From an uncultured Acidimicrobiia bacterium (GTDB lineage: Bacteria; Actinomycetota; Acidimicrobiia; UBA2766): a stretch of DNA of 64,000 nt. The notes beneath the pieces are model-generated. The model was not told where the DNA came from, did not search any database, and was given only the letters and a program-made list of their open reading frames with translations. The stretch is from positions 5,696 to 69,695 of the forward strand of contig CAYJLW010000013.1 of the NCBI GenBank assembly GCA_964370965.1, given 5' to 3'. Both the position numbers and the translations under genes were made by a program. This document shows, piece after piece, positions 1 through 64,000 of this stretch (position 1 is the stretch's first letter; each line of letters opens with the position of its first letter).

Positions 1-194
1 GCTCCCCGGAACGGGGGGCTCGCCACCGTAGTTGCGGAACGCCAGGAGGACGAGCACGAAGAAGCCGAAGACGAAGACGAGGAGGGTGGCCTGCACCCAG
101 CCCTTTGCGATGATGAGCGGGCGCCGTTCCCCCCCGGCGGACGCCGACTCCGCCCCGGCAGACACCTGCTCCGCTTTCGCCGCCATCTCGCCCT
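1..194 (-). CDS. N-terminal part of a membrane protein of unknown function (partial, runs off the window start)
   Basis: Minus-strand ATG at 194-192 opens MAAKAEQVSAGAES...RRPLIIAKGWVQATLLVFVFGFFVLVLLAF, a hydrophobic helix after a charged N-terminus. GC3-rich codon usage. No family recognised. Confidence 0.3.
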
Positions 195-233
195 CCAGTT
201 CGGCCACGGAGGGAGCCCAGCTCTCCCGGCGCG

Positions 234-1904
234 TCAGCCTAGGCCCGCCTGCGCCATCGCCAGCGTCACCGGTGAGCAGATCTTGGGGTCTATGACGGCG
301 TTGATGCAGGCGGGCAGCCCGGAGGCGAGGGCACGCTCGATCGCGGGGCGGAGCTCGGCGGGATCCTGGACCTCTTCCCCGTACCCCCCCAGGGCCTTCA
401 CCATCTCGTGATAGGGCCGGTGGCCCAGCTCGGTGGCGACGAGGTGGTCGTAGCCGAACTGGATCCCCTGGCCGTGACGGGACATGCCCCAGGAGCCGTC
501 GTTGCCCACGAGGCAGACGATCGGGATCTCGTGGCGGACGGCGGTGTCGAACTCCATGGCGTTGAAGCCGAAGCTGCCGTCCCCCTCCACGAGGATCACG
601 GGGTGCTCGGGGCGGGCGAGCTTGGCGGCCAGGGCGAAGGGGATCCCGACGCCGAGGCAGCCCAGGTACGTCCCGGTGGACATGAGGCGGCCGGGGCCGT
701 GCGCGGGGAACGCCAGGAGTGCCCACGTCATGATGTCGCCCCCGTCGGCCACGAGCGTGGCGTCAGGGCCGGCCACCTCGGCGGCGGCCCTGACCAACTC
801 CAGGGGATGGATCGGCTTCGCCGCCAGCTCCCCGACGGAGGACAGGAGGTTGCGGCGGTTGGCCTCCGCCGCCCCCCTGAGACGGTCGCCCCAGGCCGAT
901 CGGGCGGCGCTCACGCCGCCCTCCCATGCGTCCGCGAGTTGGCGGCAGACGACCTTGGTGTCCCCGACGAGGCGGTGGTCTCCGGGGCGGTTCCGGGCGG
1001 TCTCGGCAGCGTCGAGATCGACTCGGATGATCGTCTTGCCGGCAAAGAGGTTCCCGTTCAGGAGCGTGAAGCCCAGGCGCACCCCCAGGCAGAGGACGAC
1101 GTCCGCGGCCATCGCCTCCCCGAACGCCCCCCCGATGGGCATCGGGAGCCCGAAGGACCACGGGTGCGCGTCGGGCAGGACGCCGCGCCCGGCGTTCACG
1201 GAGAACACGGGGAGGCCGGCGGTCTCGGCGAGGCGGGCCAGGGCGTCGCCGGCTCGCGACCAGTGGGCGCCGCTGCCCACGAGCACGATGGGACGCTCGG
1301 CGGCGGAGAGGACGGCGGCCACCTCGGCCACGGCATCCGGGTCGGCCCCGGGCGGGACGGCAAAGGCGACCGCGGGGGCCGCGGCGTCCTCGGGGACGGG
1401 GGTGGCGAGCACGTCGAAGGGAACGTCGAGGTAGACCGGGCCGGGCCGGCCGCTGCGGGCCTCGGCGAGGGCCGTCGCCGTGTACTCCCCCGCTCGACGC
1501 GCCGTGGCGCAGGACCGCGCCCACTTCGTGACGGGGCGGACCATGTCGAGCTGCGCGAGGTCCTGTAGCGGCCACGTGTCGGCCTCCCGCAGGGGCCGGG
1601 CACCGGCCAGGCAGAGGACGGGGCTGGAAGACATCTGGGCGTTCGCGAGCCCCGTGACCGCGTCGGAGATCCCCGGCCCGGCGGTGACGGCGCAGACGCC
1701 GGTCTCACCCGTGGCGAGCGCCCAGCCCTCGGCCATGTGTGCGGCAGCCTGCTCGTGACGGGTGTCCACGATGCGGAGGCCCTCCCTCTGGCAGGCGTAG
1801 AGGATGGGGTCGATGTGCCCACCGTGGAGACAGAAGAGGTGGTCGACACCGGAGGCCGCCAGCGTGCGGCCGACGAGGCGTCCTGCGTCGTGACGGTCGT
1901 ACAT
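234..1904 (-). CDS. thiamine-pyrophosphate-dependent enzyme (acetolactate synthase / benzoylformate decarboxylase family)
   Basis: 556 aa from ATG at 1904 (MYDRHD..., SD-like GGGGGACGAG upstream). N-terminal PYR domain (GVDHLFCLHGG, VTAGPG) and C-terminal TPP motif GDGSFGFNAMEFDT...NDG. The ORF-track start at 1988 is an upstream extension. Confidence 0.8.
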   Translation of the reverse strand: MYDRHDAGRLVGRTLAASGVDHLFCLHGGHIDPILYACQREGLRIVDTRHEQAAAHMAEGWALATGETGVCAVTAGPGISDAVTGLANAQMSSSPVLCLAGARPLREADTWPLQDLAQLDMVRPVTKWARSCATARRAGEYTATALAEARSGRPGPVYLDVPFDVLATPVPEDAAAPAVAFAVPPGADPDAVAEVAAVLSAAERPIVLVGSGAHWSRAGDALARLAETAGLPVFSVNAGRGVLPDAHPWSFGLPMPIGGAFGEAMAADVVLCLGVRLGFTLLNGNLFAGKTIIRVDLDAAETARNRPGDHRLVGDTKVVCRQLADAWEGGVSAARSAWGDRLRGAAEANRRNLLSSVGELAAKPIHPLELVRAAAEVAGPDATLVADGGDIMTWALLAFPAHGPGRLMSTGTYLGCLGVGIPFALAAKLARPEHPVILVEGDGSFGFNAMEFDTAVRHEIPIVCLVGNDGSWGMSRHGQGIQFGYDHLVATELGHRPYHEMVKALGGYGEEVQDPAELRPAIERALASGLPACINAVIDPKICSPVTLAMAQAGLG

Positions 1905-2000
1905 CTCGTCCCCCTGTCCCCTTGGCTCCTTGCGGCATCCGGCACGTCGCCGTCCGCCAATACCAGCAGCGCTTCCCGCCGACGGCAAGACGGGGCGACC

Positions 2001-2915
2001 TCAGGTGCCCAGAGTCACCGCCCTCACAGCGGCCGGCGCCCCCACGACGGCCGGGGTGAACGTCTCGCCGGCGTCCCTGCTCATCAGGACCTCACCCGCG
2101 GACGTACCGGCGACGACAAGGTCTCCCGAGGCGGCGAGGGCCTGGCGCTCGACGTTGCCGGCGAAGCCCTCGTGGACGAGACGCCAGCGCACCGGCTCGG
2201 CGTCGGCGTCGGCGACGAAGATCGCCGCCTCGGGGCCGCCGGCGTCCCACATCGGGGGCGGCCCGGACGCCGCCGACATCACGAGGCGCCCCCCGGCGAG
2301 GGCGAGGCCCTGGGAGTAGCCGCGGTCCACGCCGTCGGCCTGCCAGGCCCAGGAGCGGCCTTCGTCGCGGCTGCGGTAGAAACCGCCTCCCGTGGTGGCG
2401 TAGAGGTTCGTACCGTCTGCGACGACGTGGTGGACGTCCTCGTAGAGCCCGTCGTTGCGCGCCTCCCAGGTCTCCCCGGCATCGCTGGAGACGGCGACCC
2501 CGCCCACCTCGACGCCCACGACGAGGCGGTCGCCGTCGACGACGATGCTGCAGAGGTCGGCGGGCCCCCAGGGCGACTCCCACGACTCATGGCCCGCCAC
2601 CTTCTCCAGGCCGGCGAGCCCCTCGGCGCCGGCCGGGGTGACCCGCCAGATCGCCGCCGGCTCGAGGCCCACGAAGGCGGTGCCGTCGTCCGTGCCGGCG
2701 ACGGTCCAGATCGTCTCCCCGGTGAGGCCGAGGTGCTCCCACGCTCCTCCCGCCGGGCGCCGGTGGGCTCCCCCGCCTTCGACGGCGGCAAAGGTCCAGT
2801 CCCCGGCGACGCTCACGGCCACGACGGACTCGCCGGGGAAGTCGACGCTCCGCTCCCCACCGGGATCCCTGAGCGTGACGAGCCCGTCCCCGGTTGCCAA
2901 CAGTATGTGCGCCAT
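2001..2915 (-). CDS. BNR/Asp-box repeat beta-propeller protein (Ycf48-like)
   Basis: 304 aa from ATG at 2915 (MAHILLATGDG). Repeated S-x-D-x-G-x-T-W/F motifs (SSDAGETW, SRDEGRSW, SRDAGETF). Confidence 0.7.
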   Translation of the reverse strand: MAHILLATGDGLVTLRDPGGERSVDFPGESVVAVSVAGDWTFAAVEGGGAHRRPAGGAWEHLGLTGETIWTVAGTDDGTAFVGLEPAAIWRVTPAGAEGLAGLEKVAGHESWESPWGPADLCSIVVDGDRLVVGVEVGGVAVSSDAGETWEARNDGLYEDVHHVVADGTNLYATTGGGFYRSRDEGRSWAWQADGVDRGYSQGLALAGGRLVMSAASGPPPMWDAGGPEAAIFVADADAEPVRWRLVHEGFAGNVERQALAASGDLVVAGTSAGEVLMSRDAGETFTPAVVGAPAAVRAVTLGT

Positions 2916-3033
2916 GGGCTCCCTTTCGAGCGTCGTCCGCGTCGAGAACGGTAGTGGCGTCTCCCTGGGTGGGTGCCACCGATCTCGGGAGCCGGGGTCC
3001 CCCGATCCGGGTCTGCGTTCCCGCAACCGTCCG

Positions 3034-4095
3034 TCAGGCCGGCAGGCCGGGTTCGATGACGATGCGCTGTACGTCGCCTCCGCCTGTGCGGAGCATCTCG
3101 AGTCCCTCGGCCGTCTTCTCCAGCGGGAAGCGGTGCGTGATGGAGCCCTCGATGTCGATCTTCCCCTCGGCCTCCATGCGGAGCACCTCCACGAGGTCCT
3201 CCTCGTGGGAGGCGAACGTGCCGATCACGGAGAGCTCGAAGACCGAGAACAACGCCTGGGGGAGGTCGATGCGGGGGGGCATCATGCCCACGCCCACGGT
3301 GAGGCAGCGACCCCCGCCCACGAGGGAGTTCACGGCTTGGGCGACCGTGTCGGGGACACCCACGCACTCGAGGACGACGTCGGCGCCCTCGCCGGTGGCG
3401 GCCCGGATGCCCCCGACGGGGTCGGCGCTGCCGGCGAGGACCACGTCGGTGGCCCCGAGACGCCGGGCCCGTTCCAGGGCGGCGGGGTTGGTGTCGACGG
3501 CGACGACCTGGCCGGCGCCGAGCACCCCGGCCAGGGCCACGGCCATGGAGCCGAGGCCGCCCACGCCGATGACGGCGACCTTCTCGCCCTCTCTCATTCC
3601 CGCCCGGCACTTGAGGGCGTGGTACGGGGTGGCGACGCAGTCCGTGGCCACCGCCGCCGCCGCCAGGGACACCTCGTCCGGGACGCGCACGAGCGCCGAA
3701 TGCGGCACCCGGACGGCTTCGGCGTAGGCGCCGTCGAAGTGCAGACCGACCGCGCCGAGGCGCGGGCAGGACATGGGGTGTCCTGTGGTGCAGGCCCGGC
3801 ACTGCCCGCAGCCGTCGCCGAGGTGCATCGCCACGCGGTCGCCCACCGCCCACCCGGTGACGCCCTCCCCCAGCGTCTCGACGACACCGGCGGGTTCGTG
3901 GCCGAGGATGAGCGGGAGCGGGCCCAGCACCGGCATACCTTCGAGGACGTGGACGTCGGAGTGGCACACCCCACATGCCGCCACGCGCACGACCACGTCG
4001 CCCGGCCCCGGTTCGGGGTAGGGCACCTCGTCGAGGACGAGCGGGGTCCCGGGGGCGTGCGTGCGCACGGCGCGCATCGTGGACGGGTTCGACAT
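3034..4095 (-). CDS. zinc-dependent alcohol dehydrogenase (MDR family)
   Basis: GHEPAGVV catalytic-zinc motif, CGQCRAC structural-zinc motif, GVGGLG Rossmann motif. AT-rich promoter region upstream with a CTAGC-N7-GCTAG palindrome at 4132-4148. Confidence 0.85.
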   Translation of the reverse strand: MSNPSTMRAVRTHAPGTPLVLDEVPYPEPGPGDVVVRVAACGVCHSDVHVLEGMPVLGPLPLILGHEPAGVVETLGEGVTGWAVGDRVAMHLGDGCGQCRACTTGHPMSCPRLGAVGLHFDGAYAEAVRVPHSALVRVPDEVSLAAAAVATDCVATPYHALKCRAGMREGEKVAVIGVGGLGSMAVALAGVLGAGQVVAVDTNPAALERARRLGATDVVLAGSADPVGGIRAATGEGADVVLECVGVPDTVAQAVNSLVGGGRCLTVGVGMMPPRIDLPQALFSVFELSVIGTFASHEEDLVEVLRMEAEGKIDIEGSITHRFPLEKTAEGLEMLRTGGGDVQRIVIEPGLPA

Positions 4096-4393
4096 GTTCC
4101 CTCTTCCGCCTGCGAAAGATGTTGCACTACACTAGCAATCATCGCTAGGAAAACAAGCTTTAGGACCCCGCGAGACTGCGCCCGGCCTGCTTCGGTCAGG
4201 GGGCCGCTCGGGCCCCCTGACGAGACCACCGAGATCACGCTCGGAAGCGAGCAAGTCGTCGACATCGGCGGGATGCCCTCAACAGGGGATACTCGGGTAG
4301 ACACGGGTGTGGGCGGCCTGTCGCGGCTTCGGGTGCGACACGCTCCAGCGCCCGAAAGAACCCGCTTGCCAGCTTCCAGGCCAGGAGGTCGCG

Positions 4394-5524
4394 TCAGCCC
4401 CGCGAGTCCTGATCATCCGAGGGTCCACCTACGGCCTGATGCAGCCACGCCGTCAGGAAGTCCTCGCCGTGCTCCGACGCCTCTTCCTCAAAGGCTCCTG
4501 CTATCTCGGCCACCACGCTCTGAAACTCGTAGCCGACCACCTCGGCCGCGGCTCTGAAAGCGCGCTGATACACCCGCAGGAGCAACTCGGGCCCGACCTT
4601 GCTCTGCGTTAGTTCGTTGAGAGCCGTGCGGCCAACCACGACAGCGGTTGCCGGGGAGGCTCGCAGGACTGCGCCCTTCGAGCGATGTCCCTTTAGGGTG
4701 TTGCCGACAATGGCGGCGTAGAAGGTCCGGGCGCCCCACACCTCCTCCAACGCACGTAGCTGGTCACCGAGCCGCTTACCGTCCCCGCCCTTGGCCGACC
4801 CGGTCTTGCTCTTGATCTGAAACAGACGAATGCGCTCAGGCTCCTCAAGACTCGGCACTTGGCCGACATCTGCGCCAGGAAACGGATTCATGACAGGATC
4901 CAAAGTCTCCTTGACACCACCCTTCCCCCGAGGCTCAGGAATCCGAAAGTTGCCTCGCATAGCGCCCAAGATCTCTTGGTGAAGATTTCCGACAAGGTCC
5001 TCAATCTTCATCAAAATCTTATGGGATGTCGTGCTCTCGATTGTACGACCAAGATCACGTCCGCTGAGCAATTCAAAATTAGCCGAAAGGATGAACGGAT
5101 CCAGCACATCGCCCGGGTTACTTCCGCGGCGCAAACTGTCTGCTGATGCAGGGAACTGGCGGACTACGTCAATAACGATGCGGGCAAGGAATGCAGTTGC
5201 GCGCTCCGGGTCTGAGAAGGCGCGGCAGAGCTGTATCTGATCGGCCAATGCCTCGGCCATGCCGGTACCGGCGGACAATTCCGAGGCCAGCGCACCCAAG
5301 AGGTCGCTGTGGGCCATGTTTCCGAGTTCCAGAGCGCTCCAGTCGCTCGAAAATGGAAACCGGATCGCCCTGGTCGAAATCTTCAGGTCCGTACACGCCT
5401 TATTGAATAAGTCCACGGCCGCAGCATTTCGCAGCCACTTCAGGTCATCGCTGGCTCGGCGAATCTCATCGACAAGATCCGGGGCGAGCCCCTCAAAAGC
5501 GCCGGTGAGCCAATCGGCATTCAA
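4394..5524 (-). CDS. putative type II restriction endonuclease (partner of the C5 methyltransferase)
   Basis: 376 aa. The start (TTG at 5524) overlaps the methyltransferase stop (TGA 5523-5521). Lies immediately downstream of the M gene inside the low-GC island. No recognised family motifs, so the call is inference from context. Confidence 0.45.
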   Translation of the reverse strand: MNADWLTGAFEGLAPDLVDEIRRASDDLKWLRNAAAVDLFNKACTDLKISTRAIRFPFSSDWSALELGNMAHSDLLGALASELSAGTGMAEALADQIQLCRAFSDPERATAFLARIVIDVVRQFPASADSLRRGSNPGDVLDPFILSANFELLSGRDLGRTIESTTSHKILMKIEDLVGNLHQEILGAMRGNFRIPEPRGKGGVKETLDPVMNPFPGADVGQVPSLEEPERIRLFQIKSKTGSAKGGDGKRLGDQLRALEEVWGARTFYAAIVGNTLKGHRSKGAVLRASPATAVVVGRTALNELTQSKVGPELLLRVYQRAFRAAAEVVGYEFQSVVAEIAGAFEEEASEHGEDFLTAWLHQAVGGPSDDQDSRG

Positions 5525-6816
5525 CGTACTCGACGGTTGCGCGCGGCTGCACGAACCTTCCGTACGGCGATGGCTAGCAGCCCATCCTCGTCCTGAGGAT
5601 GGGGCGCAGCAGGTCTAGCGCCTGACATGGCCTCGGCGACGCTCCGCCCAGCTGCCATTCCGAGCGCCATGGGGACTGCGTTGCCGATCTGGACATAGTG
5701 CTGGTTCATCGATCCCGAGAATCTCCAATCATCAGGAAAACCCTGCAGCCTCGCGCACTCTCGAACCGAGAGTGGTCGGGTGTCCTGCGGATGACAGAGC
5801 GCAGAGCCCTTCCGATTCGCTTTACCCGTGATTGTCGGCGCGGGCTCATCCCAACTCAGGCGACGAAAGAACCCCGTCTTCCCACCGCCAGCCGCGTAGC
5901 TTCGTTCTCCCATGGCACGCCGAGCAATATCCGTCGGCAGAGATCGCCAGTTGCCGCCAGGCGGTACTAGATCGAAGACCCGGGCCACGTTGGGGGTATA
6001 TTGCGACCCTGGTCCGGGGTCACTGATGAGGTCTGCAATCGCGTCCTTGAGGGTGACAAAGCCCAAGCTTGATCTTGGTCCATGCGTGACTTGGGGCAAA
6101 GCTGGCGCTCCCTCGTCCCGTGATCCAAGCATTAGGAATCGAAGTCGCTTTTGCGGTGCGCCCAATTCTGAGGAATCGAAGACTCCGAAGGTAACGGCAT
6201 AACCTAACCCGGCGACCGCTGTGTCCAGCAAGAAACGCATCGCTGATCCAGACAGCTCGTCTTCTGCCAAAGGATGTGCGCCTCCGACTTCAGCCGGAAA
6301 GAGGGACGCCTGATCACGGCCGTATCTGGAGAGGTTCCAATGCTTCCCGGGCCGCTCATCGATAGGACGATGTCGAAGCGCTGCAGTCACCAAGTTGGCG
6401 ACATTCTCTAGAATGAAGAATCGCGGGCGGACTTCAGATATGAGGCGAAGATATTCAAGGATTAGGTTTCCCCGAGGATCAGAGAGAGCGGCCCGCTTCC
6501 CACCCGGACAAAAGCTCTGGCATGGGGGGCCGCCCACCATCAGGTCAACCTCGCCCGTTCCGCGGCTAGCGGCCGCCAGGTCTCGGCCGGAGAGCGATGC
6601 AACGTCCGCCTGGAGAACACTCAGGTTGGGCCGGTTGCCACGGATGGTCTCAACGAAGACTGGCTCGATCTCGACAGCCAACTCCGGAGCGAGGCCTATC
6701 GCCTCCAAGCCCAGATCGAGGCCCATCGCACCTGTGAACAAGGACCAGACTCTCGACACCCTTGACCTCTGGCGTCCGTCGGGGCAAGTCGTGAGCGTAC
6801 AGCGCCGGGATCCCAC
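5521..6816 (-). CDS. DNA (cytosine-5)-methyltransferase
   Basis: Motif I LFTGAMGLDLG, motif IV GGPPCQSFCPGG, motif VI ENV, motif X QIGNAVP, and a variable target-recognition domain between them. GTG start at 6816. Confidence 0.9.
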   Translation of the reverse strand: MGSRRCTLTTCPDGRQRSRVSRVWSLFTGAMGLDLGLEAIGLAPELAVEIEPVFVETIRGNRPNLSVLQADVASLSGRDLAAASRGTGEVDLMVGGPPCQSFCPGGKRAALSDPRGNLILEYLRLISEVRPRFFILENVANLVTAALRHRPIDERPGKHWNLSRYGRDQASLFPAEVGGAHPLAEDELSGSAMRFLLDTAVAGLGYAVTFGVFDSSELGAPQKRLRFLMLGSRDEGAPALPQVTHGPRSSLGFVTLKDAIADLISDPGPGSQYTPNVARVFDLVPPGGNWRSLPTDIARRAMGERSYAAGGGKTGFFRRLSWDEPAPTITGKANRKGSALCHPQDTRPLSVRECARLQGFPDDWRFSGSMNQHYVQIGNAVPMALGMAAGRSVAEAMSGARPAAPHPQDEDGLLAIAVRKVRAAARNRRVR

Positions 6817-7014
6817 AACGGTGGATGGGGCGCCTCCCCCCTGGCTGTCATAAGGCTGACGTGAGACACGTGTTGTAGCCCGCTATCTGTCGGGGCGAGA
6901 CCAGGACAGCGTGGAGCCCCATGTCGCCCCTTCGCCACCGCAGGAAACGGGACCCAATCCCCTCGGCCGACAGACGGCCAGCCGCGTCATGTAGAGGGCG
7001 CTCTCGATCGGGCG

Positions 7015-7440
7015 TTACCCCCTGACCACGTCCACGGACACGCAGCGGTCGAAGCGGACGGGCTGCCACTCCATGGGGGCGTACTGGAGGTGGTCGTAGC
7101 CGTCGACGAGGTGGAGCCACTTCACCATCCCGACCTCGACCTCGTTGGGGCCCTTGCCCCCCGGGGATCATGTAGTCCTCGTAGCCGTTGGAGACCGTCA
7201 GGGCGCCCGGACGCCACGTCGGGCTCGTGTGCAGGTTCACCCGAAAGTCGCCCACGTCGTTCCAGACCCCCGCGGTGTCGTCGGCGATGTCGAGAGCGGC
7301 GGCGTCGTCGGGGTGGATGAGCTGCGGACGGTGTCGGGGTGCCCACCGGTCGCTCCGGCCACCCGCTCCGGGCGGCACTCGCTGTCGAGGAGCCGCCGCA
7401 CCCGGGCCAGGAGCGGCTCCACGGTGACCGTCGTGCCGTC
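7015..7440 (-). pseudogene. C-terminal remnant of a molybdopterin bis-MGD oxidoreductase, paralogous to the 3' end of the 27563-30508 gene
   Basis: The minus-strand translation LIHPDDAAALDIADDTAGVWNDVGDFRVNLHTSPTWRPGALTVSNGYEDYMIPGG / KGPNEVEVGMVKWLHLVDGYDHLQYAPMEWQPVRFDRCVSVDVVRG* aligns with VVVHPEDAAREGIADHQPVRVSNEAGSFVVRAKLSPTQRPGGVTVYSGWDGHQFPGW...PSLVKHLGLAAGYGHLRYGPMEWQPVPCDRPVAVDIEAVVEG of the full-length gene. A +1 frameshift at the C6 run 7157-7162 separates the two segments. There is no N-terminal 800 aa, because the region upstream is the crtI-like promoter. Confidence 0.55.
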
Positions 7441-7523
7441 GGCGGGGGCGTCGTCGGTGACACGGGCGTCACCGGTTGTGGCGGGGCCTAATCGCTGGAT
7501 ATATTGGCTATCAATACCCATGA

Positions 7524-9155
7524 GTGGGAACTCACTCTCCGGGGGGATGCACGTTGAGCACACTCACCTACGACGCCATCGTCATCGGGGCGGGACACAA
7601 CGGCCTGTGCCTCGCTGCCTACCTGCAACGGGCCGGCCTCAAGACCGTCGTCGTGGAACGGCGCCACGAGGAAGGAGGCGGCGCGAACACCGAAGAACCC
7701 GTGCTGACGGGCTTCCGTCACAACATGCACGCGCAGTACATGGAGTTCTTCGACGTCATGCCGATGGTCCGGGACTTCGGCCTGGAGGAGATCGGCCTGC
7801 GCACCGTCATGCCCGAGGCGCAGGCGGGCATCACGTTCGCCGACGGCCGACCCCCCGTCGTCCTCTACCGTCCCGACCTCAACGACCGCACGTACGAGTC
7901 CATCGCCCAGTATTCCAAGGCCGACGCCGAGCTCTACGTCGAGCTCAAAGCCCGGGCGATGAAGCTCGAGGCGCTCCTCGCCGCCGGCCTCTACAACCTG
8001 CCCTCGCCCCTGTCCGAGGACCAGGCGCCCATCGTGGAGATGGTCTTCGGGGACCTCGGCCTCACGAAGTACCACGCCACCAAGACCTGCAAGGTCCTCA
8101 TCGACGAGCTCTTCGAGACCTCCGAGCTGCGGGCGCTGCTGTACCGCACCTGCGTGGAGTGGGGCTTCCCCATCGACGACTGGGGCACCGCACCGGGCTG
8201 GCTCACGTTCATCATGTGGACCATGTCCAACTGGAAGCTCACCGTCGGGGGCACCCACACGCTGGCCAAGGCCATGATGCAGGCCTGCTACCGCGAGGGG
8301 GTCGACCTCATCGAGAACACCATGGTCGAGCGGGTCGTCGTGGAGGACGGCCGTGCCGGGGGGGTGGTCGCCCGGGGCCGTGAGATCCGGGCGACCAAGG
8401 TTGTGGCCTCCAACGCCGACCTGAAGCAGACCCTGCTCGACTTCGTGGGCGAGGACCACCTCTCGGAGCTGTGGGTGAAGAGGGCGAAGGCCTACCGCTA
8501 CGGCCCCAGCCACGTCCTGGGCACGCCGATGTTCTGCCTCTACGAAGCCCCCGAGTACAAGTCGGCGCGATGGAACCCAGACATCGACAAGACCTTCTAC
8601 ACGATGGTCGGCTTCGACGGCGCCGACGACACCGCCCGCTACATCCGCGACGCCTACAGCGGGACGATGCCCAAGCCGGCGGCCGGCATGTGGGTGAACA
8701 CCCTCTGGGACCCCCAGCAGGCCCCGGCCGGGCGACAGTCCGCCACCGGCTGGTACTTCCTCCCCCCGGCGAGCGCCCTGTCGAGCGAGGAATGGGCCGA
8801 CGTGCGGGCGACGTTCAACGAACGGTTCCTGTCGGTGTGGCGCCAACACGCCCCCAACATGACCCCGGCGAACGTGATCGCGCACAAGCTCTACACACCG
8901 GACCAGATGGAGCACAAGAACCTCATGCGCGAGGGGGACTTCTCCAACGGCGAGTTCGCCCCCGACCAGTTGGGTGCCAACAGGCCCTTCCCCGAGGCGT
9001 CCAACTACCGCACCGAGGTCGACGGCCTGTACCTGTGCGGCCCTTCGGCCTACCCGGGCGGCGGGGTCCACGCCGCCTGCGGCTACAACGCCTTCAAGGC
9101 GATCGCCGAGGACCTCGGGCTGCCCAGCCCCATCGTGGCCGAGAGGGGGTACTGA
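7524..9155 (+). CDS. CrtI/phytoene-desaturase-family FAD-dependent oxidoreductase (paralog A1)
   Basis: N-terminal dinucleotide-binding YDAIVIGAGHNGL...ERRHEEGGG. C-terminal family motif CGPSAYPGGGVHAACGYNA. Start is GTG at 7524, or TTG at 7554 behind a GGGGGGA SD-like run. Confidence 0.85.
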   Translation: MGTHSPGGCTLSTLTYDAIVIGAGHNGLCLAAYLQRAGLKTVVVERRHEEGGGANTEEPVLTGFRHNMHAQYMEFFDVMPMVRDFGLEEIGLRTVMPEAQAGITFADGRPPVVLYRPDLNDRTYESIAQYSKADAELYVELKARAMKLEALLAAGLYNLPSPLSEDQAPIVEMVFGDLGLTKYHATKTCKVLIDELFETSELRALLYRTCVEWGFPIDDWGTAPGWLTFIMWTMSNWKLTVGGTHTLAKAMMQACYREGVDLIENTMVERVVVEDGRAGGVVARGREIRATKVVASNADLKQTLLDFVGEDHLSELWVKRAKAYRYGPSHVLGTPMFCLYEAPEYKSARWNPDIDKTFYTMVGFDGADDTARYIRDAYSGTMPKPAAGMWVNTLWDPQQAPAGRQSATGWYFLPPASALSSEEWADVRATFNERFLSVWRQHAPNMTPANVIAHKLYTPDQMEHKNLMREGDFSNGEFAPDQLGANRPFPEASNYRTEVDGLYLCGPSAYPGGGVHAACGYNAFKAIAEDLGLPSPIVAERGY

Positions 9156-9156
9156 G

Positions 9157-9624
9157 ATGCCGGAGATCTACAGCGAGGGCTGGTACGAAGCCGTCGTCGA
9201 CACCATCAACACCAAGGTCGGGACCCTCTCGGAGAAGGACGTCCCCAAAGGCGTCTGGCACGCCGTCGTGGAGATCGTCGCCGACGGCAGGTCCCCGTAC
9301 GTGGCGGAGGGCGACACCCGTCGCTTCCTGATCCGCATCGACGGCGGCCGCTGCGCCTGGTACCGGGAGATCGACACCCCGAACCCCGAGGGCGTGGAGC
9401 TCGACTACCGCTTCGTGGGCCCCGCCGCCGCCTTCGACGGCATCGCCGCCGGCATCGTCGACCCCGTCGACGCCGCCCTCGACGGCACCGTGCGGGTGCG
9501 GGGCGACATGCGCTTCCTGATGCGCCAGGCGGAGCTCGTGAAGACGCTCCTTGAGGCCTACACGTCCGGGGTGGACACGGAATGGCCCGCCGGCCGCCCG
9601 CCCTACAACGGTGCCGCCGGCTGA
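9157..9624 (+). CDS. SCP2 sterol/lipid-carrier-domain protein
   Basis: 155 aa. The ATG lies 1 nt after the A1 stop. C-terminal GDMRFLMRQAELVKTL is an SCP2-like helix motif. Confidence 0.7.
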   Translation: MPEIYSEGWYEAVVDTINTKVGTLSEKDVPKGVWHAVVEIVADGRSPYVAEGDTRRFLIRIDGGRCAWYREIDTPNPEGVELDYRFVGPAAAFDGIAAGIVDPVDAALDGTVRVRGDMRFLMRQAELVKTLLEAYTSGVDTEWPAGRPPYNGAAG

Positions 9625-9676
9625 GCCCGGCTGCCCCCTGCATTGGCAGTTCCCGTGCGAGTGAAAGGTCCTGGGG

Positions 9677-11272
9677 ATGCGTGACAGCTACGACGTGATC
9701 ATCGTGGGGGCGGGTCACAACGGCCTCACCCTCGGCTGCTACCTGGCGCGGGCCGGTCTCGACGTCCTGGTGCTGGAGCGCCGCCACGAGGAAGGCGGCG
9801 GCCTCTGCACAGAGGAGGTCACCCAGCCGGGGTTCCTGCACAACATCCACGCCAACTACCACACCTTCGTCGACCTGGCACCGCCCGTGAACGATCTCGA
9901 GGTGCGCGCGCACGGCGCCGAGTACGTGCGGCCCGAGGTGCAGATGGCGTCCCTCTACCCGGACGGCACGGCGCTCACCATCCACACCGACATGGACAAG
10001 ACGCAGGCGTCCATGGCCCGCTTCTCGGAACGGGACGCCGAGACCTTCGGCCGCCTCCACCGGGAGGCACACGGCTACATCGACCTCCTCCTGGGCACCC
10101 TCATGTACCAGCCGCCCATGTCGGTCAAGGAGCTCACCAAGGCGCTGGCGTCCTTCGGCGTCGAGGACCGCTCGGAGTTCCTGTCCGTGAAGCTCCGCCG
10201 CGAGTCGATCAACCAGTTCCTCGACCGCCACTTCGAGAGCGACAAGGTCAAAGCGCACCTCGCCTTCCACGGGGCCGTGTGCTCGTACACCAACGACGTC
10301 CCGGGCCTGGCGATCGGCTACCCGCTCCTGATCGGCAAGATCAGCAACTGGCACGTGTGCGTGGGCGGCTCGCACCGTCTCGCCCACGCCCTCTGGCGGG
10401 ACCTCGCCCAGCACGGCGGCACGATGGTGTCCTGTGCCGAGGTGTCCCGGATCCTCGTCGACGGCGGCCGTGCCGTCGGGGTGCGCCTCGCCGACGGCAC
10501 GGAGATCGCCGCCCGTCAGGCCGTCGCCTCCACGGTGTCGGTGGAGCAGACGTTCCTGGAGTTCCTCAACGCCTCGGCGACCTCGGAGGAGTTCACGCAG
10601 AAGGTCAAGACGGAGGTGCAGCACAAGGACTGGACGCTGTTCTCGGTGCACCTCGCCATGAACCGCTTCCCCGAGTACACGGCGGCGGCCTTCGACGAGG
10701 ACGTGAACCGGGCATGGGTCGTGAACCTGGGCTACGACAGCCTCGACGCCCTGAACGCCGACTGGGCCGCGATACGGGCGGGCGGCCTGCCCGAGCCGAG
10801 GCCCAACGCCGCGGTGAACAGCCTCTACGACCCCACCGACGCCCCCGCCGGATGCGCCACCGGACTCCTGCGCCAGTTCGCCCCCTTCGCCCTCGCCGAC
10901 GGCGGCGAGGGCGCCTGGGAGAAGGCGGGGCGCTGGTACGGCCAGCGTTGCATCGAGGCCTGGCGGGAGTACGCCCCGAACCTCACCGACGACGCCTTCG
11001 TCGAGTGGGCCGTGGACACCCCCCTCGACATCACCCGCAAGCTCCCCAACATGCCCCGGGGGGACTGGATGATGGGCGAGATCAGCCTGGACAACATGCT
11101 GGACGAGCGGCCCCTCCCGGAGCTCGGCCAGTACAAGACACCCGTGGAGCGCCTCTACATGGCGGGTTCCACGCAGCATCCCCACGGCTTCATAACGTTC
11201 GGCCCGGGCTACAACGCCCTCCAGGTGATCGCCGACGACCTCGGCGTCGACAAGTGGTGGCGCAAGATCTGA
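9677..11272 (+). CDS. CrtI/phytoene-desaturase-family FAD-dependent oxidoreductase (paralog A2)
   Basis: YDVIIVGAGHNGL...ERRHEEGGG; C-terminal AGSTQHPHGFITFGPGYNA. Confidence 0.85.
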   Translation: MRDSYDVIIVGAGHNGLTLGCYLARAGLDVLVLERRHEEGGGLCTEEVTQPGFLHNIHANYHTFVDLAPPVNDLEVRAHGAEYVRPEVQMASLYPDGTALTIHTDMDKTQASMARFSERDAETFGRLHREAHGYIDLLLGTLMYQPPMSVKELTKALASFGVEDRSEFLSVKLRRESINQFLDRHFESDKVKAHLAFHGAVCSYTNDVPGLAIGYPLLIGKISNWHVCVGGSHRLAHALWRDLAQHGGTMVSCAEVSRILVDGGRAVGVRLADGTEIAARQAVASTVSVEQTFLEFLNASATSEEFTQKVKTEVQHKDWTLFSVHLAMNRFPEYTAAAFDEDVNRAWVVNLGYDSLDALNADWAAIRAGGLPEPRPNAAVNSLYDPTDAPAGCATGLLRQFAPFALADGGEGAWEKAGRWYGQRCIEAWREYAPNLTDDAFVEWAVDTPLDITRKLPNMPRGDWMMGEISLDNMLDERPLPELGQYKTPVERLYMAGSTQHPHGFITFGPGYNALQVIADDLGVDKWWRKI

Positions 11273-11300
11273 CGGCTCCCCAGAACGGGGACGGAGAGAG

Positions 11301-11828
11301 ATGACGTCTGCAGCGACAACGGCCCCCACGGTCCGCCTGGACGCCGGTGAGGAGGCGTCCGGGCTCGCCATGATCCTCGGCGACCTCATCGAGTCGAACC
11401 TGCGGGACTTCCCCGGCCGACGCCGGGTGGCATCCACGTCCCGGGGCGAGATCGTCCTGTCCGCGTCCGACCGGGACGTCTCGGTGACCCTCTCCTTCCG
11501 GGGAGACGAGATCGTCATCTCCGAGGGCGCCCTCGACACGGCCCCGGCCCTGCGCGGAGCCTGGCTCGAGATGGCCGCCGTCTGCAGCGGCCGCCTGAAC
11601 CCCCTGCGGGCGATGGCCCAGGGCAAGCTCAGCGTCGCCCTGCGCCGCAGCCCCGCCCTCGTCGCCGCCACCGGCTTCGTCCTCTCTGTGCCCGAGTCGT
11701 TCTACGAGGACGACGCGGAGACCGCCGCCCGGCGTCGTCGCCAGGCCCTTGTCGTCGGTGCGGGTGTGGCCGCCGCCGCGACCGGCGTGGGAGTCGCCGT
11801 CTACGCCCGACGCCGGAGCTCCCCATGA
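11301..11828 (+). CDS. SCP2-domain protein with C-terminal membrane anchor
   Basis: MILGDLIESNL...RGAWLEMAAVCSGRLNPLRAMAQGKLSV is an SCP2-like fold signature. C-terminal VVGAGVAAAATGVGVAVY is a hydrophobic helix. RBS GGAGAGAG. Confidence 0.6.
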   Translation: MTSAATTAPTVRLDAGEEASGLAMILGDLIESNLRDFPGRRRVASTSRGEIVLSASDRDVSVTLSFRGDEIVISEGALDTAPALRGAWLEMAAVCSGRLNPLRAMAQGKLSVALRRSPALVAATGFVLSVPESFYEDDAETAARRRRQALVVGAGVAAAATGVGVAVYARRRSSP

Positions 11829-12766
11829 GCGCACCCTCCCTTGTCGTGCTCTGCGGGGGCCTCGGCGGCGCCCGCCTCGCCCTGGCGCTCCAGAGCGCCG
11901 GGGCCGCCGACGAGACCCTGTTCGTGACGAACGTCGCCGACGACGTCGAGGTGGGCGGACTCCTCGTCTGCCCCGACACCGACGCCGTCATCTACGCCCT
12001 CGCCGGCCGCTTCGACGAGGAGCGGGGCTGGGGCGTGCGGGGCGACGCCTTCCCGGGGGCCCGCCCCGGGGAACCCCCCTGGTTCAACCTGGGCAAGGCC
12101 GACCGCGCCCACCACGAACGGCGCCGGGAGCTCCTCGCCTCGGGCCTCACCCTGGGGGCGGCCACGCAGGTGCTCGCCGGGGACCTCCGGGTGCGGGCCG
12201 CGGTGCGTCCCGCCACAGACCAGCCCGTGCGCACCCGGGTCCGCACGGACACGGGCTGGCTGGGCTTCCAGGAGTGGCTCGTACGGGAACGCGCGCAACC
12301 CCCCGCCCGCGACGTCGTCTACGCCGGCATCGAGGCGGCGAAGCCAGACCCGGACACCCTCGACGCCCTCGGCGACGCCGATCTCGTCGTCCTCGCCGCC
12401 TCCAGCCCGGTGGCGTCGCTGCGGCCCACCCTCGCCCTGCGGGGTGTGCGCCGGGCCCTCACCCGTCGCCGCCGGCCCACGGTGGCGATCAGCCCGGTCA
12501 CCGGCCGACCCCTCGTCACCGACCGCGACCGACGCCGCTCCCAGGCCCGCGCCGCTCTCCTCGCGGCCGTGGGTGTCGCCCACGACCCCGCCGCCGTCGC
12601 CGGCCTCTACCGGGGCCTCGCCGACCGCTTCCTCCTCGACCCCGCCGACGCCCACGCCGCCCGGGCGGTCGCCGACCTCGGCCTCCAGCCCGTCGTCGCC
12701 CCCACCGTGGCCGAGACCATCTGGGAGCGGGCGAGGCTCGCCGACGTCCTCCTTTCGATGGCTTAG
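11825..12766 (+). CDS. cofD: 2-phospho-L-lactate transferase (F420 biosynthesis, CofD/FbiA)
   Basis: VVLCGGLGGARLALAL, NVADDVEVGGLLVCPDTDAVIYALAG, WFNLGKADRAHHERR, GFQEWLV and DADLVVLAASSPVASL match CofD/FbiA hallmark blocks. The start overlaps the SCP2-TM stop by 4 bp. Confidence 0.8.
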   Translation: MSAPSLVVLCGGLGGARLALALQSAGAADETLFVTNVADDVEVGGLLVCPDTDAVIYALAGRFDEERGWGVRGDAFPGARPGEPPWFNLGKADRAHHERRRELLASGLTLGAATQVLAGDLRVRAAVRPATDQPVRTRVRTDTGWLGFQEWLVRERAQPPARDVVYAGIEAAKPDPDTLDALGDADLVVLAASSPVASLRPTLALRGVRRALTRRRRPTVAISPVTGRPLVTDRDRRRSQARAALLAAVGVAHDPAAVAGLYRGLADRFLLDPADAHAARAVADLGLQPVVAPTVAETIWERARLADVLLSMA

Positions 12767-12822
12767 GAGGCCGGTGTTCGAGCCGCCGAGGTCGCAGGCC
12801 GCGCCAAGGCGGGAGCACGGTC

Positions 12823-13379
12823 CTACACAACCGTGGATCGACCGCCTGGCGGCTCCCCGATGCCGAAGCGCGACTCCGTGACCGACACGTACTCCCGGCC
12901 CAGGTCCAGGCGGGCCGAGCCGAGCTCGGGACGGTTGGGCGTGTCGGGGAACATCTGGGGCTCCAACGACACCGAGCCGTGACGACGGAACGGCGCGCCA
13001 AGCCCGTTGCCTGTGTACACCTGATCGGCGCTCACGTGCATCCAGCGGCCGCTGGCGGGTGCGTCCAGCACCGCGGCCAGGCGGACGGTCCCCGCTTCTC
13101 CGGCGATCTCGTAGCAGTGGTCGAGTCCCGGCCCCGACGCCTCGCGTATCGCCCGATCGAAGCGCCCAGATGCGGGTTGCGTCCGTGGTCCTCGTACGCC
13201 GCGAGATCCGGCAGGCTGAGGTGGACGTCGGCGAGCTCACCCGACCTGTCCGGTGCTTCCAGCGAACGGATGGCCGCCCCCAGGGCGAGCAACCGCAACC
13301 GCAGCACGGGGCTCTCCAGACACACCTGCTCGACAGCGTGGCCGTCCTCGGTCACCCCCATCTGCTCCGCGAGCGCCAT
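12823..13379 (-). pseudogene. aldose 1-epimerase (mutarotase) N-terminal fragment, frameshifted
   Basis: The first frame gives ...LPDLAAYEDHGRNPHLGASIGRYARR (the mutarotase LGASIGRYANRI block). It then runs out of frame and resumes in another frame (RHGSVSLEPQMFPDTPN). Only about 180 codons remain before the cofD end. Confidence 0.45.
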
Positions 13380-13382
13380 GGG

Positions 13383-14195
13383 TCAGAGCCCCGGGCTGGA
13401 CTGGACCAAACCGCCGTCGACCGTCACCGTCGTGGCTGTCAGGTACGAGGCCCCCGGACCGGCCAGGAAGGCGACCACCTCCGCGATCTCCTCGGGCTGG
13501 GCCATGCGCCCCAGCGGGATCGCCGCATCCAGTACCGCCATCTTCCCCGGGTCCGCCATCGTCGCCGCGTTGATCGGGGTCGCCACCGCTCCCGGTCCCA
13601 CCCCGACCACGTTGATGCCGTGCGACGCCAGTTCCACCCCGGCAGTGCGGGTGAGCATCCGCATGGCGCCCTTCGAGAGGCAGTAGGGCGCGTTGCCGGG
13701 CATCGGCCAGTCCTCGTGCACGGAGGACATGTTGACGATCCGTCCACCGTCGCCCTGCGCGATCATCTGGCGTGCGGCGACCTGCGTTCCGAAGAAGGCC
13801 GATCGCAGGTTCACCGCCAGCACCTTGTCGTACTCCTCCTCGGTGGTGTCGAGCACCGACGTCCGGGTCTCCATCCCTGCGTTGTTGACCCAGACGTCCA
13901 GCCGGCCCCATTGCGCCGTGGCGGCGTCGACCAGTGCCTGCAGGTCGGACACCTTGGTCACGTCCGCGTCGACGCCGATGGCGTGCTCGCCGAGTGCGGC
14001 GATCCAGCGCTCCAGGGTCTCGGTGGCCTCCGGGTGACTGACGTAGTCGATGACCACCTCCGCTCCACGGGCTGCGAGAGCGAGGACGACAGCCTTGCCG
14101 ATGCCGCTGTTGCCGCCGGTGACCACGGCCACCTTGCCCGCCAAAGGCTGTTCGGGGGGGGTGTCAACGGCGTCTGACGGGGTCGTGGCGTTCAT
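13383..14195 (-). CDS. SDR-family oxidoreductase (3-oxoacyl-ACP reductase / glucose dehydrogenase-like)
   Basis: TGGNSGIG cofactor motif, NNAG, catalytic S...YCLSK. Start is ATG at 14195 behind GGAGG. The long upstream ORF extension is an artefact. Confidence 0.85.
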   Translation of the reverse strand: MNATTPSDAVDTPPEQPLAGKVAVVTGGNSGIGKAVVLALAARGAEVVIDYVSHPEATETLERWIAALGEHAIGVDADVTKVSDLQALVDAATAQWGRLDVWVNNAGMETRTSVLDTTEEEYDKVLAVNLRSAFFGTQVAARQMIAQGDGGRIVNMSSVHEDWPMPGNAPYCLSKGAMRMLTRTAGVELASHGINVVGVGPGAVATPINAATMADPGKMAVLDAAIPLGRMAQPEEIAEVVAFLAGPGASYLTATTVTVDGGLVQSSPGL

Positions 14196-14281
14196 GAGCT
14201 CCTCCGTTCGTGTCGTTCGCGGCCGCATCGATGCCGGCCGCTGGATGGACCGAAGACGACCCTGCCGGTGGCGCCCACCGG

Positions 14282-15760
14282 TCAGCCGGCGGATGCGCCG
14301 GCGGGCTGACCCGCTCCTCGAGTCCGGTCGTCGGGCAGGTGCCAACCGAGCGGCGCGCCCAGGTCGTCCACCGACGCCGGACCCCAAGTGCCGGACTCGT
14401 AGGTCTCCACCGGCCGCGGCGCGGCCAACAGCGGAGCCGCGACCTCCCACAGGCGCTCGATGCCCTCGGCGGTGTTGAACAGCGTGCGGTCCCCCAGCAT
14501 GGTGTCGTGCAGCAGACGCTCGTAGGCCTTGAGCTCGGCCCCCGGGTCGAAGCTCTGCCGGTACACGAAGTCCAGGTGCGCCCCGCCCAGCCTCATCGTC
14601 GCTCCGGGTTCCTTCGACCGGAAGTTCACGCGGATGCCGCCGGGCTCGGCGATCTCGAACACGAGCTCGTCCGGCGCCCGGGCGCCCGCGGCGGGGAACA
14701 TGTGCATTGGGGGCTCGCGCAGCGTCAGGGTGATGGCGCGCCGGCTCTCGGGCATGCGCTTGCCGGTGCGCAGGAGGACCGGGACGCCGGCCCAGCGGTC
14801 GTTGTCGATGTGGGCCTCCACCGCGACGAGGGTCTCGGTGTCCGAGTCGTCGGCCACGTCGGGCAGGTCCCGGTACCCGGCGTACTGCCCCCGGACCACG
14901 CGGGCTGGGTCCAAGGGCTGGATGTCGTCGAAGACCGCCTGTCGCCCTGCCCCGAGCGCCTCGGCCGTAAAGGACGCCGGCGACTCCATGGCGAGGAAAC
15001 CGAGCACTTGGAACAGGTGGGTGACCACCATGTCGCGGAAGGCGCCCGTCTCCTCGTAGAACTTGGCGCGATCCTCCACGCCCAGCGTCTCTGGGACGTC
15101 GATCTCCACCCGGGCGACGTGCTCCTTGCACCACACCGGCTCGAACAGCCGGTTGGCGAAGCGCACGGCCAGGATGTTCTGCACGTCCTCCTTGCCCAGG
15201 AAGTGGTCGATCCGGAAGATCTGCTCCTCGGCGAACACACTGCGGAGCACCGCGTTGAGCGCCTTGGCGGAATCGACGTCGGTGCCGAACGGCTTCTCCA
15301 GCACGACCCTCGCCCGCTCGCCGTTGAGCCCCGCCGTCCCCAAGCCGCCGACGATGCCGGGAACGGCCACAGGCGGGATCGACAGATACAGCAACGAGCG
15401 CGCGGAGGGGCCGAGGGCCGTTTCGCCGGCGCCCACGGCGGCCGCCAGCGCCGACATGTCGGTGGCGTCGCTCGGCACGTACGACAGGCGTGACAGGTAC
15501 GTGTCCCTTTCGGGGCCGTGGGTGGGCACGCGACCGAACTCGTCGACCATGTCCGCGGCGTGGCTCCGGAACTCGTCGTCGGTGCCGGACTGGGGCGACG
15601 TGCCGATCAGGCGGAAGTCCGCGGGCATCAGCCCGGCGGAATGCAGGTGGAAGAACCCCGGCAGCAACTTGCGGGCGGCCAGGTCCCCGGTGGCGCCGAA
15701 GAGCACGATCACGTGAGGATCGGCCACGGCGGAGTTCGTCGGGGCGTCGGTGGGATCCAC
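14282..15760 (-). CDS. zwf: glucose-6-phosphate 1-dehydrogenase
   Basis: N-terminal LFGATGDLA NADP motif and the G6PD active-site signature DHFLGKE. Confidence 0.9.
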   Translation of the reverse strand: MDPTDAPTNSAVADPHVIVLFGATGDLAARKLLPGFFHLHSAGLMPADFRLIGTSPQSGTDDEFRSHAADMVDEFGRVPTHGPERDTYLSRLSYVPSDATDMSALAAAVGAGETALGPSARSLLYLSIPPVAVPGIVGGLGTAGLNGERARVVLEKPFGTDVDSAKALNAVLRSVFAEEQIFRIDHFLGKEDVQNILAVRFANRLFEPVWCKEHVARVEIDVPETLGVEDRAKFYEETGAFRDMVVTHLFQVLGFLAMESPASFTAEALGAGRQAVFDDIQPLDPARVVRGQYAGYRDLPDVADDSDTETLVAVEAHIDNDRWAGVPVLLRTGKRMPESRRAITLTLREPPMHMFPAAGARAPDELVFEIAEPGGIRVNFRSKEPGATMRLGGAHLDFVYRQSFDPGAELKAYERLLHDTMLGDRTLFNTAEGIERLWEVAAPLLAAPRPVETYESGTWGPASVDDLGAPLGWHLPDDRTRGAGQPAGASAG

Positions 15761-15894
15761 GTTGTCAGCCTCCTGGGCGGCGGTCGGTCGGTCGGGACGG
15801 ACGGCTCGGATCCGGCGCCACTGGCTTGGACGGCGGGCGCGACGGCGGCGGCGCTGCGGCCCCTTCGGCGGGAGCGCTCTTGTCGTCCTGGCGC

Positions 15895-16584
15895 TCAGGC
15901 GTCACGGCGTGCCTCCGCGGCAGGTCCTGCCGCGGCGGCGTCGGCCAGGACCAGCGATGCCGCCGCCTCCACCCGACCGGCGGGGATGGAGCGGTCACCG
16001 GCCAGGAGCGAGGCCAGCGGCGTGCGCTTCTCCTCGCCGGTGACGAGCCAGAGGAGTTGGCCGGCGCGGGCGAGGGCCGGAAAGGTGAGAGTCATCCGGT
16101 GCCGGCCCTGGTACGTGGCGCCGGTGGGGGCGACGAGCCGGTCGGCCACCTCCAGGACGGGGTCGCCGGGGACCAGGGACGCGGTGTGCCCGTCGGGGCC
16201 GAGGCCGAGGTGGACGAGGTCGAAGCGGTCGGGAAGCTCCGTACCGTAGCGGGATGAGGCCGCTGCCAGGTCTTCCTCCTCGACGGGCATCGGATGGACG
16301 TGGGCCGGCGCGTCGCCGAGCGCGGAGCGGAGGCGCGCCAGGTTGCGGTCCGGGTCGTCCGCCGGGGCCACGCGCTCGTCGACCTGGTAGACGTCGACCC
16401 GGTCCCACGCCACGTCGAGAGCGGCCAGGCGGGCGAACATGACCCACGGCGTCCGGCCGCCGCTCACGGCGAACGTGAACCGGCCGCGCTCGGCCACGCC
16501 GACCCGGACCCATTCGGCGACCAGGGCAGCAGCCGCGGTGGCGACGGCCTCGGCGTCGGACCGGACGACGAGCTCGTGGTCCAC
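15895..16584 (-). CDS. pgl: 6-phosphogluconolactonase
   Basis: LGLGPDGHTASL signature. GTG start at 16584 forms a GTGA overlap with the gnd stop. Confidence 0.8.
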   Translation of the reverse strand: MDHELVVRSDAEAVATAAAALVAEWVRVGVAERGRFTFAVSGGRTPWVMFARLAALDVAWDRVDVYQVDERVAPADDPDRNLARLRSALGDAPAHVHPMPVEEEDLAAASSRYGTELPDRFDLVHLGLGPDGHTASLVPGDPVLEVADRLVAPTGATYQGRHRMTLTFPALARAGQLLWLVTGEEKRTPLASLLAGDRSIPAGRVEAAASLVLADAAAAGPAAEARRDA

Positions 16585-16586
16585 GC

Positions 16587-17618
16587 TCAGGCCTGCTTCT
16601 CGGCGTGGCCGCCGAACTCGCCGCGCATGGCGGAGAGGACCTTGGCGGTGAACAGGCCGAGATCGCGGGACTCGAACCTCTCGTTGAGGGCGGCGCTGAT
16701 GACGGGAGCGGGGACGCCCTCCTCGATGCCGGCGACGACCGTCCAACGACCCTCACCGGAGTCCGACACGCGACCGGCGTACTCGTCGAGCTCGGGGGAG
16801 CGGGCCAGCGCATCGGCGGTGAGGTCCACGAGCCACGAGCCGACGACTGAGCCACGCCGCCACACCTCGGCGACCTCGGCGACGTCGATCTCGTACCGGT
16901 AGTACTGCGGGTCCCGCAACGGCGTGGTCTCGGCGTCCACCTCCTGCCGGCGGAGGCCGGCGTCGGCGCCCTTGATGATGGAGAGGCCTTCGGCGATGGC
17001 GGCCATCATCCCGTACTCGATCCCGTTGTGGACCATCTTCACGAAATGCCCGGCGCCGTTCGGCCCGCAGTGCAGGTATCCCTTCTGGGCCGTGCCGTCG
17101 GTGCGCGTGCGGCCCGGCGTCGGGTCCACGTCGCCCTCACCGGGAGCGATGGTCGTCCAGATCGGGTCCAGGTGCGCCACAGGGGCGTCCTCCCCGCCGA
17201 TCATCAGGCAGTAGCCGCGATCGAGGCCCCAGACGCCCCCGCTGGTCCCGCAGTCTACGTAGTGGATCCCCAGTTCCTTGAGCTGGGCGGCCCGGGCGAT
17301 GTCGTCGCGGTAGTACGAGTTGCCTCCGTCGACGACCACGTCGCCGGCGTCGAGCAACTCCGCGAGCTGGTCGACGGTGCCCTGCACGAACCCGGCCGGG
17401 ACCATGATCCACACCGCCCGGGGGGACTCCAGCTTCGACACGAAGTCGGCCAACGACTCGGCGCCGGTGGCGCCCGCGTCGGCCAGCGCCGCGACCGTCG
17501 GGGCGCTCACGTCGTAGACCACGCAACGGTGGCCGTCGGCCGTCAACCGGCGGACGATGCTCGCGCCCATGCGGCCCAGGCCGATCATGCCCAACTGCAT
17601 CGGGTTCTTGGTCGTCAT
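16587..17618 (-). CDS. gnd: 6-phosphogluconate dehydrogenase (decarboxylating), short form
   Basis: LGMIGLGRMGASIV Rossmann motif; CGTSGGVWG; GHFVKMVHNGIEYGMM signature; about 343 aa. Confidence 0.85.
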   Translation of the reverse strand: MTTKNPMQLGMIGLGRMGASIVRRLTADGHRCVVYDVSAPTVAALADAGATGAESLADFVSKLESPRAVWIMVPAGFVQGTVDQLAELLDAGDVVVDGGNSYYRDDIARAAQLKELGIHYVDCGTSGGVWGLDRGYCLMIGGEDAPVAHLDPIWTTIAPGEGDVDPTPGRTRTDGTAQKGYLHCGPNGAGHFVKMVHNGIEYGMMAAIAEGLSIIKGADAGLRRQEVDAETTPLRDPQYYRYEIDVAEVAEVWRRGSVVGSWLVDLTADALARSPELDEYAGRVSDSGEGRWTVVAGIEEGVPAPVISAALNERFESRDLGLFTAKVLSAMRGEFGGHAEKQA

Positions 17619-17630
17619 CGTGGTGCCTCC

Positions 17631-19269
17631 TCAGGCGTGCTTCAGGTGCCGGTAGGTGCGGATGAGCGCATTGGTGGACGAGTCGAAGTTCAGGTCGGGA
17701 TCGTCGGCGGCGGTGAGCTTGGGGATGATGGCCAGCGCCAGCACCTTGCCCAGCTCCACGCCCCACTGGTCGAAGGAGTCGACGTCCCAGATCGTGCCCT
17801 GGGTGAACACGCTGTGCTCGTACAGGGCGACGAGCGTACCCAGCCGGTACGGCGTGAGGACGTCGGCGAGGATGACGTTGGTGGGCCGGTTCCCCTCCAT
17901 CACGCGGTGGGGGACGACGTCCTCCGCGGTGCCTTCGGCCCGGACCTCGTCCTCGGTCTTGCCGAAGGCCAGCGCCTGGGCCTGGGCGAACACGTTCGAC
18001 GACAGGATGTCGTGGTGGTCGCCCAGCGGGTTGAGAGTCTTGGCGAACCCGATCAGGTCGCACGGGATCGTCGTCGTGCCCTGGTGGATCAGTTGGTAGA
18101 AGCTGTGCTGGCCGTTGGTGCCCGGCTCACCCCAGTACACGGCGCCGGTGTCGGCGGTGACATGCCCACCGGCCAGCGTGACGTGTTTGCCGTTCGACTC
18201 CATCGTGAGCTGCTGCAGGTAGGCCGGAAAGCGCTTGAGGTACTGCTCGTAGGGCAGCACCGCCACGGTCTGGGTGCCCAAGAAGTTGCGGTACCAGACC
18301 GCGAGCAGACCCATCAGCACCGGGAGGTTGGATTCGAAAGGAGCCGTGCGGAAGTGCTCGTCCATGTCGTGGAACCCGCTGAGCATCTCCCGGAACCGGT
18401 CAGGGCCCACCGCCAGCATCGTCGAGAGCCCGATCGCCGAGTCCATCGAATACCGGCCGCCGACCCAGTCCCAGAACCCGAACATGTTCGCCGTGTCGAT
18501 CCCGAACTCCCGCACCCGCCCGGCGTCGGTCGACACCGCCACGAAGTGCTTCGCCACCGCAGCGTCGTCGCCCAGCGCGGCGAGACACCACTCGCGTGCG
18601 GAGCGGGCGTTGGTCATCGTCTCGAGCGTCCCGAACGTCTTCGAGGCGATGACGAACAGGGTCTCGGCCGGATCCAGGTCACGGGTGGCCTCGACGAAGT
18701 CGGTCGAGTCCACGTTCGACACGAACCGGAACGTCATGTCCCGCTCCGCGTAGAACCGCAGCGCCTCGTACGCCATGACCGGCCCCAGGTCCGACCCGCC
18801 GATGCCGACGTTGACGACGTTGCGGATGCGCTTGGCGGTGTGTCCCACCCACTCGCCGGAGCGCACCCGCTCGGAGAAGGCCGCCATGGCGTCGAGCACG
18901 TCGTTGACCTCGGCCACCACGTCCACGCCGTCCACCACCAGCGACTCGCCCCTGGGCATCCGCAACGCCACGTGCAGCACCGAACGGTCCTCGCTCACGT
19001 TGATCCGGTCCCCCCGGAACATCGCATCGATGTGCTCGCGCAGGCCCGACTCCCGGGCCAGCTGCACCAGCAGCCCCATCGTCCGGTCCGTCACCCTGTT
19101 CTTCGAGTAGTCCAGGTACAGGCCGCATGCCTCGGCCGTGAGACGATCACCGCGCCCCGGATCCTCCGCGAACAGGTCCCGCAGGTGCCGGGACTCGATG
19201 TCGTCGCGGTGCGCGGCCAGTGCCGCCCAGGCCGGATGCTCGCTCAGGTGCACGCGGTAGCTCATCGTC
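17631..19269 (-). CDS. pgi: glucose-6-phosphate isomerase
   Basis: SIS-domain PGI blocks ([36 protein letters not shown]). ATG at 19269 behind GGAGG. Confidence 0.9.
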
Positions 19270-20362
19270 GTCTTCCTCCGCTCTCTCGGCTCACGGCCTC
19301 GGCCTGAGACTCGACATGTTCCATCAGGTCCTTCCACGCCGCGACGAAGGAGGACGCTCCGTCGCTCTGGAGCTGAGCGGCGGTGGCGGCCAAGTCGACG
19401 CCCGCGTCCGTGAAGAGCGCCAGCACGTCGTCGCAGTCGCCCCCGTCGGCAGGAAGGACGTCCCCGACCTCTCCGTGGTCCGCGAAGTCCTCCAGGGTCG
19501 CGTCGGGCATGGTGTTCACCGTGAAGGGGGCCGCGAGCCCCGCCACGTAGAGCGTGTCCGGGGCGGCCGGGTCCTTGGTCGACGTGCTGGCCCACAGGAG
19601 CCGCTGCAGGCGGGCCCCCTCGCCGGCGAGGCGCTGCCATCGATCAGAGTCCTCAAGTCGGCGGTAGGCGCGGTAGGTGTCTCGGCCTACGGCCAGAGCC
19701 AGCCGGTCGCGCAGGTCCGCGGGCACCCGCTCGGCCACGGCCTTGTCCCAGCGCGACATGAACACCGACGCCACCGATCCCACCGCCGGGTCCAGGCCGG
19801 CCCGGACCCGCCGTTCCACGCCGCGCAGGTGGGCGTCGGCCGCGTTGCGGTAGTGGTTGGCGTCGAAGAGCAACGTCACGTTGACGGGGATGCCGGCGGC
19901 GACGCACTCCTCGATCGCCGGCAGGCCTTCGGGGGTGCCGGGGATCTTGATAAACAGGTTGTCCCGGCCGGCCCGCTCGTGGAGCGCGCTGGCCGCGGCC
20001 ACCGTGGACGCCGTGTCGTAGGCGAGCTCCGGGGACACCTCGAGGGAGACCCAACCGTCCACCCCGTCGGTGCGCTCGTGGATCCCGAGGAACAGGTCGG
20101 CAGCCCGTTGCAGATCCTCGATGGCCAGGTCGAAGAACAGTTCTTCGCCCGAGCGTCCGGCAGCCGCGCCCGCGCGGATGGCGTCGTCGTAGGCGCCGGA
20201 GGCGATGGCATGGTCGAAGATGGACGGGTTGGACGTCAGGCCCGTCACCGACTTCTCGTCGATGTAGCGCTGGATCGTGCCGTCGTCCAGCATCGTCCGG
20301 GTGATGTTGTCGAGCCAGAGGCTCTGACCCCGCTCGTGGAGGGCGTCCGTCGATTCGGTCAT
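19262..20362 (-). CDS. tal: transaldolase
   Basis: [10 protein letters not shown]...TSNPSIF...FIKIPGT transaldolase blocks. ATG at 20362 behind GGAG. Overlaps the pgi start by 8 nt. Confidence 0.9.
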
Positions 20363-20408
20363 GTCCGGCTCCTGTTCGTCTCGCTCTCGTGCCGCGGACT
20401 CGTCCGGC

Positions 20409-22481
20409 TCATGCGCGGGACCGGGCCGTGGTGAGAACCTCCCGCGCCACCTCCGTGACCCGGTCCGGCGTGAACCCGAACCGGACGAGCAAGTTCTTGA
20501 GCGGCGCGGAGGCACCGAAGGTGTTCATGCCGACCACGGCGCCACCGTCACCGACCCAGCGGTCCCACCCCAGAGTCGAGGCCTGCTCGATCCCCACCCG
20601 GGCCGCGACCCCCGGGGGAAGGACCTCGTCGCGGTACTCGACGGGCTGACGGTCGAACAGCTCCCAGCACGGCATGCTCACCACGCGGGCACCGATGCCT
20701 TCGGCCGCGAGCTCGTCCCGGGCGGACATGGCCAACTGCACCTCGGATCCCGTGGCCAGCAGGATCACGTCCGGAGCACCGCCGGGCGCATCGGCCAGCA
20801 CGTAGGCGCCCCGGGACACCCCGTCGGCGGCGCCGAGCCCGGTGCGGTCAAAGGTGGGAAGGGCCTGGCGGCTGAGGATCAGCGCCGCCGGCTCCCGGTG
20901 CAACCCCATGACCACGCGCCAGGTCTCGGCCACCTCGTTGGCATCCCCCGGCCGGAACACCAGGAGGCCGGGCATGGCCCGCAGCGAGGCCACCTGCTCC
21001 ACGGGCTGGTGGGTCGGGCCGTCCTGGCCGACGCCGATGGAGTCGTGGGTGAACACGTGGATCACTGGGATCTCCATGAGCGCGGAGAGCCGGATGGCGC
21101 CCCGGGCATAGTCGGAGAAGATGAGGAAGCCCGACCAGAAGGGTCGGACCTTGGTGAGCGCCATGCCGTTGACAATGGCGGCGGTGGCGTGCTCGCGGAT
21201 GCCGAAGTGGACGTTGCGGCCGCCCGGCGACGCGGGCTGCAGGTCGCCGGCGTCCGCGGCCGTGATCCTGGTCCTGGTCGACGGTGTCAGGTCGGCGGAC
21301 CCGCCGAGGAGCCAGGGGACCCGGCCGGCCACGGCGTCGAGGACCTGGCCGGACGACACCCGGGTCCCGACGCCTGTGGGGTCCGGGTCGAAGGTCGGGA
21401 CGTCCGCCTCCCACCCCTCGGGGAGCTCGCGGCGCGCCATGCGCTCGATCTGATCGGCGAGCTCGGGGAACCGAGCGCGGTACGACTCGAATTGCTGCTC
21501 CCAGTCCCGGCGGGCCGAGCGGCCCCGCTCGCCCATCCCAGTGGCGAAGTGCTCCCGGACGCCTTCGGGCACCCAGAAGTCCCGGTCCGGGGGCATGCCG
21601 AGGAACTCCTTGGTCGATCGGACGTCGGGCCCGAACGGCTCACCGTGGGCCTTGGGGGAGTCCTCGACCGGCGAGCCGTAGCCGATGTGGCTGTGCACCA
21701 GCATCAGGGTCGGCCGCTCCGTCTCGGCCCGGAACGAGTGCAGCGCCCGCTCGACGGCATCGAGGTCGTTGACGTCGGCCACGGTGGTGACGTTCCATCC
21801 GTAGGCCAGGAAGCGGGCTGCCACGTCCTCGGTGAAGGTGATGTCGGTGTGGCCCTCGATGGTCACCCGGTTCGAGTCGTAGATCCAACACAGGTTCGAC
21901 ATGCGCTGGTGCCCGGCCAGCGACGCCGCCTCCGACGAGATGCCCTCCATCATGCAGCCGTCGCCGGCCAGGGCGTAGACGTCGAAGTCGAAGAGCTCGA
22001 ACGCGTCGCGGTTGTAGCGGTCGGCCAGCCAGCGACCGGCCAAGGCCATGCCCACGGACGTGGCCACGCCCTGTCCGAGCGGGCCGGTGGTGGTCTCGAC
22101 GCCGCTGGTCCAGCGGTACTCAGGGTGTCCTGGGCAGTGCGAGTCGAGCTCGCGGAACGACTTGATGTCGGCCATGGTGACCGCCAGGTCGCGGCCGACC
22201 TCGTAGTCCTCGTCGACGGCATGCACGCCCGTGAGGTGCAGGAGCGACCACAGCAGCGCGGAGGCGTGGCCCTCAGACAGCACGAACCGGTCGCGATTCG
22301 GCCAGATCGGATCCGTGGGGTCGAATCGCAGCACCCGGTTCCACAGCGTGTAGGCGACCGGGGCGACGCCCATCGGGGTGCCCGGATGGCCCGACTCCGC
22401 CCGCTGGATCATGTCCATGCAGAGACCGCGGACGGTGTTCACGGACATCTGGTCCAGGTCGGTCGTGACGGCGTCGCTCAT
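20409..22481 (-). CDS. tkt: transketolase
   Basis: 690 aa from ATG at 22481 (MSDAVTTDLDQMSVNTVRG). SEGHASALLWS TPP-binding region and GDGCMMEGIS motif. The 993-aa ORF-track call is an upstream read-through. Confidence 0.9.
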   Translation of the reverse strand: MSDAVTTDLDQMSVNTVRGLCMDMIQRAESGHPGTPMGVAPVAYTLWNRVLRFDPTDPIWPNRDRFVLSEGHASALLWSLLHLTGVHAVDEDYEVGRDLAVTMADIKSFRELDSHCPGHPEYRWTSGVETTTGPLGQGVATSVGMALAGRWLADRYNRDAFELFDFDVYALAGDGCMMEGISSEAASLAGHQRMSNLCWIYDSNRVTIEGHTDITFTEDVAARFLAYGWNVTTVADVNDLDAVERALHSFRAETERPTLMLVHSHIGYGSPVEDSPKAHGEPFGPDVRSTKEFLGMPPDRDFWVPEGVREHFATGMGERGRSARRDWEQQFESYRARFPELADQIERMARRELPEGWEADVPTFDPDPTGVGTRVSSGQVLDAVAGRVPWLLGGSADLTPSTRTRITAADAGDLQPASPGGRNVHFGIREHATAAIVNGMALTKVRPFWSGFLIFSDYARGAIRLSALMEIPVIHVFTHDSIGVGQDGPTHQPVEQVASLRAMPGLLVFRPGDANEVAETWRVVMGLHREPAALILSRQALPTFDRTGLGAADGVSRGAYVLADAPGGAPDVILLATGSEVQLAMSARDELAAEGIGARVVSMPCWELFDRQPVEYRDEVLPPGVAARVGIEQASTLGWDRWVGDGGAVVGMNTFGASAPLKNLLVRFGFTPDRVTEVAREVLTTARSRA

Positions 22482-22489
22482 CTCTCTCC

Positions 22490-23335
22490 TCAAGGGGTCG
22501 AGCCGTTGCCCAGGGTCGGCAGGACATAGCGCTCCACGGCGTGGGCGAAGCCGTCCTCGGCGTTGGACGCGGTCACATGGCGGGCCGCTCGCTGGACCTC
22601 GCGGTCGGCGTTGCCCATGGCGATGCTCATCCCGGAGCGGGCGAACATGAGGATGTCGTTGGGCATGTCCCCGAGCGTGCAGACCGCCTCCGCCGCTATG
22701 CCGAGCGTCTCGCACAGGTGGCCCGCCACTACTCCCTTGTTGGCGAGGGGGTGGGTGACGTCGAGGTAGTAGGGCTGGGAGCGGGCGGCCGACACGTGGT
22801 GGCCGACGAGTTCCCGCGCCTCGCCCTCCACGCGGGCCACGAGGTCGTGGTCGTCGCTGACTCCGACGATCTTGGCCAGGCCGGCGCCGTCGGCCGCGGC
22901 GGCGACCACGTCGTCGAAGTCGCTCACGACCGTGGGCTCGAACTGCACCGTGAAGGCCTCCCGGCCCACGTGGGGCGCGTCGGCGTCGCGGACCAACCAC
23001 TCGGCGCCGCGGTAGATCCAGGCGTCCAGCCCCCGGGATTCGATCAGTTCGAGCACCGGGCGGACGGCCACCTCGGGCAGAGTCCGCTGATCGAGCACCT
23101 GCATGGTGGCATCGACGTAGACACCGCCGTTGAAGGCGGCGATGGGCGCGGTGAGGGCCAGGGGATCGACGAGCATGGCCATGCCGCGGGGCGGGCGGCC
23201 GCTCGTCACCGCGAAGGCGATGCCGGCGTCGTGAAGCCGGTGCACGGCCTCCACCGCTGCGTCGGTCAGCACCTTGTCGGGCGTCACGAGCGTGCCGTCG
23301 ACGTCGGTGAGGACGAGGTGGACCGCCGTCGTCAC
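22490..23335 (-). CDS. HAD-IIB (Cof-type) phosphatase
   Basis: DVDGTL motif I, TSGRP motif II, GDMPNDILM motif IV. GTG start at 23335. Confidence 0.8.
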   Translation of the reverse strand: MTTAVHLVLTDVDGTLVTPDKVLTDAAVEAVHRLHDAGIAFAVTSGRPPRGMAMLVDPLALTAPIAAFNGGVYVDATMQVLDQRTLPEVAVRPVLELIESRGLDAWIYRGAEWLVRDADAPHVGREAFTVQFEPTVVSDFDDVVAAAADGAGLAKIVGVSDDHDLVARVEGEARELVGHHVSAARSQPYYLDVTHPLANKGVVAGHLCETLGIAAEAVCTLGDMPNDILMFARSGMSIAMGNADREVQRAARHVTASNAEDGFAHAVERYVLPTLGNGSTP

Positions 23336-23646
23336 GTCGTTCCCGTCTCGTCGACGTCGCCCACCACGGGACCTTCCTCGGCCTCGTCACCCCAGTCGAT
23401 GAGCCGGTCCACGAGGGTCACACGAACGTGGGCCTCGGCCAGGGCGACGGCGCAGCCCACCCCGGCGAACCCGCCCCCCGCGACCACGACGTGAGTGCCC
23501 GACCGGCGCTCCTCGGCGGCGCCACGGTGGGACTTCACGGCACATCTCCGCCGGCAAGACCGGCCCGACAGGGGCTCATCCGCTCGGTCTCCTCCAGAGT
23601 GCGGCCGCTGGTCTCCGCCGAGATCCGCAGGATCCACACGAGGCAT
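23332..23646 (-). pseudogene. N-terminal fragment of an FAD/NAD(P)-binding oxidoreductase (about 50 aa of Rossmann fold, then a stop)
   Basis: THVVVAGGGFAGVGCAVALAEAHVRVTLVDR is a classic GxGxxG beta-alpha-beta motif, followed only by LIDWGDEAEEGPVVGDVDETGTT*. Its stop forms a GTGA overlap with the HAD start. Confidence 0.35.
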
Positions 23647-23821
23647 GAGGAGTACATGCGGCGAGGACTCGGTACTTCACCGCCTCGCCGGCGGCTCCTT
23701 CGCGAACTGTACCCCGCCCCCGAGGGGCGCCGGACCACTCTCCCGACGGGCCCGGGAGACCGTCGCCCGGCACCCCGCCCATGCGGCCGGCATCCCAGGC
23801 CGACCGTTCCTGGCGCGCTCG

Positions 23822-25627
23822 TCAGATGGGCATCCGATAACCGAAGAACTCCTGGTCCTCGTTGTACCCGCCCTGTCCGGCACCGAGGCGGTCGAAGCTT
23901 TCCACGAGCTCGATGGCCTCGATCCACTTGACCTGCTTGAAGCCGAGCTCGACCTCGTCGCGCAGCCGGAGTGGCGCGCCGTAGGACTCCCCGAGGGGCT
24001 CGCCGTTCATCTCGTAGGCGAGGATGGTGAGCTCGTGGTACATGTTCTCGATCTTGTGGCAGTCGTAGTAGCGCCCGGTGCCGGGGGTCTCGGGGCCTTC
24101 GGCGAAGGAGTAGAAGACGACCCAGCGGGCGCCGGGGAGCGGCTCGGCGAGGGCGAGGACGTCCGACATCGCGACGCCGCCCCACTTGGCGATCCCGGAC
24201 CAGCCCTGGATGCAGTAGTGCTGGGTGACCTGTTCCCGCTTGGGCATGGCCAGCAACTCGGAGTAGGAGAGCCTGATCGGGTTGGCCACCAGGCCCTCGA
24301 TCTTGAGCGTGTAGTCGGCCCAGCCGCCGGCCCGGAGGCGCCTGTACTCCTCGGAGTCGGGAAGGTGCCCGTTGGGCCAGAAGAAGGCCGAGACGTCCTT
24401 CTCGGAATAGGTGGCCCTGGGGTCCCACCACTCCATCAGCCCCTTGATCCAGCCCACCGTCGCGGCGCCGACCTTCTGCACGGTCCGGGGCCTGCGGATG
24501 GTGAACGGGGACGCCGCCGCCCCCCAGGCGGCGCCGACGGGCAACCCCCCCCCGTAGACGGCCAGCGCCCACCCCGAGTCCGTGTTCGTGCCGAGCGTGA
24601 TGTGGTTGAGGTTCCCGACCAGGCCGGTGGCAAAGACCATCACGGTGTGCATGACGACGAAGAACACCATCCATGCCAGCACGCCGAAGTGGATCGTGCG
24701 GGCCACTTGACGATTCAGCAGTCCGGCGCCGAAGCCGAACTTCCCGGCGATCGAAGGCGCCTGCAGGAGCCCCGTGACGAATGCCAACGGCGCCGCGACG
24801 AAGATCGTCAGGAAGTACGCGAGGATCTGCAACCCGTTGAAGCGGGTGAACCCGGTGTTGGCCGGGAAGTCCAGCGACGCGTACTGGATCGCCGCGGACA
24901 GGGCGTTGGGAAACACGTCAAGTGACCGAGGGACCAGCCGTTCCCACTGGCCGCCGGCGAACAGCAACACGAAGAAGATCACGCCGTTGACGAGCCACAA
25001 CAGGTCGAAGCTGAAGTGCCACCAGCGGGCCAGGCCGACGGAGTGGCGAAACCCGGGGATACCCAGCCACCTCGGCAACGCCACCGAGTCGTCCTTTGCC
25101 GTCCACACCTGGGTCGCCTCGGCCGGGTCCTGGCGATCGGCCGGGACAGGGCCCCGGATGCGCAACCATTCACGGCCCGGTCTGCTCCCCGAGTCCAGGC
25201 TCAGGCGGGGGTGGTCGGCCAGGATCTGCAACCCGGCCCGGATGATGAACATCATGAACAACAGGTTGAAGAAGTGCTGCCAGCGCAGCCACCACGGGAA
25301 CCCTCCGTCGACCTCCGGCACGTAGGACCCCGACGTGCCCGGGTACCGGCGGATGAAGTCCCGCATCCAGTCGTAGTGACGCAGCTGCTGGGCCACGGCG
25401 ATCGACAGCACCAACCCCACCGCGACCAACGGGACCAACCACAACGAACTGAGCCACCGCCGACCCACCCGCACGAACGGCACCGTGGCCTTCTGGTCCT
25501 CCATGCCCCCCGCCCAGTCCTCCACCACGATGCGCCCGTCTAACACGCCCTGACGTTCGTGCGGATCGAGCAGCCCCTCCAGACGCGCGGCCTCGGTCTC
25601 CGGATCCGGCTCGGGTGTACCCGTCAT
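23822..25627 (-). CDS. molybdopterin-dependent oxidoreductase (sulfite-oxidase/YedY-like catalytic domain) fused to an N-terminal polytopic membrane domain
   Basis: The N-terminal 400 aa have at least 6 hydrophobic helices. The C-terminal domain has the Moco-oxidoreductase block HYCIQGWSGIAKWGGV...GAPLRL. Confidence 0.75.
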   Translation of the reverse strand: MTGTPEPDPETEAARLEGLLDPHERQGVLDGRIVVEDWAGGMEDQKATVPFVRVGRRWLSSLWLVPLVAVGLVLSIAVAQQLRHYDWMRDFIRRYPGTSGSYVPEVDGGFPWWLRWQHFFNLLFMMFIIRAGLQILADHPRLSLDSGSRPGREWLRIRGPVPADRQDPAEATQVWTAKDDSVALPRWLGIPGFRHSVGLARWWHFSFDLLWLVNGVIFFVLLFAGGQWERLVPRSLDVFPNALSAAIQYASLDFPANTGFTRFNGLQILAYFLTIFVAAPLAFVTGLLQAPSIAGKFGFGAGLLNRQVARTIHFGVLAWMVFFVVMHTVMVFATGLVGNLNHITLGTNTDSGWALAVYGGGLPVGAAWGAAASPFTIRRPRTVQKVGAATVGWIKGLMEWWDPRATYSEKDVSAFFWPNGHLPDSEEYRRLRAGGWADYTLKIEGLVANPIRLSYSELLAMPKREQVTQHYCIQGWSGIAKWGGVAMSDVLALAEPLPGARWVVFYSFAEGPETPGTGRYYDCHKIENMYHELTILAYEMNGEPLGESYGAPLRLRDEVELGFKQVKWIEAIELVESFDRLGAGQGGYNEDQEFFGYRMPI

Positions 25628-25840
25628 GGCGTCCTCCTGGCCAGGCGACCCGAACGGCCCTTCGACGACCTCACCGATCGAGCACCCGGTCTGGGTCGCG
25701 CGCCCTCACCGTCGGCAGACCCGCCCCTCGGTGCGGATCGTCGCTCGCACAGAGCGGCATCCTATCTTCGCCGGTTCCCGCCCGGCCGACACTGCCGAGG
25801 ACCCGTGCCGCCGCCGCCGCCGAAGCCGGGTCCCGCCCGG

Positions 25841-26704
25841 TCAGGCTGGGGACGGCGGCCCCTGCAAAAGAGCCGCCGGCATCGCCGGGGCCCGGCCCTC
25901 GGCGGCGGCCTGCATGCGCTCCACGGCAGCGGTGGCGAGCTCGGAATGGGGGAAGACCCAGAAGCGACCGGAGCGCACGGCGTCGAGGACCTGGGTCGCG
26001 ACGTCTCCGGGTTCGAGGCCGGCGGCGACGACCTGGCTGAGGGTTTCCCGCATCGCCTGGGTGGACCGCCCGTAGGTGGGAGCGGGGCCGAGACGGTCGG
26101 GCCAGTTGCGCTCGGCGTCGGGGAGCCCGGTGTTCACCCAGCTCGGGCACACCACCGAGACACGCACCGGTGACCCCATCAGGGCAAGGTCGTGGTGGAG
26201 GGACTCCGAGAGTCCCACGACGGCGTGCTTGCTCGCCACGTAGGGGCCGAACACCGGCGCGGCCACGACACCGAGGACCGAGGCCGTGTTCACGACGTGG
26301 CCCTCGCCCTGGGCGACGAGACGGGGCACGAAGGCGCTGATCCCGTGGACGACGCCGTAGAGGTTCACGCCCAGCACCCACTCCCAGACGGAAGCGGGGA
26401 CCTTCCAGCTCAGGCCGCCGCCGGCGACACCGGCGTTGTTGCAGAGCACGTGTACGGCGCCGTGGCGCTCGAAGGCGGCGTCCGCCAGCGCCTCCACGGC
26501 GGCGAGCGAGGCGACGTCGGTGGGGACGGCGAGGACGTCGGTCCCGCGGCGGCGGAGCTTTTCGGCGGCCACCGCCAGTTGGGCCTCTTCCACGTCGGCG
26601 AGCACGACCGCCATGCCCTCGGCGCCGAAGCGTTCCGCCAGGGCGTAGCCGATGCCGCTCGCCCCGCCGGTGACCACGGCGACCTTTCCGCTGAGCTCGT
26701 CCAT
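25841..26704 (-). CDS. SDR-family oxidoreductase
   Basis: VTGGASGIG, NNAG and S...YVASK motifs. ATG at 26704 behind GAGGAG. Confidence 0.85.
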   Translation of the reverse strand: MDELSGKVAVVTGGASGIGYALAERFGAEGMAVVLADVEEAQLAVAAEKLRRRGTDVLAVPTDVASLAAVEALADAAFERHGAVHVLCNNAGVAGGGLSWKVPASVWEWVLGVNLYGVVHGISAFVPRLVAQGEGHVVNTASVLGVVAAPVFGPYVASKHAVVGLSESLHHDLALMGSPVRVSVVCPSWVNTGLPDAERNWPDRLGPAPTYGRSTQAMRETLSQVVAAGLEPGDVATQVLDAVRSGRFWVFPHSELATAAVERMQAAAEGRAPAMPAALLQGPPSPA

Positions 26705-26756
26705 CGCTGACTCCTCGTGTGCGGGGGGCCTTGCGTTCCCCGCCGTTCCGTGTGAT

Positions 26757-26770
26757 AGTACTGCAATACT
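26757..26770. promoter_or_regulatory. imperfect palindrome AGTACTGCAATACT in an AT-rich divergent promoter region
   Basis: 12 of 14 positions are self-complementary around a TGCA core. Sits between the divergent SDR (25841-26704, minus) and the ADC-like/molybdoenzyme operon (plus). Local GC is far below the genome average. Confidence 0.4.
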
Positions 26771-26800
26771 GAACATGGATTCATTTTTCGGAGGCACCCC

Positions 26801-27523
26801 GTGACCGACATCTTCGCCATGCCACAGCCAGGGGAGATGATGTGGATCGGCGCCCGCATCCTCGTCGTCGACGTCGAGGTGCACGCCGAGGCGGCCCGCC
26901 GCCTCCTGCCCCCCACCCTGGAGCTGTCCGAGCCGGCGGCAGCCACCCTCTTCGTCGCCGAGTACCCCGAGACTGCCTTCGGCTCCGTCTACAACGAGGC
27001 CGCCGTCATCCTCCACGGCACCGACGGCAAGGGCGAGATCGGCCACTGCCCCTGGATGGTCGTGGACGAGGACACCGCCCTCATCCTCGGCCGGGAGACG
27101 CTCGGTTTCCCGAAGAAGCTCGCCGACATCAGCCTCCAGCTCGACGGCGACCGCGCCGTGGGCACCGTCGTGCGCCGCGGCGAGGAGGTCCTGCGCCTCG
27201 AGGCTCACCTGGGTGGCGTCGAGACCGACCCCGAGCCCATCCTGGCCCGCCGGGGCGTGAACCTCTTCGGCTCGATCATCGGGGGCATGCGCCTCATCGA
27301 GCTCCCTCCTCCCAACCAGGAGATACACGAATCCCGCAGCGCGGAGGCCAAGGTCGTCCTGGGGCGCACCGACCGCGACCCCCTGGGCGACCTCCGGGCC
27401 GGGACGGTCCGCGGGGCCCGCTACGTCCACCTGGACTTCGGCTCCGGCACCGACATGCCCAAGCTCCTGGGCAAGGTCGACTTCGCCTGGAGCCTCCCCC
27501 GGTTCCTCGCCAACGCCCTCTGA
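26801..27523 (+). CDS. acetoacetate decarboxylase (ADC) superfamily protein
   Basis: About 240 aa of a beta-rich protein. Blocks typical of ADC-like family proteins (AAVILHGTDGKGEIGHCPWMVVDED, RETLGFPKK). Called by pattern memory. Confidence 0.65.
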   Translation: MTDIFAMPQPGEMMWIGARILVVDVEVHAEAARRLLPPTLELSEPAAATLFVAEYPETAFGSVYNEAAVILHGTDGKGEIGHCPWMVVDEDTALILGRETLGFPKKLADISLQLDGDRAVGTVVRRGEEVLRLEAHLGGVETDPEPILARRGVNLFGSIIGGMRLIELPPPNQEIHESRSAEAKVVLGRTDRDPLGDLRAGTVRGARYVHLDFGSGTDMPKLLGKVDFAWSLPRFLANAL

Positions 27524-27562
27524 GCGCACCGAGCCACGCTCCCTTCCCCACGAGGCACTGAC

Positions 27563-30508
27563 GTGAGCGCACCAGACCCCTCCCGCCCCGGCGAAGCCCG
27601 CCACCGCTCCCGCTGGACATGGGACAGCGTGGCGTGGGGCAGCCACTGCGTGGACTGCTACCCGGGCAACTGCAGCTACCGCCTGTACGTGCGCGACGGC
27701 AAGGTCGTGCGCGAGGAGGTCGCCGGCGCGGGCGAGCCCTCCTCGGGCTCCCTCCCTGACGGCCTCCCCCTGGGATGCAACAAGGGGGCGGCCTGGAGCG
27801 CCCAGATCGAGGGCCCCGACCGCGTACGCTGGCCGATGCGCCGGGTGGGAGAGCGGGGCTCGGGCGCGTGGGAACGCCTGAGCTGGGACGACGCCCTCGA
27901 CGCCGTCGCCGACGTCCTCGTCGACACGATCGAGGCCGACGGACCCGGCGCCATCCTCCGGGAGGGGACACCCCAGGTCGGCGTCGGTCTCGCCCCGGAT
28001 CGTTTCGTACACCTCCTCGGCGGCACCGTCACTGACCTGAACGGGGCGATCAACGACTTCGCCAACGGCCTGCACATCACGTTCGGGAAGTCCAACCCGG
28101 TCTACTCGCCCCGCAGCGTCTTCGAAGCCGACGTCCTCCTCCTCTGGCACATCAACCCCGCCTACACGCTGATTCCCGTCTACCACTGGATGACCGAGGC
28201 CCGCTACCGGGGCGCCGAGGTCGTCCTCTTCTCCCCCGACGTGAACCCCACCCACAGCCACGTCGACTACGCGGTGCCCGTACGCTGGGGCGCCGACGCC
28301 GCGGTCGTCCTCGCCATGTGCCAGGTGGTCGTCGCCGAAGGCCTCGTCGACGAAGGCTTCGTCGCGACCCAGACCGACCTCTCGCTGCTCGTGCGCACCG
28401 ACACGGAGCGGTTCCTGCGCGAGAGCGACGTCGTCGCCGGCGGCCACGAGGAGCAGTTCTTCCACCTCGACCCCGGGCGGGGCGTCGTCCCCGCCGACCG
28501 CGCCAACCTCCTGTGCGACTACGAACCCGCTCTCCGGGGCCGGACGACGGTCACCCTCGCCGACGGCGGCGAGGTCGTCGTGGCGCCCCTGTTCGAGCGG
28601 GTGGCGTCCCTCCTCGCCGACTACACGCCCGAGGCCGCCGCCGAGGTGGCCGGCACGCACCCGGAGACGATCCGCACCGTCGCCCGCAAGGTGGCCGCCG
28701 GACGCACGTATGCCGCCATCGGAGGGGGCGCCGAGAAGCTCTACCACGGCGACCTCTTCCAGCGCTCCGCCCACCTCCTCCTCGGCCTCACCGGGAACTG
28801 GGGTCGCCCCGGTGCCGGGACGACGTCGTGGTCGGTGCCTCATGGCGACGGCTCGCTCCTCACGTCCGCGAAACGGACCCCCGGCCCCGAGGGCGCCGAA
28901 GTCGTCCTCGCCCTCCTCGAGAGCCTCGCCGCCGCCGTGAAGGCGTCGGACCCCACGATGTCCGACGAGCTCGCCGCCTTCGCCCTGCACCGGGGACCCC
29001 TCGCCGACAAGGCCATGGTGCCCCCGTTCTTCTTCTGGTATTGGCACGCCGGGTTCGCGGAGCGGCTCAACAACACCGCCTGGGGCGACCCCACGATGAA
29101 ACGCACCTATGACGAGTACGTCCAGGAGGCCCTCGACGAGGGCTGGTGGGCCGGCTTCGACCGCCCCGGCCCCGACGACACCCCCCGGGTCCTGATCGAG
29201 TGTGGAGGCAACATCCTGCGCCGCACCCGGGGCGGTGGTCGGCTCCTCCTCGAACACCTCTGGCCGAAGCTCGAGCTGATCGTCACCATCGACTTCCGCA
29301 TGTCCCTCACCGCCCTGCACTCCGACGTCGTCCTGCCCGCCGCCCAGCCCTACGAGAAGGTGGGCACGCACATGCCCTCCATGGAACTCACCCTCTCGGA
29401 CAGCGCCGTGGAACCCGTCGACGACGCGCTCCCCGAGTGGGAGATCTTCGCCGGTCTCTGCCGGGCCGTCGAGCGCCGCGCCGCCGCGCGGGGCCTCGAG
29501 CACTTCCGCCACTCGGGCGGCGCCCGGCGCCGCTACGACAAGCTCTGGGCGGCCTTCACCCTTAAAGGCGTCCTACGCACGACCGAGCACGTCGTGGACG
29601 AGACCATCCGGGACGCCGCCTACGCCGGGATCCTTCCCGAGGGCACGACGCTGGAGTCCCTGCGGGAGTCCGGGCGCATGAACTTCACCGGCTGGGGCGT
29701 GACCGCCTTCGGCCAGAGCCAGGCAGCGGACTGGCAGGACGACGTCCGGACCGTCGTCCCCTGGAGCAACCACGTCGAGAAGGGCGACCCCTACCCCACC
29801 CTCACCCGCCGGGCGCAGTTCCTCGTCGAGCACCCCTGGTTCGTGGAAGCGGGCGAGGACCTCCCCTGCCACAAGGAGCCCCCGCAGATGGGCGGCCCCG
29901 GCCGCTACTGGATGACCACCGGGCACAACCGCTGGTCGATCCACGCCATGAACATGGCGAACCCGTGGCTCATCCAGACCCACCGGGGCGAGCCCCACGT
30001 CGTCGTCCACCCCGAGGACGCCGCCCGCGAAGGCATCGCCGACCACCAGCCGGTGCGGGTCTCCAACGAGGCGGGCTCCTTCGTCGTGCGGGCGAAGCTC
30101 TCCCCCACCCAGCGCCCCGGCGGCGTCACCGTCTACTCGGGCTGGGACGGCCACCAGTTCCCGGGCTGGAACCCGCCCAGCGACGTCGAGCCCAGCCTCG
30201 TCAAGCACCTCGGACTCGCCGCCGGCTACGGCCACCTCCGCTACGGACCCATGGAGTGGCAGCCCGTCCCCTGCGACCGCCCCGTCGCCGTCGACATCGA
30301 GGCCGTCGTGGAGGGGGTGGGGGGGGGGGTGGCGCCCCCCCCCCCCCCCCGGGCCGGGGGGCCCGCGGCCCCCCCCCCCCCCCCCCCCCGCTCGCCCGGG
30401 GGCGCCGGCGGCACCACACCACCACACGACCGGGATGGCGGTGGCGCCGGAGACGAAGGTCCTTGCTCACGAGCGGCCAACCGTGTTCCACCGCCGTGGC
30501 ATAGATGA
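27563..30508 (+). CDS. molybdopterin bis-MGD oxidoreductase (DMSO-reductase superfamily) with N-terminal Cys-cluster motif; 3' end unresolved
   Basis: The N-terminal HCVDCYPGNCSYRLYVRDGKV...LGCNKG is an FeS-type Cys motif with atypical spacing. Size (about 920 aa) and the C-terminal molybdopterin-dinucleotide-binding domain fit the family. There is no twin-arginine signal. The reading frame continues through G/C homopolymer tracts at 30313-30400 as poly-Gly/Pro. The truncated paralog at 7015-7440 suggests the true stop lies near 30315. Confidence 0.75.
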   Translation: MSAPDPSRPGEARHRSRWTWDSVAWGSHCVDCYPGNCSYRLYVRDGKVVREEVAGAGEPSSGSLPDGLPLGCNKGAAWSAQIEGPDRVRWPMRRVGERGSGAWERLSWDDALDAVADVLVDTIEADGPGAILREGTPQVGVGLAPDRFVHLLGGTVTDLNGAINDFANGLHITFGKSNPVYSPRSVFEADVLLLWHINPAYTLIPVYHWMTEARYRGAEVVLFSPDVNPTHSHVDYAVPVRWGADAAVVLAMCQVVVAEGLVDEGFVATQTDLSLLVRTDTERFLRESDVVAGGHEEQFFHLDPGRGVVPADRANLLCDYEPALRGRTTVTLADGGEVVVAPLFERVASLLADYTPEAAAEVAGTHPETIRTVARKVAAGRTYAAIGGGAEKLYHGDLFQRSAHLLLGLTGNWGRPGAGTTSWSVPHGDGSLLTSAKRTPGPEGAEVVLALLESLAAAVKASDPTMSDELAAFALHRGPLADKAMVPPFFFWYWHAGFAERLNNTAWGDPTMKRTYDEYVQEALDEGWWAGFDRPGPDDTPRVLIECGGNILRRTRGGGRLLLEHLWPKLELIVTIDFRMSLTALHSDVVLPAAQPYEKVGTHMPSMELTLSDSAVEPVDDALPEWEIFAGLCRAVERRAAARGLEHFRHSGGARRRYDKLWAAFTLKGVLRTTEHVVDETIRDAAYAGILPEGTTLESLRESGRMNFTGWGVTAFGQSQAADWQDDVRTVVPWSNHVEKGDPYPTLTRRAQFLVEHPWFVEAGEDLPCHKEPPQMGGPGRYWMTTGHNRWSIHAMNMANPWLIQTHRGEPHVVVHPEDAAREGIADHQPVRVSNEAGSFVVRAKLSPTQRPGGVTVYSGWDGHQFPGWNPPSDVEPSLVKHLGLAAGYGHLRYGPMEWQPVPCDRPVAVDIEAVVEGVGGGVAPPPPPRAGGPAAPPPPPPRSPGGAGGTTPPHDRDGGGAGDEGPCSRAANRVPPPWHR
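30313..30400. repeat. G/C homopolymer tract cluster (G11, C16, C24 runs) at convergent gene ends
   Basis: Directly visible: gggggtgggggggggggtggcg, then C16, then gggccgggggg, then C about 24. Both flanking genes lack proper stop codons here. Confidence 0.8.
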
Positions 30509-30803
30509 GCCGGTCCGCCGGGTCGCCGGGGAACGAAGCCGGCAGGGCCGCGGCGATGTCCGCCACGGCCGGCGAGACCGCCACAGTGCGGATCTGCACC
30601 GCCAGGGACTCCAGCCAGGAGCGCACCGGAACCGACACGCGGATCCTGTCGTGGCGCGCCAACCACGCCAACTCGAACCACGTGATCCCACTCACAGCCA
30701 GCTCGTCGGCGCCGGCGACCGTCTCGGTGGCGGTCCGACTCAACCGCTCCGGCTCAGCAGACCACCACTGCACCACGTGCGTGTCGAGCAGGACGGTCGT
30801 CAC
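30440..30803 (-). CDS. vapC: PIN-domain toxin VapC (C-terminus runs into the homopolymer tract; end uncertain)
   Basis: GTG at 30803 forms a GTGA overlap with the antitoxin stop. VTTVLLDTHVVQWW gives the PIN motif with its N-terminal Asp. ...IYATAVEHGWPLVSKDLRLRR is the usual C-terminal block. Confidence 0.6.
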
Positions 30804-31027
30804 TGGAGTTCCCAATCGGCGCCGGTCGAGAAGAGGTCGTCCTCCTCCGCTGCGCTCACGGCCACTCCGGAGAGCCGTCCTCTGAGACCCGCGGGCCCTC
30901 CTGCCGGGACGAGGCGGGCGACCGGGCGTCCCCTCTTGGTGATGAGCACCTCCTCGCCGGCGGCCACCTCGTCGAGCAGGGCGAGGATGCGGGCCTTCAC
31001 CTCGGTGGCGGTCATCTGACGGGTCAT
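30800..31027 (-). CDS. Phd/YefM-family antitoxin
   Basis: MTATEVKARILALLDEVAAGEEVLITKRGRPVARLVP is the Phd/YefM signature. Confidence 0.75.
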   Translation of the reverse strand: MTRQMTATEVKARILALLDEVAAGEEVLITKRGRPVARLVPAGGPAGLRGRLSGVAVSAAEEDDLFSTGADWELQ

Positions 31028-31078
31028 GTGGTCATGTTAGTGGCCGCCACACATTCCAAGCCGCCGGACCGGCTGCGC

Positions 31079-31510
31079 CTACTCGTCGAGGGGGTGGGCC
31101 CAGCGCAGACCGGGGAACCGGGCGAAGCCCCGGTCGGCCGACACCCAGGTGCTGCCCTGCTCGACCGCGATCGCCGCCAGGTAGGCGTCCGGGACGACGT
31201 TGCCCTTCGCGCCGACCCGCCGGCAGAGGTCCGAGAAGATGCCCCAGTGCCGGTCGCCCGGCGCCACGGTCGTCGTGGCCGGGGAGGCACGGAGCGCATC
31301 CACGAAGTCCAGGGCGACACCGAGGGGGGTGGGCTCACGGAAGACGCGAGGATGGGTCACGACCCGAAGGAAGCCACTCGCCACGACGTCACTGAGCCCC
31401 AGCGGTTCGGGAGAGCGACGAGCCGCATCGAGCCACCCGCGGTAGGCCTCGTGGCCGAGCGACTCCGGCCGGTGGGCGAACACGAGGACGTTGACGTCAA
31501 CGCAACGCAT
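31079..31510 (-). CDS. vapC: PIN-domain toxin VapC
   Basis: MRCVDVNVLV (Asp5), VPDAYLAAIAV and WVSADRGF are PIN catalytic acidic positions. 143 aa. Confidence 0.8.
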   Translation of the reverse strand: MRCVDVNVLVFAHRPESLGHEAYRGWLDAARRSPEPLGLSDVVASGFLRVVTHPRVFREPTPLGVALDFVDALRASPATTTVAPGDRHWGIFSDLCRRVGAKGNVVPDAYLAAIAVEQGSTWVSADRGFARFPGLRWAHPLDE

Positions 31511-31754
31511 CGCCAGGCGTGCTCTCGTCCATCACGTCTGCGAGGGCGGCGTTGCTCGTGAGGTCGACGCCGGCCAGGACGCCGCTCCCCCCGAAGACGG
31601 GCAGGGGCGCCACCCCTTGTTCCGGTGCCCGCCGGGGCCGCAGGGCCTCCCGGACGGCGTCTTCGATGACCTCGCCGACGGTGCGACCGGTCTGGGCGGC
31701 GCGGGCCTTCACCCGCCGGTAGAGCTGGTCCTCGATCCGGATCGTGGTCCGCAT
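31497..31754 (-). CDS. vapB: ribbon-helix-helix (CopG/VapB-type) antitoxin
   Basis: MRTTIRIEDQLYRRVKARAAQTGRTVGEVIEDAVREAL is the RHH fold signature. Overlaps the vapC start by 14 nt. Confidence 0.7.
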   Translation of the reverse strand: MRTTIRIEDQLYRRVKARAAQTGRTVGEVIEDAVREALRPRRAPEQGVAPLPVFGGSGVLAGVDLTSNAALADVMDESTPGDALR

Positions 31755-31772
31755 GGTGCATCTTAGCACCAT
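31753..31772. promoter_or_regulatory. inverted repeat ATGGTGC-N6-GCACCAT overlapping the vapB start codon (likely autoregulatory operator)
   Basis: Perfect 7-bp arms, seen directly in the sequence. Confidence 0.45.
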
Positions 31773-32146
31773 ACGGAAGCACCAAGATGCCGGGGCGGAG
31801 GCCCCCCTCCCCGCGACCCCCGCTCGCGCACGGTCGCTGGTCCCGGCCTGGGGCGCCTGTCGCCGACGAGTAGCCTCCGGGGAGTGAGACGCTCGAAGGG
31901 CTTTTGTCTCACCGAGGGGGGCGGTGAACTCGCAGGCGAGAGGTCCGAGATCCGCCCCCCGCCCGCAATGTCCTGCTCAGCGGGGACATGACGCACCCGT
32001 CACAGACCATTGCGCTCATGCTGCAAACTCTTGTATCGTTCGTCAGGAAAGCGAGGATTTCTCCTCGTTACCGCACGTAACTCAGAATCAAGAGACAGCG
32101 CAACGCCAACCGGGCCGTTCCGGCCGACCACCACGGGGGGTTAACC

Positions 32147-33847
32147 ATGGAGGAGCGCTTCGACTTCGTCATCGTCGGGGGCGGCCACAACGGCACCACG
32201 ATGGCGGCCTACCTGGCCAAGTCAGGGGCGTCGGTCTGCGTCGTGGAGGCGAGACCGGAGTGCGCCGGGGGCCAGGAGAACACCGAGCCCGTCCCCGGCT
32301 TCCGCATCGACCCGCACGCCACGTACCTGTACGGCGGCGCCGCCCCCGGCTTCGAGCAACTCGAGCTCGCCAAGTACGGGTTCCGTTTCGTCCCCTACCG
32401 CTCCATGTTCGGCTTCGTCACCTCCGACGGCGCCGCCGTCAACTCCGGGAGCCGCTGGGACCAGAACATCGGCATGGAGTCCCTCACCGCCGTCGCCGGC
32501 GCCGAGGTCGCCCAGCGCCGTTTCATGATGGACAACATGCCCATCGAGGTCATGCGCGACTTCCTGCGGGCCATGTTCTGGACGGCGCCCTACCCCGCCG
32601 AGATGGAGTTCGAGGCCATCGACCTCCCCTGGGCGCAGTACCTGAAGAAGGCCCTCAACGGCGCCTTCTCGGAACGCTGGCTCGAGATGTCCCTCATCGA
32701 GTTCATGGACGAGGCCTACGGCTACGAACCCATGAAGGTCGCCCAGGCGATGGCCTCCTGGTACTCCGGCGCCCACCCCACCTGGGAAGGCCAGGCGCTC
32801 CCCTCACTGGGGGGCGCCATGCTCGCCGGCTACGCGTCCGGCTCCCCGCGGGGCGGCATGCACGCCTACGCCCACGCGATCATCCGCTGCGCGCTCGCCC
32901 ACGGCGCCCGCATCATCACGAACTCCGAGGTCGAGGAGATCGTCGTCCAGAACGGCCGCGCCGTGGGCGTCCGCCTGGGCGAGGACTCCGCCTTCCCCGA
33001 GAAGGTCATCTGGGCGGACAAGGGCGTCATCTCCGGCGTCGACGTCAACCAGACGTTCCTGCGCCTCATCGGCAAGAGGCACGTCGACGCCGGCTTCTAC
33101 CAGCGGGTGAGCGACGTGAACTTCAAGGGCGGGAGCCTCTACGTGCTCTCCGTCGCCTGCCGGGAGCTCCCCCGCTACCACGGCAACCCCGACTACTTCC
33201 GCGACGAGGTCTACCCCTCCTGCGTGGTCTGGCCCTCGGACTCCTACGAGAACCTCTACGCCCAGACCGAGGACGTCTACAGCCGCAAGGTCGTGCCGGA
33301 GCTCACCAAGGAGCACCTCACGATGATGGTCATCACCCACGACCCCTACGACCCCACGCGCACACCCGAAGGCCACCACCTCCTCTCCCCCATCTACCTC
33401 CAGATCCCCCCCACGCACTACGACGTCGCGGGGCCCGAGGGCCTGAACAAGGTCAAGGACCAGGTCACCAAGGCCGTCCTCGACCTCCTGGAAGAGGGCG
33501 CCCCGAACATGACCTCGGACAACATCGAGCACATCTGGGTGAACACCCCGTACGACTCGGAGTTCCGCAACGCCGGCATGGTGGCGGGGAACTGGTACGG
33601 CGCCCGCCAGTCCGCCGACCAGTGGTTCCACACCCGACCGCTCCCGGAGCTCTCCCGCTACCGGACGCCCATCGAGAGCCTCTACCTGTGCAACCACACC
33701 TCCCACCCCGGTGGCCTCTGCCTCATGGCGGTGCCGTACAACCTCATGCACATCCTCATCGAGGACGACCTCGTGGCGCCCGGCTCGTGGTGGTACCCGT
33801 CGCCGTGGCACGTGACCGAAAACGGCAAGCAGCTCCAGGAGGCGTGA
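32147..33847 (+). CDS. CrtI/phytoene-desaturase-family FAD-dependent oxidoreductase (paralog B1)
   Basis: FDFVIVGGGHNGT...C-terminal CNHTSHPGGLCLMAVPYN. Preceded by a leader of about 390 nt that is relatively AT-rich. Confidence 0.85.
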   Translation: MEERFDFVIVGGGHNGTTMAAYLAKSGASVCVVEARPECAGGQENTEPVPGFRIDPHATYLYGGAAPGFEQLELAKYGFRFVPYRSMFGFVTSDGAAVNSGSRWDQNIGMESLTAVAGAEVAQRRFMMDNMPIEVMRDFLRAMFWTAPYPAEMEFEAIDLPWAQYLKKALNGAFSERWLEMSLIEFMDEAYGYEPMKVAQAMASWYSGAHPTWEGQALPSLGGAMLAGYASGSPRGGMHAYAHAIIRCALAHGARIITNSEVEEIVVQNGRAVGVRLGEDSAFPEKVIWADKGVISGVDVNQTFLRLIGKRHVDAGFYQRVSDVNFKGGSLYVLSVACRELPRYHGNPDYFRDEVYPSCVVWPSDSYENLYAQTEDVYSRKVVPELTKEHLTMMVITHDPYDPTRTPEGHHLLSPIYLQIPPTHYDVAGPEGLNKVKDQVTKAVLDLLEEGAPNMTSDNIEHIWVNTPYDSEFRNAGMVAGNWYGARQSADQWFHTRPLPELSRYRTPIESLYLCNHTSHPGGLCLMAVPYNLMHILIEDDLVAPGSWWYPSPWHVTENGKQLQEA

Positions 33848-33851
33848 GACC

Positions 33852-35567
33852 GTGACCCGTCAGACCTACGAAGTGCAGGTTCCTCCCGAAGAGCGCATCC
33901 TCGACGAGTTCCCGGAGCGCTCCGAGTTCGACGTAGTCGTCGTGGGTGGGGGCCCGAACGGCCTCATGACCGCCGCCTACCTCGCCCGTGCCGGACTGCG
34001 CACCGTCGTCGTGGAGCGCCGCCACGAGATCGGCGGCGGCCTCGCCACGGAAGAGGTCCTCTTCCCCGGCTACTACACCAACGTCCACGCCGTCTATCAC
34101 ATGATGACGGACTTCATGCCCCTGTTCCGGGACTTCGACTTCGCCAAGCACGGCCTCACGTTCGTGAAGCCCAACGCCCAGACGGCGGCGGTCTTCCCCG
34201 ACGGCAAGAGCCTGCTCCTCTGCAACCAGCTCGAGGACACCAAGGACTCCATCGCGAAGTTCTCCCGCCAGGACGCCATCAACTTCGGCAAGGTCATGCG
34301 CACCTGGCGCAAGGTCGTCGACGAAGTCGTGGGGCCCGCCACCTACGTGCCGCCCGTGGCCCCGATAGACATGATCGAGGCGTTCGAGCGCACCGAAACC
34401 GGCCGTGAGACGCTGCGCCTCACGGAGATGTCCCCCGTCGAGATCATCGACGAGATCTTCACCGACGACCGCGTGAAGATGACGATGCTGTACGCCGCCT
34501 GCATGTGGGGCCTGGACCCGACCGACACCGGCCTCGGGTTCATGGTGCCCCTGCTCATCGACCGCACGATGAACAAGGCGATCGCCTATGGCGGCTCCCA
34601 CAAGCTCGCCGGAGCCCTCTCCCGCGAGATCCACAAGGCCGGCGGCCTCGTCGTCGACAACGCCGAGGTCACCCGGATCATCGTCGAGGGCGGCGCCGCC
34701 GTCGGCGTGGAGACGTTCGACGGGCGCGAGATCCGGGCGAAGGCCGTGGTCTCCAGCCTCGACCCGCAGACCAACTTCCTCCGCCTCCTCGAGCGCGACC
34801 AGGTGCCCGCCGACCTCGTCACCCGCGCCGAGGGTTGGGAGTGGGACAAGTGGTCCTTCTTCACGGTCTCCCTCGCCATGACCGAGGCGCCCAAGTACGT
34901 CACCGACGACCCCTGGGTGAACAAGGCGTTCATGACGATCCTGGGCTTCGACTCCACCGAGGCTCTCCTGGCGCACTGGGACGGCGTCCTGAACAACCGC
35001 CTCGGCCCCGGTCTCGGCGGTCACGCCACCACCGAGACCCTCTACGACCCCACCCTGTCGCGGGTGCAGAGCGGGTCGCCGCACCCGTGGGCCGAGGAAC
35101 CGCCGGCAGCCAAGGGGCCCCGCCACCACGTGGCGTTCCTGCAGATGCACGCCCCCTACGACCTCGAGGGGGGCTGGAAGCAGCGTCACGACGCCCTCGT
35201 CGAGGAGACCATCGAGACCTGGGGGCGCTACGCCCCGAACGTCAAGGCCGAGAACATCCTCATCCGCTCCGGCGAGTCGCCCCTCGACATCGAGCGGCGC
35301 ATGCCGAACATGGTGCGGGGTTCCATCAAGCACGGCGACTACAACTCGCTGCAGATGGGCGTGTTCCGTCCCGACGACTCCTGCGTGGGCGGCCGCAGCC
35401 CGATCCAGGGCCTCTACCTCTGCGGCGCCTCCAACTACCCGGGCGGCCTCGTCATCGGGGGGTCCGGCTACATCGCCGCCAACACCGTGGCCGAGGACCT
35501 CGGCGTCGAGAAGTGGTGGACCCCGCCCCGGCACGTGGCCCGCTTCGAGGAGACGTACATGTCATGA
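33852..35567 (+). CDS. CrtI/phytoene-desaturase-family FAD-dependent oxidoreductase (paralog B2)
   Basis: FDVVVVGGGPNGL...ERRHEIGGG; C-terminal CGASNYPGGLVIGGSGYIAAN. GTG start 4 nt after the B1 stop. Confidence 0.85.
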   Translation: MTRQTYEVQVPPEERILDEFPERSEFDVVVVGGGPNGLMTAAYLARAGLRTVVVERRHEIGGGLATEEVLFPGYYTNVHAVYHMMTDFMPLFRDFDFAKHGLTFVKPNAQTAAVFPDGKSLLLCNQLEDTKDSIAKFSRQDAINFGKVMRTWRKVVDEVVGPATYVPPVAPIDMIEAFERTETGRETLRLTEMSPVEIIDEIFTDDRVKMTMLYAACMWGLDPTDTGLGFMVPLLIDRTMNKAIAYGGSHKLAGALSREIHKAGGLVVDNAEVTRIIVEGGAAVGVETFDGREIRAKAVVSSLDPQTNFLRLLERDQVPADLVTRAEGWEWDKWSFFTVSLAMTEAPKYVTDDPWVNKAFMTILGFDSTEALLAHWDGVLNNRLGPGLGGHATTETLYDPTLSRVQSGSPHPWAEEPPAAKGPRHHVAFLQMHAPYDLEGGWKQRHDALVEETIETWGRYAPNVKAENILIRSGESPLDIERRMPNMVRGSIKHGDYNSLQMGVFRPDDSCVGGRSPIQGLYLCGASNYPGGLVIGGSGYIAANTVAEDLGVEKWWTPPRHVARFEETYMS

Positions 35568-36076
35568 GGCTCAAGTCCCGCGGCCTGGGCCGCAAAGAGC
35601 TCGTGATGGACTTCCGCGAATACGACGTCGTCGCCGACGGCGACGAGATCGTGATCATGGGCACCATCCACGAGCCCGTCCACTGGGATTTCTCGATCCG
35701 GGTCTGCGAGGACGACCTCGCCGGGATCATCAACGTGGCCCTGAAGAAGTCGACGCGGCGTTTCGCCCTGCGGGCGATCTTCCGGCGCGACAAGCGCCAC
35801 CACTGGAACACCGACCGCGCCCGGCGAGTCGTCCTCGCCCGCGAGCACAGCCTGGACCTCGCCCGCAAGGAGGCGAAGGCCGCGCTCCCCGAGGGCGTCG
35901 AGGCCGACGCTGCCGAGGCCGCGATCGAGAACGACAAGGGCGTCCGCAAAGCGAGGAAGAGAGCCGAGAAGGCCCAGCGGAAGTACTCTGCCCAGGAGGA
36001 GACCGCCGCGACGGTCGTCGCCCCGGCCCCCGGTGACGCCGAGAGCCTCTCGGACGTCGGTTCGGGAGCCGCGTGA
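35566..36076 (+). CDS. hypothetical protein (compact N-terminal domain plus Lys/Arg/Ala/Glu-rich tail)
   Basis: ATG forms an ATGA overlap with the B2 stop. Codon usage is consistent with coding. No family recognised. Confidence 0.45.
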
Positions 36077-36271
36077 CGGTGTCGGGCCGTCGTCCCGGCC
36101 CCGCCCAGAACCGGCCCCGCTCCCGGGCGGGCCAGGTGAGCGTGGTGGCGGTGAAGTTGTCGGTGCCCGGGGCGAATCCCTGCGTCTGATACCCGTCGGG
36201 ATCCCCCCCAAAACGCCCCGGGCTCCGGCTTCGGGGGGGGAGTTCCGCTCCCCCCCCGGACTCTCACGCCG

Positions 36272-36933
36272 CTACTCGGCGTCCTGGCGTCTCAGACGGA
36301 GGACGCAGCCTGCGCGCCTCGGGTCCCGCACTTCGAGGTCGACGACGGTGACGCCTCCGCCGAGGGCCTCGAGGATGCCCTCGGCCAGGCCGCGGTGGAG
36401 AGCGCAGACAGTCTGCGGGTCCTGTGTGGCGGCGCTGGAGAACGCGCAGCGCTCCAAGACCAGCTCCACCGTGGCGTCCTCACACACCCGGCGACTGGGG
36501 GCGAAACCCTGCCGGGCGATCTCGCGTTCCAGGACGTCCACCGCGTCCCCTGCGGGCCCCCCGGCCCCCGTCGGGCCCGCCGCCCCGGCAGAGCGACCAA
36601 CCCTGCGGGGGTCCTCTCCCGTGCGGATGATCTCGAGCAGCCAGCCGGCGAGGCGTTCGTAGGCGTCCGGCCCGCCCCACTGCGCTGCGAGGTCCGGAAC
36701 AGGCCGGTAGCGCAGGGGAGGCCGGCCCGGCCGGCCGCCGGACTCGGTCTCCTCGACCAGGAGGTCCGCGGCCACGAGACAGGCCAGGTGCTGGCGCACG
36801 GCGTTGTGGTTGAGGCCCACGAGCTCGGTGAGGGCGGCGACCCCGACCGGCTCGGGCGACTCGAGAATGTGACGGTAGATGAGGTGACGCGTGGGATTGC
36901 CGAGCGCCCGGGCCTGCTCCTGCAGCGTGCTCA
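36272..36933 (-). CDS. ArsR-family HTH transcriptional regulator with extended C-terminal domain
   Basis: GTG at 36933. ALGNPTRHLIYRHI...GLNHNAVRQHL is a winged-helix HTH of the ArsR type. An additional C-terminal domain of about 100 aa contains Cys residues. Confidence 0.65.
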
Positions 36934-38160
36934 CGGCGCCTCCCCCGCCGGCACCCCGCGAGCGGGCACCCGCTCCCCCCGGCCGGCCAAGAGAAGGCCG
37001 AGCCGGACTCCCGTGTCTGCCACCCACAGCCCCGTCACGACCCACGCCGCCACGCCGGCGCCCGCGGCCCATGCCACAGCAGCCACGTTCGCCGCCGCGA
37101 GGCCCGGCCAGCTCCGGGTGAGGCGGAATCCGGCCCCCAGCCGCTCGTGGCCCCCGCCCCGCAGCACGGGCCCCAGGTAGGCGAGGGCGCCCGCCAGGAT
37201 CTGGCCGTAGCCCCCGACGAGGAGACATCCCAAGATCCTCGGGTCCGCTACCGGTCGCCCCGCCCCTGCGCGGGCCCCCGCCCACACGACAGCGCCCGCC
37301 CACCACGCCGTCCCGGCGAGGATCTGCACCAAGCGGGGTCCTGCCCAGCGGATCTGCTTCCCGCCCAGGCGGGGGAGGATCCCCGCCGTGGCGACCACGC
37401 CGGCGCCATAGGCGAACAGCCCGGCCGCCGCGAGGCCGCCGTTCCCGGCCAGGGCGCCCCCGGCCGCCAGGGCGCCGCCGGCGGCGAGGGTGCCGAGGAG
37501 AGCGCCCCGGTTCCGGGGAGTGGCCCGGGGACTGGGCTTCACGCGCGCCTCCGTAGCCGTGAAGAACGGCAGCGTGCCCGCCACCACAAGGCCCACGAGG
37601 CCGAGCAGGTTGAGGATGAGGTGGCCGTCACGGACGGCGTCGGTGCCCCGGACCGCCCCTGTCGCCACGAGGATCCCGACCGCGCAACCCGCGACCCCGA
37701 AGAGGACCGCTGTCTCATAGAACAGGGCCGACGGGCGGAAGCGGTCCGCCACGCCGTTCGCCACCGTCCAGCGCACCATTCCCGCCCAGAGGACGAGAGC
37801 GCCGACGACCAGGGCCCCCGAGACACCCGCGAGCGCCGGCAAGCGGAGCTCCCGGGCGAGGAGGAGACCGCCGGCGCCGCCGGCGAGCAGCCAGCGCTGC
37901 GTGGCCGCCAGGGCGCCGGGGGGAGCGGGGCCCGCCGACCAGGTGACCGCAAAGAGGAGGCCGGCACCGGATATCGCCAGCAGGAGCGCCCCCACGCCAA
38001 AGACGTGCACCGGTGCCCAGGGACCGGTGCGATGAGGGACCGCGGCAACGACGGGAGTGGCCGCCACGAAGGCGACGGCGACGAGCAGGGTGGCGCGGGC
38101 CTGACCCTGGGCGCGCACGACGCGACCGGCGTCGGCGCCATCCCGTCGGTCGCCGGCCAC
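36931..38160 (-). CDS. polytopic integral membrane protein, unknown function
   Basis: 409 aa, about 10 hydrophobic segments. Stop overlaps the regulator start. Confidence 0.5.
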   Translation of the reverse strand: MAGDRRDGADAGRVVRAQGQARATLLVAVAFVAATPVVAAVPHRTGPWAPVHVFGVGALLLAISGAGLLFAVTWSAGPAPPGALAATQRWLLAGGAGGLLLARELRLPALAGVSGALVVGALVLWAGMVRWTVANGVADRFRPSALFYETAVLFGVAGCAVGILVATGAVRGTDAVRDGHLILNLLGLVGLVVAGTLPFFTATEARVKPSPRATPRNRGALLGTLAAGGALAAGGALAGNGGLAAAGLFAYGAGVVATAGILPRLGGKQIRWAGPRLVQILAGTAWWAGAVVWAGARAGAGRPVADPRILGCLLVGGYGQILAGALAYLGPVLRGGGHERLGAGFRLTRSWPGLAAANVAAVAWAAGAGVAAWVVTGLWVADTGVRLGLLLAGRGERVPARGVPAGEAP

Positions 38161-38168
38161 AGCCGACC

Positions 38169-38489
38169 CTACCGGCGGAATCCGAGCGTGGCGGCGGCCT
38201 CTTCCTCCATGCGCTCGGGGGTCCAGGGTGGGTCCCAGACGACGTTCATCTCGACGCCCCCGGGCGCGGCGTCACCGAGGGACTGCGTGACCACGGCCTT
38301 GGCCTGCTCGGGCAGGCTGTCGGCGATCGGACACCCCGGCGTGGTCAGGGTCATGTCGATCACGACCTTGTCGTCTTCGGCGCGAATGTCGTAGACGAGA
38401 CCCAGAGCGACGACGTCGAGGCCGAGCTCCGGGTCGTAGACGAGGCGGAGCGCCTCTCGGGCGCGCTCGACGAGGTCGGGCGTGGTGCT
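38169..38489 (-). CDS. DUF59/MIP18-family FeS-assembly protein (SufT-like)
   Basis: LVYDPELGLDVVALGLVYDI...MTLTTPGCPIADSL is the hallmark block. ATG at 38489 behind AGGAGGAACG. Confidence 0.75.
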   Translation of the reverse strand, partial: STTPDLVERAREALRLVYDPELGLDVVALGLVYDIRAEDDKVVIDMTLTTPGCPIADSLPEQAKAVVTQSLGDAAPGGVEMNVVWDPPWTPERMEEEAAATLGFRR

Positions 38490-39871
38490 CATCGTTCCTC
38501 CTGGGCGGTCACGGGTGTCGCAAGGGCGGGTATGTCGAGGACTGTGGCGCTGCGGCCTGCCCGGCGGGGGCCGAATCCCAGGTTGGAGAGGGCGAGGACC
38601 CCTGTGAGCGAGAGCAGGAGGCCGCCCGCCGCAAACGCCCAGGAGGTCGCCGCGGCCGCCCCCGCGAGCAGGAACCCCACTCCGAGCGTCATGGACGCGA
38701 GTGTGAGGCGGGCCACCCGGCCGTCGAAGAGATCGGCGAAGAGGAGGGGCTTTCCGTCGGGACGCATGAGGAAGCCCCTTTCCCGGAGCTTCGTCCAAGA
38801 GATGAACGGGACGATCTTGTGGGCGTGGCCGACGACGGCGAGGCCGAGCCAGCCGAAGAGGCCCAGCACCTCCACGGTGAGGAGGCGCTGGCGGGCGGTG
38901 ACGGTGACGGGGGCGAGGGCGCCCACGACCCCTGCCGCCACGGCGACGAGCAGGGAGAGGGCCGAGGCGAAGATGAAGGCGTGGAGGAGCTCCAGGGGCC
39001 GGCGGCGGTTGCGCACGTACGCCGCGAGGGCGCCGAGATGACATGCCAGACCCGCGGCCACCCCCAGGCCACCGAGGACGCAGAGCCACCGCCACTGCAA
39101 GAGGAGTCCGCCCACCAACAGGGTGACGCCGGTAGCGGCCAGCCAGATCCCCCACCGCGCCGGGCTCCTCTCGACATGGGCGAGAAGGAACATCGGCCAG
39201 AGCTTCTCGGCCACGGCCATGTAGGTGATCCCCAGCCAGCCGAGGAGGCCGAGGTGGGCGTGGGCGAGGATGCGCACCGGGAGCAGGGAGAACCAGCCGG
39301 TGTCGAGGTCGAGGGCGTAGACGACGCCGAAGCCGGCAGTTGTCACGAGGAACGCGAGGGAGAGGCGGATCCCGACGATCGGGGTTCCCTTGCCCCGGCC
39401 CGCCAGAGGTCGCGAGAGGTTCCAGACCATGAGGAGGATCGCCGTCCAGGCCAGCGCCCCGGCCGTGGCCGCCAGCCAGAGGACACCCCACTCCAGCGAG
39501 CCGGCGAGAACCCAGACGGACGGGACGAAGAGCGCCGCCGAGACCCCGGCGACACGGACCGACCGCAGGGGTGCCATGCCGATGACGGGTGAGAACTGGT
39601 GGAGTGCTCCCAGCACGGAGGTCGTGAGGAAGGCGAGCATGCTCAGGTGGAAGACGCCCGCCACCCGCATCGACGTGGGTGCGGTCACGGCCCGGGAGGC
39701 GACCTCGGCGAGGCCGATCCCCCCCACGACGAGGCCCACAGCGCCCGCGGCCAGGAATGTGAGGGGGACGCGGGCGGGGGGGATCGCAGGGGACGCGCCC
39801 GGGCCGGCCGGCACCCCGGGGGGTGAGGGCGTACCGGCCGGCGGGGCGAGGGACGGATCGGGTTCGCTCAT
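38489..39871 (-). CDS. polytopic integral membrane protein, unknown function
   Basis: 460 aa, more than 10 hydrophobic helices. Translationally coupled on both sides. Confidence 0.5.
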   Translation of the reverse strand: MSEPDPSLAPPAGTPSPPGVPAGPGASPAIPPARVPLTFLAAGAVGLVVGGIGLAEVASRAVTAPTSMRVAGVFHLSMLAFLTTSVLGALHQFSPVIGMAPLRSVRVAGVSAALFVPSVWVLAGSLEWGVLWLAATAGALAWTAILLMVWNLSRPLAGRGKGTPIVGIRLSLAFLVTTAGFGVVYALDLDTGWFSLLPVRILAHAHLGLLGWLGITYMAVAEKLWPMFLLAHVERSPARWGIWLAATGVTLLVGGLLLQWRWLCVLGGLGVAAGLACHLGALAAYVRNRRRPLELLHAFIFASALSLLVAVAAGVVGALAPVTVTARQRLLTVEVLGLFGWLGLAVVGHAHKIVPFISWTKLRERGFLMRPDGKPLLFADLFDGRVARLTLASMTLGVGFLLAGAAAATSWAFAAGGLLLSLTGVLALSNLGFGPRRAGRSATVLDIPALATPVTAQEER

Positions 39872-40224
39872 CCGGGGGTCAGGGCCAGGAAGCGCCGCGT
39901 GCGGCGGGCGTCTTGCAGGCCTCGGGTCACCTCCTCCAGGGTGCGGCCCAGAGGCACGTGCTCGAGCAGCCTGCCGAGGGCCTCGTCGTCGACTTCGTCA
40001 GAGGCTACTTCTCGTGCGGCGGCCTGGAATCGGGCGGCGAAGCCGTGGCCGCCGATCTCCCCGATGGTGACCTCGACGCGCTCGCCGTCGGCCACGCCGG
40101 CGAGGCGTTCGTCACCGAGGCAGATGAGGCGGTCACCCTGGGCGGCGTAGCGGGCACTGGCACTGTGGCCGTTGACCCGCAGCGACACGGTGTAGCGGCC
40201 CTTCACTTCACTCGGCAACGCCAT
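39868..40224 (-). CDS. hypothetical protein (first gene of a three-gene operon)
   Basis: 118 aa. Its stop overlaps the downstream membrane-protein start. A perfect palindrome lies 20-45 bp upstream. Confidence 0.45.
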   Translation of the reverse strand: MALPSEVKGRYTVSLRVNGHSASARYAAQGDRLICLGDERLAGVADGERVEVTIGEIGGHGFAARFQAAAREVASDEVDDEALGRLLEHVPLGRTLEEVTRGLQDARRTRRFLALTPG

Positions 40225-40242
40225 CGTGGGCTCCTGTCGTGC

Positions 40243-40270
40243 GGTATTTCTAGTAACTAGTAGAAATACC
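40243..40270. promoter_or_regulatory. perfect inverted repeat GGTATTTCTA-gtaactag-TAGAAATACC (candidate operator)
   Basis: 10-bp perfect arms with an 8-bp spacer, AT-rich in a 70% GC genome, immediately upstream of the 39868-40224 operon start. Confidence 0.55.
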
Positions 40271-40348
40271 TCACGAGGTCAAGGGCGGCCGGCTCAGCGG
40301 CGCCGGGCACTGCGGCCCGCGTCGTGCACACGAGACGACGTGTGAGGC

Positions 40349-41542
40349 TCACCCGAGCGGCCGGGGCTGACCGAGGTGCACGCAGCGGACGCCGCCCACC
40401 TCCATCTCGGCCACACAGAGGTTGCAGGGAACGCAACGGGACGCCGTCGCCCCGCCCGTCTCCATGCGGGACACGAGGTCGGGTTCGGCGATGAGCGCCC
40501 GACCCATGGCGACGAACTCGAAACCGTCCTCCATCGCCTGCGTAACGCCGGCGAGGCTCTTGACGCCTCCCAGAAGGACCACGGGGACCTCCACGGCATC
40601 CTTGACCTGCCGGGCGCCCTGCAGGAAGAAGAGCTCCGTGAAAGGGATCTCCTTCACGACGAATCGCCCGAAGAGGCCGAGGCCGACGCGGGCGAGGGGC
40701 TTGGTCTCGTGCGCGACCATCTCTTTGACCGGCACGTTGCCCCGGAGCATGTAGAACGGCGTCCGGCTCGTGAAACCGCCGCTGGGGACTATGGCGTGCA
40801 CCCCGGCACCCTCGAGGGCCCGGGCCACGGCGACGGACTCCTCCAGGGTGAGGCCGCCCCGGAAGCCGTCGGTGAGGTTGAGCTTGGCCAGGACCGCTGC
40901 CCGCTCTCCCACCTCCTCGACCACACGTCGGACGGTGCCCACGGGCATCCGCATCCGGTTCTCCAGGCTCCCGCCCCAGCGGTCCCGGCGCCTGTTCGTG
41001 TACGGGCTCAGGAACTGGCTGAGGAGGTAGCCGTGGCCCACGTGGACCTCGACGGCGTCGAAGCCCGCTTCCACGGCGAGATGCGCCGCCCGGCCGTAGT
41101 CGTCCACGAGCGCATCGATCTCGGCCTCGCCGAGGGGGCGCGAGAAGCTCATGCCGTAGGCGTTGAAGACCCGCGACGGAGCCACCGGCGTCGCCCCGAT
41201 CGTCTTGCGGTCGGCGAAGTACCCGGCGTGGCCGAGTTGCAGGGCGGCCGCCGCCCCCTCGGCGTGCACGGCGTCGGTGACCTCGCGGAGGTGCGCAACG
41301 AGCTCAGGGCGCATGTGCATCTGATCGGCGAACGTGAGACCGAGGGGCGACACCGAGCAGTAGGCGACCGTGGTCATCCCGGCTCCCCCCGCCGCTATCG
41401 CCCGGTGGTGCGCGACGAGGGCTGCGCCAGGCACGCCACCGGGCGACATCCCCTCGAAGGTGGCCGCCTTCACGAAGCGGTTGCGCAACTGCACAGGACC
41501 GATCCGCCCCGGAGTGAAGGCCTTGTGTACCGCCGTCGCCAT
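40349..41542 (-). CDS. Old-Yellow-Enzyme-family NADH:flavin oxidoreductase (2,4-dienoyl-CoA-reductase-like N-terminal module)
   Basis: TIM-barrel OYE blocks (HGAHGYLLSQFLSP-like HVGHGYLLSQFLSPYTNRR) and a C-terminal CVPCNLC...C cysteine cluster. ATG at 41542. Confidence 0.8.
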   Translation of the reverse strand: MATAVHKAFTPGRIGPVQLRNRFVKAATFEGMSPGGVPGAALVAHHRAIAAGGAGMTTVAYCSVSPLGLTFADQMHMRPELVAHLREVTDAVHAEGAAAALQLGHAGYFADRKTIGATPVAPSRVFNAYGMSFSRPLGEAEIDALVDDYGRAAHLAVEAGFDAVEVHVGHGYLLSQFLSPYTNRRRDRWGGSLENRMRMPVGTVRRVVEEVGERAAVLAKLNLTDGFRGGLTLEESVAVARALEGAGVHAIVPSGGFTSRTPFYMLRGNVPVKEMVAHETKPLARVGLGLFGRFVVKEIPFTELFFLQGARQVKDAVEVPVVLLGGVKSLAGVTQAMEDGFEFVAMGRALIAEPDLVSRMETGGATASRCVPCNLCVAEMEVGGVRCVHLGQPRPLG

Positions 41543-41631
41543 GCCTGCCCCCTTGTCCAGGAGAGGGATAGCCGACGGGGCCGCCGGGCGCCATCCGGCT
41601 GCCACGGGACGACGCGCCGTACCCTGGTTCC

Positions 41632-42711
41632 ATGCGCACCGGCCACGCGGACCTCCCCCTCCATGGGGGACGTGCACCCCGCTGGCTGTTCGAACGCATG
41701 ACGGCGCTCGCCCGTGAGATGTCCCTCGTGATCGTGGCCGACCAGGGGCCCGCCGGCCTCCTGCGACGGATCTCGGACCCGGTGTGGTTCCAGGCCTTCG
41801 GCTGTGTCCTGGGCTTCGACTGGCACTCCAGCGGCGTCACCACCACCGTCTGCGGAGCCCTCAAGGAGGCCCTGACCGGCCTCACCGCGGACACCGGCGT
41901 CGTCGTGGCCGGCGGGAAGGGGAGGGCCTCGCGCCGCACCCCGGCGGAGATCCAGGCCGCCTGCGAGGCCTCCGGAAGAGACCCGAACCCCCTCGTGCGC
42001 GCCAGCCGCCTCTCGGCCAAGGTCGACTCCGCTGCCGTACAGGACGGCTTCCAGCTCTACCACCACACGTTCCTGTTCACCACCGACGGCAACTGGGCCG
42101 TCGTGCAGCAGGGCATGCAGGACTCCTCCGGGATGGCCCGCCGCTACCACTGGCTCACGCAGGCCCGCTTCGACTCGGACCCCCACGCCGCCGTCGCCGG
42201 GGTCCGCTGCGGCGACATCCTGAACCTCGTGGCCGCCGAGGCCGGAGGCAACCGGGACACGTCGGCGGCCTTGTCCCGCGAGGGTCCGCGTGTGGTCCTG
42301 CGCGAGATCGGCCGCATGCGCGAGCTCTCCCTTCCCCGCCGCCACGCCGTCCGCCTCGGCGACGTCCACCCCGACCGCCTGGAACGGGTTCTCCTCGCCG
42401 CCTACGCAGCCCAGCCCGCCGACTTCACCGGCCTCCTCGCCACCCCCGGCGTAGGCGCCGCCGGCCTCCGGGCCCTCGCCCTCGTCGCCGAGCTCACCTA
42501 CGGCGAACCCACGTCGGTACGGGACCCGGTCTCGTTCTCCTTCGCCCACGGCGGCAAGGACGCCACCCCGTTCCCCGTCGACCGCACCACCTATGACGCC
42601 ACCATCGAGTCCCTCCGGAGCACGATGCGGGAGACGAGGACCGGCCGCACGGACAAGGCCGACGCCCTCAGACGCCTCGCCCGCCTGCAGGCAGGGGCAC
42701 CCTCCGGGTAG
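41632..42711 (+). CDS. DUF763-family protein
   Basis: N-terminal MRTGHADLPLHGGRAPRWLFERM resembles the conserved DUF763 start. 359 aa. Called by pattern memory. Confidence 0.5.
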   Translation: MRTGHADLPLHGGRAPRWLFERMTALAREMSLVIVADQGPAGLLRRISDPVWFQAFGCVLGFDWHSSGVTTTVCGALKEALTGLTADTGVVVAGGKGRASRRTPAEIQAACEASGRDPNPLVRASRLSAKVDSAAVQDGFQLYHHTFLFTTDGNWAVVQQGMQDSSGMARRYHWLTQARFDSDPHAAVAGVRCGDILNLVAAEAGGNRDTSAALSREGPRVVLREIGRMRELSLPRRHAVRLGDVHPDRLERVLLAAYAAQPADFTGLLATPGVGAAGLRALALVAELTYGEPTSVRDPVSFSFAHGGKDATPFPVDRTTYDATIESLRSTMRETRTGRTDKADALRRLARLQAGAPSG

Positions 42712-42776
42712 GTGTCGCCCGGGCGGCCCGGGCAGGTTACGCTCGAAGAACCGCCGAGCACCGCGAGGGAAGACCG

Positions 42777-44180
42777 ATGGCCGAAGTCGTCGACGTCCAC
42801 ATGCGCCAGAGCGACGCCTTCGCCTGGTACATGGAGGACGACCCGCTGTTGCGCTCCACGATCGTCGCCGTGGCGACGCTCGACCGGGCCCCCGACAGGG
42901 ACAGGTTCATGGAGGCGATGGAACGGGCGAGCCGCATGATCCCCGCCTTCCGCCAGAAGGTCGTGACCCCTCCGATGCGCCTCGCCACTCCCCGCTGGAC
43001 CTACGACCCCGACTTCGACCTCTCCTGGCACGTCCGGCGGGTCGAGGCCCCCGCCCCCAAGACGTTCGACACCGTCCTCCAGTTCGCCCGCAACACCGGC
43101 ATGACCGGCTTCGACCGCGCGCGGCCCCTGTGGGAATTCACCGTCGTCGAGGGCCTCGAGGACGCCCGGGCGGCGATCGTGATGAAGGTCCACCACTCCC
43201 TCACCGACGGCATCGGCGGCATGCAGCTCGCCATGCAGATCATCGACTTCGACCGCCAGGGCACCGATCGCGGGCCCCTGCCCGACGCCCCCGAAGGGGA
43301 GGACGTGGGCGCCGTCGACCTCATCCGCGACGCGATCGCCTACGACTGGGGCAGGGTGTACGAGGCCGCCCGTCACAGCGCCGGCGCCGCCCTTCCCACC
43401 GCGGTGGCGGCCGCCCGTCACCCGTTCCAGACAGCGTCGGAGGTCCTGCGCACGGTGCGCTCGGTGGCCCGCTTCGCCAGGCCCGTGAGCGAGACCCTCT
43501 CCCCCGTGATGACCGAGCGCCGCCTCGCCTGGCACTACGAGGTCCTGGACATCCCCTTCGACCGCCTCAAGGCGGCGGCCCGCGCCGGCGACTGCACGCT
43601 CAACGACGCCTTCATGGCCGGGGTACTGGGGGGGATGCGCCGCTACCACGAGCACCACGGCGCCCCCGCCGACGAGCTCCGCGTGACGATGCCGATCAGC
43701 CTTCGCAAGGCGGACGACCCCGCCGGGGGCAACCGCATCACGCTGGTCCGCTTCCAGGTTCCCGTCACCCTCACCGACCCCATCGCCCGCATGCAGGCGA
43801 TCGACTCCATCACGAAAGCCTGGCGCAACGAGCCCGCGATCCCCCTCTCCAACATCGTGGCCGGGGCGCTCAACCTTCTGCCCACGGGCTACACGGGCGG
43901 GATGCTCAAGCACGTGGACTTCCTCGCCAGCAACGTCCCCGGGGTGCCCATCCCCGTGTTCGTCGCCGGCGCGCAACTGGAGCGCTACTACGCTTTCGGC
44001 CCCACCATCGGGGCGTCCGTGAACATCACGCTCATCTCCTACTGCGGCGTCTGCTGCATCGGCGTGAACACGGACACGGGCGCCGTGGCCGACCACGAGG
44101 TCTTCCTGGACTGCCTCCGCGAGGGCTTCGAGGAGGTCACGTCCCTGGCCGATGACGTCCCCGCCGCCGGGCGCACGTGA
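42777..44180 (+). CDS. wax ester synthase / diacylglycerol acyltransferase (WS/DGAT)
   Basis: Catalytic HHSLTDGIGG (HHxxxDG) motif. About 467 aa, typical family size. Confidence 0.8.
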   Translation: MAEVVDVHMRQSDAFAWYMEDDPLLRSTIVAVATLDRAPDRDRFMEAMERASRMIPAFRQKVVTPPMRLATPRWTYDPDFDLSWHVRRVEAPAPKTFDTVLQFARNTGMTGFDRARPLWEFTVVEGLEDARAAIVMKVHHSLTDGIGGMQLAMQIIDFDRQGTDRGPLPDAPEGEDVGAVDLIRDAIAYDWGRVYEAARHSAGAALPTAVAAARHPFQTASEVLRTVRSVARFARPVSETLSPVMTERRLAWHYEVLDIPFDRLKAAARAGDCTLNDAFMAGVLGGMRRYHEHHGAPADELRVTMPISLRKADDPAGGNRITLVRFQVPVTLTDPIARMQAIDSITKAWRNEPAIPLSNIVAGALNLLPTGYTGGMLKHVDFLASNVPGVPIPVFVAGAQLERYYAFGPTIGASVNITLISYCGVCCIGVNTDTGAVADHEVFLDCLREGFEEVTSLADDVPAAGRT

Positions 44181-46506
44181 CAGCCCAACCGGTCGCCCGG
44201 CCGTGACCGAACCGCTTCGGCGGCGCTTCGTCGTGCGGGGCGTCGTACAGGGCGTCGGCTTCCGGCCCTTCGTGCACCGCCTCGCCGAGGATCTCGGCCT
44301 CTGCGGTTTCGTGGGCAACGACACCACGAGCGTCTTCGTGGAGGTCGAGGGCCTCGGGGGAGCCCTGGTGGACTTCGCCTCCAGACTCCGCTCGGAGGCC
44401 CCCGCCCTCGCCCGCATCGAGGACGTGAGGGCGGAGGACGTGCCCGCGCTGGGCGAGCCGGGCTTCGCGATCGTGCCCAGCCGCCACGAGCCCGGGACCG
44501 TCACACTCGTCCCCCCGGACGTGGCCACGTGCCCGGACTGCCTGGCGGAGCTTCGCGACCCGGCGGACCGCCGCTACCGGTACCCGTTCGTGAACTGCAC
44601 GAGATGCGGGCCCCGCTTCACGATCATCCGGGCCCTGCCCTACGACCGCTCCCGGACGACCATGGCGGCCTTCGCGCTCTGCCCCGACTGCGCCACGGAG
44701 TACGGGGACCCCAGGGACCGCCGCCACCACGCCGAGCCCGTCGCCTGCCCCGCCTGCGGACCCCGCCTCGAATTCCTCCCGGGGGCGGGGACGCCCGGTC
44801 ACCGCTCCGCTCGCGGAGCTCCGGCGCTGGAGGCCGCCCGCGACGTCCTCGCCGCCGGGGGGGTCCTGGCTGTGAAGGGTCTCGGCGGCTACCACCTGGC
44901 GTGCGACGCCGCCGACCCGGCGGCCGTGGCCCGTCTCCGGGAACGCAAGCGCCGGGAGGCCAAGCCCCTCGCCGTGATGGTCCGGGACCTCGCCGCCGCC
45001 CGGGCCCTCGCCGGCGTGGACGCCGCCGCCGCCGCCGTCCTCACGAGCCCGGCGCACCCCGTCGTCCTCCTCCGCAAACGGCACCGTCACGGCCCCGCCG
45101 AGCTCGCCGCTCCCGGCAACCCCGACGTCGGGATCATGCTCCCGTACACGCCCCTCCACCACCTCCTCCTGGAACCGGTCGCCGGTGCGCCCGCCGTCCT
45201 CGTCATGACGTCCGGGAACCTCTCGGACGAGCCCATCGCGTACGACGACACCGACGCCCGGAAGCGGCTCGCCCCCCTCGCCGACGCCTGGCTCGTCCAC
45301 GACCGGCCGATCCACGTGCCCTGCGACGACTCCGTGGTTCGGGTCCTCGACGGCGAGGTGTCTCCGATCCGACGCTCCCGGGGCTATGCCCCCTACCCCG
45401 TGGGCCTCCCGTTCGACGCCCCACCCACCCTCGCCGTGGGTGGGGAGGTCAAGAACACGTTCTGCCTCGCGGCGGGGAGGCACGCCTGGATGAGCCAGCA
45501 CATCGGGGACATGGCGGACCTCGAGACCCTCCACGCCTTCGAGCACTCCGTCGCCCGGCTCACGGACCTGTTCCGCGTGACGCCCGGGCGCGTGGCCGGG
45601 GACAGGCATCCCGGCTACCTGTCCGCCCGCTGGGCGCGGGAACGGGCGGCAGCCTCAGGGGTCCCTCTCGTCACCGTCCAGCACCACCACGCCCATCTCG
45701 CCGCCCTCCTCGCCGAGCACGGCCGGCCCCCCGGGGAACCCGCCATCGGGATCGTCTTCGACGGCGCCGGATACGGTGACGACGCCACGGTCTGGGGGGG
45801 CGAGGTCCTCGTGGGCGACTACGCGGGGTTCCGCCGTTTCGCCCACCTCGCGCCCGTCCCCCTGCCCGGCGGGGACGCCGCCGTGCGCCTCCCCCGCCGC
45901 ATGGCCCTCTCCCACCTCTGGGCGGCCGGAGTGCCGTGGGACGCCGACCTCCCCCCGTTCGCCGCGGCGGGCGCCGCGGAAAGCCGCGTGCTCGCCCGCC
46001 AACTCGAGACCGGATTCGCCACCACGCCCACGTCGAGCATGGGTCGCCTCTTCGACGCCGTCGCCTCCCTGGCCGGCCTCCGCCACGAGACCACGTTCGA
46101 GGCCCAGGCAGCCGTCGACCTCGAAGCCGCCGCGGCCGGTCGGGTCGAGGACGGCTACCGCTTCTACGTCCCCGCCGGAGGTGGGCCGGTGACGCCGACC
46201 CCGGTGGTGCGGGCCGTCGCCGGCGACGTCCGTGCCGGGACGGACCCTTCACTGGTCGCCGCGAGGTTCCACGGGGCCGTCGCCGACCTGGTCCTCCAGG
46301 CGGCGCGGCGCGCCCGGGACGCCACAGGCGTCCACGCAGTCGGCCTCACGGGCGGCGTGTTCCAGAACGGCCTCCTCGCCCGCAGCGCGGCCGCACTCCT
46401 CGCCGGCGACGGTTTCAAGGTCCTGGTCCACAAGGAGGTCCCCCCCAACGACGGGGGCATCGCCCTCGGCCAGGCGGCGGTGGCGGCGTTCACGCCCCTG
46501 GTGTGA
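44152..46506 (+). CDS. hypF: [NiFe]-hydrogenase maturation carbamoyltransferase HypF
   Basis: Acylphosphatase domain VRGVVQGVGFRPFV. Two Zn-finger pairs (CPDC...CTRCGPR, CPDC...CPACGPR). YrdC block AVKGLGGYHLACDA. Kae1-like C-terminal GGVFQN. Start is ATG at 44152, overlapping the WS/DGAT end, or GTG at 44213. Confidence 0.85.
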   Translation: MTSPPPGARDSPTGRPAVTEPLRRRFVVRGVVQGVGFRPFVHRLAEDLGLCGFVGNDTTSVFVEVEGLGGALVDFASRLRSEAPALARIEDVRAEDVPALGEPGFAIVPSRHEPGTVTLVPPDVATCPDCLAELRDPADRRYRYPFVNCTRCGPRFTIIRALPYDRSRTTMAAFALCPDCATEYGDPRDRRHHAEPVACPACGPRLEFLPGAGTPGHRSARGAPALEAARDVLAAGGVLAVKGLGGYHLACDAADPAAVARLRERKRREAKPLAVMVRDLAAARALAGVDAAAAAVLTSPAHPVVLLRKRHRHGPAELAAPGNPDVGIMLPYTPLHHLLLEPVAGAPAVLVMTSGNLSDEPIAYDDTDARKRLAPLADAWLVHDRPIHVPCDDSVVRVLDGEVSPIRRSRGYAPYPVGLPFDAPPTLAVGGEVKNTFCLAAGRHAWMSQHIGDMADLETLHAFEHSVARLTDLFRVTPGRVAGDRHPGYLSARWARERAAASGVPLVTVQHHHAHLAALLAEHGRPPGEPAIGIVFDGAGYGDDATVWGGEVLVGDYAGFRRFAHLAPVPLPGGDAAVRLPRRMALSHLWAAGVPWDADLPPFAAAGAAESRVLARQLETGFATTPTSSMGRLFDAVASLAGLRHETTFEAQAAVDLEAAAAGRVEDGYRFYVPAGGGPVTPTPVVRAVAGDVRAGTDPSLVAARFHGAVADLVLQAARRARDATGVHAVGLTGGVFQNGLLARSAAALLAGDGFKVLVHKEVPPNDGGIALGQAAVAAFTPLV

Positions 46507-46543
46507 AAGGATTCCCCGTGTCGCCGTCCAGCCCGAGCCTGCC

Positions 46544-47650
46544 GTGACCCCCGACACCGTACGGGCGATGGTGCTGGAGGCCCCCCGGCGCCTCGTCGCG
46601 CGGGACTTCCCGGTGCCCTCCCTCGGTGACGACGACGGCCTCCTGCGGGTCGAGGCGTGTGGCCTCTGCGGCACGGACCATGAGCAGTACACGGGGGCCC
46701 TCGCCGTCGGGTTCGCGTTCGTGCCCGGCCACGAGACGGTGGGAGTCCTGGTCGCGGCCGGCCCCGCGGCAGCACGGCGATGGGGCGTCGAGGTCGGAGA
46801 CCGGGTCGCCGTGGAGGTGTTCCAGTCCTGCCGTGCGTGCGAGCGGTGCCAGATCGGCGAGTACAACCGCTGCCCGGCGCACGGCCTCGCCGACATGTAC
46901 GGATTCGTCGACGCCGCTCGGGCGCCGGGCCTCTGGGGCGGCTACGCGCAGTACCAGTACCTCGCCCCGGACACGATGCTGCACAGGGTGCCCGACGGCC
47001 TCGACCCGGCCCTCGCCACGCTCTTCAACCCGTTGGGGGCCGGGATCCGTTGGGGTGTCACGCTGCCCGCCACGAGGCCCGGCGACGTCGTCGCCGTGCT
47101 CGGCCCGGGCGTTCGCGGCCTCTCTGTCGTGGCCGCCGTGCGAGAGGCCGGAGCCGGCTTCGTCGTCGTAACCGGCAGTGGCGAGCCTGACCGGCCCCGC
47201 CTCGGGCAGGCCGGCGCTTTCGGCGCCGACCTCACCCTCGACGTGGCGACGACCGACCCCGTCCGGGCCCTGAAGGACGCCTCTGGCGGCCTCGCCGACG
47301 TGGTGGTCGACGTGACCGCCAACGCGCCCGATGCCTTCGCCCAGGGCGTCGCTCTCACGCGCCCGGGCGGCACGTTCGTCGTCGCCGGCACCCGTGGGGC
47401 CCGCGGCGCTCCGGGCTTTCAGCCGGACACGGTGGTCCGCAGGGAGATCCGCATCCTGGGAGCGCTCGGCGTCGACGCCCCGGCGTACAGGGACGCTCTC
47501 GGAGTACTCGCCGGCGGCAGGTACCCCTTCGCCCAGTTGCCGCGGACAGTCGTTGGTCTCGACGGCGTCGCCGGGCTCCTGCGCGACATGGCCGGCGAGG
47601 GCAGCGGCGCCCCGCCGCTGCACGGGGTCGTGGCACCCCAACCGCCGTGA
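46544..47650 (+). CDS. zinc-dependent alcohol dehydrogenase (MDR family)
   Basis: CGLCGTDHE and GHETVG catalytic-zinc blocks, CRACERC structural-zinc block, GPGVRG Rossmann motif. Start is GTG at 46544 or ATG at 46568. Confidence 0.8.
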   Translation: MTPDTVRAMVLEAPRRLVARDFPVPSLGDDDGLLRVEACGLCGTDHEQYTGALAVGFAFVPGHETVGVLVAAGPAAARRWGVEVGDRVAVEVFQSCRACERCQIGEYNRCPAHGLADMYGFVDAARAPGLWGGYAQYQYLAPDTMLHRVPDGLDPALATLFNPLGAGIRWGVTLPATRPGDVVAVLGPGVRGLSVVAAVREAGAGFVVVTGSGEPDRPRLGQAGAFGADLTLDVATTDPVRALKDASGGLADVVVDVTANAPDAFAQGVALTRPGGTFVVAGTRGARGAPGFQPDTVVRREIRILGALGVDAPAYRDALGVLAGGRYPFAQLPRTVVGLDGVAGLLRDMAGEGSGAPPLHGVVAPQPP

Positions 47651-47662
47651 GTTGCCCGTGGT

Positions 47663-48331
47663 TCAGCCGATCGCCGGGCTCGCGCCGGTGGTGCCGGTGA
47701 GGCCCGCCGGGCAGGCCACGCCGGTACCGCCGGCCCCGCAGTGGCCCGCGGGGTTCTTCGCCAGGTACTGCTGGTGTGAGGCCTCCGCGTAGAAGAACGG
47801 GGGTGCCGCACGGATCTCGGTGGTGATCTCCCCGAATCCCGCGGCCGCGAGCACTCCCTGGTAGGCCTCCCGCGACGCCTCCGCTTCGAGGAGTTGGCCC
47901 TGGGACGTGCAGTACACGGCGCTGCGGTACTGCGTGCCGACGTCGTTTCCCTGGCGCATCCCCTGCGTGGGGTCGTGGGCCTCCCAGAAGAGGCGGAGCA
48001 GGTCTCCGTAGCCGGTGGCCGCCGGGTCGTACACGACGAGGACGACCTCCGCGTGGCCGCTGAGGCCGGTGCAGACCTCGTCGTAGTCCGGGTTCAGCGT
48101 GTACCCGCCGGCGTAGCCCACGGCCGTCGTGTAGACCCCCGGCGCCTCCCAGAAGAGACGCTCGGCGCCCCAGAAGCACCCCATCCCGAACACGGCGACC
48201 TCGGTGCCTTCCGGGAACGGGGGAAGCATCGGGTGGCCGTTCACATGGTGCTCGGGGGGCACCGGCATCGGCGCGGCCCGCCCCGGGGGGGCTTCGCTAA
48301 CCGATGGCATCCTCGTGTAGCGCCTGTTCAC
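47663..48331 (-). CDS. msrA: peptide methionine sulfoxide reductase MsrA
   Basis: GCFWG active-site motif. GTG at 48331 behind GGGAGGG. Confidence 0.85.
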
Positions 48332-48567
48332 GGAATCGTGTCCCTCCCGCGCGTGCGCGTTCCCCAGAATCTACGGCGATGAGACCACGTCGTGGCGGCA
48401 GTCCTCCCGGCGCATGAACCCGGCGATCCCGTTCATGACGTAGTGGTGTGTGGGCTCAGGCGGGGACGGCACGACACGGCGGTCGACGAAGAACGTGTTC
48501 GCTCCCGGGCCGCCGCCCGCCTTCTCATCGGCACCTCGGGCCGGACTGAACCCGGGCGGCTCAACCG

Positions 48568-48588
48568 ACATGGCAATCCTGTATTCGG
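48568..48588. promoter_or_regulatory. AT-rich repeat CTGTATTCGGTTGTATTACAG (TGTATT direct repeat within a CTGTA/TACAG inverted repeat) upstream of the BrnTA-like module
   Basis: Seen directly in the sequence. Lies in the low-GC leader 20 bp upstream of the toxin-gene start. Confidence 0.35.
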
Positions 48589-48606
48589 TTGTATTACAGT
48601 GGCAAG

Positions 48607-48913
48607 GTGGCTGAGCGGTTCGAACTCGAGGCGTTGGACGACGACGACCCGTTCGAGATCGATCGACAGTACGACACACCTGTTCAAGCATGCGGGCCTC
48701 GGCATTGACGACGTCTACGACGTGTGGCAATCCGACCCTCTCTTCTACCCGGCAAAGCCGCCGGCGCACTGGCTCATGGTGAGCGACGTCGCGGGCGACA
48801 TTCTCGTCGTGCCACTCGCCCCGTCCGATACCGCCCACCCAGCCAAGTGCCGTCCAATCGGGTGCTATGTCGCATCGGCGCACCTCGCCGCCCTCTACCG
48901 GAAGGACCAATGA
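48607..48913 (+). pseudogene. BrnT-like (DUF497) toxin, frameshifted
   Basis: Frame 1 from GTG at 48607 gives VAERFELEALDDDDPFEIDRQYDTPVQACGPRH*, an FEWD-like N-terminus. Frame 2 continues HLFKHAGLGIDDVYDVWQSDPLFYP...ILVVPL...CRPIGCYVASAHLAALY, which parallels BrnT N..KHGVSFEEA..VF.DP ... IRIISAR.A. Stop forms an ATGA overlap with the antitoxin start. Confidence 0.45.
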
Positions 48914-49143
48914 AGGATCACATGTCTCGCGAAGAGGAATACGAGTTCTACGCCCGGCCGGAGAACCAAGAGCCCCAGGGGCCCGCCCGCCGCCGGAAGC
49001 CGAAGCTGACCGAGATGGTGCCGGTGCGCTTCCCAACAGACACCCTCGAAGAAGTCCGACGGCGAGCCGGCGACGACGACCGGTCGGTCTCGAGCTGGAT
49101 CCGGCGTGCCGTCGAGGAAGCGCTGCACCGCCAAGCAGGGTGA
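48910..49143 (+). CDS. BrnA-like RHH/CopG-family antitoxin
   Basis: MKDHMSREEEYEFYARPENQEP...LTEMVPVRFPTDTLEEVRRRAGDDDRSVSSWIRRAVEEAL has a C-terminal RHH signature. Confidence 0.55.
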   Translation: MKDHMSREEEYEFYARPENQEPQGPARRRKPKLTEMVPVRFPTDTLEEVRRRAGDDDRSVSSWIRRAVEEALHRQAG

Positions 49144-49342
49144 CACACCCCTCGCTGGTCTTCACACGGATGTTCCTCACACCCGATCCGGTCGCGTGGC
49201 CGCGACCCGTTGCAGGAGCTCCGCCTGCCCCCGCGGGAGCCGAACGGTGTTCGCGTGCAGGACGTAACGTCTGCGTTCCATCCTGCACGCGATCAGCCCC
49301 CAACCTGACCCGGATGCCAGCGGGATCAACCCTGACGAGCTG

Positions 49343-49750
49343 TTGATCGGCTTGCCCGAGGTCAACGTCCGAGGGGTGCACGACGAGCCCGGCGGGCCGC
49401 TGCGGGTCCATGTTGAGTCCCGGCTCGATCAGGGCTGGTGCCGCGAGTGCGGGGCCCGCGCTGCGATCAAGGACCGGTCGGCGGTCGAGTTCGTAGACTT
49501 GCCGCGCTTCGGGCGGCCGACCCGGCTGGTGTGGCACAAGCAGCGGTGGCGCTGCCGCGAACCGGCGTGTCCGGCGGGGTCCTGGACGATCCTCGACGAG
49601 CGGATCGCCGGGGCGCGGGCCGCGTTGACGAACCGGGCCGGGCGGTGGGCGACGGTCCAAGTCGGCCGGTTGGGCCGCTCGGTGAACGAGGTCGCCGGCG
49701 AGCTGAGCTGTGACTGGCACACCGTGAACGACGCGGTGATCGCCTCATCA
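49343..49750 (+). mobile_element. ISL3-family transposase N-terminal fragment (IS remnant)
   Basis: zf-ISL3 region CRECGARAAIKDRSAVEFVDLPRFGRPTRLVWHKQRWRCREPACP followed by an HTH block (GRSVNEVAGELSCDWHTVNDAV). Sense breaks after about 135 aa, with no DDE domain. An 11-bp-stem inverted repeat lies at 49252-49291 upstream. Confidence 0.6.
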
Positions 49751-51373
49751 GGCGTCTTCCCAGCGCATCCGCTCGGCCGCCTCCACGGCGGCGAGCACGC
49801 CGCGGGCCTTGTTGCGGGTCTCCTTGTACTCGAGCTCCGGCACCGAGTCCGCCACCACACCGCCGGCGGCCTGGACGTGTGCGACGCCGTCCTTGATGAC
49901 AGCCGTCCGCAACGTGATCGCGAGGTCCATGCTCCCGGAGAAGTCCACGTAGCCCATCACGCCGGCATACGGGCCCCGCTGCGTGGGTTCGAGCTCGTCG
50001 ATGATCTCCATGGCGCGCACCTTGGGGGCGCCCGTCACCGTGCCGGCGGGGAACGTCGCGCGGAACACGTCCACGGGCCTGACGCCGGGGCGGGTCCGGC
50101 AGTCGACGGACGACACGATGTGCATCACGTGGCTGTAGCGCTCGACCACCATGAGCTCCCCGACATGCACGGTGCCGAAGGCCCCGACGCGCCCGAGGTC
50201 GTTGCGGGCGAGGTCGACGAGCATGACGTGCTCGGCCCGCTCCTTCGGGTCCCCGAGGAGCTCGCCTGCCAGGGCGGCGTCCTCCTCGTCCGTGCGCCCC
50301 CGCCGTCGCGTACCGGCCAGGGGCCGCGCGTGGACACGGCCGTCCGAGAAGCGCACGAGCTCCTCGGGCGACGCCGACACGATCGTGACCTCAGGGTGGC
50401 GGATGAAGCTCATGTACGGCGACGGGCTCACAAGGCGCAGCGCCCGGTGCACGGCGAAGGGATCGACGGTGAGCGGGCGACTGAAGCGCTGGCTCACCTG
50501 CACCTGGAAGACGTCCCCCGCCAGGATGTACTCCTTGGCCGCCTCCACCGCCGCGCAGAAGTCCGACTTCGTGCGGTTCGACCGGGCGTCGGGCACTTCC
50601 GCAGGGAAGTGCGGCGCCACGGGCGGGTAGACGGCGGGCACCCGCAGCTCCGCCCGGAGACGCTCGAGCTCGTCGAGGCCGTCGTTGTAGCGGCGCCTGA
50701 GCTCGCCCACGTCCCCCCGGCCGTCGAGGTCGTCGAGGTAGACGTTGCGGATGAGGACGAGGCGCTGGCGGAAGTGGTCGAAAGCCACCACCGTGCCCGT
50801 GGCCGCCAGGAGCACGTCGGGCACCCCGAGGTGGTCCGGGTTCGAGACCGGCACACGGGGCTCGATGAAACGCACGGTCTCGTATCCCCAGTAGCCCACG
50901 AGACCCGAATGCAGCGGCGGGAGACCGTCGAGACGGGGCGCACGGTAGCGCTCCAGGAGGGATTCGATCATCACCAGCGGGTCGCCGCCGACGGTTCCCG
51001 CGGGCGCCTCGCCCTCCCAAGTCACCGTGTCCCCTTTGGACTTCATGACGAGGTGCGGGTCTCGCCCGAGGAACGAGAACCGGCCCCAGCGCTCGCCCCG
51101 GATCACGGACTCCAGGAGGAAGCTCCGCTCGTCGCCGAGCTTCAGGAAGGCGGAGACGGGCGTCTCCACGTCGGCGAGCACCTCGCACCACACGGGCACG
51201 ACCGTGTAGTCCGCGGCCAGGCTGGCGAACGTGCCGAAATCCGGCAGGACGACGGTTCCGGCGGGGTCCTCGGCCTCGGGACCGGGGCCCACGCCCGTGA
51301 GCTCGCTCACGGCACGGCCGGAGCGGGGCTGGGCGACTGCCCCGTGCCGCTGCCGAAGCGCCGGTAGAAGCAC
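49748..51373 (-). CDS. trpE: anthranilate synthase component I
   Basis: Chorismate-binding C-terminal blocks ([32 protein letters not shown]). Start is ATG at 51373 or GTG at 51320; both overlap the hisI end. Confidence 0.75.
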
Positions 51374-51687
51374 GACCGCTCCCCGGTGTGGCAGGCGGCC
51401 CCGTGCTGGCGCACGACCACGAGCAGGCAGTCGACGTCGCAGTCGTAGCGCACCTCCACCACCTCCTGGTAGTTCCCGGACGTGGCGCCCTTCACCCAGT
51501 ACTCCTGGCGGCTCCGGCTCCAGTAGCAGGTGCGTCCGGAGTCGAGAGTGCGCGCCAAGGCCTCCGCGTCCATGTAGGCGACCATGAGAACCTCGAGGGT
51601 GTCGACGTCCTGCACGACCGCGGTGACAAGGCCGGCGCCGTCGAAGCGGACGGCGGCGATCTCTTCGGCAACGACCGGGATGCTCAT
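51307..51687 (-). CDS. hisI: phosphoribosyl-AMP cyclohydrolase
   Basis: 126 aa. HisI zinc-binding C...C region ([10 protein letters not shown]). Confidence 0.85.
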
Positions 51688-51735
51688 CGGCCGGTCATGG
51701 TAGGCGCTGCGTAACTCGCTCCCCCCGGAAATCCC

Positions 51736-52509
51736 TCAGGCCCGGGGGAGGCGCACGGTGACACCCGCGGCGGCGAGGGCCTCCTTGGCCTCGCGGATCG
51801 TGTGTTGGCCGTAGTGGAAGACGGAGGCCGCGAGGACGGCGTCCGCGCGACCCGCCACGACGCCCTCCACGAGGTGATCAAGGGCGCCGACCCCGCCGGA
51901 CGCCACGATGGGAACGTCGACCGCCCGCCGCACGGCCCGCAGGAGACCGATGTCGTAGCCGTCCCTCGTGCCGTCCCGGTCCATCGACGTGAGAAGGATC
52001 TCCCCCGCCCCGAGCTCCACGACGGTCTCGGCCCACACCGCCACGTCCAGACCGGTGGGGGTGCGCCCCCCGTGCGTCCAGACCCGCCAGGAGTCCCCCG
52101 CCCGGCGGGCGTCGACGGCGACGACGACGCACTGCGCCCCGAAGGCGTCGGAGGCCTCCGCGACAAGGCGGGGGCTCTCGACGGCGGCGGTGTTGATCGA
52201 CACCTTGTCCGCCCCCGCCCGCAAGAGGCGCCGGACGTCGTCGACGGAGCGCACCCCGCCGCCCACGGTGAGGGGGATGAACACCTCGCCCGCCGTCTCC
52301 TCGACGACGTGGTAGAGCGTCTCGCGCTCCTCGTGGCTCGCCGTGATGTCGAGGAAGACGAGCTCGTCGGCGCCCTCGGCGTCGTAACGGGCGGCGAGCT
52401 CCACGGGATCCCCCGCGTCGCGGATCTCGACGAACTGCACGCCCTTGACGACGCGGCCGGCGTCGACGTCCAGGCAGGGGATGACACGGGTGGCCAGGGA
52501 CGACTTCAC
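51736..52509 (-). CDS. hisF: imidazole glycerol phosphate synthase cyclase subunit
   Basis: [16 protein letters not shown]...SGGVG (beta/alpha)8 HisF blocks. GTG start forms a GTGA overlap with the hisA stop. Confidence 0.9.
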
Positions 52510-53267
52510 GCCGCACCCGCCCCGGCGCCGTCCGGGGCGCCCCCGATGGCAGCGAGCGCCTCGCCCACCCCGAACCGGTCCTCGTAGATCGCCTTGCCCA
52601 CGACGGCGCCCCCGAGACGCCGCCCGGCGACCTCCAGGCGGGCCAGCACCCGGAGATCCTCCAGGCAGGACACCCCGCCGGACGCGAGCACGGGCACGTC
52701 CACCCGGGCGAGAAGGCGGGCGAGGCCGGCGTGGTCAGGGCCGGCGAGCATGCCGTCCCGGCCGACCTCCGTGGCCAGCAGGGCGGCCACCCCGAGGCCG
52801 GCGAGGCGTCCGGCGAGCTCCTCCGGGGTCACGTCACCCGCCCGCCGCCAACCGTCGACGGCCACCTGGCCCTCACGGGCGTCCACGGCGGCGGCGACAC
52901 GCCCCGGGTGACGGCCGGCGAGGCGCTCCACGAGGCCGGGGTCGGCCACAGCCGCCGTTCCCAGGACGACCCGCGCACAGCCGGCGGCGAGAGCGGCCTC
53001 GGCGCTCGCTTCGTCCCGGAGGCCACCCCCGGTCTGCACGCTCACGTCAACGGTGGAGGCGATCGCCGCCACGACGTCGTGGTTGTCCCGCCCGGTCCCC
53101 AGGGCGCCGTCGAGGTCGACGACATGGATCCAGCGGGCGCCCGCTGCCGCGAAGCGTTCCGCCCGACCGACCGGGTCGTAGTCGTAAACCGTGACGTCGT
53201 CGGGGTTGCCCTGCAGGAGACGCACGCAACGGCCCCCCAACAGATCGATCGCCGGATACAGGTCCAT
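52506..53267 (-). CDS. hisA: phosphoribosyl isomerase HisA/PriA
   Basis: [15 protein letters not shown]...SGGV blocks. In Actinobacteria this enzyme is usually the bifunctional PriA. Confidence 0.85.
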
Positions 53268-53269
53268 GC

Positions 53270-53947
53270 TCAAGCCTCCCCCGCCTCACGCTCCGCACGG
53301 GCGCCGAGGCAGAGACCGAGGAAGTTCTCCCAGATCCGCAGGCCGTCGCCGGAGGACTTCTCGGGGTGGAACTGCACCGCCCACGTCCTGCCCTGTTCCA
53401 GAGCGCCCACGAAGACCGGCCCGTACTCCGCCAGCGCCTCCTCGGCCCCGGTGCCGGGAACGACCCCGTAGGAGTGGCAGAAGTAGAAGCGGGTGGACGG
53501 ATGGACGCCGGCGAAGAGCCTGCCACCGGTCTTCCAGGTGAGCTGATCCCAGCCCATGTGGGGAACCGACAGGCCGCCCCCTCCGACCTTCACACAGTTC
53601 CCGGCCACGATGCCGAGACCGATTGCCCCCCCCTCGTCGGAGCTCTCGGCAAGGATCTGCATCCCCACGCAGATACCGAGGAAGGGCCGGTCCCGCTGGC
53701 ACCACTCCATCACGACGTGGTCCAGCTCGGCCTCACGGAGGTTCTCCACACAGCGGTCGAAGTGCCCCTGGCCGGGGAGGACGAGGCCGTCGAAGGCCTG
53801 CGGGTCGAAGCCGTCGCCGTGGGAGACGAGGGCAGTGACCGCGCCCGCCTTCTCCGCGGCCCGCGACACCGAACGCAGGTTGCCCATCCCGTAGTCGCAG
53901 ATCGCCAAACGGGCGGGGCGCTGTTCCCCGCGCGGAGGGCCGTTCAC
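53270..53947 (-). CDS. hisH: imidazole glycerol phosphate synthase glutamine amidotransferase subunit
   Basis: ICDYGMGNL N-terminus, catalytic GICVGMQ, and C-terminal HPEKS. Confidence 0.9.
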   Translation of the reverse strand: MNGPPRGEQRPARLAICDYGMGNLRSVSRAAEKAGAVTALVSHGDGFDPQAFDGLVLPGQGHFDRCVENLREAELDHVVMEWCQRDRPFLGICVGMQILAESSDEGGAIGLGIVAGNCVKVGGGGLSVPHMGWDQLTWKTGGRLFAGVHPSTRFYFCHSYGVVPGTGAEEALAEYGPVFVGALEQGRTWAVQFHPEKSSGDGLRIWENFLGLCLGARAEREAGEA

Positions 53948-54534
53948 GCCAGCATGCCCTTCGTCGACGGCACTGCGCCCCCCCGGCGGGGATCCGGGGT
54001 GAGGGCGTCAGAGAGCGCCCGGGCGATGCCCTTGAACGCCACCTCGCAGACGTGGTGCGGGTTGCGGCCCGTCTCGGAACGTACGTGCAGCGTGATCCCG
54101 GCGTCGGTCACGAAGGCGCGCAGGAACTCCTCGAGGAGCTGCGGGTCGAACTCGAGGATGCGTTCGCCGCCGGTGTCCACCTCGTAAAGGAGGTAAGGCC
54201 GCCCCGAGAGGTCGAGCGCCACCGTGGCCCGGGCCTCGTCGAGGACCGTGGTGGCCCAGCCGAAGCGGCGCAGCCCACCACGGTCGCCCACGGCCGCCCG
54301 GAAGGCCCGCCCCAGGGTGATGCCCACGTCCTCCACCGTGTGGTGGTGGTCGACATCGAGGTCGCCGGTGGCCGCCACGGCGAGACCGAGGCCGCCGTGG
54401 CGCCCGAGCTGGGCGAGCATGTGGTCGAAGAAGGGCATCCCGGTCTCCACGGTGACCTCGCCCCCGTCGAGGTCGAGCTCGACGGCGACATCGGTCTCGC
54501 CCGTGGTGCGCCGCTCGGACGACTTCCGGCTCAC
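53944..54534 (-). CDS. hisB: imidazoleglycerol-phosphate dehydratase
   Basis: RTTGETDV...FFDHMLAQLGRHG...DVDHHHTVEDVGI motifs. GTG start forms a GTGA overlap with the hisC stop. Confidence 0.85.
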   Translation of the reverse strand: MSRKSSERRTTGETDVAVELDLDGGEVTVETGMPFFDHMLAQLGRHGGLGLAVAATGDLDVDHHHTVEDVGITLGRAFRAAVGDRGGLRRFGWATTVLDEARATVALDLSGRPYLLYEVDTGGERILEFDPQLLEEFLRAFVTDAGITLHVRSETGRNPHHVCEVAFKGIARALSDALTPDPRRGGAVPSTKGMLA

Positions 54535-55604
54535 GTGCCCACGTCCGCCAGGGCTGCCGCGAGGGCGTCGAGGAACATCTCGTTCTCCTCCGGGGTGCCG
54601 ACATTCACCCGGAGGCAGTTCGGTGTCTCCGGGTTCCCGGCGAAGTCTCGCACGAGGACGCCGCGATCGAGGAGACCCTGCCACACGACCTCGGCGTCGC
54701 CGGCGGGGCGGAAGAGCACGAAGTTCGCCTCCGACGGCCAGGCCCGCACGCCGGGCAGTGCGGCGAGGCCCTCCTCGATGCGGCGGCGGCCGGCGACGAG
54801 CGCGTCCACCCGGGCCCGCATCTCGTCCGGGTAGCGCAGGGCGAGGACGCCCGCCGCCTGCGCCACGGCGTCGACGTGGTAGGGCAGGTGCGCCGGCTCG
54901 AGGAGGTCGACGATCCCGGGTGCGGCCACCACGTAGCCGATGCGGAGGCCGGCGAGGGACCATGCCTTGGAGAGGGTGCGCACGACGGCGAGGTTGGCGC
55001 GCCGGCCCACCCAGCCCACGACGCTCTCTCCGGCGAACTCGGCGTAGGCCTCGTCGACGACCACGAGGGCGTCGGGGGCGGCATCGAGGGCCGCCGCCAC
55101 GGCGTCGAAGCGCTCGGCGTTCCCGGTGGGGTTGTTCGGGTGGCAGAAGAACACGACGTCAGGACGGTGCGCGGCGAGGGCGTCGCTCACGTCTCCGGGA
55201 CCGACACGGAAGTCGGCGTCACGCGGAGCGCGCACGACCGTCGTGCCCGTCATCTCTGCGATGTGCGTGTGGAGCGCGTACGTGGGCGTGAAGACCAATG
55301 CCCGGCGTCCGGGGCCCCCGAAGGCGAGCAAGAGCGTGAGGAGCACCTCGTTGGACCCGTGCCCGGCGAAGACCGCCCCGGCGTCCACCCCGCAGTACCC
55401 GGCGAGCTCCTCGCGCAGCGCCGCCGCCGCCCGGTCGGGGTAGCGGTTGAGGGGCAGCTTCTCCACGGCCGCGGCGAGCTCGACCATGAACCCGGGGGGC
55501 GGCGGGTAGGGGCTCTCGTTGGTGTTAAGGCGTGCGGCGACGTCCACTTGCGGGGAGTGGTAGCCCGCCATGACGGCGAGGTCGGCGCGGAGTCGCGGGG
55601 GCAT
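54531..55604 (-). CDS. hisC: histidinol-phosphate aminotransferase
   Basis: Class-II aminotransferase with a PLP-lysine block TLSKAWSLAGLRIGY. ATGA overlap with the hisD stop. Confidence 0.85.
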   Translation of the reverse strand: MPPRLRADLAVMAGYHSPQVDVAARLNTNESPYPPPPGFMVELAAAVEKLPLNRYPDRAAAALREELAGYCGVDAGAVFAGHGSNEVLLTLLLAFGGPGRRALVFTPTYALHTHIAEMTGTTVVRAPRDADFRVGPGDVSDALAAHRPDVVFFCHPNNPTGNAERFDAVAAALDAAPDALVVVDEAYAEFAGESVVGWVGRRANLAVVRTLSKAWSLAGLRIGYVVAAPGIVDLLEPAHLPYHVDAVAQAAGVLALRYPDEMRARVDALVAGRRRIEEGLAALPGVRAWPSEANFVLFRPAGDAEVVWQGLLDRGVLVRDFAGNPETPNCLRVNVGTPEENEMFLDALAAALADVGT

Positions 55605-56905
55605 CAGGCTCCACCCCCCGGGTCTCCGAGTCGCGCTCGGACCGCCTCGGCGTGCGCGGGGAGGCCCTCGGCGTCGGCGAGCGCCGCCGCCGTGGCGCCG
55701 AGGTCCGCGAGGGCGGCGGGGCCGGGGCAGGTCACGACGTGGATCGACTTGCGGAAGTCCGCCACCCGGAGAGCGGAGGCGAAGCGTGCCGTGCCCCCCG
55801 TGGGGAGGACGTGGGACGGCCCCGCCACGTAGTCACCGAGGGTCACGGGGGTCCAGTACCCGCAGAAGACGGCACCGGCGTTGCGCACTCCGGCCAGGAG
55901 GGCGCCGGGGTCCGCGACCATGAGCTGCAGGTGTTCGGCGGCGGCGGCGTTGGCCACCTCCAAGGCCTGCTCGGGCCCCTCGCAGAGGACGAGCCGGCCG
56001 CCGGCCCGGAGGCTCTCCGCGATGAGGCCACCCCTGGGCGCAGCGGCCACGACGAGCTCCAGCTCCGCCTGGACGGCGGCGGCGAGGTCGTCGGACCACG
56101 TGACGAGGAGGGTGAAGCCGCCGGGGCCGTGCTCGGCCTGGGCGACGAGGTCGAGGGCGAGGGGACGCACGGGGGCGCCGGCGTCGGCGACGACCACGCA
56201 CTCGCTGGGCCCGGCCAGGGACTCCACCCCCACGTCACGGGACACCTCGGCCTTGGCGAGGGCGACGTACACGTTTCCGGGCCCGCAGACGACGTCCACG
56301 GGCCGGATCGTCGCCGTGCCGTAGGCGAGAGCGGCGATCGCCTGGGCGCCCCCGACCCGGTAGACCTCGGTGAGGCCGAGCATGTAGGCGGCGGCCGCGC
56401 TCACCTGCGGGATCGACCCGTCGGGACCTGCCGGGGTGGCGAGGACGACCTCGGCGACCCCGGCGACCTGGGCGGGGACGGCGGTCATGAGGATCGTGGA
56501 CGGGTACGCTGCCCGGCCGCCGGGCACGTACACGCCCGCCCGGGCGACGGGAACGTCGATCTCGTTCACGGTGATGCCGTCGGCTTCGAAGACCCGCGGG
56601 CAGTCGGGGGATTCGTGGTACGCGCGGACGCGGGCGGCGGCACGTTCGAGGGCGAGACGGAGCGCTGGATCCGTGGCCTCCCATGCCCCCGCGAGTTCGT
56701 CGGCGGTCACGCGGAGCTGCCCCGGTGTGAGGGCGACGCCGTCGAAACGCTCGGTGAGCTCGCAGAGGGCGACGTCGCCTCGGGCCCTGACGTCGCCGAC
56801 GATGGCGCGCACCGCCTCGAGCGGCCGGTCCCCCGCCGGGGACGGTCGGGCGACGGCCGCGGCGAAACCACCGGGGTCCGTGCGGAGATCGGTCAGGGCG
56901 AGCAT
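55604..56905 (-). CDS. hisD: histidinol dehydrogenase
   Basis: 433 aa from ATG at 56905. HisD blocks (AGPSECVVVAD, QAEHGPGG). Confidence 0.9.
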   Translation of the reverse strand: MLALTDLRTDPGGFAAAVARPSPAGDRPLEAVRAIVGDVRARGDVALCELTERFDGVALTPGQLRVTADELAGAWEATDPALRLALERAAARVRAYHESPDCPRVFEADGITVNEIDVPVARAGVYVPGGRAAYPSTILMTAVPAQVAGVAEVVLATPAGPDGSIPQVSAAAAYMLGLTEVYRVGGAQAIAALAYGTATIRPVDVVCGPGNVYVALAKAEVSRDVGVESLAGPSECVVVADAGAPVRPLALDLVAQAEHGPGGFTLLVTWSDDLAAAVQAELELVVAAAPRGGLIAESLRAGGRLVLCEGPEQALEVANAAAAEHLQLMVADPGALLAGVRNAGAVFCGYWTPVTLGDYVAGPSHVLPTGGTARFASALRVADFRKSIHVVTCPGPAALADLGATAAALADAEGLPAHAEAVRARLGDPGGGA

Positions 56906-57054
56906 GGAGCCCTGTAGCCTACGTGAGCCCACCGGCACCGCCGTTCCCGGTTTCCACCCGCCGGTGGCCGCAGGACCGCCGCTTGCGCCGGTGGGGGCCG
57001 TCGGCCAGACTGCCCTCCTGATTCCAGGCGGCTGCAGCAGACACAGGGGTTGCC

Positions 57055-58014
57055 GTGGCACTGCAGGGCACGTTCGAGACGGTTCGTTCCTTCGACGGAA
57101 CCAGGCTGGCCTACGCCGTCTGGGGACCTGCCGTTCCTCCCGGGGAGCAGGCGCCCACCGTCATCCTCGCCAACGGCATCGCCTGCACCGACACGTACTG
57201 GGGCGCTCTCGTGCCCTTCCTCGTCGAGCACGGCCACAGGGTCGTGTTCTTCGACTACCGGGGCCACGGCCGCTCCGGGGCGCCGAGGAACCCGAACGAG
57301 ATCGGCGTCCCGTCCCACGCCCGGGACCTCTGGCGGGTCGCCGACGAGACCGGGTCCGGCCCCGCCGTCCTCGTGGGCCACTCGATGGGTTCCCAGACGA
57401 TCCTGGAGGCCTACCGCCAGCAGCCCGCACGGGTGGCCGGACTCGTCCCGGTGGCGGGCCCCTACGAGCATCCTCTGGACACGTTCATGGGCTCTCCCGC
57501 CATGCACTACATGTTCCCGTTCTTGCAGTTCGGCATGGAGCCCGTGCCGTGGCTGACGCGGGCGCTGTGGCGGGCGGCAGGCAGCAACACGACCTGGCCG
57601 TACGTGGTGGGCCGGGCGAGCCGCATGATCGGACCAAACGCCGGGCGGGACCTCATGGACGAGTACTTCCGCCACCTCGCCCGCCTCGACCCGATCCTCC
57701 TCATGCGCATGGCGCGCGAGATGCAGGCCCACAGCGCCCGCGACCTCCTCGCCGACGTCGAAGTCCCGGTCGTCGTCGTCGCCGGCAAGCACGACGTCAT
57801 GACCCCGCCCCGCGTCGCCAGGGAGATGGTCGCCGTGATCCCTGACGCCTCCCTGGATCTGTTCCAGGACTCCGGCCACACCCTCCCCGCCGACGAACCC
57901 GACCACCTCAACGACGTCGTGCTGGGCTTTCTCCGGGAACGCGCCGGGTTCGTCCCCCTCCCTGCGCGCAAGGCCCGCATCACCCCCCAACGGTCCGGCA
58001 CCCAGCCGGGCTGA
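57055..58014 (+). CDS. alpha/beta-fold hydrolase
   Basis: GHSMGS nucleophile elbow and HGRSG oxyanion region. GTG start at 57055. Confidence 0.75.
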   Translation: MALQGTFETVRSFDGTRLAYAVWGPAVPPGEQAPTVILANGIACTDTYWGALVPFLVEHGHRVVFFDYRGHGRSGAPRNPNEIGVPSHARDLWRVADETGSGPAVLVGHSMGSQTILEAYRQQPARVAGLVPVAGPYEHPLDTFMGSPAMHYMFPFLQFGMEPVPWLTRALWRAAGSNTTWPYVVGRASRMIGPNAGRDLMDEYFRHLARLDPILLMRMAREMQAHSARDLLADVEVPVVVVAGKHDVMTPPRVAREMVAVIPDASLDLFQDSGHTLPADEPDHLNDVVLGFLRERAGFVPLPARKARITPQRSGTQPG

Positions 58015-58036
58015 GCGCCCGCGGAATCAGACCCTC

Positions 58037-58681
58037 TCAGCCCCGGGTGTAGGACGAGGGGCAGAAGTCCTGCAGCACGCACACGTCGCAGCGGGGCTTC
58101 CGGGCGGTGCACACGCCCCGGCCGTGGAGGATGAGGCGGAGGCCGAAGTCCGTCCACTCCGACTCCGGGAGGAGACCGCAGAGGTCGCGCTCGATCTTCA
58201 CCGCCTCGGTGTGCTCGGTGAGGCCGAGGCGGCGGGCAAGACGGGCGACGTGGGTGTCCACGGCGATCCCGGGCAGGCCGAACGCCACGCCCCTGATGAC
58301 GTTCGCGGTCTTGCGACCCACGCCCGGGATCGTCACGAGATCTTCCATGTCGCGGGGAACCTCGCCCCCGAAGCGTTCCACAACGGCGGTGGCGGCGCCC
58401 TTGATCGAGCGGGTCTTGTTCCGGAAGAAGCCCGTGGGCCGCACGGCGTCCTCGACGTCCTCCGGTGCGGCGGCGACGAACGCCTCCGGGTCCGGGCACG
58501 CGGCGAAGAGCGCCGGCGTGACCCGGTTCACCCGCTCGTCCGTGCACTGGGCGGACAGGATCGTGGCCACCAGCAGCTCCCACGGTGAGGCGAACACCAG
58601 GGCGCACTCCGCCGGGTAGTCGGCGGCGAGGCGGGCGGCGGCCTCACGGGCACGGCCTTTCGGCGAGCGGGGGCGACCCAT
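58037..58681 (-). CDS. nth: endonuclease III
   Basis: HhH-GPD block LVTIPGVGRKTANV and a C-terminal 4Fe-4S motif C-X6-C-X2-C-X5-C. ATG at 58681. Confidence 0.85.
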   Translation of the reverse strand: MGRPRSPKGRAREAAARLAADYPAECALVFASPWELLVATILSAQCTDERVNRVTPALFAACPDPEAFVAAAPEDVEDAVRPTGFFRNKTRSIKGAATAVVERFGGEVPRDMEDLVTIPGVGRKTANVIRGVAFGLPGIAVDTHVARLARRLGLTEHTEAVKIERDLCGLLPESEWTDFGLRLILHGRGVCTARKPRCDVCVLQDFCPSSYTRG

Positions 58682-58813
58682 GCCGGCGAGGCTAACGGGG
58701 CGGCCCCGGTGGCGTCGCACCGGAGGGAGCCGGCATCCCGACGTCGAAGAAGACCGCAGAAGACCACAGCGCACGTCACCCCGGTCCTTCGTCGCGAGAC
58801 CCCTCGGAGCCCC

Positions 58814-59440
58814 ATGCAGCAGATCACGAAGCTTTTCGAGCGCCTGTTCACCTGGGCGATCGACCATCTCCCCATGCCCGCCGGCCTCCGGCGCACCCTC
58901 TCGGGCCGGCGCGACGTCGTCGAGGAGATGGCGAAGTTCCTCTTCACCGGCGGCGTCGCCACCCTGGTGTTCTCGGTCGCGTTCAACGGCGGATGGTGGA
59001 TCCTGGAGCGTGCCGGTGTGTCCGCCGAGATCCTCGACAAGACGTGCTTTCTCCTCGGCCAGTTCGTCGCGGTTCTCGTGGCCTACTTCATGTCGTTCAA
59101 GTTCGTGTTCACCAACGACAGCGGCCGCAAACGCTTCACGGAGGCCGTCCTCTTCTTCGGGCTGGCGGCGGTGGCGATCGCATGGGGCATGGGCGCCCTC
59201 GCCCTCTTCGAGGCGATCGTGGGCCACCACCTCGGCCAGCTCGAGGCGTTCCTGGTGAGCGCGGTGGCGATCGTGACGTCCTGGGGCCTACGCTTCTTCC
59301 TCGCCCGCAACTTCGTGTTCCGGGCGCACCTCGACCGTCCCGCCGTGAGCGTCGTCACCGAGCTCGCCCACGTCTCCGAGGAGGCCCACGAGGGCGACTC
59401 CTCCGGCAACGAGCCCGCCGAGCGCGCCGGTCGGCAATAG
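58814..59440 (+). CDS. GtrA-family membrane protein (polysaccharide-synthesis associated)
   Basis: Four hydrophobic helices with the GtrA-like pattern (KFLFTGGVATLV...FVFRAH). Confidence 0.6.
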   Translation: MQQITKLFERLFTWAIDHLPMPAGLRRTLSGRRDVVEEMAKFLFTGGVATLVFSVAFNGGWWILERAGVSAEILDKTCFLLGQFVAVLVAYFMSFKFVFTNDSGRKRFTEAVLFFGLAAVAIAWGMGALALFEAIVGHHLGQLEAFLVSAVAIVTSWGLRFFLARNFVFRAHLDRPAVSVVTELAHVSEEAHEGDSSGNEPAERAGRQ

Positions 59441-59584
59441 GCCGGCCCATGCGAAGCGCACCGGCGTCTGCGGCTCCTGACGCACGTGCCTCGCGTGGCA
59501 CCCCCCGGCCGCGACCGGCGCTCCCCGACCCCCCGCCGAACGGGAGTGCGGACCCCCCGGGAGTCCGCGCTACAGTCCGAAACG

Positions 59585-60109
59585 ATGGAGTTGCTCCTCG
59601 TCCGCCACGCCAAGGCGCTCCCCCGCCACCGCTGGGACGGCCGTGACGTCGACCGGCCGCTGAACGACAAGGGCGTGGCCCAGGCCGCCGAGCTGGCCCG
59701 CCGCCACGCCGGCCGACGCGTCGCCGCCGTCTACTCCAGCCCGTCGGTGAGATGCGTCGACACCGTCGCTCCCCTCGCCGAGACCTGCGGCCTCGGCGTG
59801 AAGGAGGAACCGCTCCTGGGCGACCTCGCCTCCGCCGATCCGCCCGCGCAAGCCCTCCGCGATTCCGAGAGCGCCCTCGGCTGGCTCGGCGAAAGGGGTC
59901 TCCGCTTCTGCCGGCAGGCCGCCGCCGCCCACGCCGGCGAGGTCGTCGTGGCCTGCTCCCACGGCGACCTCATCCCCGTCACGCTCGACCTCCTCTTCAC
60001 ACACGACGGCGTCGAGGTGGACGGCTCCGGCATCGAGAAGGGCTCGGTGTGGACGCTGCGGTTCGAGGGCGGCGTCTGCACCGGCGGCCAGTACGCGCCG
60101 GCGCCGTAG
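59585..60109 (+). CDS. histidine-phosphatase-superfamily protein (SixA/PGAM-like)
   Basis: LLLVRHAKA phosphohistidine motif and C-terminal ACSHGD. Confidence 0.7.
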   Translation: MELLLVRHAKALPRHRWDGRDVDRPLNDKGVAQAAELARRHAGRRVAAVYSSPSVRCVDTVAPLAETCGLGVKEEPLLGDLASADPPAQALRDSESALGWLGERGLRFCRQAAAAHAGEVVVACSHGDLIPVTLDLLFTHDGVEVDGSGIEKGSVWTLRFEGGVCTGGQYAPAP

Positions 60110-60112
60110 GCC

Positions 60113-61165
60113 GTGCCCCCGACGCTTCTGGAACTCGCCGACGACGCTCTCGCCGCTCTCGTCGGTCCCCCCGCCTACCGCCTCGGTCAGGTCAAGCACT
60201 GGATCTACCGCAAGGCGGTCGGCAGCGTGGACGAGATGACCGACCTGCCCAGGGCGCTTCGCGAACGCCTCGCCCCCGCCGGTGTCGACCCGCTGCGCCC
60301 CCTCGCCGTGCGCAGCGCCGACGGCGACATGACCGTGAAGTGGCTCCTCGACGCGGGCGGCGCCGAGATCGAGACCGTCCTCCTGCGCTACTCCCGGCGG
60401 GCCACCGTGTGCGTCTCCTCGCAGGCGGGCTGTGCCATGGGCTGCCCGTTCTGCGCCACGGGCCGGGACGGCTTCCAGCGGCATCTCAACGCCGGAGAGA
60501 TCGTCGCCCAGGTCCTCGTCGCCCAGCGCCACCTGCGCGCGGCTGACGACCGCGGCCCCGACCACGTCACCAACGTCGTGTTCATGGGCATGGGGGAACC
60601 CCTCGCCAACTACGACAACGTGCTCTCGGCGATCCACCGCCTCACCGCGGACGTCGGCCTCTCCGCCCGCTCGATCACCGTCTCCACGATCGGGATCCCC
60701 GACGCCATCCGCCGCCTGGCGACGGACGCGCCCCCGGTCACGCTCGCCCTCAGCCTGCACGCCCCCGACGACGCCCTCCGCGACGAGCTCGTGCCCCCGA
60801 ACCGCCGCTGGCCCGTCGCCGCCGTGCTCGACGCCGTGCGCGACTACCGGGCGGCCGGAGGACGACGCGTGACGGTGGAGTACACGCTCATACGTGACGT
60901 GAACGACTCGCCCGCACAGGCGGCGGCTCTCGCCGGACTCCTGCGTCCCCTGCGGGTACACGTGAACTGCATCCCCATGAACCCCACGGGCGACCCCCGC
61001 CACCGCCCGCCCGACCGGGCCCGGGTGGCGGCGTTCGCCTCCGCCGTGCGCGCCGCCGGCGTGAACACGACCGTGCGCCAGAACCGGGGCCGCGAGGTCG
61101 ACGGCGCCTGCGGGCAACTCCGGCGCCGCCCCTCCCTGGACGCCACAGCGGAGGTCGCCCACTAA
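60113..61165 (+). CDS. rlmN: 23S rRNA m2A2503 / tRNA methyltransferase RlmN (radical SAM)
   Basis: CAMGCPFC radical-SAM cluster motif, GMGEP, and C-terminal conserved ACGQL. Confidence 0.85.
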   Translation: MPPTLLELADDALAALVGPPAYRLGQVKHWIYRKAVGSVDEMTDLPRALRERLAPAGVDPLRPLAVRSADGDMTVKWLLDAGGAEIETVLLRYSRRATVCVSSQAGCAMGCPFCATGRDGFQRHLNAGEIVAQVLVAQRHLRAADDRGPDHVTNVVFMGMGEPLANYDNVLSAIHRLTADVGLSARSITVSTIGIPDAIRRLATDAPPVTLALSLHAPDDALRDELVPPNRRWPVAAVLDAVRDYRAAGGRRVTVEYTLIRDVNDSPAQAAALAGLLRPLRVHVNCIPMNPTGDPRHRPPDRARVAAFASAVRAAGVNTTVRQNRGREVDGACGQLRRRPSLDATAEVAH

Positions 61166-61175
61166 CCTGGGCGCC

Positions 61176-61541
61176 GTGAACGACTTCCGATGGTTCAACC
61201 AGGGCCAACCCCAGACCCTGCAGATCGCCACGTTCCTGTGCTACTTCAACGGGGTCTTCGGCCTGCTCTTCGGCATCGGCCTCGGCCTCTGGGCCCTCGT
61301 GGGCGTCCTGTTCGCGCTGGGCTGGATCGCCTCCGCCCTGGGGATCGCGAACGACAAGCGTCCCGGCTACTACCTGGGTGTCGTCCTCGCCACCCTGACG
61401 CTCGGGTTCAGCCTCTTCAGCCTCTTCACGGGGGGCGCCGTGATCTTCGCCCTCATCCTGAACCTCATCTTCGAGATCGCCCTCTTCGCCGCTCTCATCC
61501 ACCCGCAGTCCCGGGAGTACCAGAAGGTCTGGTTCCACTAG
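61176..61541 (+). CDS. small integral membrane protein (3-4 TM helices), unknown function
   Basis: 121 aa, strongly hydrophobic with GC3-rich codon usage. GTG start. Confidence 0.45.
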   Translation: MNDFRWFNQGQPQTLQIATFLCYFNGVFGLLFGIGLGLWALVGVLFALGWIASALGIANDKRPGYYLGVVLATLTLGFSLFSLFTGGAVIFALILNLIFEIALFAALIHPQSREYQKVWFH

Positions 61542-61597
61542 ACCCTCGCAGTCCCCCGGTCCCCGGCTCGCGATGCCCCCGTTCCGTACGCCCCCTC

Positions 61598-61637
61598 CCG
61601 GGGAGCGCGAGCACGGGTGCCCGGCTGCGCTCCCCGG
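61598..61637. terminator. bidirectional hairpin (11-bp stem CCGGGGAGCGC / GCGCTCCCCGG, 18-nt loop) between convergent genes
   Basis: Seen directly in the sequence. No U-tract, which is typical of high-GC intrinsic terminators. Confidence 0.4.
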
Positions 61638-61652
61638 CCGGGACGGCCGCCT

Positions 61653-62897
61653 CTACCAGGGAGGCAGCGGGTATGTGAGGGGCGTCTTCGCGTCGCTCTC
61701 GGGGAACTCCACTGCGGTCTCGCCGTCCTTCGTCCACTGCAGGACCACGAGCTTGAGTGGGGCGGCGTGGTCCTTGTCGAACTTCACGCTCCCGCTCACG
61801 TACTCGCCGTCTGTCTTGGAGAGCTCGTCGCCGATCGCCTTCGGCTCGGTGCTGCCTGCCTTGGAGATGGCATCCATGAGGACCTGGGCGATCGTGTAGG
61901 CGTCCGTGACCTGGCCGATCTCGACGTTGCCCTTGGCCTCCTTGGCGAACGTCTTCTCCACGAAGGCGGTGTCCGGGTAGCCGAGCTCGGGCGCCCACCA
62001 GCCCGTCGCCATCGTGCCCGTGGCGTCGGTCTCCAGACCGGCCCACCAGGCGCCGCTGTTCGCGGCCTTCTCCACGAACGCCGCCTTGGGCTTCCAGTCC
62101 AGCGCCTTCATCTGCTTCCAGAGTGCGATGGCGTCCGGGGGAATCATCTGGGCGATCATGATGTCCGCCCCGGACTGCTGCGCCTTGCGGATGAAGTCGC
62201 CGTAGTCGGTCGTGCCCACCGGGAACGTGGCGTGGTAGGCGATCGTGTAGCCGTTCTTGGCGGCGTTGTCGGTCCAGAGCTTGCCCATGACCTCGCCGTC
62301 CTGCTCCTGGTCCGTGAAGAGGGCGACCCTCTTGTTGGACTCCACGCGGTCCATGGTCTTGTAGGCGAGCTGGGTCATCTCGGGCTCGTCGAAGAACATG
62401 ACGTAGGACCACTTGTAGCCGCCCTTGGGCGCCGCGGACAGGAACGCCCGGATCGGCGTCCCGGTGACCACGAGGGGGATGCCCCGGGCCTCGGCCACCT
62501 GGGCGACGGGGATGTTCTGTGGCGGCGTGACGGAGCCCAGGAGGGCCACGGCCTTGTCCTTCAGGATGAGCTCGTTGGCGTTCTCCGACGCCTTCTTCGG
62601 GTCGCTCTGGTCGTCGAGGATCTTCAGCTCCACGGGACGCTTCCCGCTCCCCACCTTCAGGCCGCCGGCGTCGTTCACCTTCTTCACGGCCGTCTCGTAG
62701 CCCAGCTTCGTGAGGACGCCGAAGCGCTCGAACGCGCCCGTCATGGGCAGGCTGGCCCCGATGACGACGGGGTCGCCTTTCGCCCCGCTCCCTCCCCCGC
62801 TCTTGTCCGTGCTCTCACATGCGCCCACGCTCAGGGCGAGGGTCGCCACGACGAGGGTCAGGATCGCGACCCTGCTCCGCCGGTACCTGGTGGTCAT
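61653..62897 (-). CDS. ABC transporter substrate-binding lipoprotein (Liv/branched-chain amino-acid type)
   Basis: ATG at 62897 behind AGGAGG. Lipobox LSVGAC after a signal peptide. Periplasmic-binding-protein type I fold blocks. Confidence 0.8.
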   Translation of the reverse strand: MTTRYRRSRVAILTLVVATLALSVGACESTDKSGGGSGAKGDPVVIGASLPMTGAFERFGVLTKLGYETAVKKVNDAGGLKVGSGKRPVELKILDDQSDPKKASENANELILKDKAVALLGSVTPPQNIPVAQVAEARGIPLVVTGTPIRAFLSAAPKGGYKWSYVMFFDEPEMTQLAYKTMDRVESNKRVALFTDQEQDGEVMGKLWTDNAAKNGYTIAYHATFPVGTTDYGDFIRKAQQSGADIMIAQMIPPDAIALWKQMKALDWKPKAAFVEKAANSGAWWAGLETDATGTMATGWWAPELGYPDTAFVEKTFAKEAKGNVEIGQVTDAYTIAQVLMDAISKAGSTEPKAIGDELSKTDGEYVSGSVKFDKDHAAPLKLVVLQWTKDGETAVEFPESDAKTPLTYPLPPW

Positions 62898-62951
62898 GCA
62901 GCCTCCTATTCCGTGCTGTCTCCGCTGCTGGCCGAACAACTCACACTCGCG

Positions 62952-64000
62952 TCACGCCCTGTCGCCACCTCCCGCGTCCGACGGAAGATCGCCGGGCTCC
63001 GGCGGCCGCACGCCGCCGGTCGCGCGGACGTAGATCTCGGCGAGCTCGTCCTTGCTGCCCCGGATGTGGCGGGCTGTGTCGCGGAAGACCACGTTCCCCC
63101 GCTCCATGACGTAGGCCTCCTCGGCGATCTCCAGGGCCTCCCCGACGTGCTGCTCCACGACGACGAGGGTGAGGCCCCGGGCGAGCATGAGGCGGAGGCT
63201 GTCGTAGATGCGCATCGCCACCTGGGGGGTGAGGCCGAGGGAGAGCTCGTCGACTACGAGCAGGCGGGGGTCCGCCATGAGGGAGCGCCCGATGCCGAGC
63301 ATCTGCTGCTGGCCGCCGGAGAGGGTCCCCGCCTGTTGGCGGGTGCGCTCGGCGAGCTCCGGGAAGAGCGCCAGGACGGAGTCGAGGCGCTCCTCCCTGG
63401 CGCGCCTCCCGGCGGCCACGGCGCCGAGCTCCAGGTTCTCCACCACGCTCTGGTCCGCGAAGACGTGACGGCCCTCGGGGCACAGCGCCATGCGGGCCTC
63501 CCGCACACGGCGCTCCGTCGCCCAGGTCGTGACGTCCTCGCCGTCCACGAGCACCGACCCGCCCGCCGGGCGCACCAGCCCCATGAGCGCCCGGCACAGG
63601 GTGCTCTTGCCGGCGCCGTTGGGCCCGAGCACCGCCACGGCCTCCCCCTCGCGGACGGAGAGGCTGACGCCGTTGAGTGCCCGCACCTTGGCGTAGCTCA
63701 CGTGCAGGTCCCGGACCTCGACCAGGGCTCGCGGGGGGCCGTCGCTGTTGCGCCCGGGAGCGGCGGCGGCGGGGACCGCAGCGGACGCCATGACGGCCGT
63801 CTCGGCACCGTCGGACCCCGCCGCCTTCCCGGCTGCCGGCGGGGCGGCGGCCGCCGGTTCCCTGTCTACGCCGAGGTACGCGTCGATGACGACCGGGTCG
63901 CGGGCAACCTCCTCAGGCGTCCCGGATGCCCTGACGTGGCCCATGTCCATGACGACGACGCGGTCGGCGACCTCCATGATGAAGTCGATCACGTGCTCGA
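62952..64000 (-). CDS. ABC transporter ATP-binding protein, LivF-like, in-frame with a LivG-like C-terminus upstream (possible LivG-LivF fusion; partial at window end)
   Basis: Walker A GPNGAGKST, signature LSGGQQQML, Walker B LLVVDE, and H-loop. The upstream in-frame segment ...DPVVIDAYLG resembles a LivG C-terminus with no intervening stop. An internal ATG at 63791 could start a separate LivF. Confidence 0.7.
   Translation of the reverse strand, partial: EHVIDFIMEVADRVVVMDMGHVRASGTPEEVARDPVVIDAYLGVDREPAAAAPPAAGKAAGSDGAETAVMASAAVPAAAAPGRNSDGPPRALVEVRDLHVSYAKVRALNGVSLSVREGEAVAVLGPNGAGKSTLCRALMGLVRPAGGSVLVDGEDVTTWATERRVREARMALCPEGRHVFADQSVVENLELGAVAAGRRAREERLDSVLALFPELAERTRQQAGTLSGGQQQMLGIGRSLMADPRLLVVDELSLGLTPQVAMRIYDSLRLMLARGLTLVVVEQHVGEALEIAEEAYVMERGNVVFRDTARHIRGSKDELAEIYVRATGGVRPPEPGDLPSDAGGGDRA

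Follow-up and report, generated by a model that had tools for sequence, protein, structure and literature searches.

What does an AT-rich perfect palindrome do in front of a minus-strand operon in DNA of 71% GC, and which protein would recognise it? This question was raised by a 64,000-nucleotide stretch of DNA from an uncultured Acidimicrobiia bacterium (the whole stretch is referred to here as the window), and it was addressed by comparing the palindrome, the genes behind it and their homologues in related genomes.

The palindrome and the operon behind it

The palindrome consists of two perfect 10-nt arms, GGTATTTCTA-N8-TAGAAATACC, and its full sequence, GGTATTTCTAGTAACTAGTAGAAATACC, occupies positions 40243-40270, fully confirming the sequence and coordinates given in an earlier note on this DNA. 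Relative to the minus-strand ATG at 40224 it is located 19-46 bp upstream, in good agreement with the placement claimed there (about 20-45 bp before the start of the gene at 39868-40224). The dyad contains 60% A+T, compared with 28.9% in the window. It is the only perfect dyad in the window with arms of at least 10 nt and an A+T content of at least 60%, and AT-rich perfect dyads of that kind were absent from 60 first-order Markov simulations of the window, which supports the view that it stands out from the surrounding GC-rich DNA. The exact pattern occurs a single time in the window, even when three mismatches are allowed. However, it cannot be called the strongest dyad of the window, as had been proposed, since GC-rich perfect dyads with longer arms (11-12 nt) are present at 10468-10502, 8365-8397 and 36232-36258; regardless of composition, about three perfect 10-nt dyads are expected by chance in the window.

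A repeat finder extended the dyad to 40237-40276, with 19-nt arms (40237-40255 and 40258-40276) carrying two mismatches. Because SufR and ArnR protect about 30-37 bp of DNA (bioRxiv 10.64898/2025.12.26.696629), this extended dyad probably corresponds to the full footprint of a bound protein, of about 30-40 bp. At its centre, the 16-bp core TCTAGTAACTAGTAGA (40249-40264) shows one mismatch to the consensus TCTAG-N6-CTAGA obtained from related loci (see below). The A/T dinucleotides conserved around this core fall at 40245-40246 and 40267-40268, and the corresponding flanks in the window read ATTT and AAAT.

Other islands with at least 60% A+T were found at 4114-5100, 6392-6475, 7487-7527, 25240-25278, 26746-26794, 48568-48602 and 59084-59111, one of them including an imperfect inverted repeat (4965-4987/5003-5025); none matched the operator matrix described below. 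A further unusual element, at 30307-30393, is a long G run followed by a long C run that forms an imperfect palindrome with about 40 nt per arm, and represents either unusual low-complexity DNA or an assembly artefact.

The genes downstream of the palindrome had been described as a three-gene operon. Five tightly packed minus-strand genes were found instead, of which three junctions overlap by 4 nt and one, between the third and fourth genes, has an 8-nt gap. In order of transcription they encode a 118-aa orphan protein (39868-40224), a 460-aa membrane protein (38489-39871), a 107-aa protein with a DUF59 (FeS_assembly_P) domain (38169-38492), a 409-aa membrane protein (36931-38160) and a 220-aa protein (36272-36934). 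The last of these is a helix-turn-helix regulator, contrary to the statement that no cognate regulator gene is adjacent. The GC-rich perfect hairpin at 36232-36258, CGGGGGGGGAG-TTCCG-CTCCCCCCCCG with 11-nt arms, separates the 3' ends of the regulator gene and a convergent plus-strand gene, and is probably the terminator of the operon, acting in both directions.

Upstream of the operon, an Old Yellow Enzyme (OYE) gene (40349-41542, minus strand) is separated from the first gene by a 124-bp spacer that holds the dyad. A Shine-Dalgarno sequence, AGGAG (40231-40235, minus strand), is located 6 nt before the ATG of the 118-aa gene, the minus-strand order after the dyad being GCACGAC-AGGAG-CCCACG-ATG. 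Candidate promoter elements overlapping the dyad could be read on the same strand at 40254-40282, namely TTGACC (40282-40277), a 17-nt spacer and TAGTTA (40259-40254). This is a weak promoter candidate, in which the best -10 element lacks the final T, and a strict sigma-70 consensus scan called no promoter. Judged from these elements, the dyad would overlap the -10/transcription start region, and it ends 18 nt before the start codon.

Among other genes near the operon, a HypF carbamoyltransferase gene (hydrogenase maturation; 44152-46506, plus strand) is followed by a gene of the zinc-type alcohol dehydrogenase family (ADH_N/ADH_zinc_N) and an MsrA gene. In the same organism, beyond the operon (locus L001, 18471-19814), two toxin-antitoxin pairs, RHH-PIN and PhdYeFM-PIN, are found a few kb downstream.

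Association of the motif with the regulator across genomes

A genome-wide search for the palindrome and degenerate variants of it had been proposed in the earlier note. In its exact form the search was uninformative: matches were obtained in four JGI metagenome contigs (L087-L090) with 39-47% GC and no regulon gene, and these were discarded as unrelated palindromes. L087 and L088 have the same flanks, as do L089 and L090. In contrast, a degenerate matrix built from related loci revealed a regulon. For this purpose, 80 loci were fetched from the genome collection solely for the presence of a homologue of the 220-aa regulator, with about 8 kb on either side (1.13 Mb in total); many of these loci come from related metagenome-assembled genomes (MAGs), and the locus counts given here therefore do not represent independent events.

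The pattern TCTAG-N6-CTAGA, with at most one mismatch, was found 93 times in the 80 loci compared with 9 times in shuffled sequence. A symmetric 30-bp matrix derived from those sites, with the consensus TW-n-t-TCTAG-y-N4-r-CTAGA-a-n-WA, yielded 197 sites of at least 12 bits in the 80 loci and a single one in the shuffles. The palindrome of the window scores 36.6 bits, and no other position in the 64 kb reaches 8 bits. In the matrix sites, the TCTAG and CTAGA half-sites are more than 90% conserved. The flanking dinucleotides at -3/-2 and +19/+20 played no part in the selection of sites and nevertheless consist of A or T in about 97% of cases (1.6 bits each). A distance of 11 bp separates the centres of the two half-sites, each of which has its A/T dinucleotide about 5 bp further out. 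In related loci, the middle of the operator is often taken up by a TANNNT hexamer.

To each site, the best downstream ORF was assigned as a target, and targets were then clustered. The largest cluster was the regulator itself, with a site directly upstream in 68 of about 81 loci and the end of the core typically 30-45 nt before the regulator start codon. The neighbourhoods of these 68 loci differ widely. In one MAG (L078), a site with arms identical to those of the window palindrome and another centre, GGTATTTCTA-N8-TAGAAATACC, lies upstream of its own regulator gene. Overall, the motif and the regulator recur together in dozens of Acidimicrobiia-type genomes. A site in front of the regulator gene in so many loci is the pattern classically expected of a cognate operator under autoregulation, and the geometry of the dyad fits the binding mode of SufR, which combines a winged helix with an AT-hook. 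The view that the binding factor is unknown or unlinked to this locus is not supported, as a SufR/ArnR-like regulator is encoded in the operon and the same motif precedes the genes of its homologues.

The site could still be the operator of another, unlinked transcription factor, with the operon-encoded regulator acting elsewhere, as AT-rich dyads serve many regulator families and the link between protein and site is a predicted one. Such an arrangement is very unlikely, given that the motif precedes the regulator's own gene in 68 very different neighbourhoods and that a dyad in which A/T pairs are required about 5 bp beyond the half-sites suits a winged-helix protein with an AT-hook.

The pattern of conservation also bears on a role of the dyad at the RNA level, either as a terminator of the upstream OYE gene, the alternative named in the earlier note, or as a 5'-UTR hairpin acting on the translation or stability of the 118-aa gene. 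Half-sites and A/T flanks are fixed across genomes, whereas the centre is variable and no compensatory changes are seen; moreover, in many autoregulatory sites the two halves are asymmetric, which would disrupt a stem. It is true that the dyad sits in the gap from the OYE stop codon (40349) to the start codon that follows (40224), that the transcript folds it into a 10-bp hairpin, extendable to 15 bp and retained in the centroid structure, and that the whole intergenic region folds with z = -2.3. Nevertheless, A and U make up 70% of the stem, the sequence after it, GCACGACAGGAG, contains no U-tract, and a terminator scan made no call at the dyad. An intrinsic terminator was therefore rejected because of its AU-rich stem, the missing U-tract and conservation that is sequence-level rather than structural; a riboswitch or sRNA was rejected in view of the absence of any Rfam match at E values up to 1. 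The OYE gene neighbours the regulator in only 1 of the 80 loci. Taken together, a function of the dyad in RNA is considered extremely unlikely.

As a separate observation, three overlapping operator-like sites spaced in 10-bp steps were found upstream of an Ndh2-like (Pyr_redox_2) gene in a Solirubrobacterales MAG (L069, 6983-7018).

The operon-encoded regulator and its known relatives

More than 1000 full-length homologues of the regulator were retrieved at about 50-56% identity, nearly all of them from Acidimicrobiia and other Actinomycetota MAGs, together with Rhabdothermincola salaria; the best identity among GTDB representative genomes was 56%. Homologous regulator loci are also present in the cultured relatives Aciditerrimonas ferrireducens (L030), Ferrimicrobium acidiphilum (L038) and R. 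salaria (L004). In an alignment of 33 homologues, R47-Q48-H49, G70-R71-P72, C163, C177, H180 and C210 are invariant, and the cysteine signature of the window regulator is C163-X13-C177-X2-H180-X29-C210. Profile matches to the winged helix fell under the gathering score of Pfam HTH_20 (E = 2.7e-5) and under the cut-off of the NCBIfam ArsR/SmtB model (E = 3e-6), a profile search of PDB sequences matched only the ArsR part, and the match to Pfam V4R was weak. An AF2 model (pLDDT 90) placed R47-Q48-H49 in the recognition helix alpha3 (helix 43-55) and G70-R71-P72 in the long wing loop between strands 59-63 and 74-78. Foldseek related the N-terminus to ArsR-type winged helices (2p4w and 6j05) and the C-terminus to Bet3/TRAPPC3 structures (6aq3, 2c0j, 1wc9 and 1wc8) with a probability of 1.0 and target TM scores of 0.4-0.55. 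One of the latter, 1wc8, is also named in a study of Mycobacterium tuberculosis (Mtb) SufR (bioRxiv 10.64898/2025.12.26.696629).

According to the same study, the SufR-like (COG2345) family is defined by an RRH motif in alpha3 (50-RRH-52 in Mtb SufR), a GRP AT-hook in the long wing, a TRAPPC3-like sensor domain, and three cysteines plus a metal-binding residue three positions past the second one, which may be Glu, His, Asn, Asp or Cys; an A/T-rich tract on either side of the palindrome is an absolute requirement for SufR, and ArnR likewise depends on such flanks (bioRxiv 10.64898/2025.12.26.696629). The window regulator shows an ArsR-type winged helix, an Arg/His motif in alpha3 with Q rather than R in the middle, the GRP AT-hook, the three cysteines with a residue three positions past the second, and a TRAPPC3/Bet3-like sensor fold, and its putative operator is a dyad with A/T-rich tracts on both sides. 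Because the RQH, GRP and Cys3-His motifs and the predicted fold match, the regulator can be placed in the SufR-like class by comparison with the published descriptions of SufR and ArnR, and the His as putative fourth ligand and the X13 spacing are ArnR-like details.

ArnR of Corynebacterium glutamicum is described as a [4Fe-4S] NO-responsive repressor of narKGHJI and hmp in the account of PMC12343034, where Nishimura et al. (2008, 2014) are cited. Its cluster is associated with Cys179, Cys193 and Cys223 (C-X13-C-X29-C) and a conserved His, its sensor domain is TRAPPC3-like, and its nitrosylation leads to release from DNA (PMC12343034). The two proteins share the ArsR/MarR-type winged helix, a dimerisation helix and the TRAPPC3-like sensor domain, as well as three conserved Cys with C-X13-C spacing and a conserved His near the cluster, which is predicted in the present protein. 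In both cases GG...CC encloses an AT-rich operator dyad about 25-30 bp long, the hmp site of ArnR being GGATT-TAATCTAATTAAATAAATCC in an oligonucleotide table (PMC12343034), and the regulon predicted here is, like that of ArnR, centred on nitrogen-oxide handling, with globin and nitrite/NO enzymes. However, the operator core is TCTAG-N6-CTAGA here and of the TAAT/ATTA type in ArnR, and the second Cys spacing is X31-32 here compared with X29 in ArnR. In addition, ArnR represses narKGHJI and the flavohaemoglobin gene hmp, neither type being present among the 25 most frequent target families here, whereas the present targets encode truncated globin, FNR-like reductase, hemerythrin, DUF2249 proteins, peroxiredoxin and an oxidase-like membrane protein. 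The lineages also differ (Acidimicrobiia-type Actinomycetota versus Corynebacterium), and the comparison is one of described features.

With SufR of Mycobacterium tuberculosis, Streptomyces and cyanobacteria, the regulator has in common the R-x-H motif, the GRP AT-hook in a long wing, the three cysteines and the residue three positions past the second, the three-domain layout, a dyad operator with conserved A/T-rich flanks, and autoregulation, here predicted, from the same operon as the targets. In contrast to SufR, which uses Glu and a C-X12-C spacing and heads sufBCDSU, the present protein has His and X13 and is encoded by the last gene of an operon without suf genes; furthermore, SufR exhibits little sequence specificity in the central palindrome, whereas the TCTAG and CTAGA half-sites are strongly conserved here. 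NsrR, of the Rrf2 family, is similar in that NO releases an Fe-S repressor from an AT-rich dyad over globin/NO-detoxification promoters in hmp-centred regulons, but its Rrf2 fold contrasts with the ArsR-type winged helix and Bet3-like domain, and its operator is also different. In MsvR of methanogens, a redox regulator, an ArsR-type helix-turn-helix domain is fused to a Cys-containing sensor of V4R/Bet3 fold. MsvR is archaeal, has another Cys pattern and operator, and is not known to carry an AT-hook.

The conservation of the site across the family, its occurrence together with the regulator gene, and the signature motifs and predicted fold of the regulator lead us to infer that the regulator binds the palindrome and that it acts by repression rather than activation. 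It is thus considered likely that the palindrome is the operator of the SufR/ArnR-like Fe-S regulator encoded by the last gene of the same operon. In the proposed mechanism, the two recognition helices of a dimer would each contact one half-site (TCTAG or CTAGA), and the G-R-P AT-hook of each wing would reach into the narrow minor groove of the adjoining ATTT or AAAT flank. Since the site lies over the candidate start region, the cluster-bound protein would repress all five genes of the operon, including its own, in line with the earlier suggestion that the dyad is a protein-binding operator at which a repressor would occlude the promoter. Modification or loss of an Fe-S cluster bound by the three cysteines and His would release the DNA and switch on a module formed by the 118-aa protein, an oxidase/NO-reductase-like membrane protein, the DUF59 protein and the second membrane protein.

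The SufR-like (COG2345) family was recognised as large in 2025 and, besides SufR, targets are known for ArnR only (bioRxiv 10.64898/2025.12.26.696629). The class of the regulator is already known from the 2025 literature, and its branch, its operator and its regulon are undescribed in the literature searched. The locus supplies a third SufR-like branch, for which the operator is sharply defined, the pattern of autoregulation is clear and the predicted regulon is coherent, and it does so in a lineage of mostly uncultured actinobacteria that has been little studied.

The predicted regulon and the proteins of the module

Clustering of the targets placed DUF2249 proteins behind sites in 23 loci (48 targets) and homologues of the 460-aa membrane protein in 13 loci (16 targets). 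Other recurrent targets were 1-Cys peroxiredoxin, truncated globin and NirK-like cupredoxin/multicopper proteins, as well as FNR-like reductases and proteins of Ndh2-like and CopD-like type. One arrangement seen very often has one or two sites in the divergent spacer between a gene of the 460-aa family and a DUF2249-DUF59 pair. In 22 of the fetched loci a DUF59 gene is a neighbour of the regulator, mostly in a DUF2249-DUF59 pair that follows a site. A Pfam census of the 145 first ORFs adjoining sites detected 49 families, of which the 25 most frequent were inspected. These included DUF2249 (34 ORFs), hemerythrin (19), AhpC/1-Cys peroxiredoxin (6), NirK-like, FNR-like and Pyr_redox_2 (3 each), CopD and Globin (Bac_globin; 2 each), and HPP and MsrB (1 each). 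Domains of nar/nitrate reductase, flavohaemoglobin and suf proteins were absent from the 25 most frequent of the 49 families in these 145 first ORFs. Globin and FAD/NAD-reductase domains were counted separately in the census, in which no flavohaemoglobin-type combination was seen. In Haloferax, DUF2249 proteins are induced during denitrification, and in Thermus they have been linked to nitrate respiration; a link between DUF2249 and the oxidase superfamily is cited in PMC11218638.

This content bears on whether the same protein and site could belong to a SufR proper, which would sense Fe-S demand and control a DUF59/SufT-like accessory module without responding to NO. The SufR-family architecture of the regulator and the recurrence of DUF59 in the regulon would agree with such a role, and the DUF59 protein shows similarity to SUF-associated and SufT models. 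This similarity remains below the equivalog cut-offs, and no suf genes are present. Since, in addition, the operon lacks sufBCDSU, SUF domains are missing from the 25 most frequent target families, the fourth ligand and the first Cys spacing are those of ArnR, and the prevailing members of the predicted regulon are DUF2249, hemerythrin, peroxiredoxin, globin and NirK-like genes, a SufR proper is regarded as unlikely.

For the ArnR-like regulator preferred here, the predicted targets point to nitrogen-oxide or oxygen-radical stress. The ArnR analogy and the regulon content together make nitric oxide the most likely trigger, and NO would then be the signal that modifies the cluster; most of these genes would also suit O2, peroxide or Fe-S status as the signal. 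For the "metal-responsive or redox-responsive" membrane system suggested previously, a response to redox state or small molecules and an association with the membrane are supported, whereas a response to metal is less likely than one to NO or redox given the regulon content.

In a broader and more tentative reading, which we regard as possible but rather doubtful, the operator would mark a hitherto undescribed, Acidimicrobiia-wide response to NO stress, governed by a third functional type of SufR/ArnR Fe-S regulator, with a highly divergent oxidase-fold protein as core effector that would be a new NO (or O2) reductase. The 460-aa effector would work with DUF2249, DUF59 and hemerythrin partners through a non-canonical pattern of active-site His, and its similarity to heme-copper oxidases would escape sequence searches. 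The locus itself connects several long-standing domains of unknown function (DUF2249, DUF59 and the orphan 118-aa family) and an unannotated membrane protein of predicted oxidase fold with one predicted Fe-S sensor, and the shared sensor provides a concrete hypothesis for a role of these proteins in NO/redox defence.

The 460-aa family is annotated only as "hypothetical" and carries no Pfam domain, some of its members being fused to DUF2249. Pfam COX1 scored 19 bits against the window protein (cut-off 34.8), and a profile of the family found no oxidase among PDB sequences. The 12-helix subunit-I fold of the heme-copper oxidase/NOR superfamily is predicted for the protein, in agreement with the more than 10 transmembrane helices noted before. 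Nine His are invariant in the family, including H349-x-H351 (helix 10), H75/H91 (helix 2) and H204-x-H206 (helix 6). The six canonical His ligands of the superfamily are located in TM2, TM6, TM7 (HH) and TM10 (HxH), and no invariant HH was seen in helix 7 of the 460-aa family.

The 409-aa protein, for which no Pfam match was obtained, aligned with residues 164-428 of the 460-aa family, its C-terminal two-thirds (hhalign probability 72%, E = 3.5e-5), and may be a distant paralogue of that family. Its homologues adjoin the regulator and sites in loci L003, L004, L005, L051, L060 and L084. The 118-aa protein gave no Pfam or NCBIfam match, and hhalign did not relate it to DUF2249 or to a small ACP-like protein that is encoded in front of some regulator genes. 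Its family comprises about 65 clusters at 50% identity among 1.84 billion representatives. Homologues are encoded directly upstream of the regulator (L003 and L071) or beside a hemerythrin gene (on the contig carrying P0006), and the one in L071 is preceded by a 34.5-bit site.

Follow-up and report, generated by a model that had tools for sequence, protein, structure and literature searches.

The hypF gene in the window (the whole 64,000-nt stretch of DNA analysed here) is very probably the regular hypF of its organism, lying apart from hyp and hydrogenase genes located elsewhere in the genome and set among unrelated housekeeping genes (Table 1). The original prediction had offered two alternatives, dispersed hyp genes or a HypF that carbamoylates a non-hydrogenase target. 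The first is favoured because HypF is canonical and constrained, because stand-alone hypF genes make up 13% of the loci compared, and because the neighbours are not conserved partners, while the second has adjacency as its sole support. We infer that hypCDE and the hydrogenase genes are encoded elsewhere in the genome. From established knowledge of HypF and from HypF structures (3VTH, 3TSP), the enzyme is predicted to convert carbamoyl phosphate and ATP into a carbamoyl-adenylate and would then carbamoylate the C-terminal cysteine of HypE, which would constitute the first step in making the cyanide ligands found in the active sites of [NiFe]-hydrogenases. The adjacent DUF763, wax ester synthase/diacylglycerol acyltransferase (WS/DGAT), alcohol dehydrogenase (ADH) and MsrA genes would be unrelated housekeeping genes brought together in this lineage, probably in a variable region beside the trp/his block that includes an IS remnant.

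Table 1. Genes at the hypF locus, with positions in the window.
Feature	Position	Strand	Evidence
Old-yellow-enzyme family NADH:flavin oxidoreductase	40349..41542	-	Oxidored_FMN, 180.9 bits; gene call in the ENA contig (L001)
DUF763 family protein, 359 aa	41632..42711	+	PF05559, 413.9 bits
Wax ester synthase/diacylglycerol acyltransferase, 467 aa	42777..44180	+	WS_DGAT_cat + WS_DGAT_C (PF03007 + PF06974)
hypF, carbamoyltransferase HypF, 767 aa from GTG 44203	44203..46506	+	Five HypF Pfam domains
MDR-family Zn-dependent dehydrogenase, 368 aa	46544..47650	+	ADH_N + ADH_zinc_N
msrA, peptide methionine-S-sulfoxide reductase	47663..48268	-	PMSR domain; TIGR00401, 198.9 bits (cutoff 108)
ISL3-family transposase, N-terminal fragment	49343..49750	+	Zn_ribbon_ISL3, 31.9 bits (cutoff 25.5)
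trpE	49748..51310	-	Chorismate_bind + Anth_synt_I_N; gene call

The predicted gene order of DUF763, WS/DGAT, HypF and MDR ADH was borne out, all four genes being verified by Pfam and located on the + strand. Successive genes are 65, 22-52 and 37 nt apart, the middle pair overlapping instead if the most upstream hypF start is used, and the run is ended by msrA, which is convergent with the ADH gene. On the other side, the oxidoreductase gene is divergent from DUF763, with an 89-nt intergenic region between them. A promoter/terminator scan, little informative at 72% GC, detected no terminators between the four genes, and their co-transcription is possible. Scans with Rfam and for tRNAs gave no matches. 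An ENA contig 99.97% identical to the window (L001) encodes an identical HypF, and the hypF ORF is intact and the same across assemblies. This stretch recurs in the ENA assemblies ERZ13692941 (NODE_164, 102,968 bp), ERZ13693047, ERZ13692939 and ERZ13692950 as well as in one NCBI assembly.

Judged from its sequence, the window HypF is canonical and fully constrained in all tests applied. The full architecture anticipated for it is present in Pfam, with acylphosphatase (PF00708), two zf-HYPF (PF07503), Sua5/YrdC (PF01300), HypF_C (PF17788) and HypF_C_2 (PF22521) domains in that order and all above cutoff, the last two forming the bipartite Kae1-like domain. The protein scores 757.3 bits against the HypF equivalog model TIGR00143 (cutoff 466.1) in a match that spans positions 3-740 of the 741-position model, and aligns over its full length with the solved HypF structure 3VTH (E = 5e-178). 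The five-domain architecture is the same as that of the HypF structures from Caldanaerobacter subterraneus (3VTH/3VTI), Thermococcus (4G9I) and E. coli (3TSP), and the Zn-finger, YrdC-domain and Kae1-like-domain motifs of known HypF (TIGR00143) are all shared (two CxxC-x18-CxxC motifs, GGYHL, HHHAH, SSMGRLFD, GGVFQN and NDGG). In an alignment with 63 relatives, which themselves have a median of 2 mismatches, HypF carries the consensus residue in all 169 columns that are at least 95% conserved. Its distance to HypFs of Chloroflexi and Planctomycetes is 0.489, compared with 0.49-0.55 for HypFs encoded in hyp clusters, a comparison that gives no sign of rate acceleration.

The O-carbamoyltransferases TobZ, NodU and CmcH of antibiotic and Nod-factor pathways use the same carbamoyl-adenylate chemistry as HypF and likewise contain YrdC-like and Kae1-like domains. 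They differ in having Carbam_trans_N/C domains and a Kae1-then-YrdC order, and in lacking the acylphosphatase and Zn-finger domains. By contrast, the window HypF has the HypF domain order and the HypF-specific domains, and Pfam gave no match to Carbam_trans_N (PF02543) or Carbam_trans_C (PF16861) at E <= 0.001. The comparison with TobZ/NodU-type enzymes that had been proposed is thus moot.

The reported lack of hydrogenase genes nearby was confirmed by tblastn of the 64-kb window with HypA/B/C/D(E), NiFe large subunit, NifU and DUF5947 queries from at least 80 related loci, which returned zero matches. The additional flanks (~6 kb past the 5' end and ~10 kb past the 3' end) also contained no hyp or hydrogenase genes, so that hypA-E and hydrogenase genes are absent across ~80 kb of contiguous sequence. 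A Ni_hydr_CYTB match at 23822-25705 was rejected as a hydrogenase cytochrome b, as its score does not reach the cutoff and it is part of a fusion with a molybdopterin (MsrP-like) domain. The absence of these genes from ~80 kb would agree with retention of HypF after loss of the hydrogenase, either as a recent, undegraded relic or as a gene with another, secondary role. This is nevertheless unlikely, because relaxed constraint would be anticipated in a relic, whereas the highly conserved positions are all intact, the rate is not accelerated, and the same uninterrupted ORF recurs in each assembly. Furthermore, [NiFe]-hydrogenases are present in nearly every Acidimicrobiia genome (PMC11697166), which likewise speaks against hydrogenase loss.

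Dispersal of the hyp genes, the preferred reading, has ample precedent. In E. coli, hypF is part of a hydN-hypF operon separate from hypABCDE. Among the matches listed, 7 of the 53 relatives with full 10-kb flanks (13%, ~1/8) have a hypF without any hyp or hydrogenase gene nearby. These seven loci (L028, L042, L043, L045, L056, L065 and L080) are from actinomycete genomes and resemble the window in that hypF lies >10 kb from other maturation genes, with unrelated flanking genes. Their contexts differ and are mutually unrelated, including LutABC/rhamnose genes, NmrA, TetR and AHSA1. A group-4 hydrogenase upstream of hypF in L028 and L042 was considered and rejected, the genes being identified by Pfam as rhamnose and lactate utilisation genes. 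Since roughly one related genome in eight has this arrangement, a solitary hypF is ordinary, and finding hypF by itself within a 64-kb view is for the same reason no evidence of a new function. Hyp genes are also scattered in cyanobacteria (PMC5186783) and in methanogens (PMC3087415). The window thus adds one further case of a hydrogenase-maturation gene apart from its partners, in a poorly sampled Acidimicrobiia-like lineage. Very unlikely is an organism lacking both [NiFe]-hydrogenase and HypE, in which a fully constrained HypF shares a transcript with WS/DGAT and the MDR dehydrogenase and carbamoylates or cyanates another acceptor; a complete genome without HypE and any [NiFe]-hydrogenase would, if found, be a lead to a non-hydrogenase role of HypF.

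The description of the neighbourhood as lipid-flavoured holds for WS/DGAT, but not for DUF763, which has no known function, nor for the ADH, which has no specific NCBIfam match. WS/DGAT contains the HHSLTDG active-site motif at residue 139, in agreement with HHxxxDG, and passes TIGR02946 marginally (311.4 bits, cutoff 309.95). The ADH falls far below the cutoffs of all specific NCBIfam models (top match HpnZ_proposed, 117 bits versus 328), and its top PDB match is the putative Zn dehydrogenase 4EJ6 (1e-29). DUF763 has neither an NCBIfam match nor a PDB relative, and no account of its function was found in the literature.

Conserved gene neighbourhoods offer no sign of a pathway built on these genes. 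Among the 80 HypF loci in the matches listed, none has DUF763, WS/DGAT or a window-type ADH beside hypF, and these neighbours thus distinguish the window lineage from the other stand-alone hypF loci. The DUF763 relatives (L082-L084; 72-73% identity) have different neighbours and lack the rest of the block, and the DUF763-WS/DGAT-HypF-ADH block is absent from the trpE loci of relatives (L091, L092), arguing against co-inheritance. Because the neighbours are not conserved at the hypF, DUF763 or trpE loci of relatives, the four genes, as judged by gene context, do not form a functional module. It has to be weighed against this that they lie on one strand with short gaps, with no terminator detected by the scan and with a possible overlap between WS/DGAT and hypF, as could be expected if HypF acted with WS/DGAT, ADH and DUF763 in a novel pathway whose target for carbamoylation or cyanation was either a non-hydrogenase protein or a small molecule related to lipids. 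Such a pathway is nonetheless extremely unlikely given the distribution of these genes, since in addition the conserved HypF positions are unchanged, with no sign of a new substrate, the Carbam_trans domains of TobZ/NodU-type enzymes are missing, and the overlap is uncertain.

The nearest HypF relatives among the matches listed are from Acidimicrobiales, with 60% identity, and TrpE has 61-64% identity to its Acidimicrobiia relatives; the Acidimicrobiia-like placement is based on these best matches of only 60-64%. The divergence of HypF is similar to that of TrpE, a pattern that vertical descent at an ordinary rate should give, and would fit vertical inheritance of hypF in a deep Acidimicrobiia-like lineage. 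The window hypF is atypical in its position away from hypCDE and hydrogenase genes and in its ~60% identity to the nearest listed sequence, the latter attributable to poor sampling of the host lineage. The trpE gene opens the conserved core block trpE-hisI-hisF-hisA-hisH-hisB-hisC-hisD, marking the locus as core chromosome. The ISL3 fragment abuts the 3' end of trpE, between msrA and trpE, and with a weak HTH_Tnp_ISL3 match and no DDE domain it has the appearance of a mobile-element scar. An Arc/RHH gene is also located between msrA and trpE. Recent horizontal acquisition of the block, or of hypF alone, via a mobile element could draw on these two genes and on the absence of the block from the trpE locus of relatives, but is most improbable: the GC content (0.75) and GC3 (0.91) of hypF agree with those of the surrounding core genes, the best matches of HypF and TrpE fall in one class with equal divergence, and no donor of higher identity appears among the matches listed in the databases searched.

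The claim that hypF begins within the WS/DGAT gene hinges on the choice of start codon and is uncertain. Three alternative starts are available, namely ATG 44152 (784 aa), GTG 44203 (767 aa) and the gene-caller GTG 44233 (757 aa), of which the first would overlap WS/DGAT by 29 nt, while the other two leave gaps of 22 and 52 nt, respectively. The gene-caller start cuts ~3 residues off the acylphosphatase domain. The database entry for the window HypF is this 757-aa version, and exact look-up of the proteins from ATG 44152 or GTG 44203 returned no entry. The MDR alcohol dehydrogenase said to follow HypF was recovered as a Zn-ADH. Its ORF as listed from 46232 would overlap HypF by ~275 nt, while the gene call of the ENA contig starts at 46544, after a 37-nt gap from the end of HypF.

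The gene on which this analysis centres is very probably the regular hypF of the organism, placed among unrelated genes by what would be a lineage-specific rearrangement; its product would serve HypE and [NiFe]-hydrogenases whose genes lie elsewhere in the genome. Because the window has a GC content of ~72%, real genes were picked by third-position GC and then checked with Pfam. The predicted run of DUF763, wax ester synthase/diacylglycerol acyltransferase (WS/DGAT), HypF and MDR zinc dehydrogenase (ADH) proved correct, since the gene calls of an ENA metagenome contig carrying the same DNA (99.97% identical) match those made here, with the ADH start corrected from 46232 to 46544. The predicted overlap of HypF with WS/DGAT exists only if HypF starts at ATG 44152; GTG 44203 leaves a 22-nt gap, and the gene-caller start at 44233 lies 52 nt after WS/DGAT but clips the acylphosphatase domain.

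Features of the HypF locus and of the rest of the window
Feature	Position	Strand	Remarks
Lower-GC island	4000-8000		0.62-0.65 vs ~0.72; DNA cytosine methylase gene, small ORFs; possibly acquired DNA
FAD/NAD(P)-binding oxidoreductase	7524-9155	+	small ORF without family follows
FAD/NAD(P)-binding oxidoreductase	9665-11272	+	small ORF without family follows
Cytochrome b561-like/Oxidored_molyb fusion	23822-25705	-	MsrQ-MsrP-like
FAD/NAD(P)-binding oxidoreductase	32081-33847	+	
FAD/NAD(P)-binding oxidoreductase	33816-35567	+	
Five-gene run	about 36150-40224	-	HTH_20 regulator; 409-aa protein; SUF-type FeS_assembly_P protein (107 aa); 460-aa protein (weak COX1-like match only); 118-aa protein
Old-yellow-enzyme gene	40349-41542	-	divergent from DUF763
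DUF763	41632-42711	+	third-position GC and Pfam
WS/DGAT	42777-44180	+	third-position GC and Pfam
HypF	ends 46506	+	Pfam: acylphosphatase, two HypF zinc fingers, YrdC-like, bipartite Kae1-like domains
ADH	46544-47650	+	third-position GC and Pfam
MsrA	47663-48268	-	convergent with ADH
Arc/ribbon-helix-helix-like ORF	48910-49143	+	77 aa; possibly antitoxin or regulator, with no assignable partner
ISL3-family transposase N-terminal fragment	49343-49750	+	Zn ribbon above Pfam cutoff, weak HTH; abuts trpE 3' end

Judged by its sequence, the protein is a textbook HypF that keeps the full hydrogenase-type domain set, as originally predicted. It matches the whole TIGR00143 equivalog model (757 bits vs a cutoff of 466), aligns over its whole length with the Caldanaerobacter HypF structure 3VTH (E = 5e-178), and contains both CxxC-x18-CxxC fingers and the motifs GGYHL, HHHAH, SSMGRLFD, GGVFQN and NDGG. 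Aligned with 63 relatives, it keeps the consensus at all 169 columns conserved at ≥95%, at which those relatives show a median of 2 mismatches, and its mean distance to Chloroflexi/Planctomycetes HypFs (0.489) is no larger than that of HypFs inside hyp clusters (0.49 to 0.55). Carbam_trans domains of the TobZ/NodU type, the O-carbamoyltransferases proposed for comparison, had no Pfam match in it. Motifs, conserved columns and distances thus give no sign of decay, which makes a relic in a hydrogenase-free genome improbable, or of a new substrate, which leaves a new pathway with WS/DGAT and ADH very improbable.

The predicted absence of hydrogenase genes around HypF holds. HypA, HypB, HypC, HypD/E, NiFe large subunit, NifU and DUF5947 queries from related loci had no tblastn match within the window, and no hyp or hydrogenase genes occur in ~6 kb beyond its 5' end or ~10 kb beyond its 3' end, as read from contigs sharing window proteins. 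The b561-like fusion was rejected as a hydrogenase gene: its membrane domain reaches 26.6 bits with Pfam Ni_hydr_CYTB, for which the cutoff is 30.1, and is joined in a single ORF to a molybdopterin Oxidored_molyb domain. The remaining window genes code for pentose-phosphate enzymes, a molybdopterin oxidoreductase, paralogous FAD oxidoreductases, an ABC transporter and a trpE-hisI-hisF-hisA-hisH-hisB-hisC-hisD block. Three independent assemblies have contigs (L085-L087) that all stop at an identical point ~6 kb before the window begins, just past qNOR, HlyIII and CtaA genes, which suggests a repeat there (e.g. rRNA operon or IS).

The neighbourhood itself does not appear to be a module. Among the 80 related HypF loci in the matches listed, with up to 10 kb each side, none has DUF763 or WS/DGAT homologues, and the ADH has a single match, a weak one (L046, 33% identity, several kb from HypF). 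DUF763 relatives (72-73% identity) adjoin an amidohydrolase, or a CMAS methyltransferase and PEP carboxylase, and the two closest TrpE relatives have hisI-trpE followed by GCV_T and other genes, with the DUF763-to-ADH block absent. The 1.4-kb msrA-trpE interval holds the ISL3 fragment, which lacks a DDE domain and looks like an IS scar, and the Arc/RHH gene, a sign of past rearrangement; Rfam found nothing in this gene-poor gap (48.3-49.7 kb).

The organism itself is present in ~23 assemblies, and the nearest other HypFs among the matches listed, mostly from Acidimicrobiales and other Actinomycetota, are 57-62% identical. The closest relatives of the window TrpE, all Acidimicrobiia MAGs, are at 61-64%; the divergence of HypF therefore equals that of a housekeeping gene, which fits vertical descent in a deep Acidimicrobiia-like lineage that is poorly sampled, and recent horizontal arrival is most unlikely. 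A comparative study (PMC11697166) reports [NiFe]-hydrogenases, mainly of groups 3b and 4b, in almost all Acidimicrobiia genomes and describes them as ancestral to the class. From the canonical HypF we infer a hydrogenase elsewhere in this genome.

HypF in the 80 relatives listed is usually accompanied by HypC, HypD/E, HypA, HypB and the large subunit. In seven of the 53 with full 10-kb flanks (13%), however, hyp and hydrogenase genes are missing from the surroundings of hypF; these are Qaidamihabitans, Prauserella, three Planotetraspora species, Amycolatopsis taiwanensis and Actinomadura meridiana. Their hypF neighbours (rhamnose and LutABC genes, NmrA, TetR, AHSA1) differ between loci and are unrelated to hydrogen metabolism. 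Cyanobacteria (PMC5186783) and methanogens (PMC3087415) are further documented cases of scattered hyp genes. A SIS_2-domain protein of ~210 aa, encoded beside HypF in 20 of the 80 listed loci (L031, L032, L072, L081 and 16 others), is a recurrent, unnamed companion of actinobacterial hyp clusters.

The four oxidoreductase paralogues (~530-590 aa, amine-oxidase/DAO-like), near which lies a CofD gene, combine a first-position GC that is unusually low (0.63) with a very high GC3 (0.95). For three of the five proteins of the minus-strand run, neither Pfam nor NCBIfam gives a family. In one strain (L090, ERZ13692950), hisD is uncalled and a 421-aa opposite-strand ORF takes its place (14209-15474), probably through a frameshift or gene-calling artefact.

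Follow-up and report, generated by a model that had tools for sequence, protein, structure and literature searches.

In the BrnT/BrnA system of Brucella abortus (PF04365/DUF497; PDB 3U97), the toxin gene comes first and the RHH antitoxin gene overlaps or abuts it. BrnT requires K16, H17, and R72 for toxicity (PMC13284704), and BrnA is an RHH autorepressor (PMC11980606). The toxin of the Mycobacterium tuberculosis pair RelS-RelI (Rv2663-Rv2664) likewise requires a K-H pair (K9, H10) for toxicity (PMC13284704). Another BrnT-family toxin, from Salmonella Typhimurium, is found in a TA complex in the PDB (7VD7 chain A); our literature search returned no paper on this entry. Here, we describe a two-gene family that resembles these systems and a broken copy of it in a 64,000-nucleotide stretch of DNA from an uncultured Acidimicrobiia bacterium (hereafter, the window).

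The broken copy lies between msrA and trpE, in a patch of ∼1.4 kb with a G+C content of 63-67%, compared to 72-75% in the flanks; hisI-hisF-hisA-hisH-hisB-hisC come after trpE (Table 1). A first-pass annotation of the window had described decayed mobile DNA at this place, and we found both a broken toxin-RHH cassette and an ISL3 stump there. The explanation that we favor, and hold to be probable, is that the patch contains two unrelated dead mobile pieces. The first (48578-49144) would be one copy of a compact, self-contained cassette of two genes, consisting of a -10/operator, a leaderless toxin-like gene, and an RHH gene, in which the toxin has been killed. The second would be what remains of an ISL3 transposase gene, its N-terminal third, with the start codon, both ends, and the catalytic domain lost. 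The locus is ordinary genomic debris from routine decay, and this decay has no evident effect on msrA and trpE.

Table 1. Features of the msrA-trpE locus (positions in the window)
Feature	Position	Strand	Description and evidence
msrA, flanking gene	47663..48268	-	PF01625
Orphan 66-codon ORF (orf66)	48371..48571	-	called by the ENA annotators; high GC3 in the 3' two-thirds
Conserved putative promoter/operator motif	48580..48600	+	TGTATTCGGTTGTATTACAGT; conservation in upstream regions
Toxin-like gene, N-terminal piece	48607..48708	+	GTG start 48607; 21 native codons (VAERFELEALDDDDPFEIDRQ), 12 out-of-frame codons, TGA 48706-08
Frameshift site	48668..48676	+	one base too many (e.g., T48670) versus all intact homologs
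Toxin-like gene body, +1 frame	48671..48913	+	TTHLFKH...PPAHWLM...CRPIGCY...KDQ(stop); TGA 48911-13
RHH antitoxin-like gene, intact	48910..49143	+	77 aa; Pfam Arc and NCBIfam YlcI_YnfO_N matches
Imperfect palindrome/hairpin	49248..49295	.	22-nt arms 49248-69 and 49274-95, 19/22 paired, 4-nt loop
ISL3 transposase remnant	49322..49745	+	zinc ribbon and HTH, 134 codons; Pfam/NCBIfam models and nucleotide identity to relatives
trpE, flanking gene, complete	49748..51310	-	stop codon 49748-50; the ISL3 remnant ends 3 nt away

The toxin-like gene of the window is 101 codons long if repaired. Its family comprises 560 proteins of ∼101 aa; among species-representative genomes, it occurs at 363 loci, and almost all of these are from Actinomycetota. 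Mycolicibacter, Gordonia, Ornithinimicrobium, and many Acidimicrobiia MAGs are represented. An RHH gene lies directly downstream of the toxin-like gene in 79 of 80 genomic loci, with a spacing of -1 to +42 nt. In the window, the two genes overlap by ATGA at 48910-13, toxin first, as had been noted. The BrnTA-like architecture proposed on that basis, a toxin gene with an RHH gene downstream, holds for the window and for those 79 loci. Homologous cassettes are found in mobile contexts (a relaxase, an integrase fragment, IS, and plasmid pAS9A-2 of Hoyosella, with the intact toxin homolog WP_013798161) and in a multicopy state. This gene family has not been described before: it is absent as such from Pfam, NCBIfam, PADLOC, and RefSeq annotation, and a literature search found no paper on any of its members. 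RefSeq labels the toxin homolog "hypothetical protein," and PGAP named the RHH homolog from Hoyosella "YlcI/YnfO family protein." Hundreds of actinobacterial species carry this compact, very conserved two-gene family, annotated as a "hypothetical protein" and a generic RHH protein. Fold and profile comparisons link the family to the BrnT RNase toxins, and it would extend the TA repertoire of actinobacteria by a BrnT-like branch, beside the recently described RelS-RelI. The "toxin" and "antitoxin" roles of the family are inferences, and the first protein would be toxic as an RNase.

Sequence searches did not place the toxin-like protein in a known family. The first-pass annotation had pointed to DUF497, but with the threshold relaxed to E ≤ 10, PF04365 still matched neither the repaired window protein nor any of 18 close and 32 diverse members. 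No NCBIfam model matched the toxin-like protein, PADLOC reported no match, and when the family profile was searched against PDB sequences, it gave chance matches only. An AlphaFold model of the protein (pLDDT 90.6), in turn, had two bona fide BrnT-family toxins as its top fold matches, and the protein is accordingly modeled with a BrnT-type RelE/BECR fold. When a profile of the diverse family was aligned to a low-diversity BrnT alignment by hhalign, the probability was 76.9% (E 2.1e-5, 84 columns); a shallow family profile gave no signal against single BrnT sequences. With the Salmonella toxin, too, sequence similarity is confined to this comparison of profiles (E 2e-5).

In the hhalign alignment, the FE-x-D and K-H motifs of BrnT and the family coincide: FEID pairs with FEWD, and K27-H28, which is invariant in 72 family members, pairs with BrnT K16-H17. 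BrnT R72, however, pairs with a Tyr (Y87), and another Arg (R82) is near-invariant in the family. Because R72 aligns to Y87, the chemistry of the family may differ from that of BrnT. Besides this Tyr and the missing PF04365 match, the family differs from BrnT/BrnA in having invariant motifs of its own (PPAHWLM and CRPIGCY), an acidic N-terminal extension of ∼15 residues, an RHH partner that scores below the BrnA_antitoxin and CopG_antitoxin cut-offs, and a distribution centered on Actinomycetota, and in that the window copy is frameshifted. With RelS-RelI, the family shares an actinobacterial origin, the toxin-first order, a BrnT-like fold of the toxin, and a K-H pair.

Such differences raise the question of whether the pair is a TA module at all. 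A non-toxic BECR-fold protein of 101 aa (e.g., a regulator partner or a nucleic-acid binder) that works with an RHH transcription factor would be consistent with the absence of HMM membership and of a PADLOC match, with the Tyr aligned to the catalytic Arg of BrnT, and with an identity of 63-79% across two classes, which is unusually high for a TA family. Nevertheless, we consider this alternative rather unlikely: bona fide BrnT-family toxins head the fold matches, the K-H motif is conserved, and the remaining traits are those usual for a type II TA module, namely, strict toxin-first pairing with an RHH gene, an operator that overlaps the -10, location in mobile DNA, occurrence in several copies, and inactivation, in the window, of the first gene alone.

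The toxin-like gene of the window is split over two frames, in agreement with the first-pass annotation. A tblastn search with the repaired protein returned two abutting pieces, 48607-48678 and 48674-48910, and frame 2 reads ...THLFKHAGLGIDDV...CRPIGCY... up to its TGA. At the junction, the window has 7 nt ("tacgaca") where intact homologs have 6 nt, both in a protein alignment and when its DNA is aligned with that of L172, the closest relative. These alignments locate the extra base in the interval given in Table 1 and not near 48690-48706, where it had been placed at first.

We considered whether the extra base arose as an artefact of sequencing or assembly, in which case the cells would carry an intact toxin gene. 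The region 48300-49800 is identical in three assemblies from different samples (L081-L083; coverage 46x, 7x, and 10x), and the same RHH protein is present on at least 24 contigs; the comparison was made between contigs, and all frameshift-bearing assemblies seem to trace back to a single study and a single strain population, which leaves some room for an artefact. Against this, the 100% identity spans 1.5 kb in samples that were assembled separately, the extra base does not fall in a homopolymer (CAGTACGACACAC), and independent gene callers called no toxin gene there. An assembly error is therefore unlikely to lie behind the frameshift, and we give the artefact explanation as a whole very little credence. 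Judging by its reproducibility between assemblies, the population genuinely carries the frameshift.

Programmed +1 ribosomal frameshifting could in principle allow the split toxin to be expressed, and a rare CGA codon does lie just 5' of the shift. However, the site lacks a slippery or re-pairing sequence, and the shift is needed by none of the 18+72 aligned homologs and at none of the 80 genomic loci. We rejected this possibility as extremely improbable.

With the frameshift taken as genuine, a single-base insertion after codon 21 would stop the toxin at 33 residues. As this product would contain neither the conserved Lys-His motif nor any of the beta-sheet, the toxin is presumably dead. The window copy retains all family-invariant residues of the toxin body and has the consensus residue of the family at all but 4 of 56 conserved columns (baseline for such deviations, 2.1 ± 1.4). 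The single lesion, with no other damage visible, suggests that the inactivating event was recent. The window copy is, in this respect, a clean natural toxin-null allele for orphan-antitoxin ideas.

The upstream region of the cassette carries a conserved motif. A -10-like hexamer, TACAGT (48595-600), lies 6 nt ahead of the GTG start and is overlapped by the palindrome TGTATTACA (48590-98). The consensus CGTATCCGTTTGTAATACACT is kept in 62 anchored upstream regions, with a motif-to-start spacer of 6-9 nt in 60 of them, and the palindrome, TGTA(A/T)TACA, is conserved over the -10-like hexamer at these 62 loci and in the window. Since the hexamer is only 6 nt from the GTG, the toxin mRNA would be leaderless or near-leaderless. 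By analogy with the autorepressor BrnA, the RHH protein would neutralize the toxin and, through the palindrome that overlaps the -10, repress the operon.

The RHH gene is intact in the window, as had been claimed, with a complete ORF. Its protein scored 24.4 bits with Pfam Arc (cut-off 20.4) and 30.1 with NCBIfam YlcI_YnfO_N (cut-off 30), and the Arc and RHH_1 models match 21 of 21 members of the RHH family. A closer assignment as BrnA-like was not borne out by the HMM search. Of the models for BrnA/CopG-type RHH antitoxins (PF14384, PF12441), CopG_antitoxin gave 14 bits for the window protein versus a cut-off of 28, with no more than weak matches in 13 of the 21 members; the BrnA_antitoxin model matched one of the 21 (E 0.008). 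An N-terminal extension is common to BrnA and the family RHH proteins. The RHH domain of the latter is C-terminal, with predicted helices at 46-54 and 60-75 after a conserved VPVRF strand segment; a single-sequence structure model (pLDDT 70, pTM 0.25) was too poor for a fold search. A Shine-Dalgarno-like GGAAGGA (48900-06) precedes the gene. The true start may be ATG 48922, the second Met of the ORF, which is kept in the sampled homologs (21-sequence alignment).

Production of the RHH protein as an orphan autorepressor probably continues, since the promoter/operator is undamaged and the intact RHH gene is preceded by a Shine-Dalgarno-like sequence of its own. The protein retains all invariant residues of the RHH family. 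At the same time, it carries Ala where 75 of 78 homologs have Glu, as well as an H-to-E substitution in the same VEHEL motif, and it may be decaying as well. This bears on the earlier suggestion of toxin inactivation with antitoxin retention: the frameshift is supported in the assemblies and the RHH gene is intact, but one recent lesion and substitutions at two conserved RHH positions do not support retention as a selected state. The whole cassette could instead be dead and drifting, with the RHH gene intact for want of time and not owing to a role as orphan repressor or as anti-addiction factor. The single and hence recent toxin lesion, the two substitutions in an otherwise near-invariant VEHEL motif, and the loss of translational coupling to the upstream gene are consistent with drift. 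On the other hand, the promoter/operator is intact, the three RHH deviations in total are inside the family baseline (1.6 ± 1.6), and no invariant residue has been lost. We give drift a substantial chance, though somewhat less than an even one.

A bolder reading of the pair and its survivor appears doubtful to us. The family might be a distinct, Actinomycetota-centered TA clade derived from BrnT, with a remodeled active site (K-H kept, the catalytic Arg of BrnT replaced by Tyr, and a new invariant Arg in CRPIGCY), traveling as a self-contained, leaderless cassette of 0.6 kb with a highly conserved operator of its own, and the surviving RHH protein here might have been kept as an orphan repressor or as an anti-addiction factor against incoming copies.

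The ISL3 stump, the second dead piece of our favored explanation, had been correctly recognized as an N-terminal fragment abutting trpE. Zn_ribbon_ISL3 matched at 31.7 bits (cut-off 25.5), HTH_Tnp_ISL3 at 18 bits (below its cut-off), and NCBIfam transpos_ISL3 over profile positions 2-108 of 370 (58 bits versus a cut-off of 180). Nucleotide identity to three relatives (L085-L087) is 83-87% and is limited to 49336-49745. The homology stops at codon 134, beside the trpE stop, whereas the relatives run on into the DDE domain with ...YGEALL...LGLDET.... The window copy has the zinc ribbon and HTH in common with ISL3-family IS; unlike them, it has no start codon, DDE domain (DDE_Tnp_ISL3), 5' UTR, or left or right inverted repeat. 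The GTG start is mutated, and a 9-nt deletion takes out an internal Met. The left end in L085 and L086, GGCTCTTCGGATCTG..., precedes the transposase start by ∼120 nt, and this left inverted repeat had no match in the window when up to 3 mismatches were allowed; the classic ISL3 end, GGCTCTTCG..., is present in the closest relatives, in contrast to the window copy. The piece is a relic, not an element. The deletion of its 3' part would have halted 3 nt from the trpE stop, which fits selection against deletions into trpE. We also examined whether ISL3 homologs of 120-234 aa form a family of short, DDE-less proteins and rejected this idea: the sequences enter the DDE domain, owe their shortness to contig ends or decay, and are ordinary ISL3.

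Elsewhere in the patch, orf66 has neither homologs nor family membership (Pfam included; the flank peptides likewise gave no Pfam match) and may represent either a relic or a spurious call. An Rfam search of 48200-49900 returned nothing, and the flank DNA and peptides did not match any of the retrieved homologous loci. We looked for an empty site by an MsrA metagenome scan, which found relatives of ≤73% identity only, none of them syntenic with trpE, the ADH gene, or orf66. As the scan yielded no empty site, the insert boundaries and the succession of events given here are tentative.

Finally, the first-pass annotation had proposed an inverted repeat with an 11-bp stem at 49252-49291 as a leftover IS end. 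The repeat exists and is larger, with the arms given in Table 1, but we rejected it as an end of the ISL3 piece in the window, since the left inverted repeat of this lineage differs from it and is absent. A contig (L084) that ends at 49292 was likewise rejected as marking a repeat boundary; the end lies inside the palindrome, and its mismatches resemble a low-coverage fold-back artefact. The hairpin occurs once in the window, has no T-run, and has a folding energy of -31.1 kcal/mol (z = -5.5); it may be a terminator.

The toxin-like gene between msrA and trpE opens with a GTG at 48607, encodes VAERFELEALDDDDPFEIDRQ and then runs out of frame until a TGA at 48706-48708; its +1 frame reads ...THLFKHAGLGIDDVYDVWQSDPLFYPAKPPAHWLMV...CRPIGCYVAS...KDQ and ends with a TGA at 48911-48913. 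Homologues are continuous across the junction as FEIDRQ-xx-HLFKH, with 6 nt there versus 7 nt (tacgaca) in the window. Compared with the nearest DNA relative, locus L172 (81% identity over 48578-49144), the window carries a single extra base in CAG-T-ACG-ACA-CAC. The frameshift reported in the first-pass annotation is thus real in the sequence, but the L172 alignment places it at ~48670, 20-35 nt upstream of the site proposed there. The product is shortened to 33 residues, without the K-H motif and without the sheet; expression of the split toxin via programmed frameshifting seems to us scarcely credible.

The exact window RHH protein is encoded on at least 24 contigs in ENA's metagenome assemblies; three of these, from different samples at 46x, 7x, and 10x coverage, match the window with 100% identity over 48300-49800. 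This identity, together with the lack of a homopolymer at the site, makes a sequencing artefact very unlikely, and we treat the frameshift as probably fixed in this population. Gene callers likewise made no toxin call on the three contigs. Because the gene is undamaged apart from the extra base, its inactivation looks recent: 4 of 56 strongly conserved columns are off consensus (family baseline 2.1 ± 1.4), and all four residues occur in other family members.

Features between msrA and trpE (window positions)
Feature	Position	Strand	Description
msrA	47663-48268 (or to 48331)	minus	PF01625
66-codon ORF	48371-48571	minus	ENA-annotator call, in the 246 bp separating msrA from the cassette
Predicted promoter/operator motif	48580-48600		retained in the window
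RHH protein gene	48910-49143	plus	77 aa; Arc 24.4 bits (cut-off 20.4), YlcI_YnfO_N 30.1 (cut-off 30)
Inverted repeat/hairpin	arms 49248-69 and 49274-95		22-nt arms, 19/22 paired, 4-nt loop
ISL3 transposase remnant	codons 1-134 from 49343		zinc ribbon and HTH matches
trpE	49748-51310 (or to 51373)	minus	Chorismate_bind and Anth_synt_I_N, complete

We searched with a repaired 102-aa version of the toxin-like protein. It matched 560 proteins, nearly all ~101 aa long and 63-79% identical, all unnamed or "hypothetical" and none with a Pfam domain. The family is small and tight, since only 275 clusters reached E ≤ 1e-3 when 1.84 billion cluster representatives were searched exhaustively by HMM. Its 363 loci in species-representative genomes are nearly all from Actinomycetota, both Acidimicrobiia and Actinomycetes. 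Unlike this otherwise actinobacterial range, two cassette-bearing MAG contigs (L004 and L025) are labelled Burkholderiales and "delta proteobacterium", either a binning error or a rare transfer. On the Hoyosella subflava plasmid pAS9A-2, a homologue is a RefSeq "hypothetical protein" followed by a "YlcI/YnfO family protein", and the pair adjoins a recombinase, an IS6 transposase, and a VapBC pair.

Even with the threshold relaxed to E ≤ 10, no model in Pfam (including PF04365, BrnT/DUF497), NCBIfam, or PADLOC matched the window protein or the family members searched, 18 of them close and 32 diverse, and a PDB sequence search with the family gave chance matches only. For the closest intact member, AlphaFold gives a model with alpha-alpha-beta4-alpha topology (pLDDT 90.6, pTM 0.83); 7vd7_A is a PF04365 "BrnT family toxin". 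We compared a diverse family profile, A5 (38-66% identity), with a low-diversity BrnT alignment, A6, by hhalign and obtained a probability of 77% and an E-value of 2.1e-5 over 84 columns. In this alignment, the family FEID pairs with BrnT FEWD, and K27-H28 pairs with K16-H17, which BrnT needs for toxicity (cited in PMC13284704). However, BrnT Arg R72 lies opposite Tyr87, and another Arg, R82 in CRPIGCY, is near-invariant in the family, whose active site may be altered. By fold, motif, and architecture, the family is probably a divergent BrnT relative outside the current family model. Worth noting is this variant family behind the locus, unannotated and probably BrnT-related.

An RHH homologue directly follows the toxin gene in 79 of 80 loci, the remaining one being a contig that ends too early; that the pair is not a toxin-antitoxin system at all is unlikely. 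The window RHH protein scores only 14 bits against CopG_antitoxin, and BrnA_antitoxin matches 1 of 21 homologues. The gene is intact, as first annotated, and retains every invariant residue, although it reads VEEAL versus V(E/D)HEL in 61/80 homologues, with Ala for a Glu found in 75/78. The Met at 48922, conserved in a 21-sequence alignment of sampled homologues, may be the true start. The ATGA overlap of the two genes recurs in the closest relatives.

In 62 loci, the region before the toxin start contains CGTATCCGTTTGTAATACACT, in which a palindrome, TGTA(A/T)TACA, overlaps a -10-like hexamer, TAnnnT. In 60 of them, the motif is followed by the start codon 6-9 nt later, implying that the mRNA is leaderless and that an operator overlies the promoter. 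This 21-nt motif is conserved in DNA across two actinobacterial classes (upstream regions of loci L001-L080). Since the RHH gene, its Shine-Dalgarno-like sequence, and the predicted operator are all intact, expression of the RHH protein probably continues. The first-pass proposal was toxin inactivation with antitoxin retention; on the evidence of one population, the RHH gene may be kept by selection (orphan repressor or anti-addiction) or may simply not yet have decayed, and its two odd substitutions lean slightly toward drift.

DNA homology to L172 spans exactly the cassette, 48578-49144, and nothing outside. In Ornithinimicrobium panacihumi, an identical 571-bp cassette (100% identity) ends two contigs and begins two others (L038, L043, L044, L046). 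The assembly is therefore broken by two or more exact copies that differ in their flanks. The cassette is also a stand-alone contig in O. cerasi (L026, 615 bp) and Serinicoccus sediminis (L030, 619 bp). From these copies and contigs, the 0.6-kb unit seems to multiply or move by itself, with no transposase inside.

G+C is 63-67% over ~48300-49350 versus 72-75% in the genes either side and 71% in the window overall. Within this stretch, the 66-codon ORF has coding-like GC3 (0.87-0.90) in its 3' part and no homologue or family, forming a cluster of one, and could be the relic of a lost gene. Our best reading of the interval is a BrnT-like toxin/RHH antitoxin cassette, inactivated recently and set in a foreign low-GC patch, with an unrelated ISL3 relic in far more advanced decay beside it. 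The locus amounts to ordinary decay.

The ISL3 stump annotated against trpE was borne out. Its nearest proteins (82-84% identity) run on into a DDE domain (...YGEALL...LGLDET...). Nucleotide homology covers 49336-49745 (blastn), with the alignment extending back to ~49322, and stops 3 nt short of the trpE stop codon, a deletion end that selection on trpE would leave. The window copy differs from these relatives by a 9-nt loss that takes out the internal Met and by an AGC where they have the GTG start. The closest relative (L086 1969-2655, L087 64-750) is itself a 228-codon stump on two different contigs, where an antisense ApeA_NTD1 gene overlaps it; truncation seems common among copies of this lineage. 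ISL3-like sequence lies near only 5 of 80 cassettes, so the association is probably coincidental. At L065 (286-1561), an ISL3 N-terminus of a different lineage (42% identity) lies ~430 nt downstream of another cassette, in the same orientation.

In ISL3 relatives L085 and L086, the element starts with a classic ISL3 end, GGCTCTTCGGATCTG..., ~120 nt upstream of the transposase start. Nothing resembling it occurs in the window, and the inverted repeat, first suggested as a possible leftover IS end, is not the end of this ISL3. The first-pass observations were confirmed, but their interpretation only in part: this reading, the BrnT/DUF497 HMM match, and the frameshift position did not hold. The hairpin (-31.1 kcal/mol, z -5.5) occurs once in the window, outside both the cassette and the ISL3 homology, with no T-run or Rfam match; possible explanations are a terminator lacking the U-tract or a fragment of some other element. 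We rejected a repeat boundary at the palindrome: a low-coverage contig ends inside it with mismatches resembling a fold-back artefact.

On the minus strand, hisC-hisB-hisH-hisA-hisF-hisI precede trpE. Beyond this block (49748-55143), trpC/B/A are absent, and the debris and msrA, then alcohol dehydrogenase, hypF, and wax-ester synthase genes (42910-47650), take their place, which suggests that the IS-associated event may sit at a rearrangement breakpoint.
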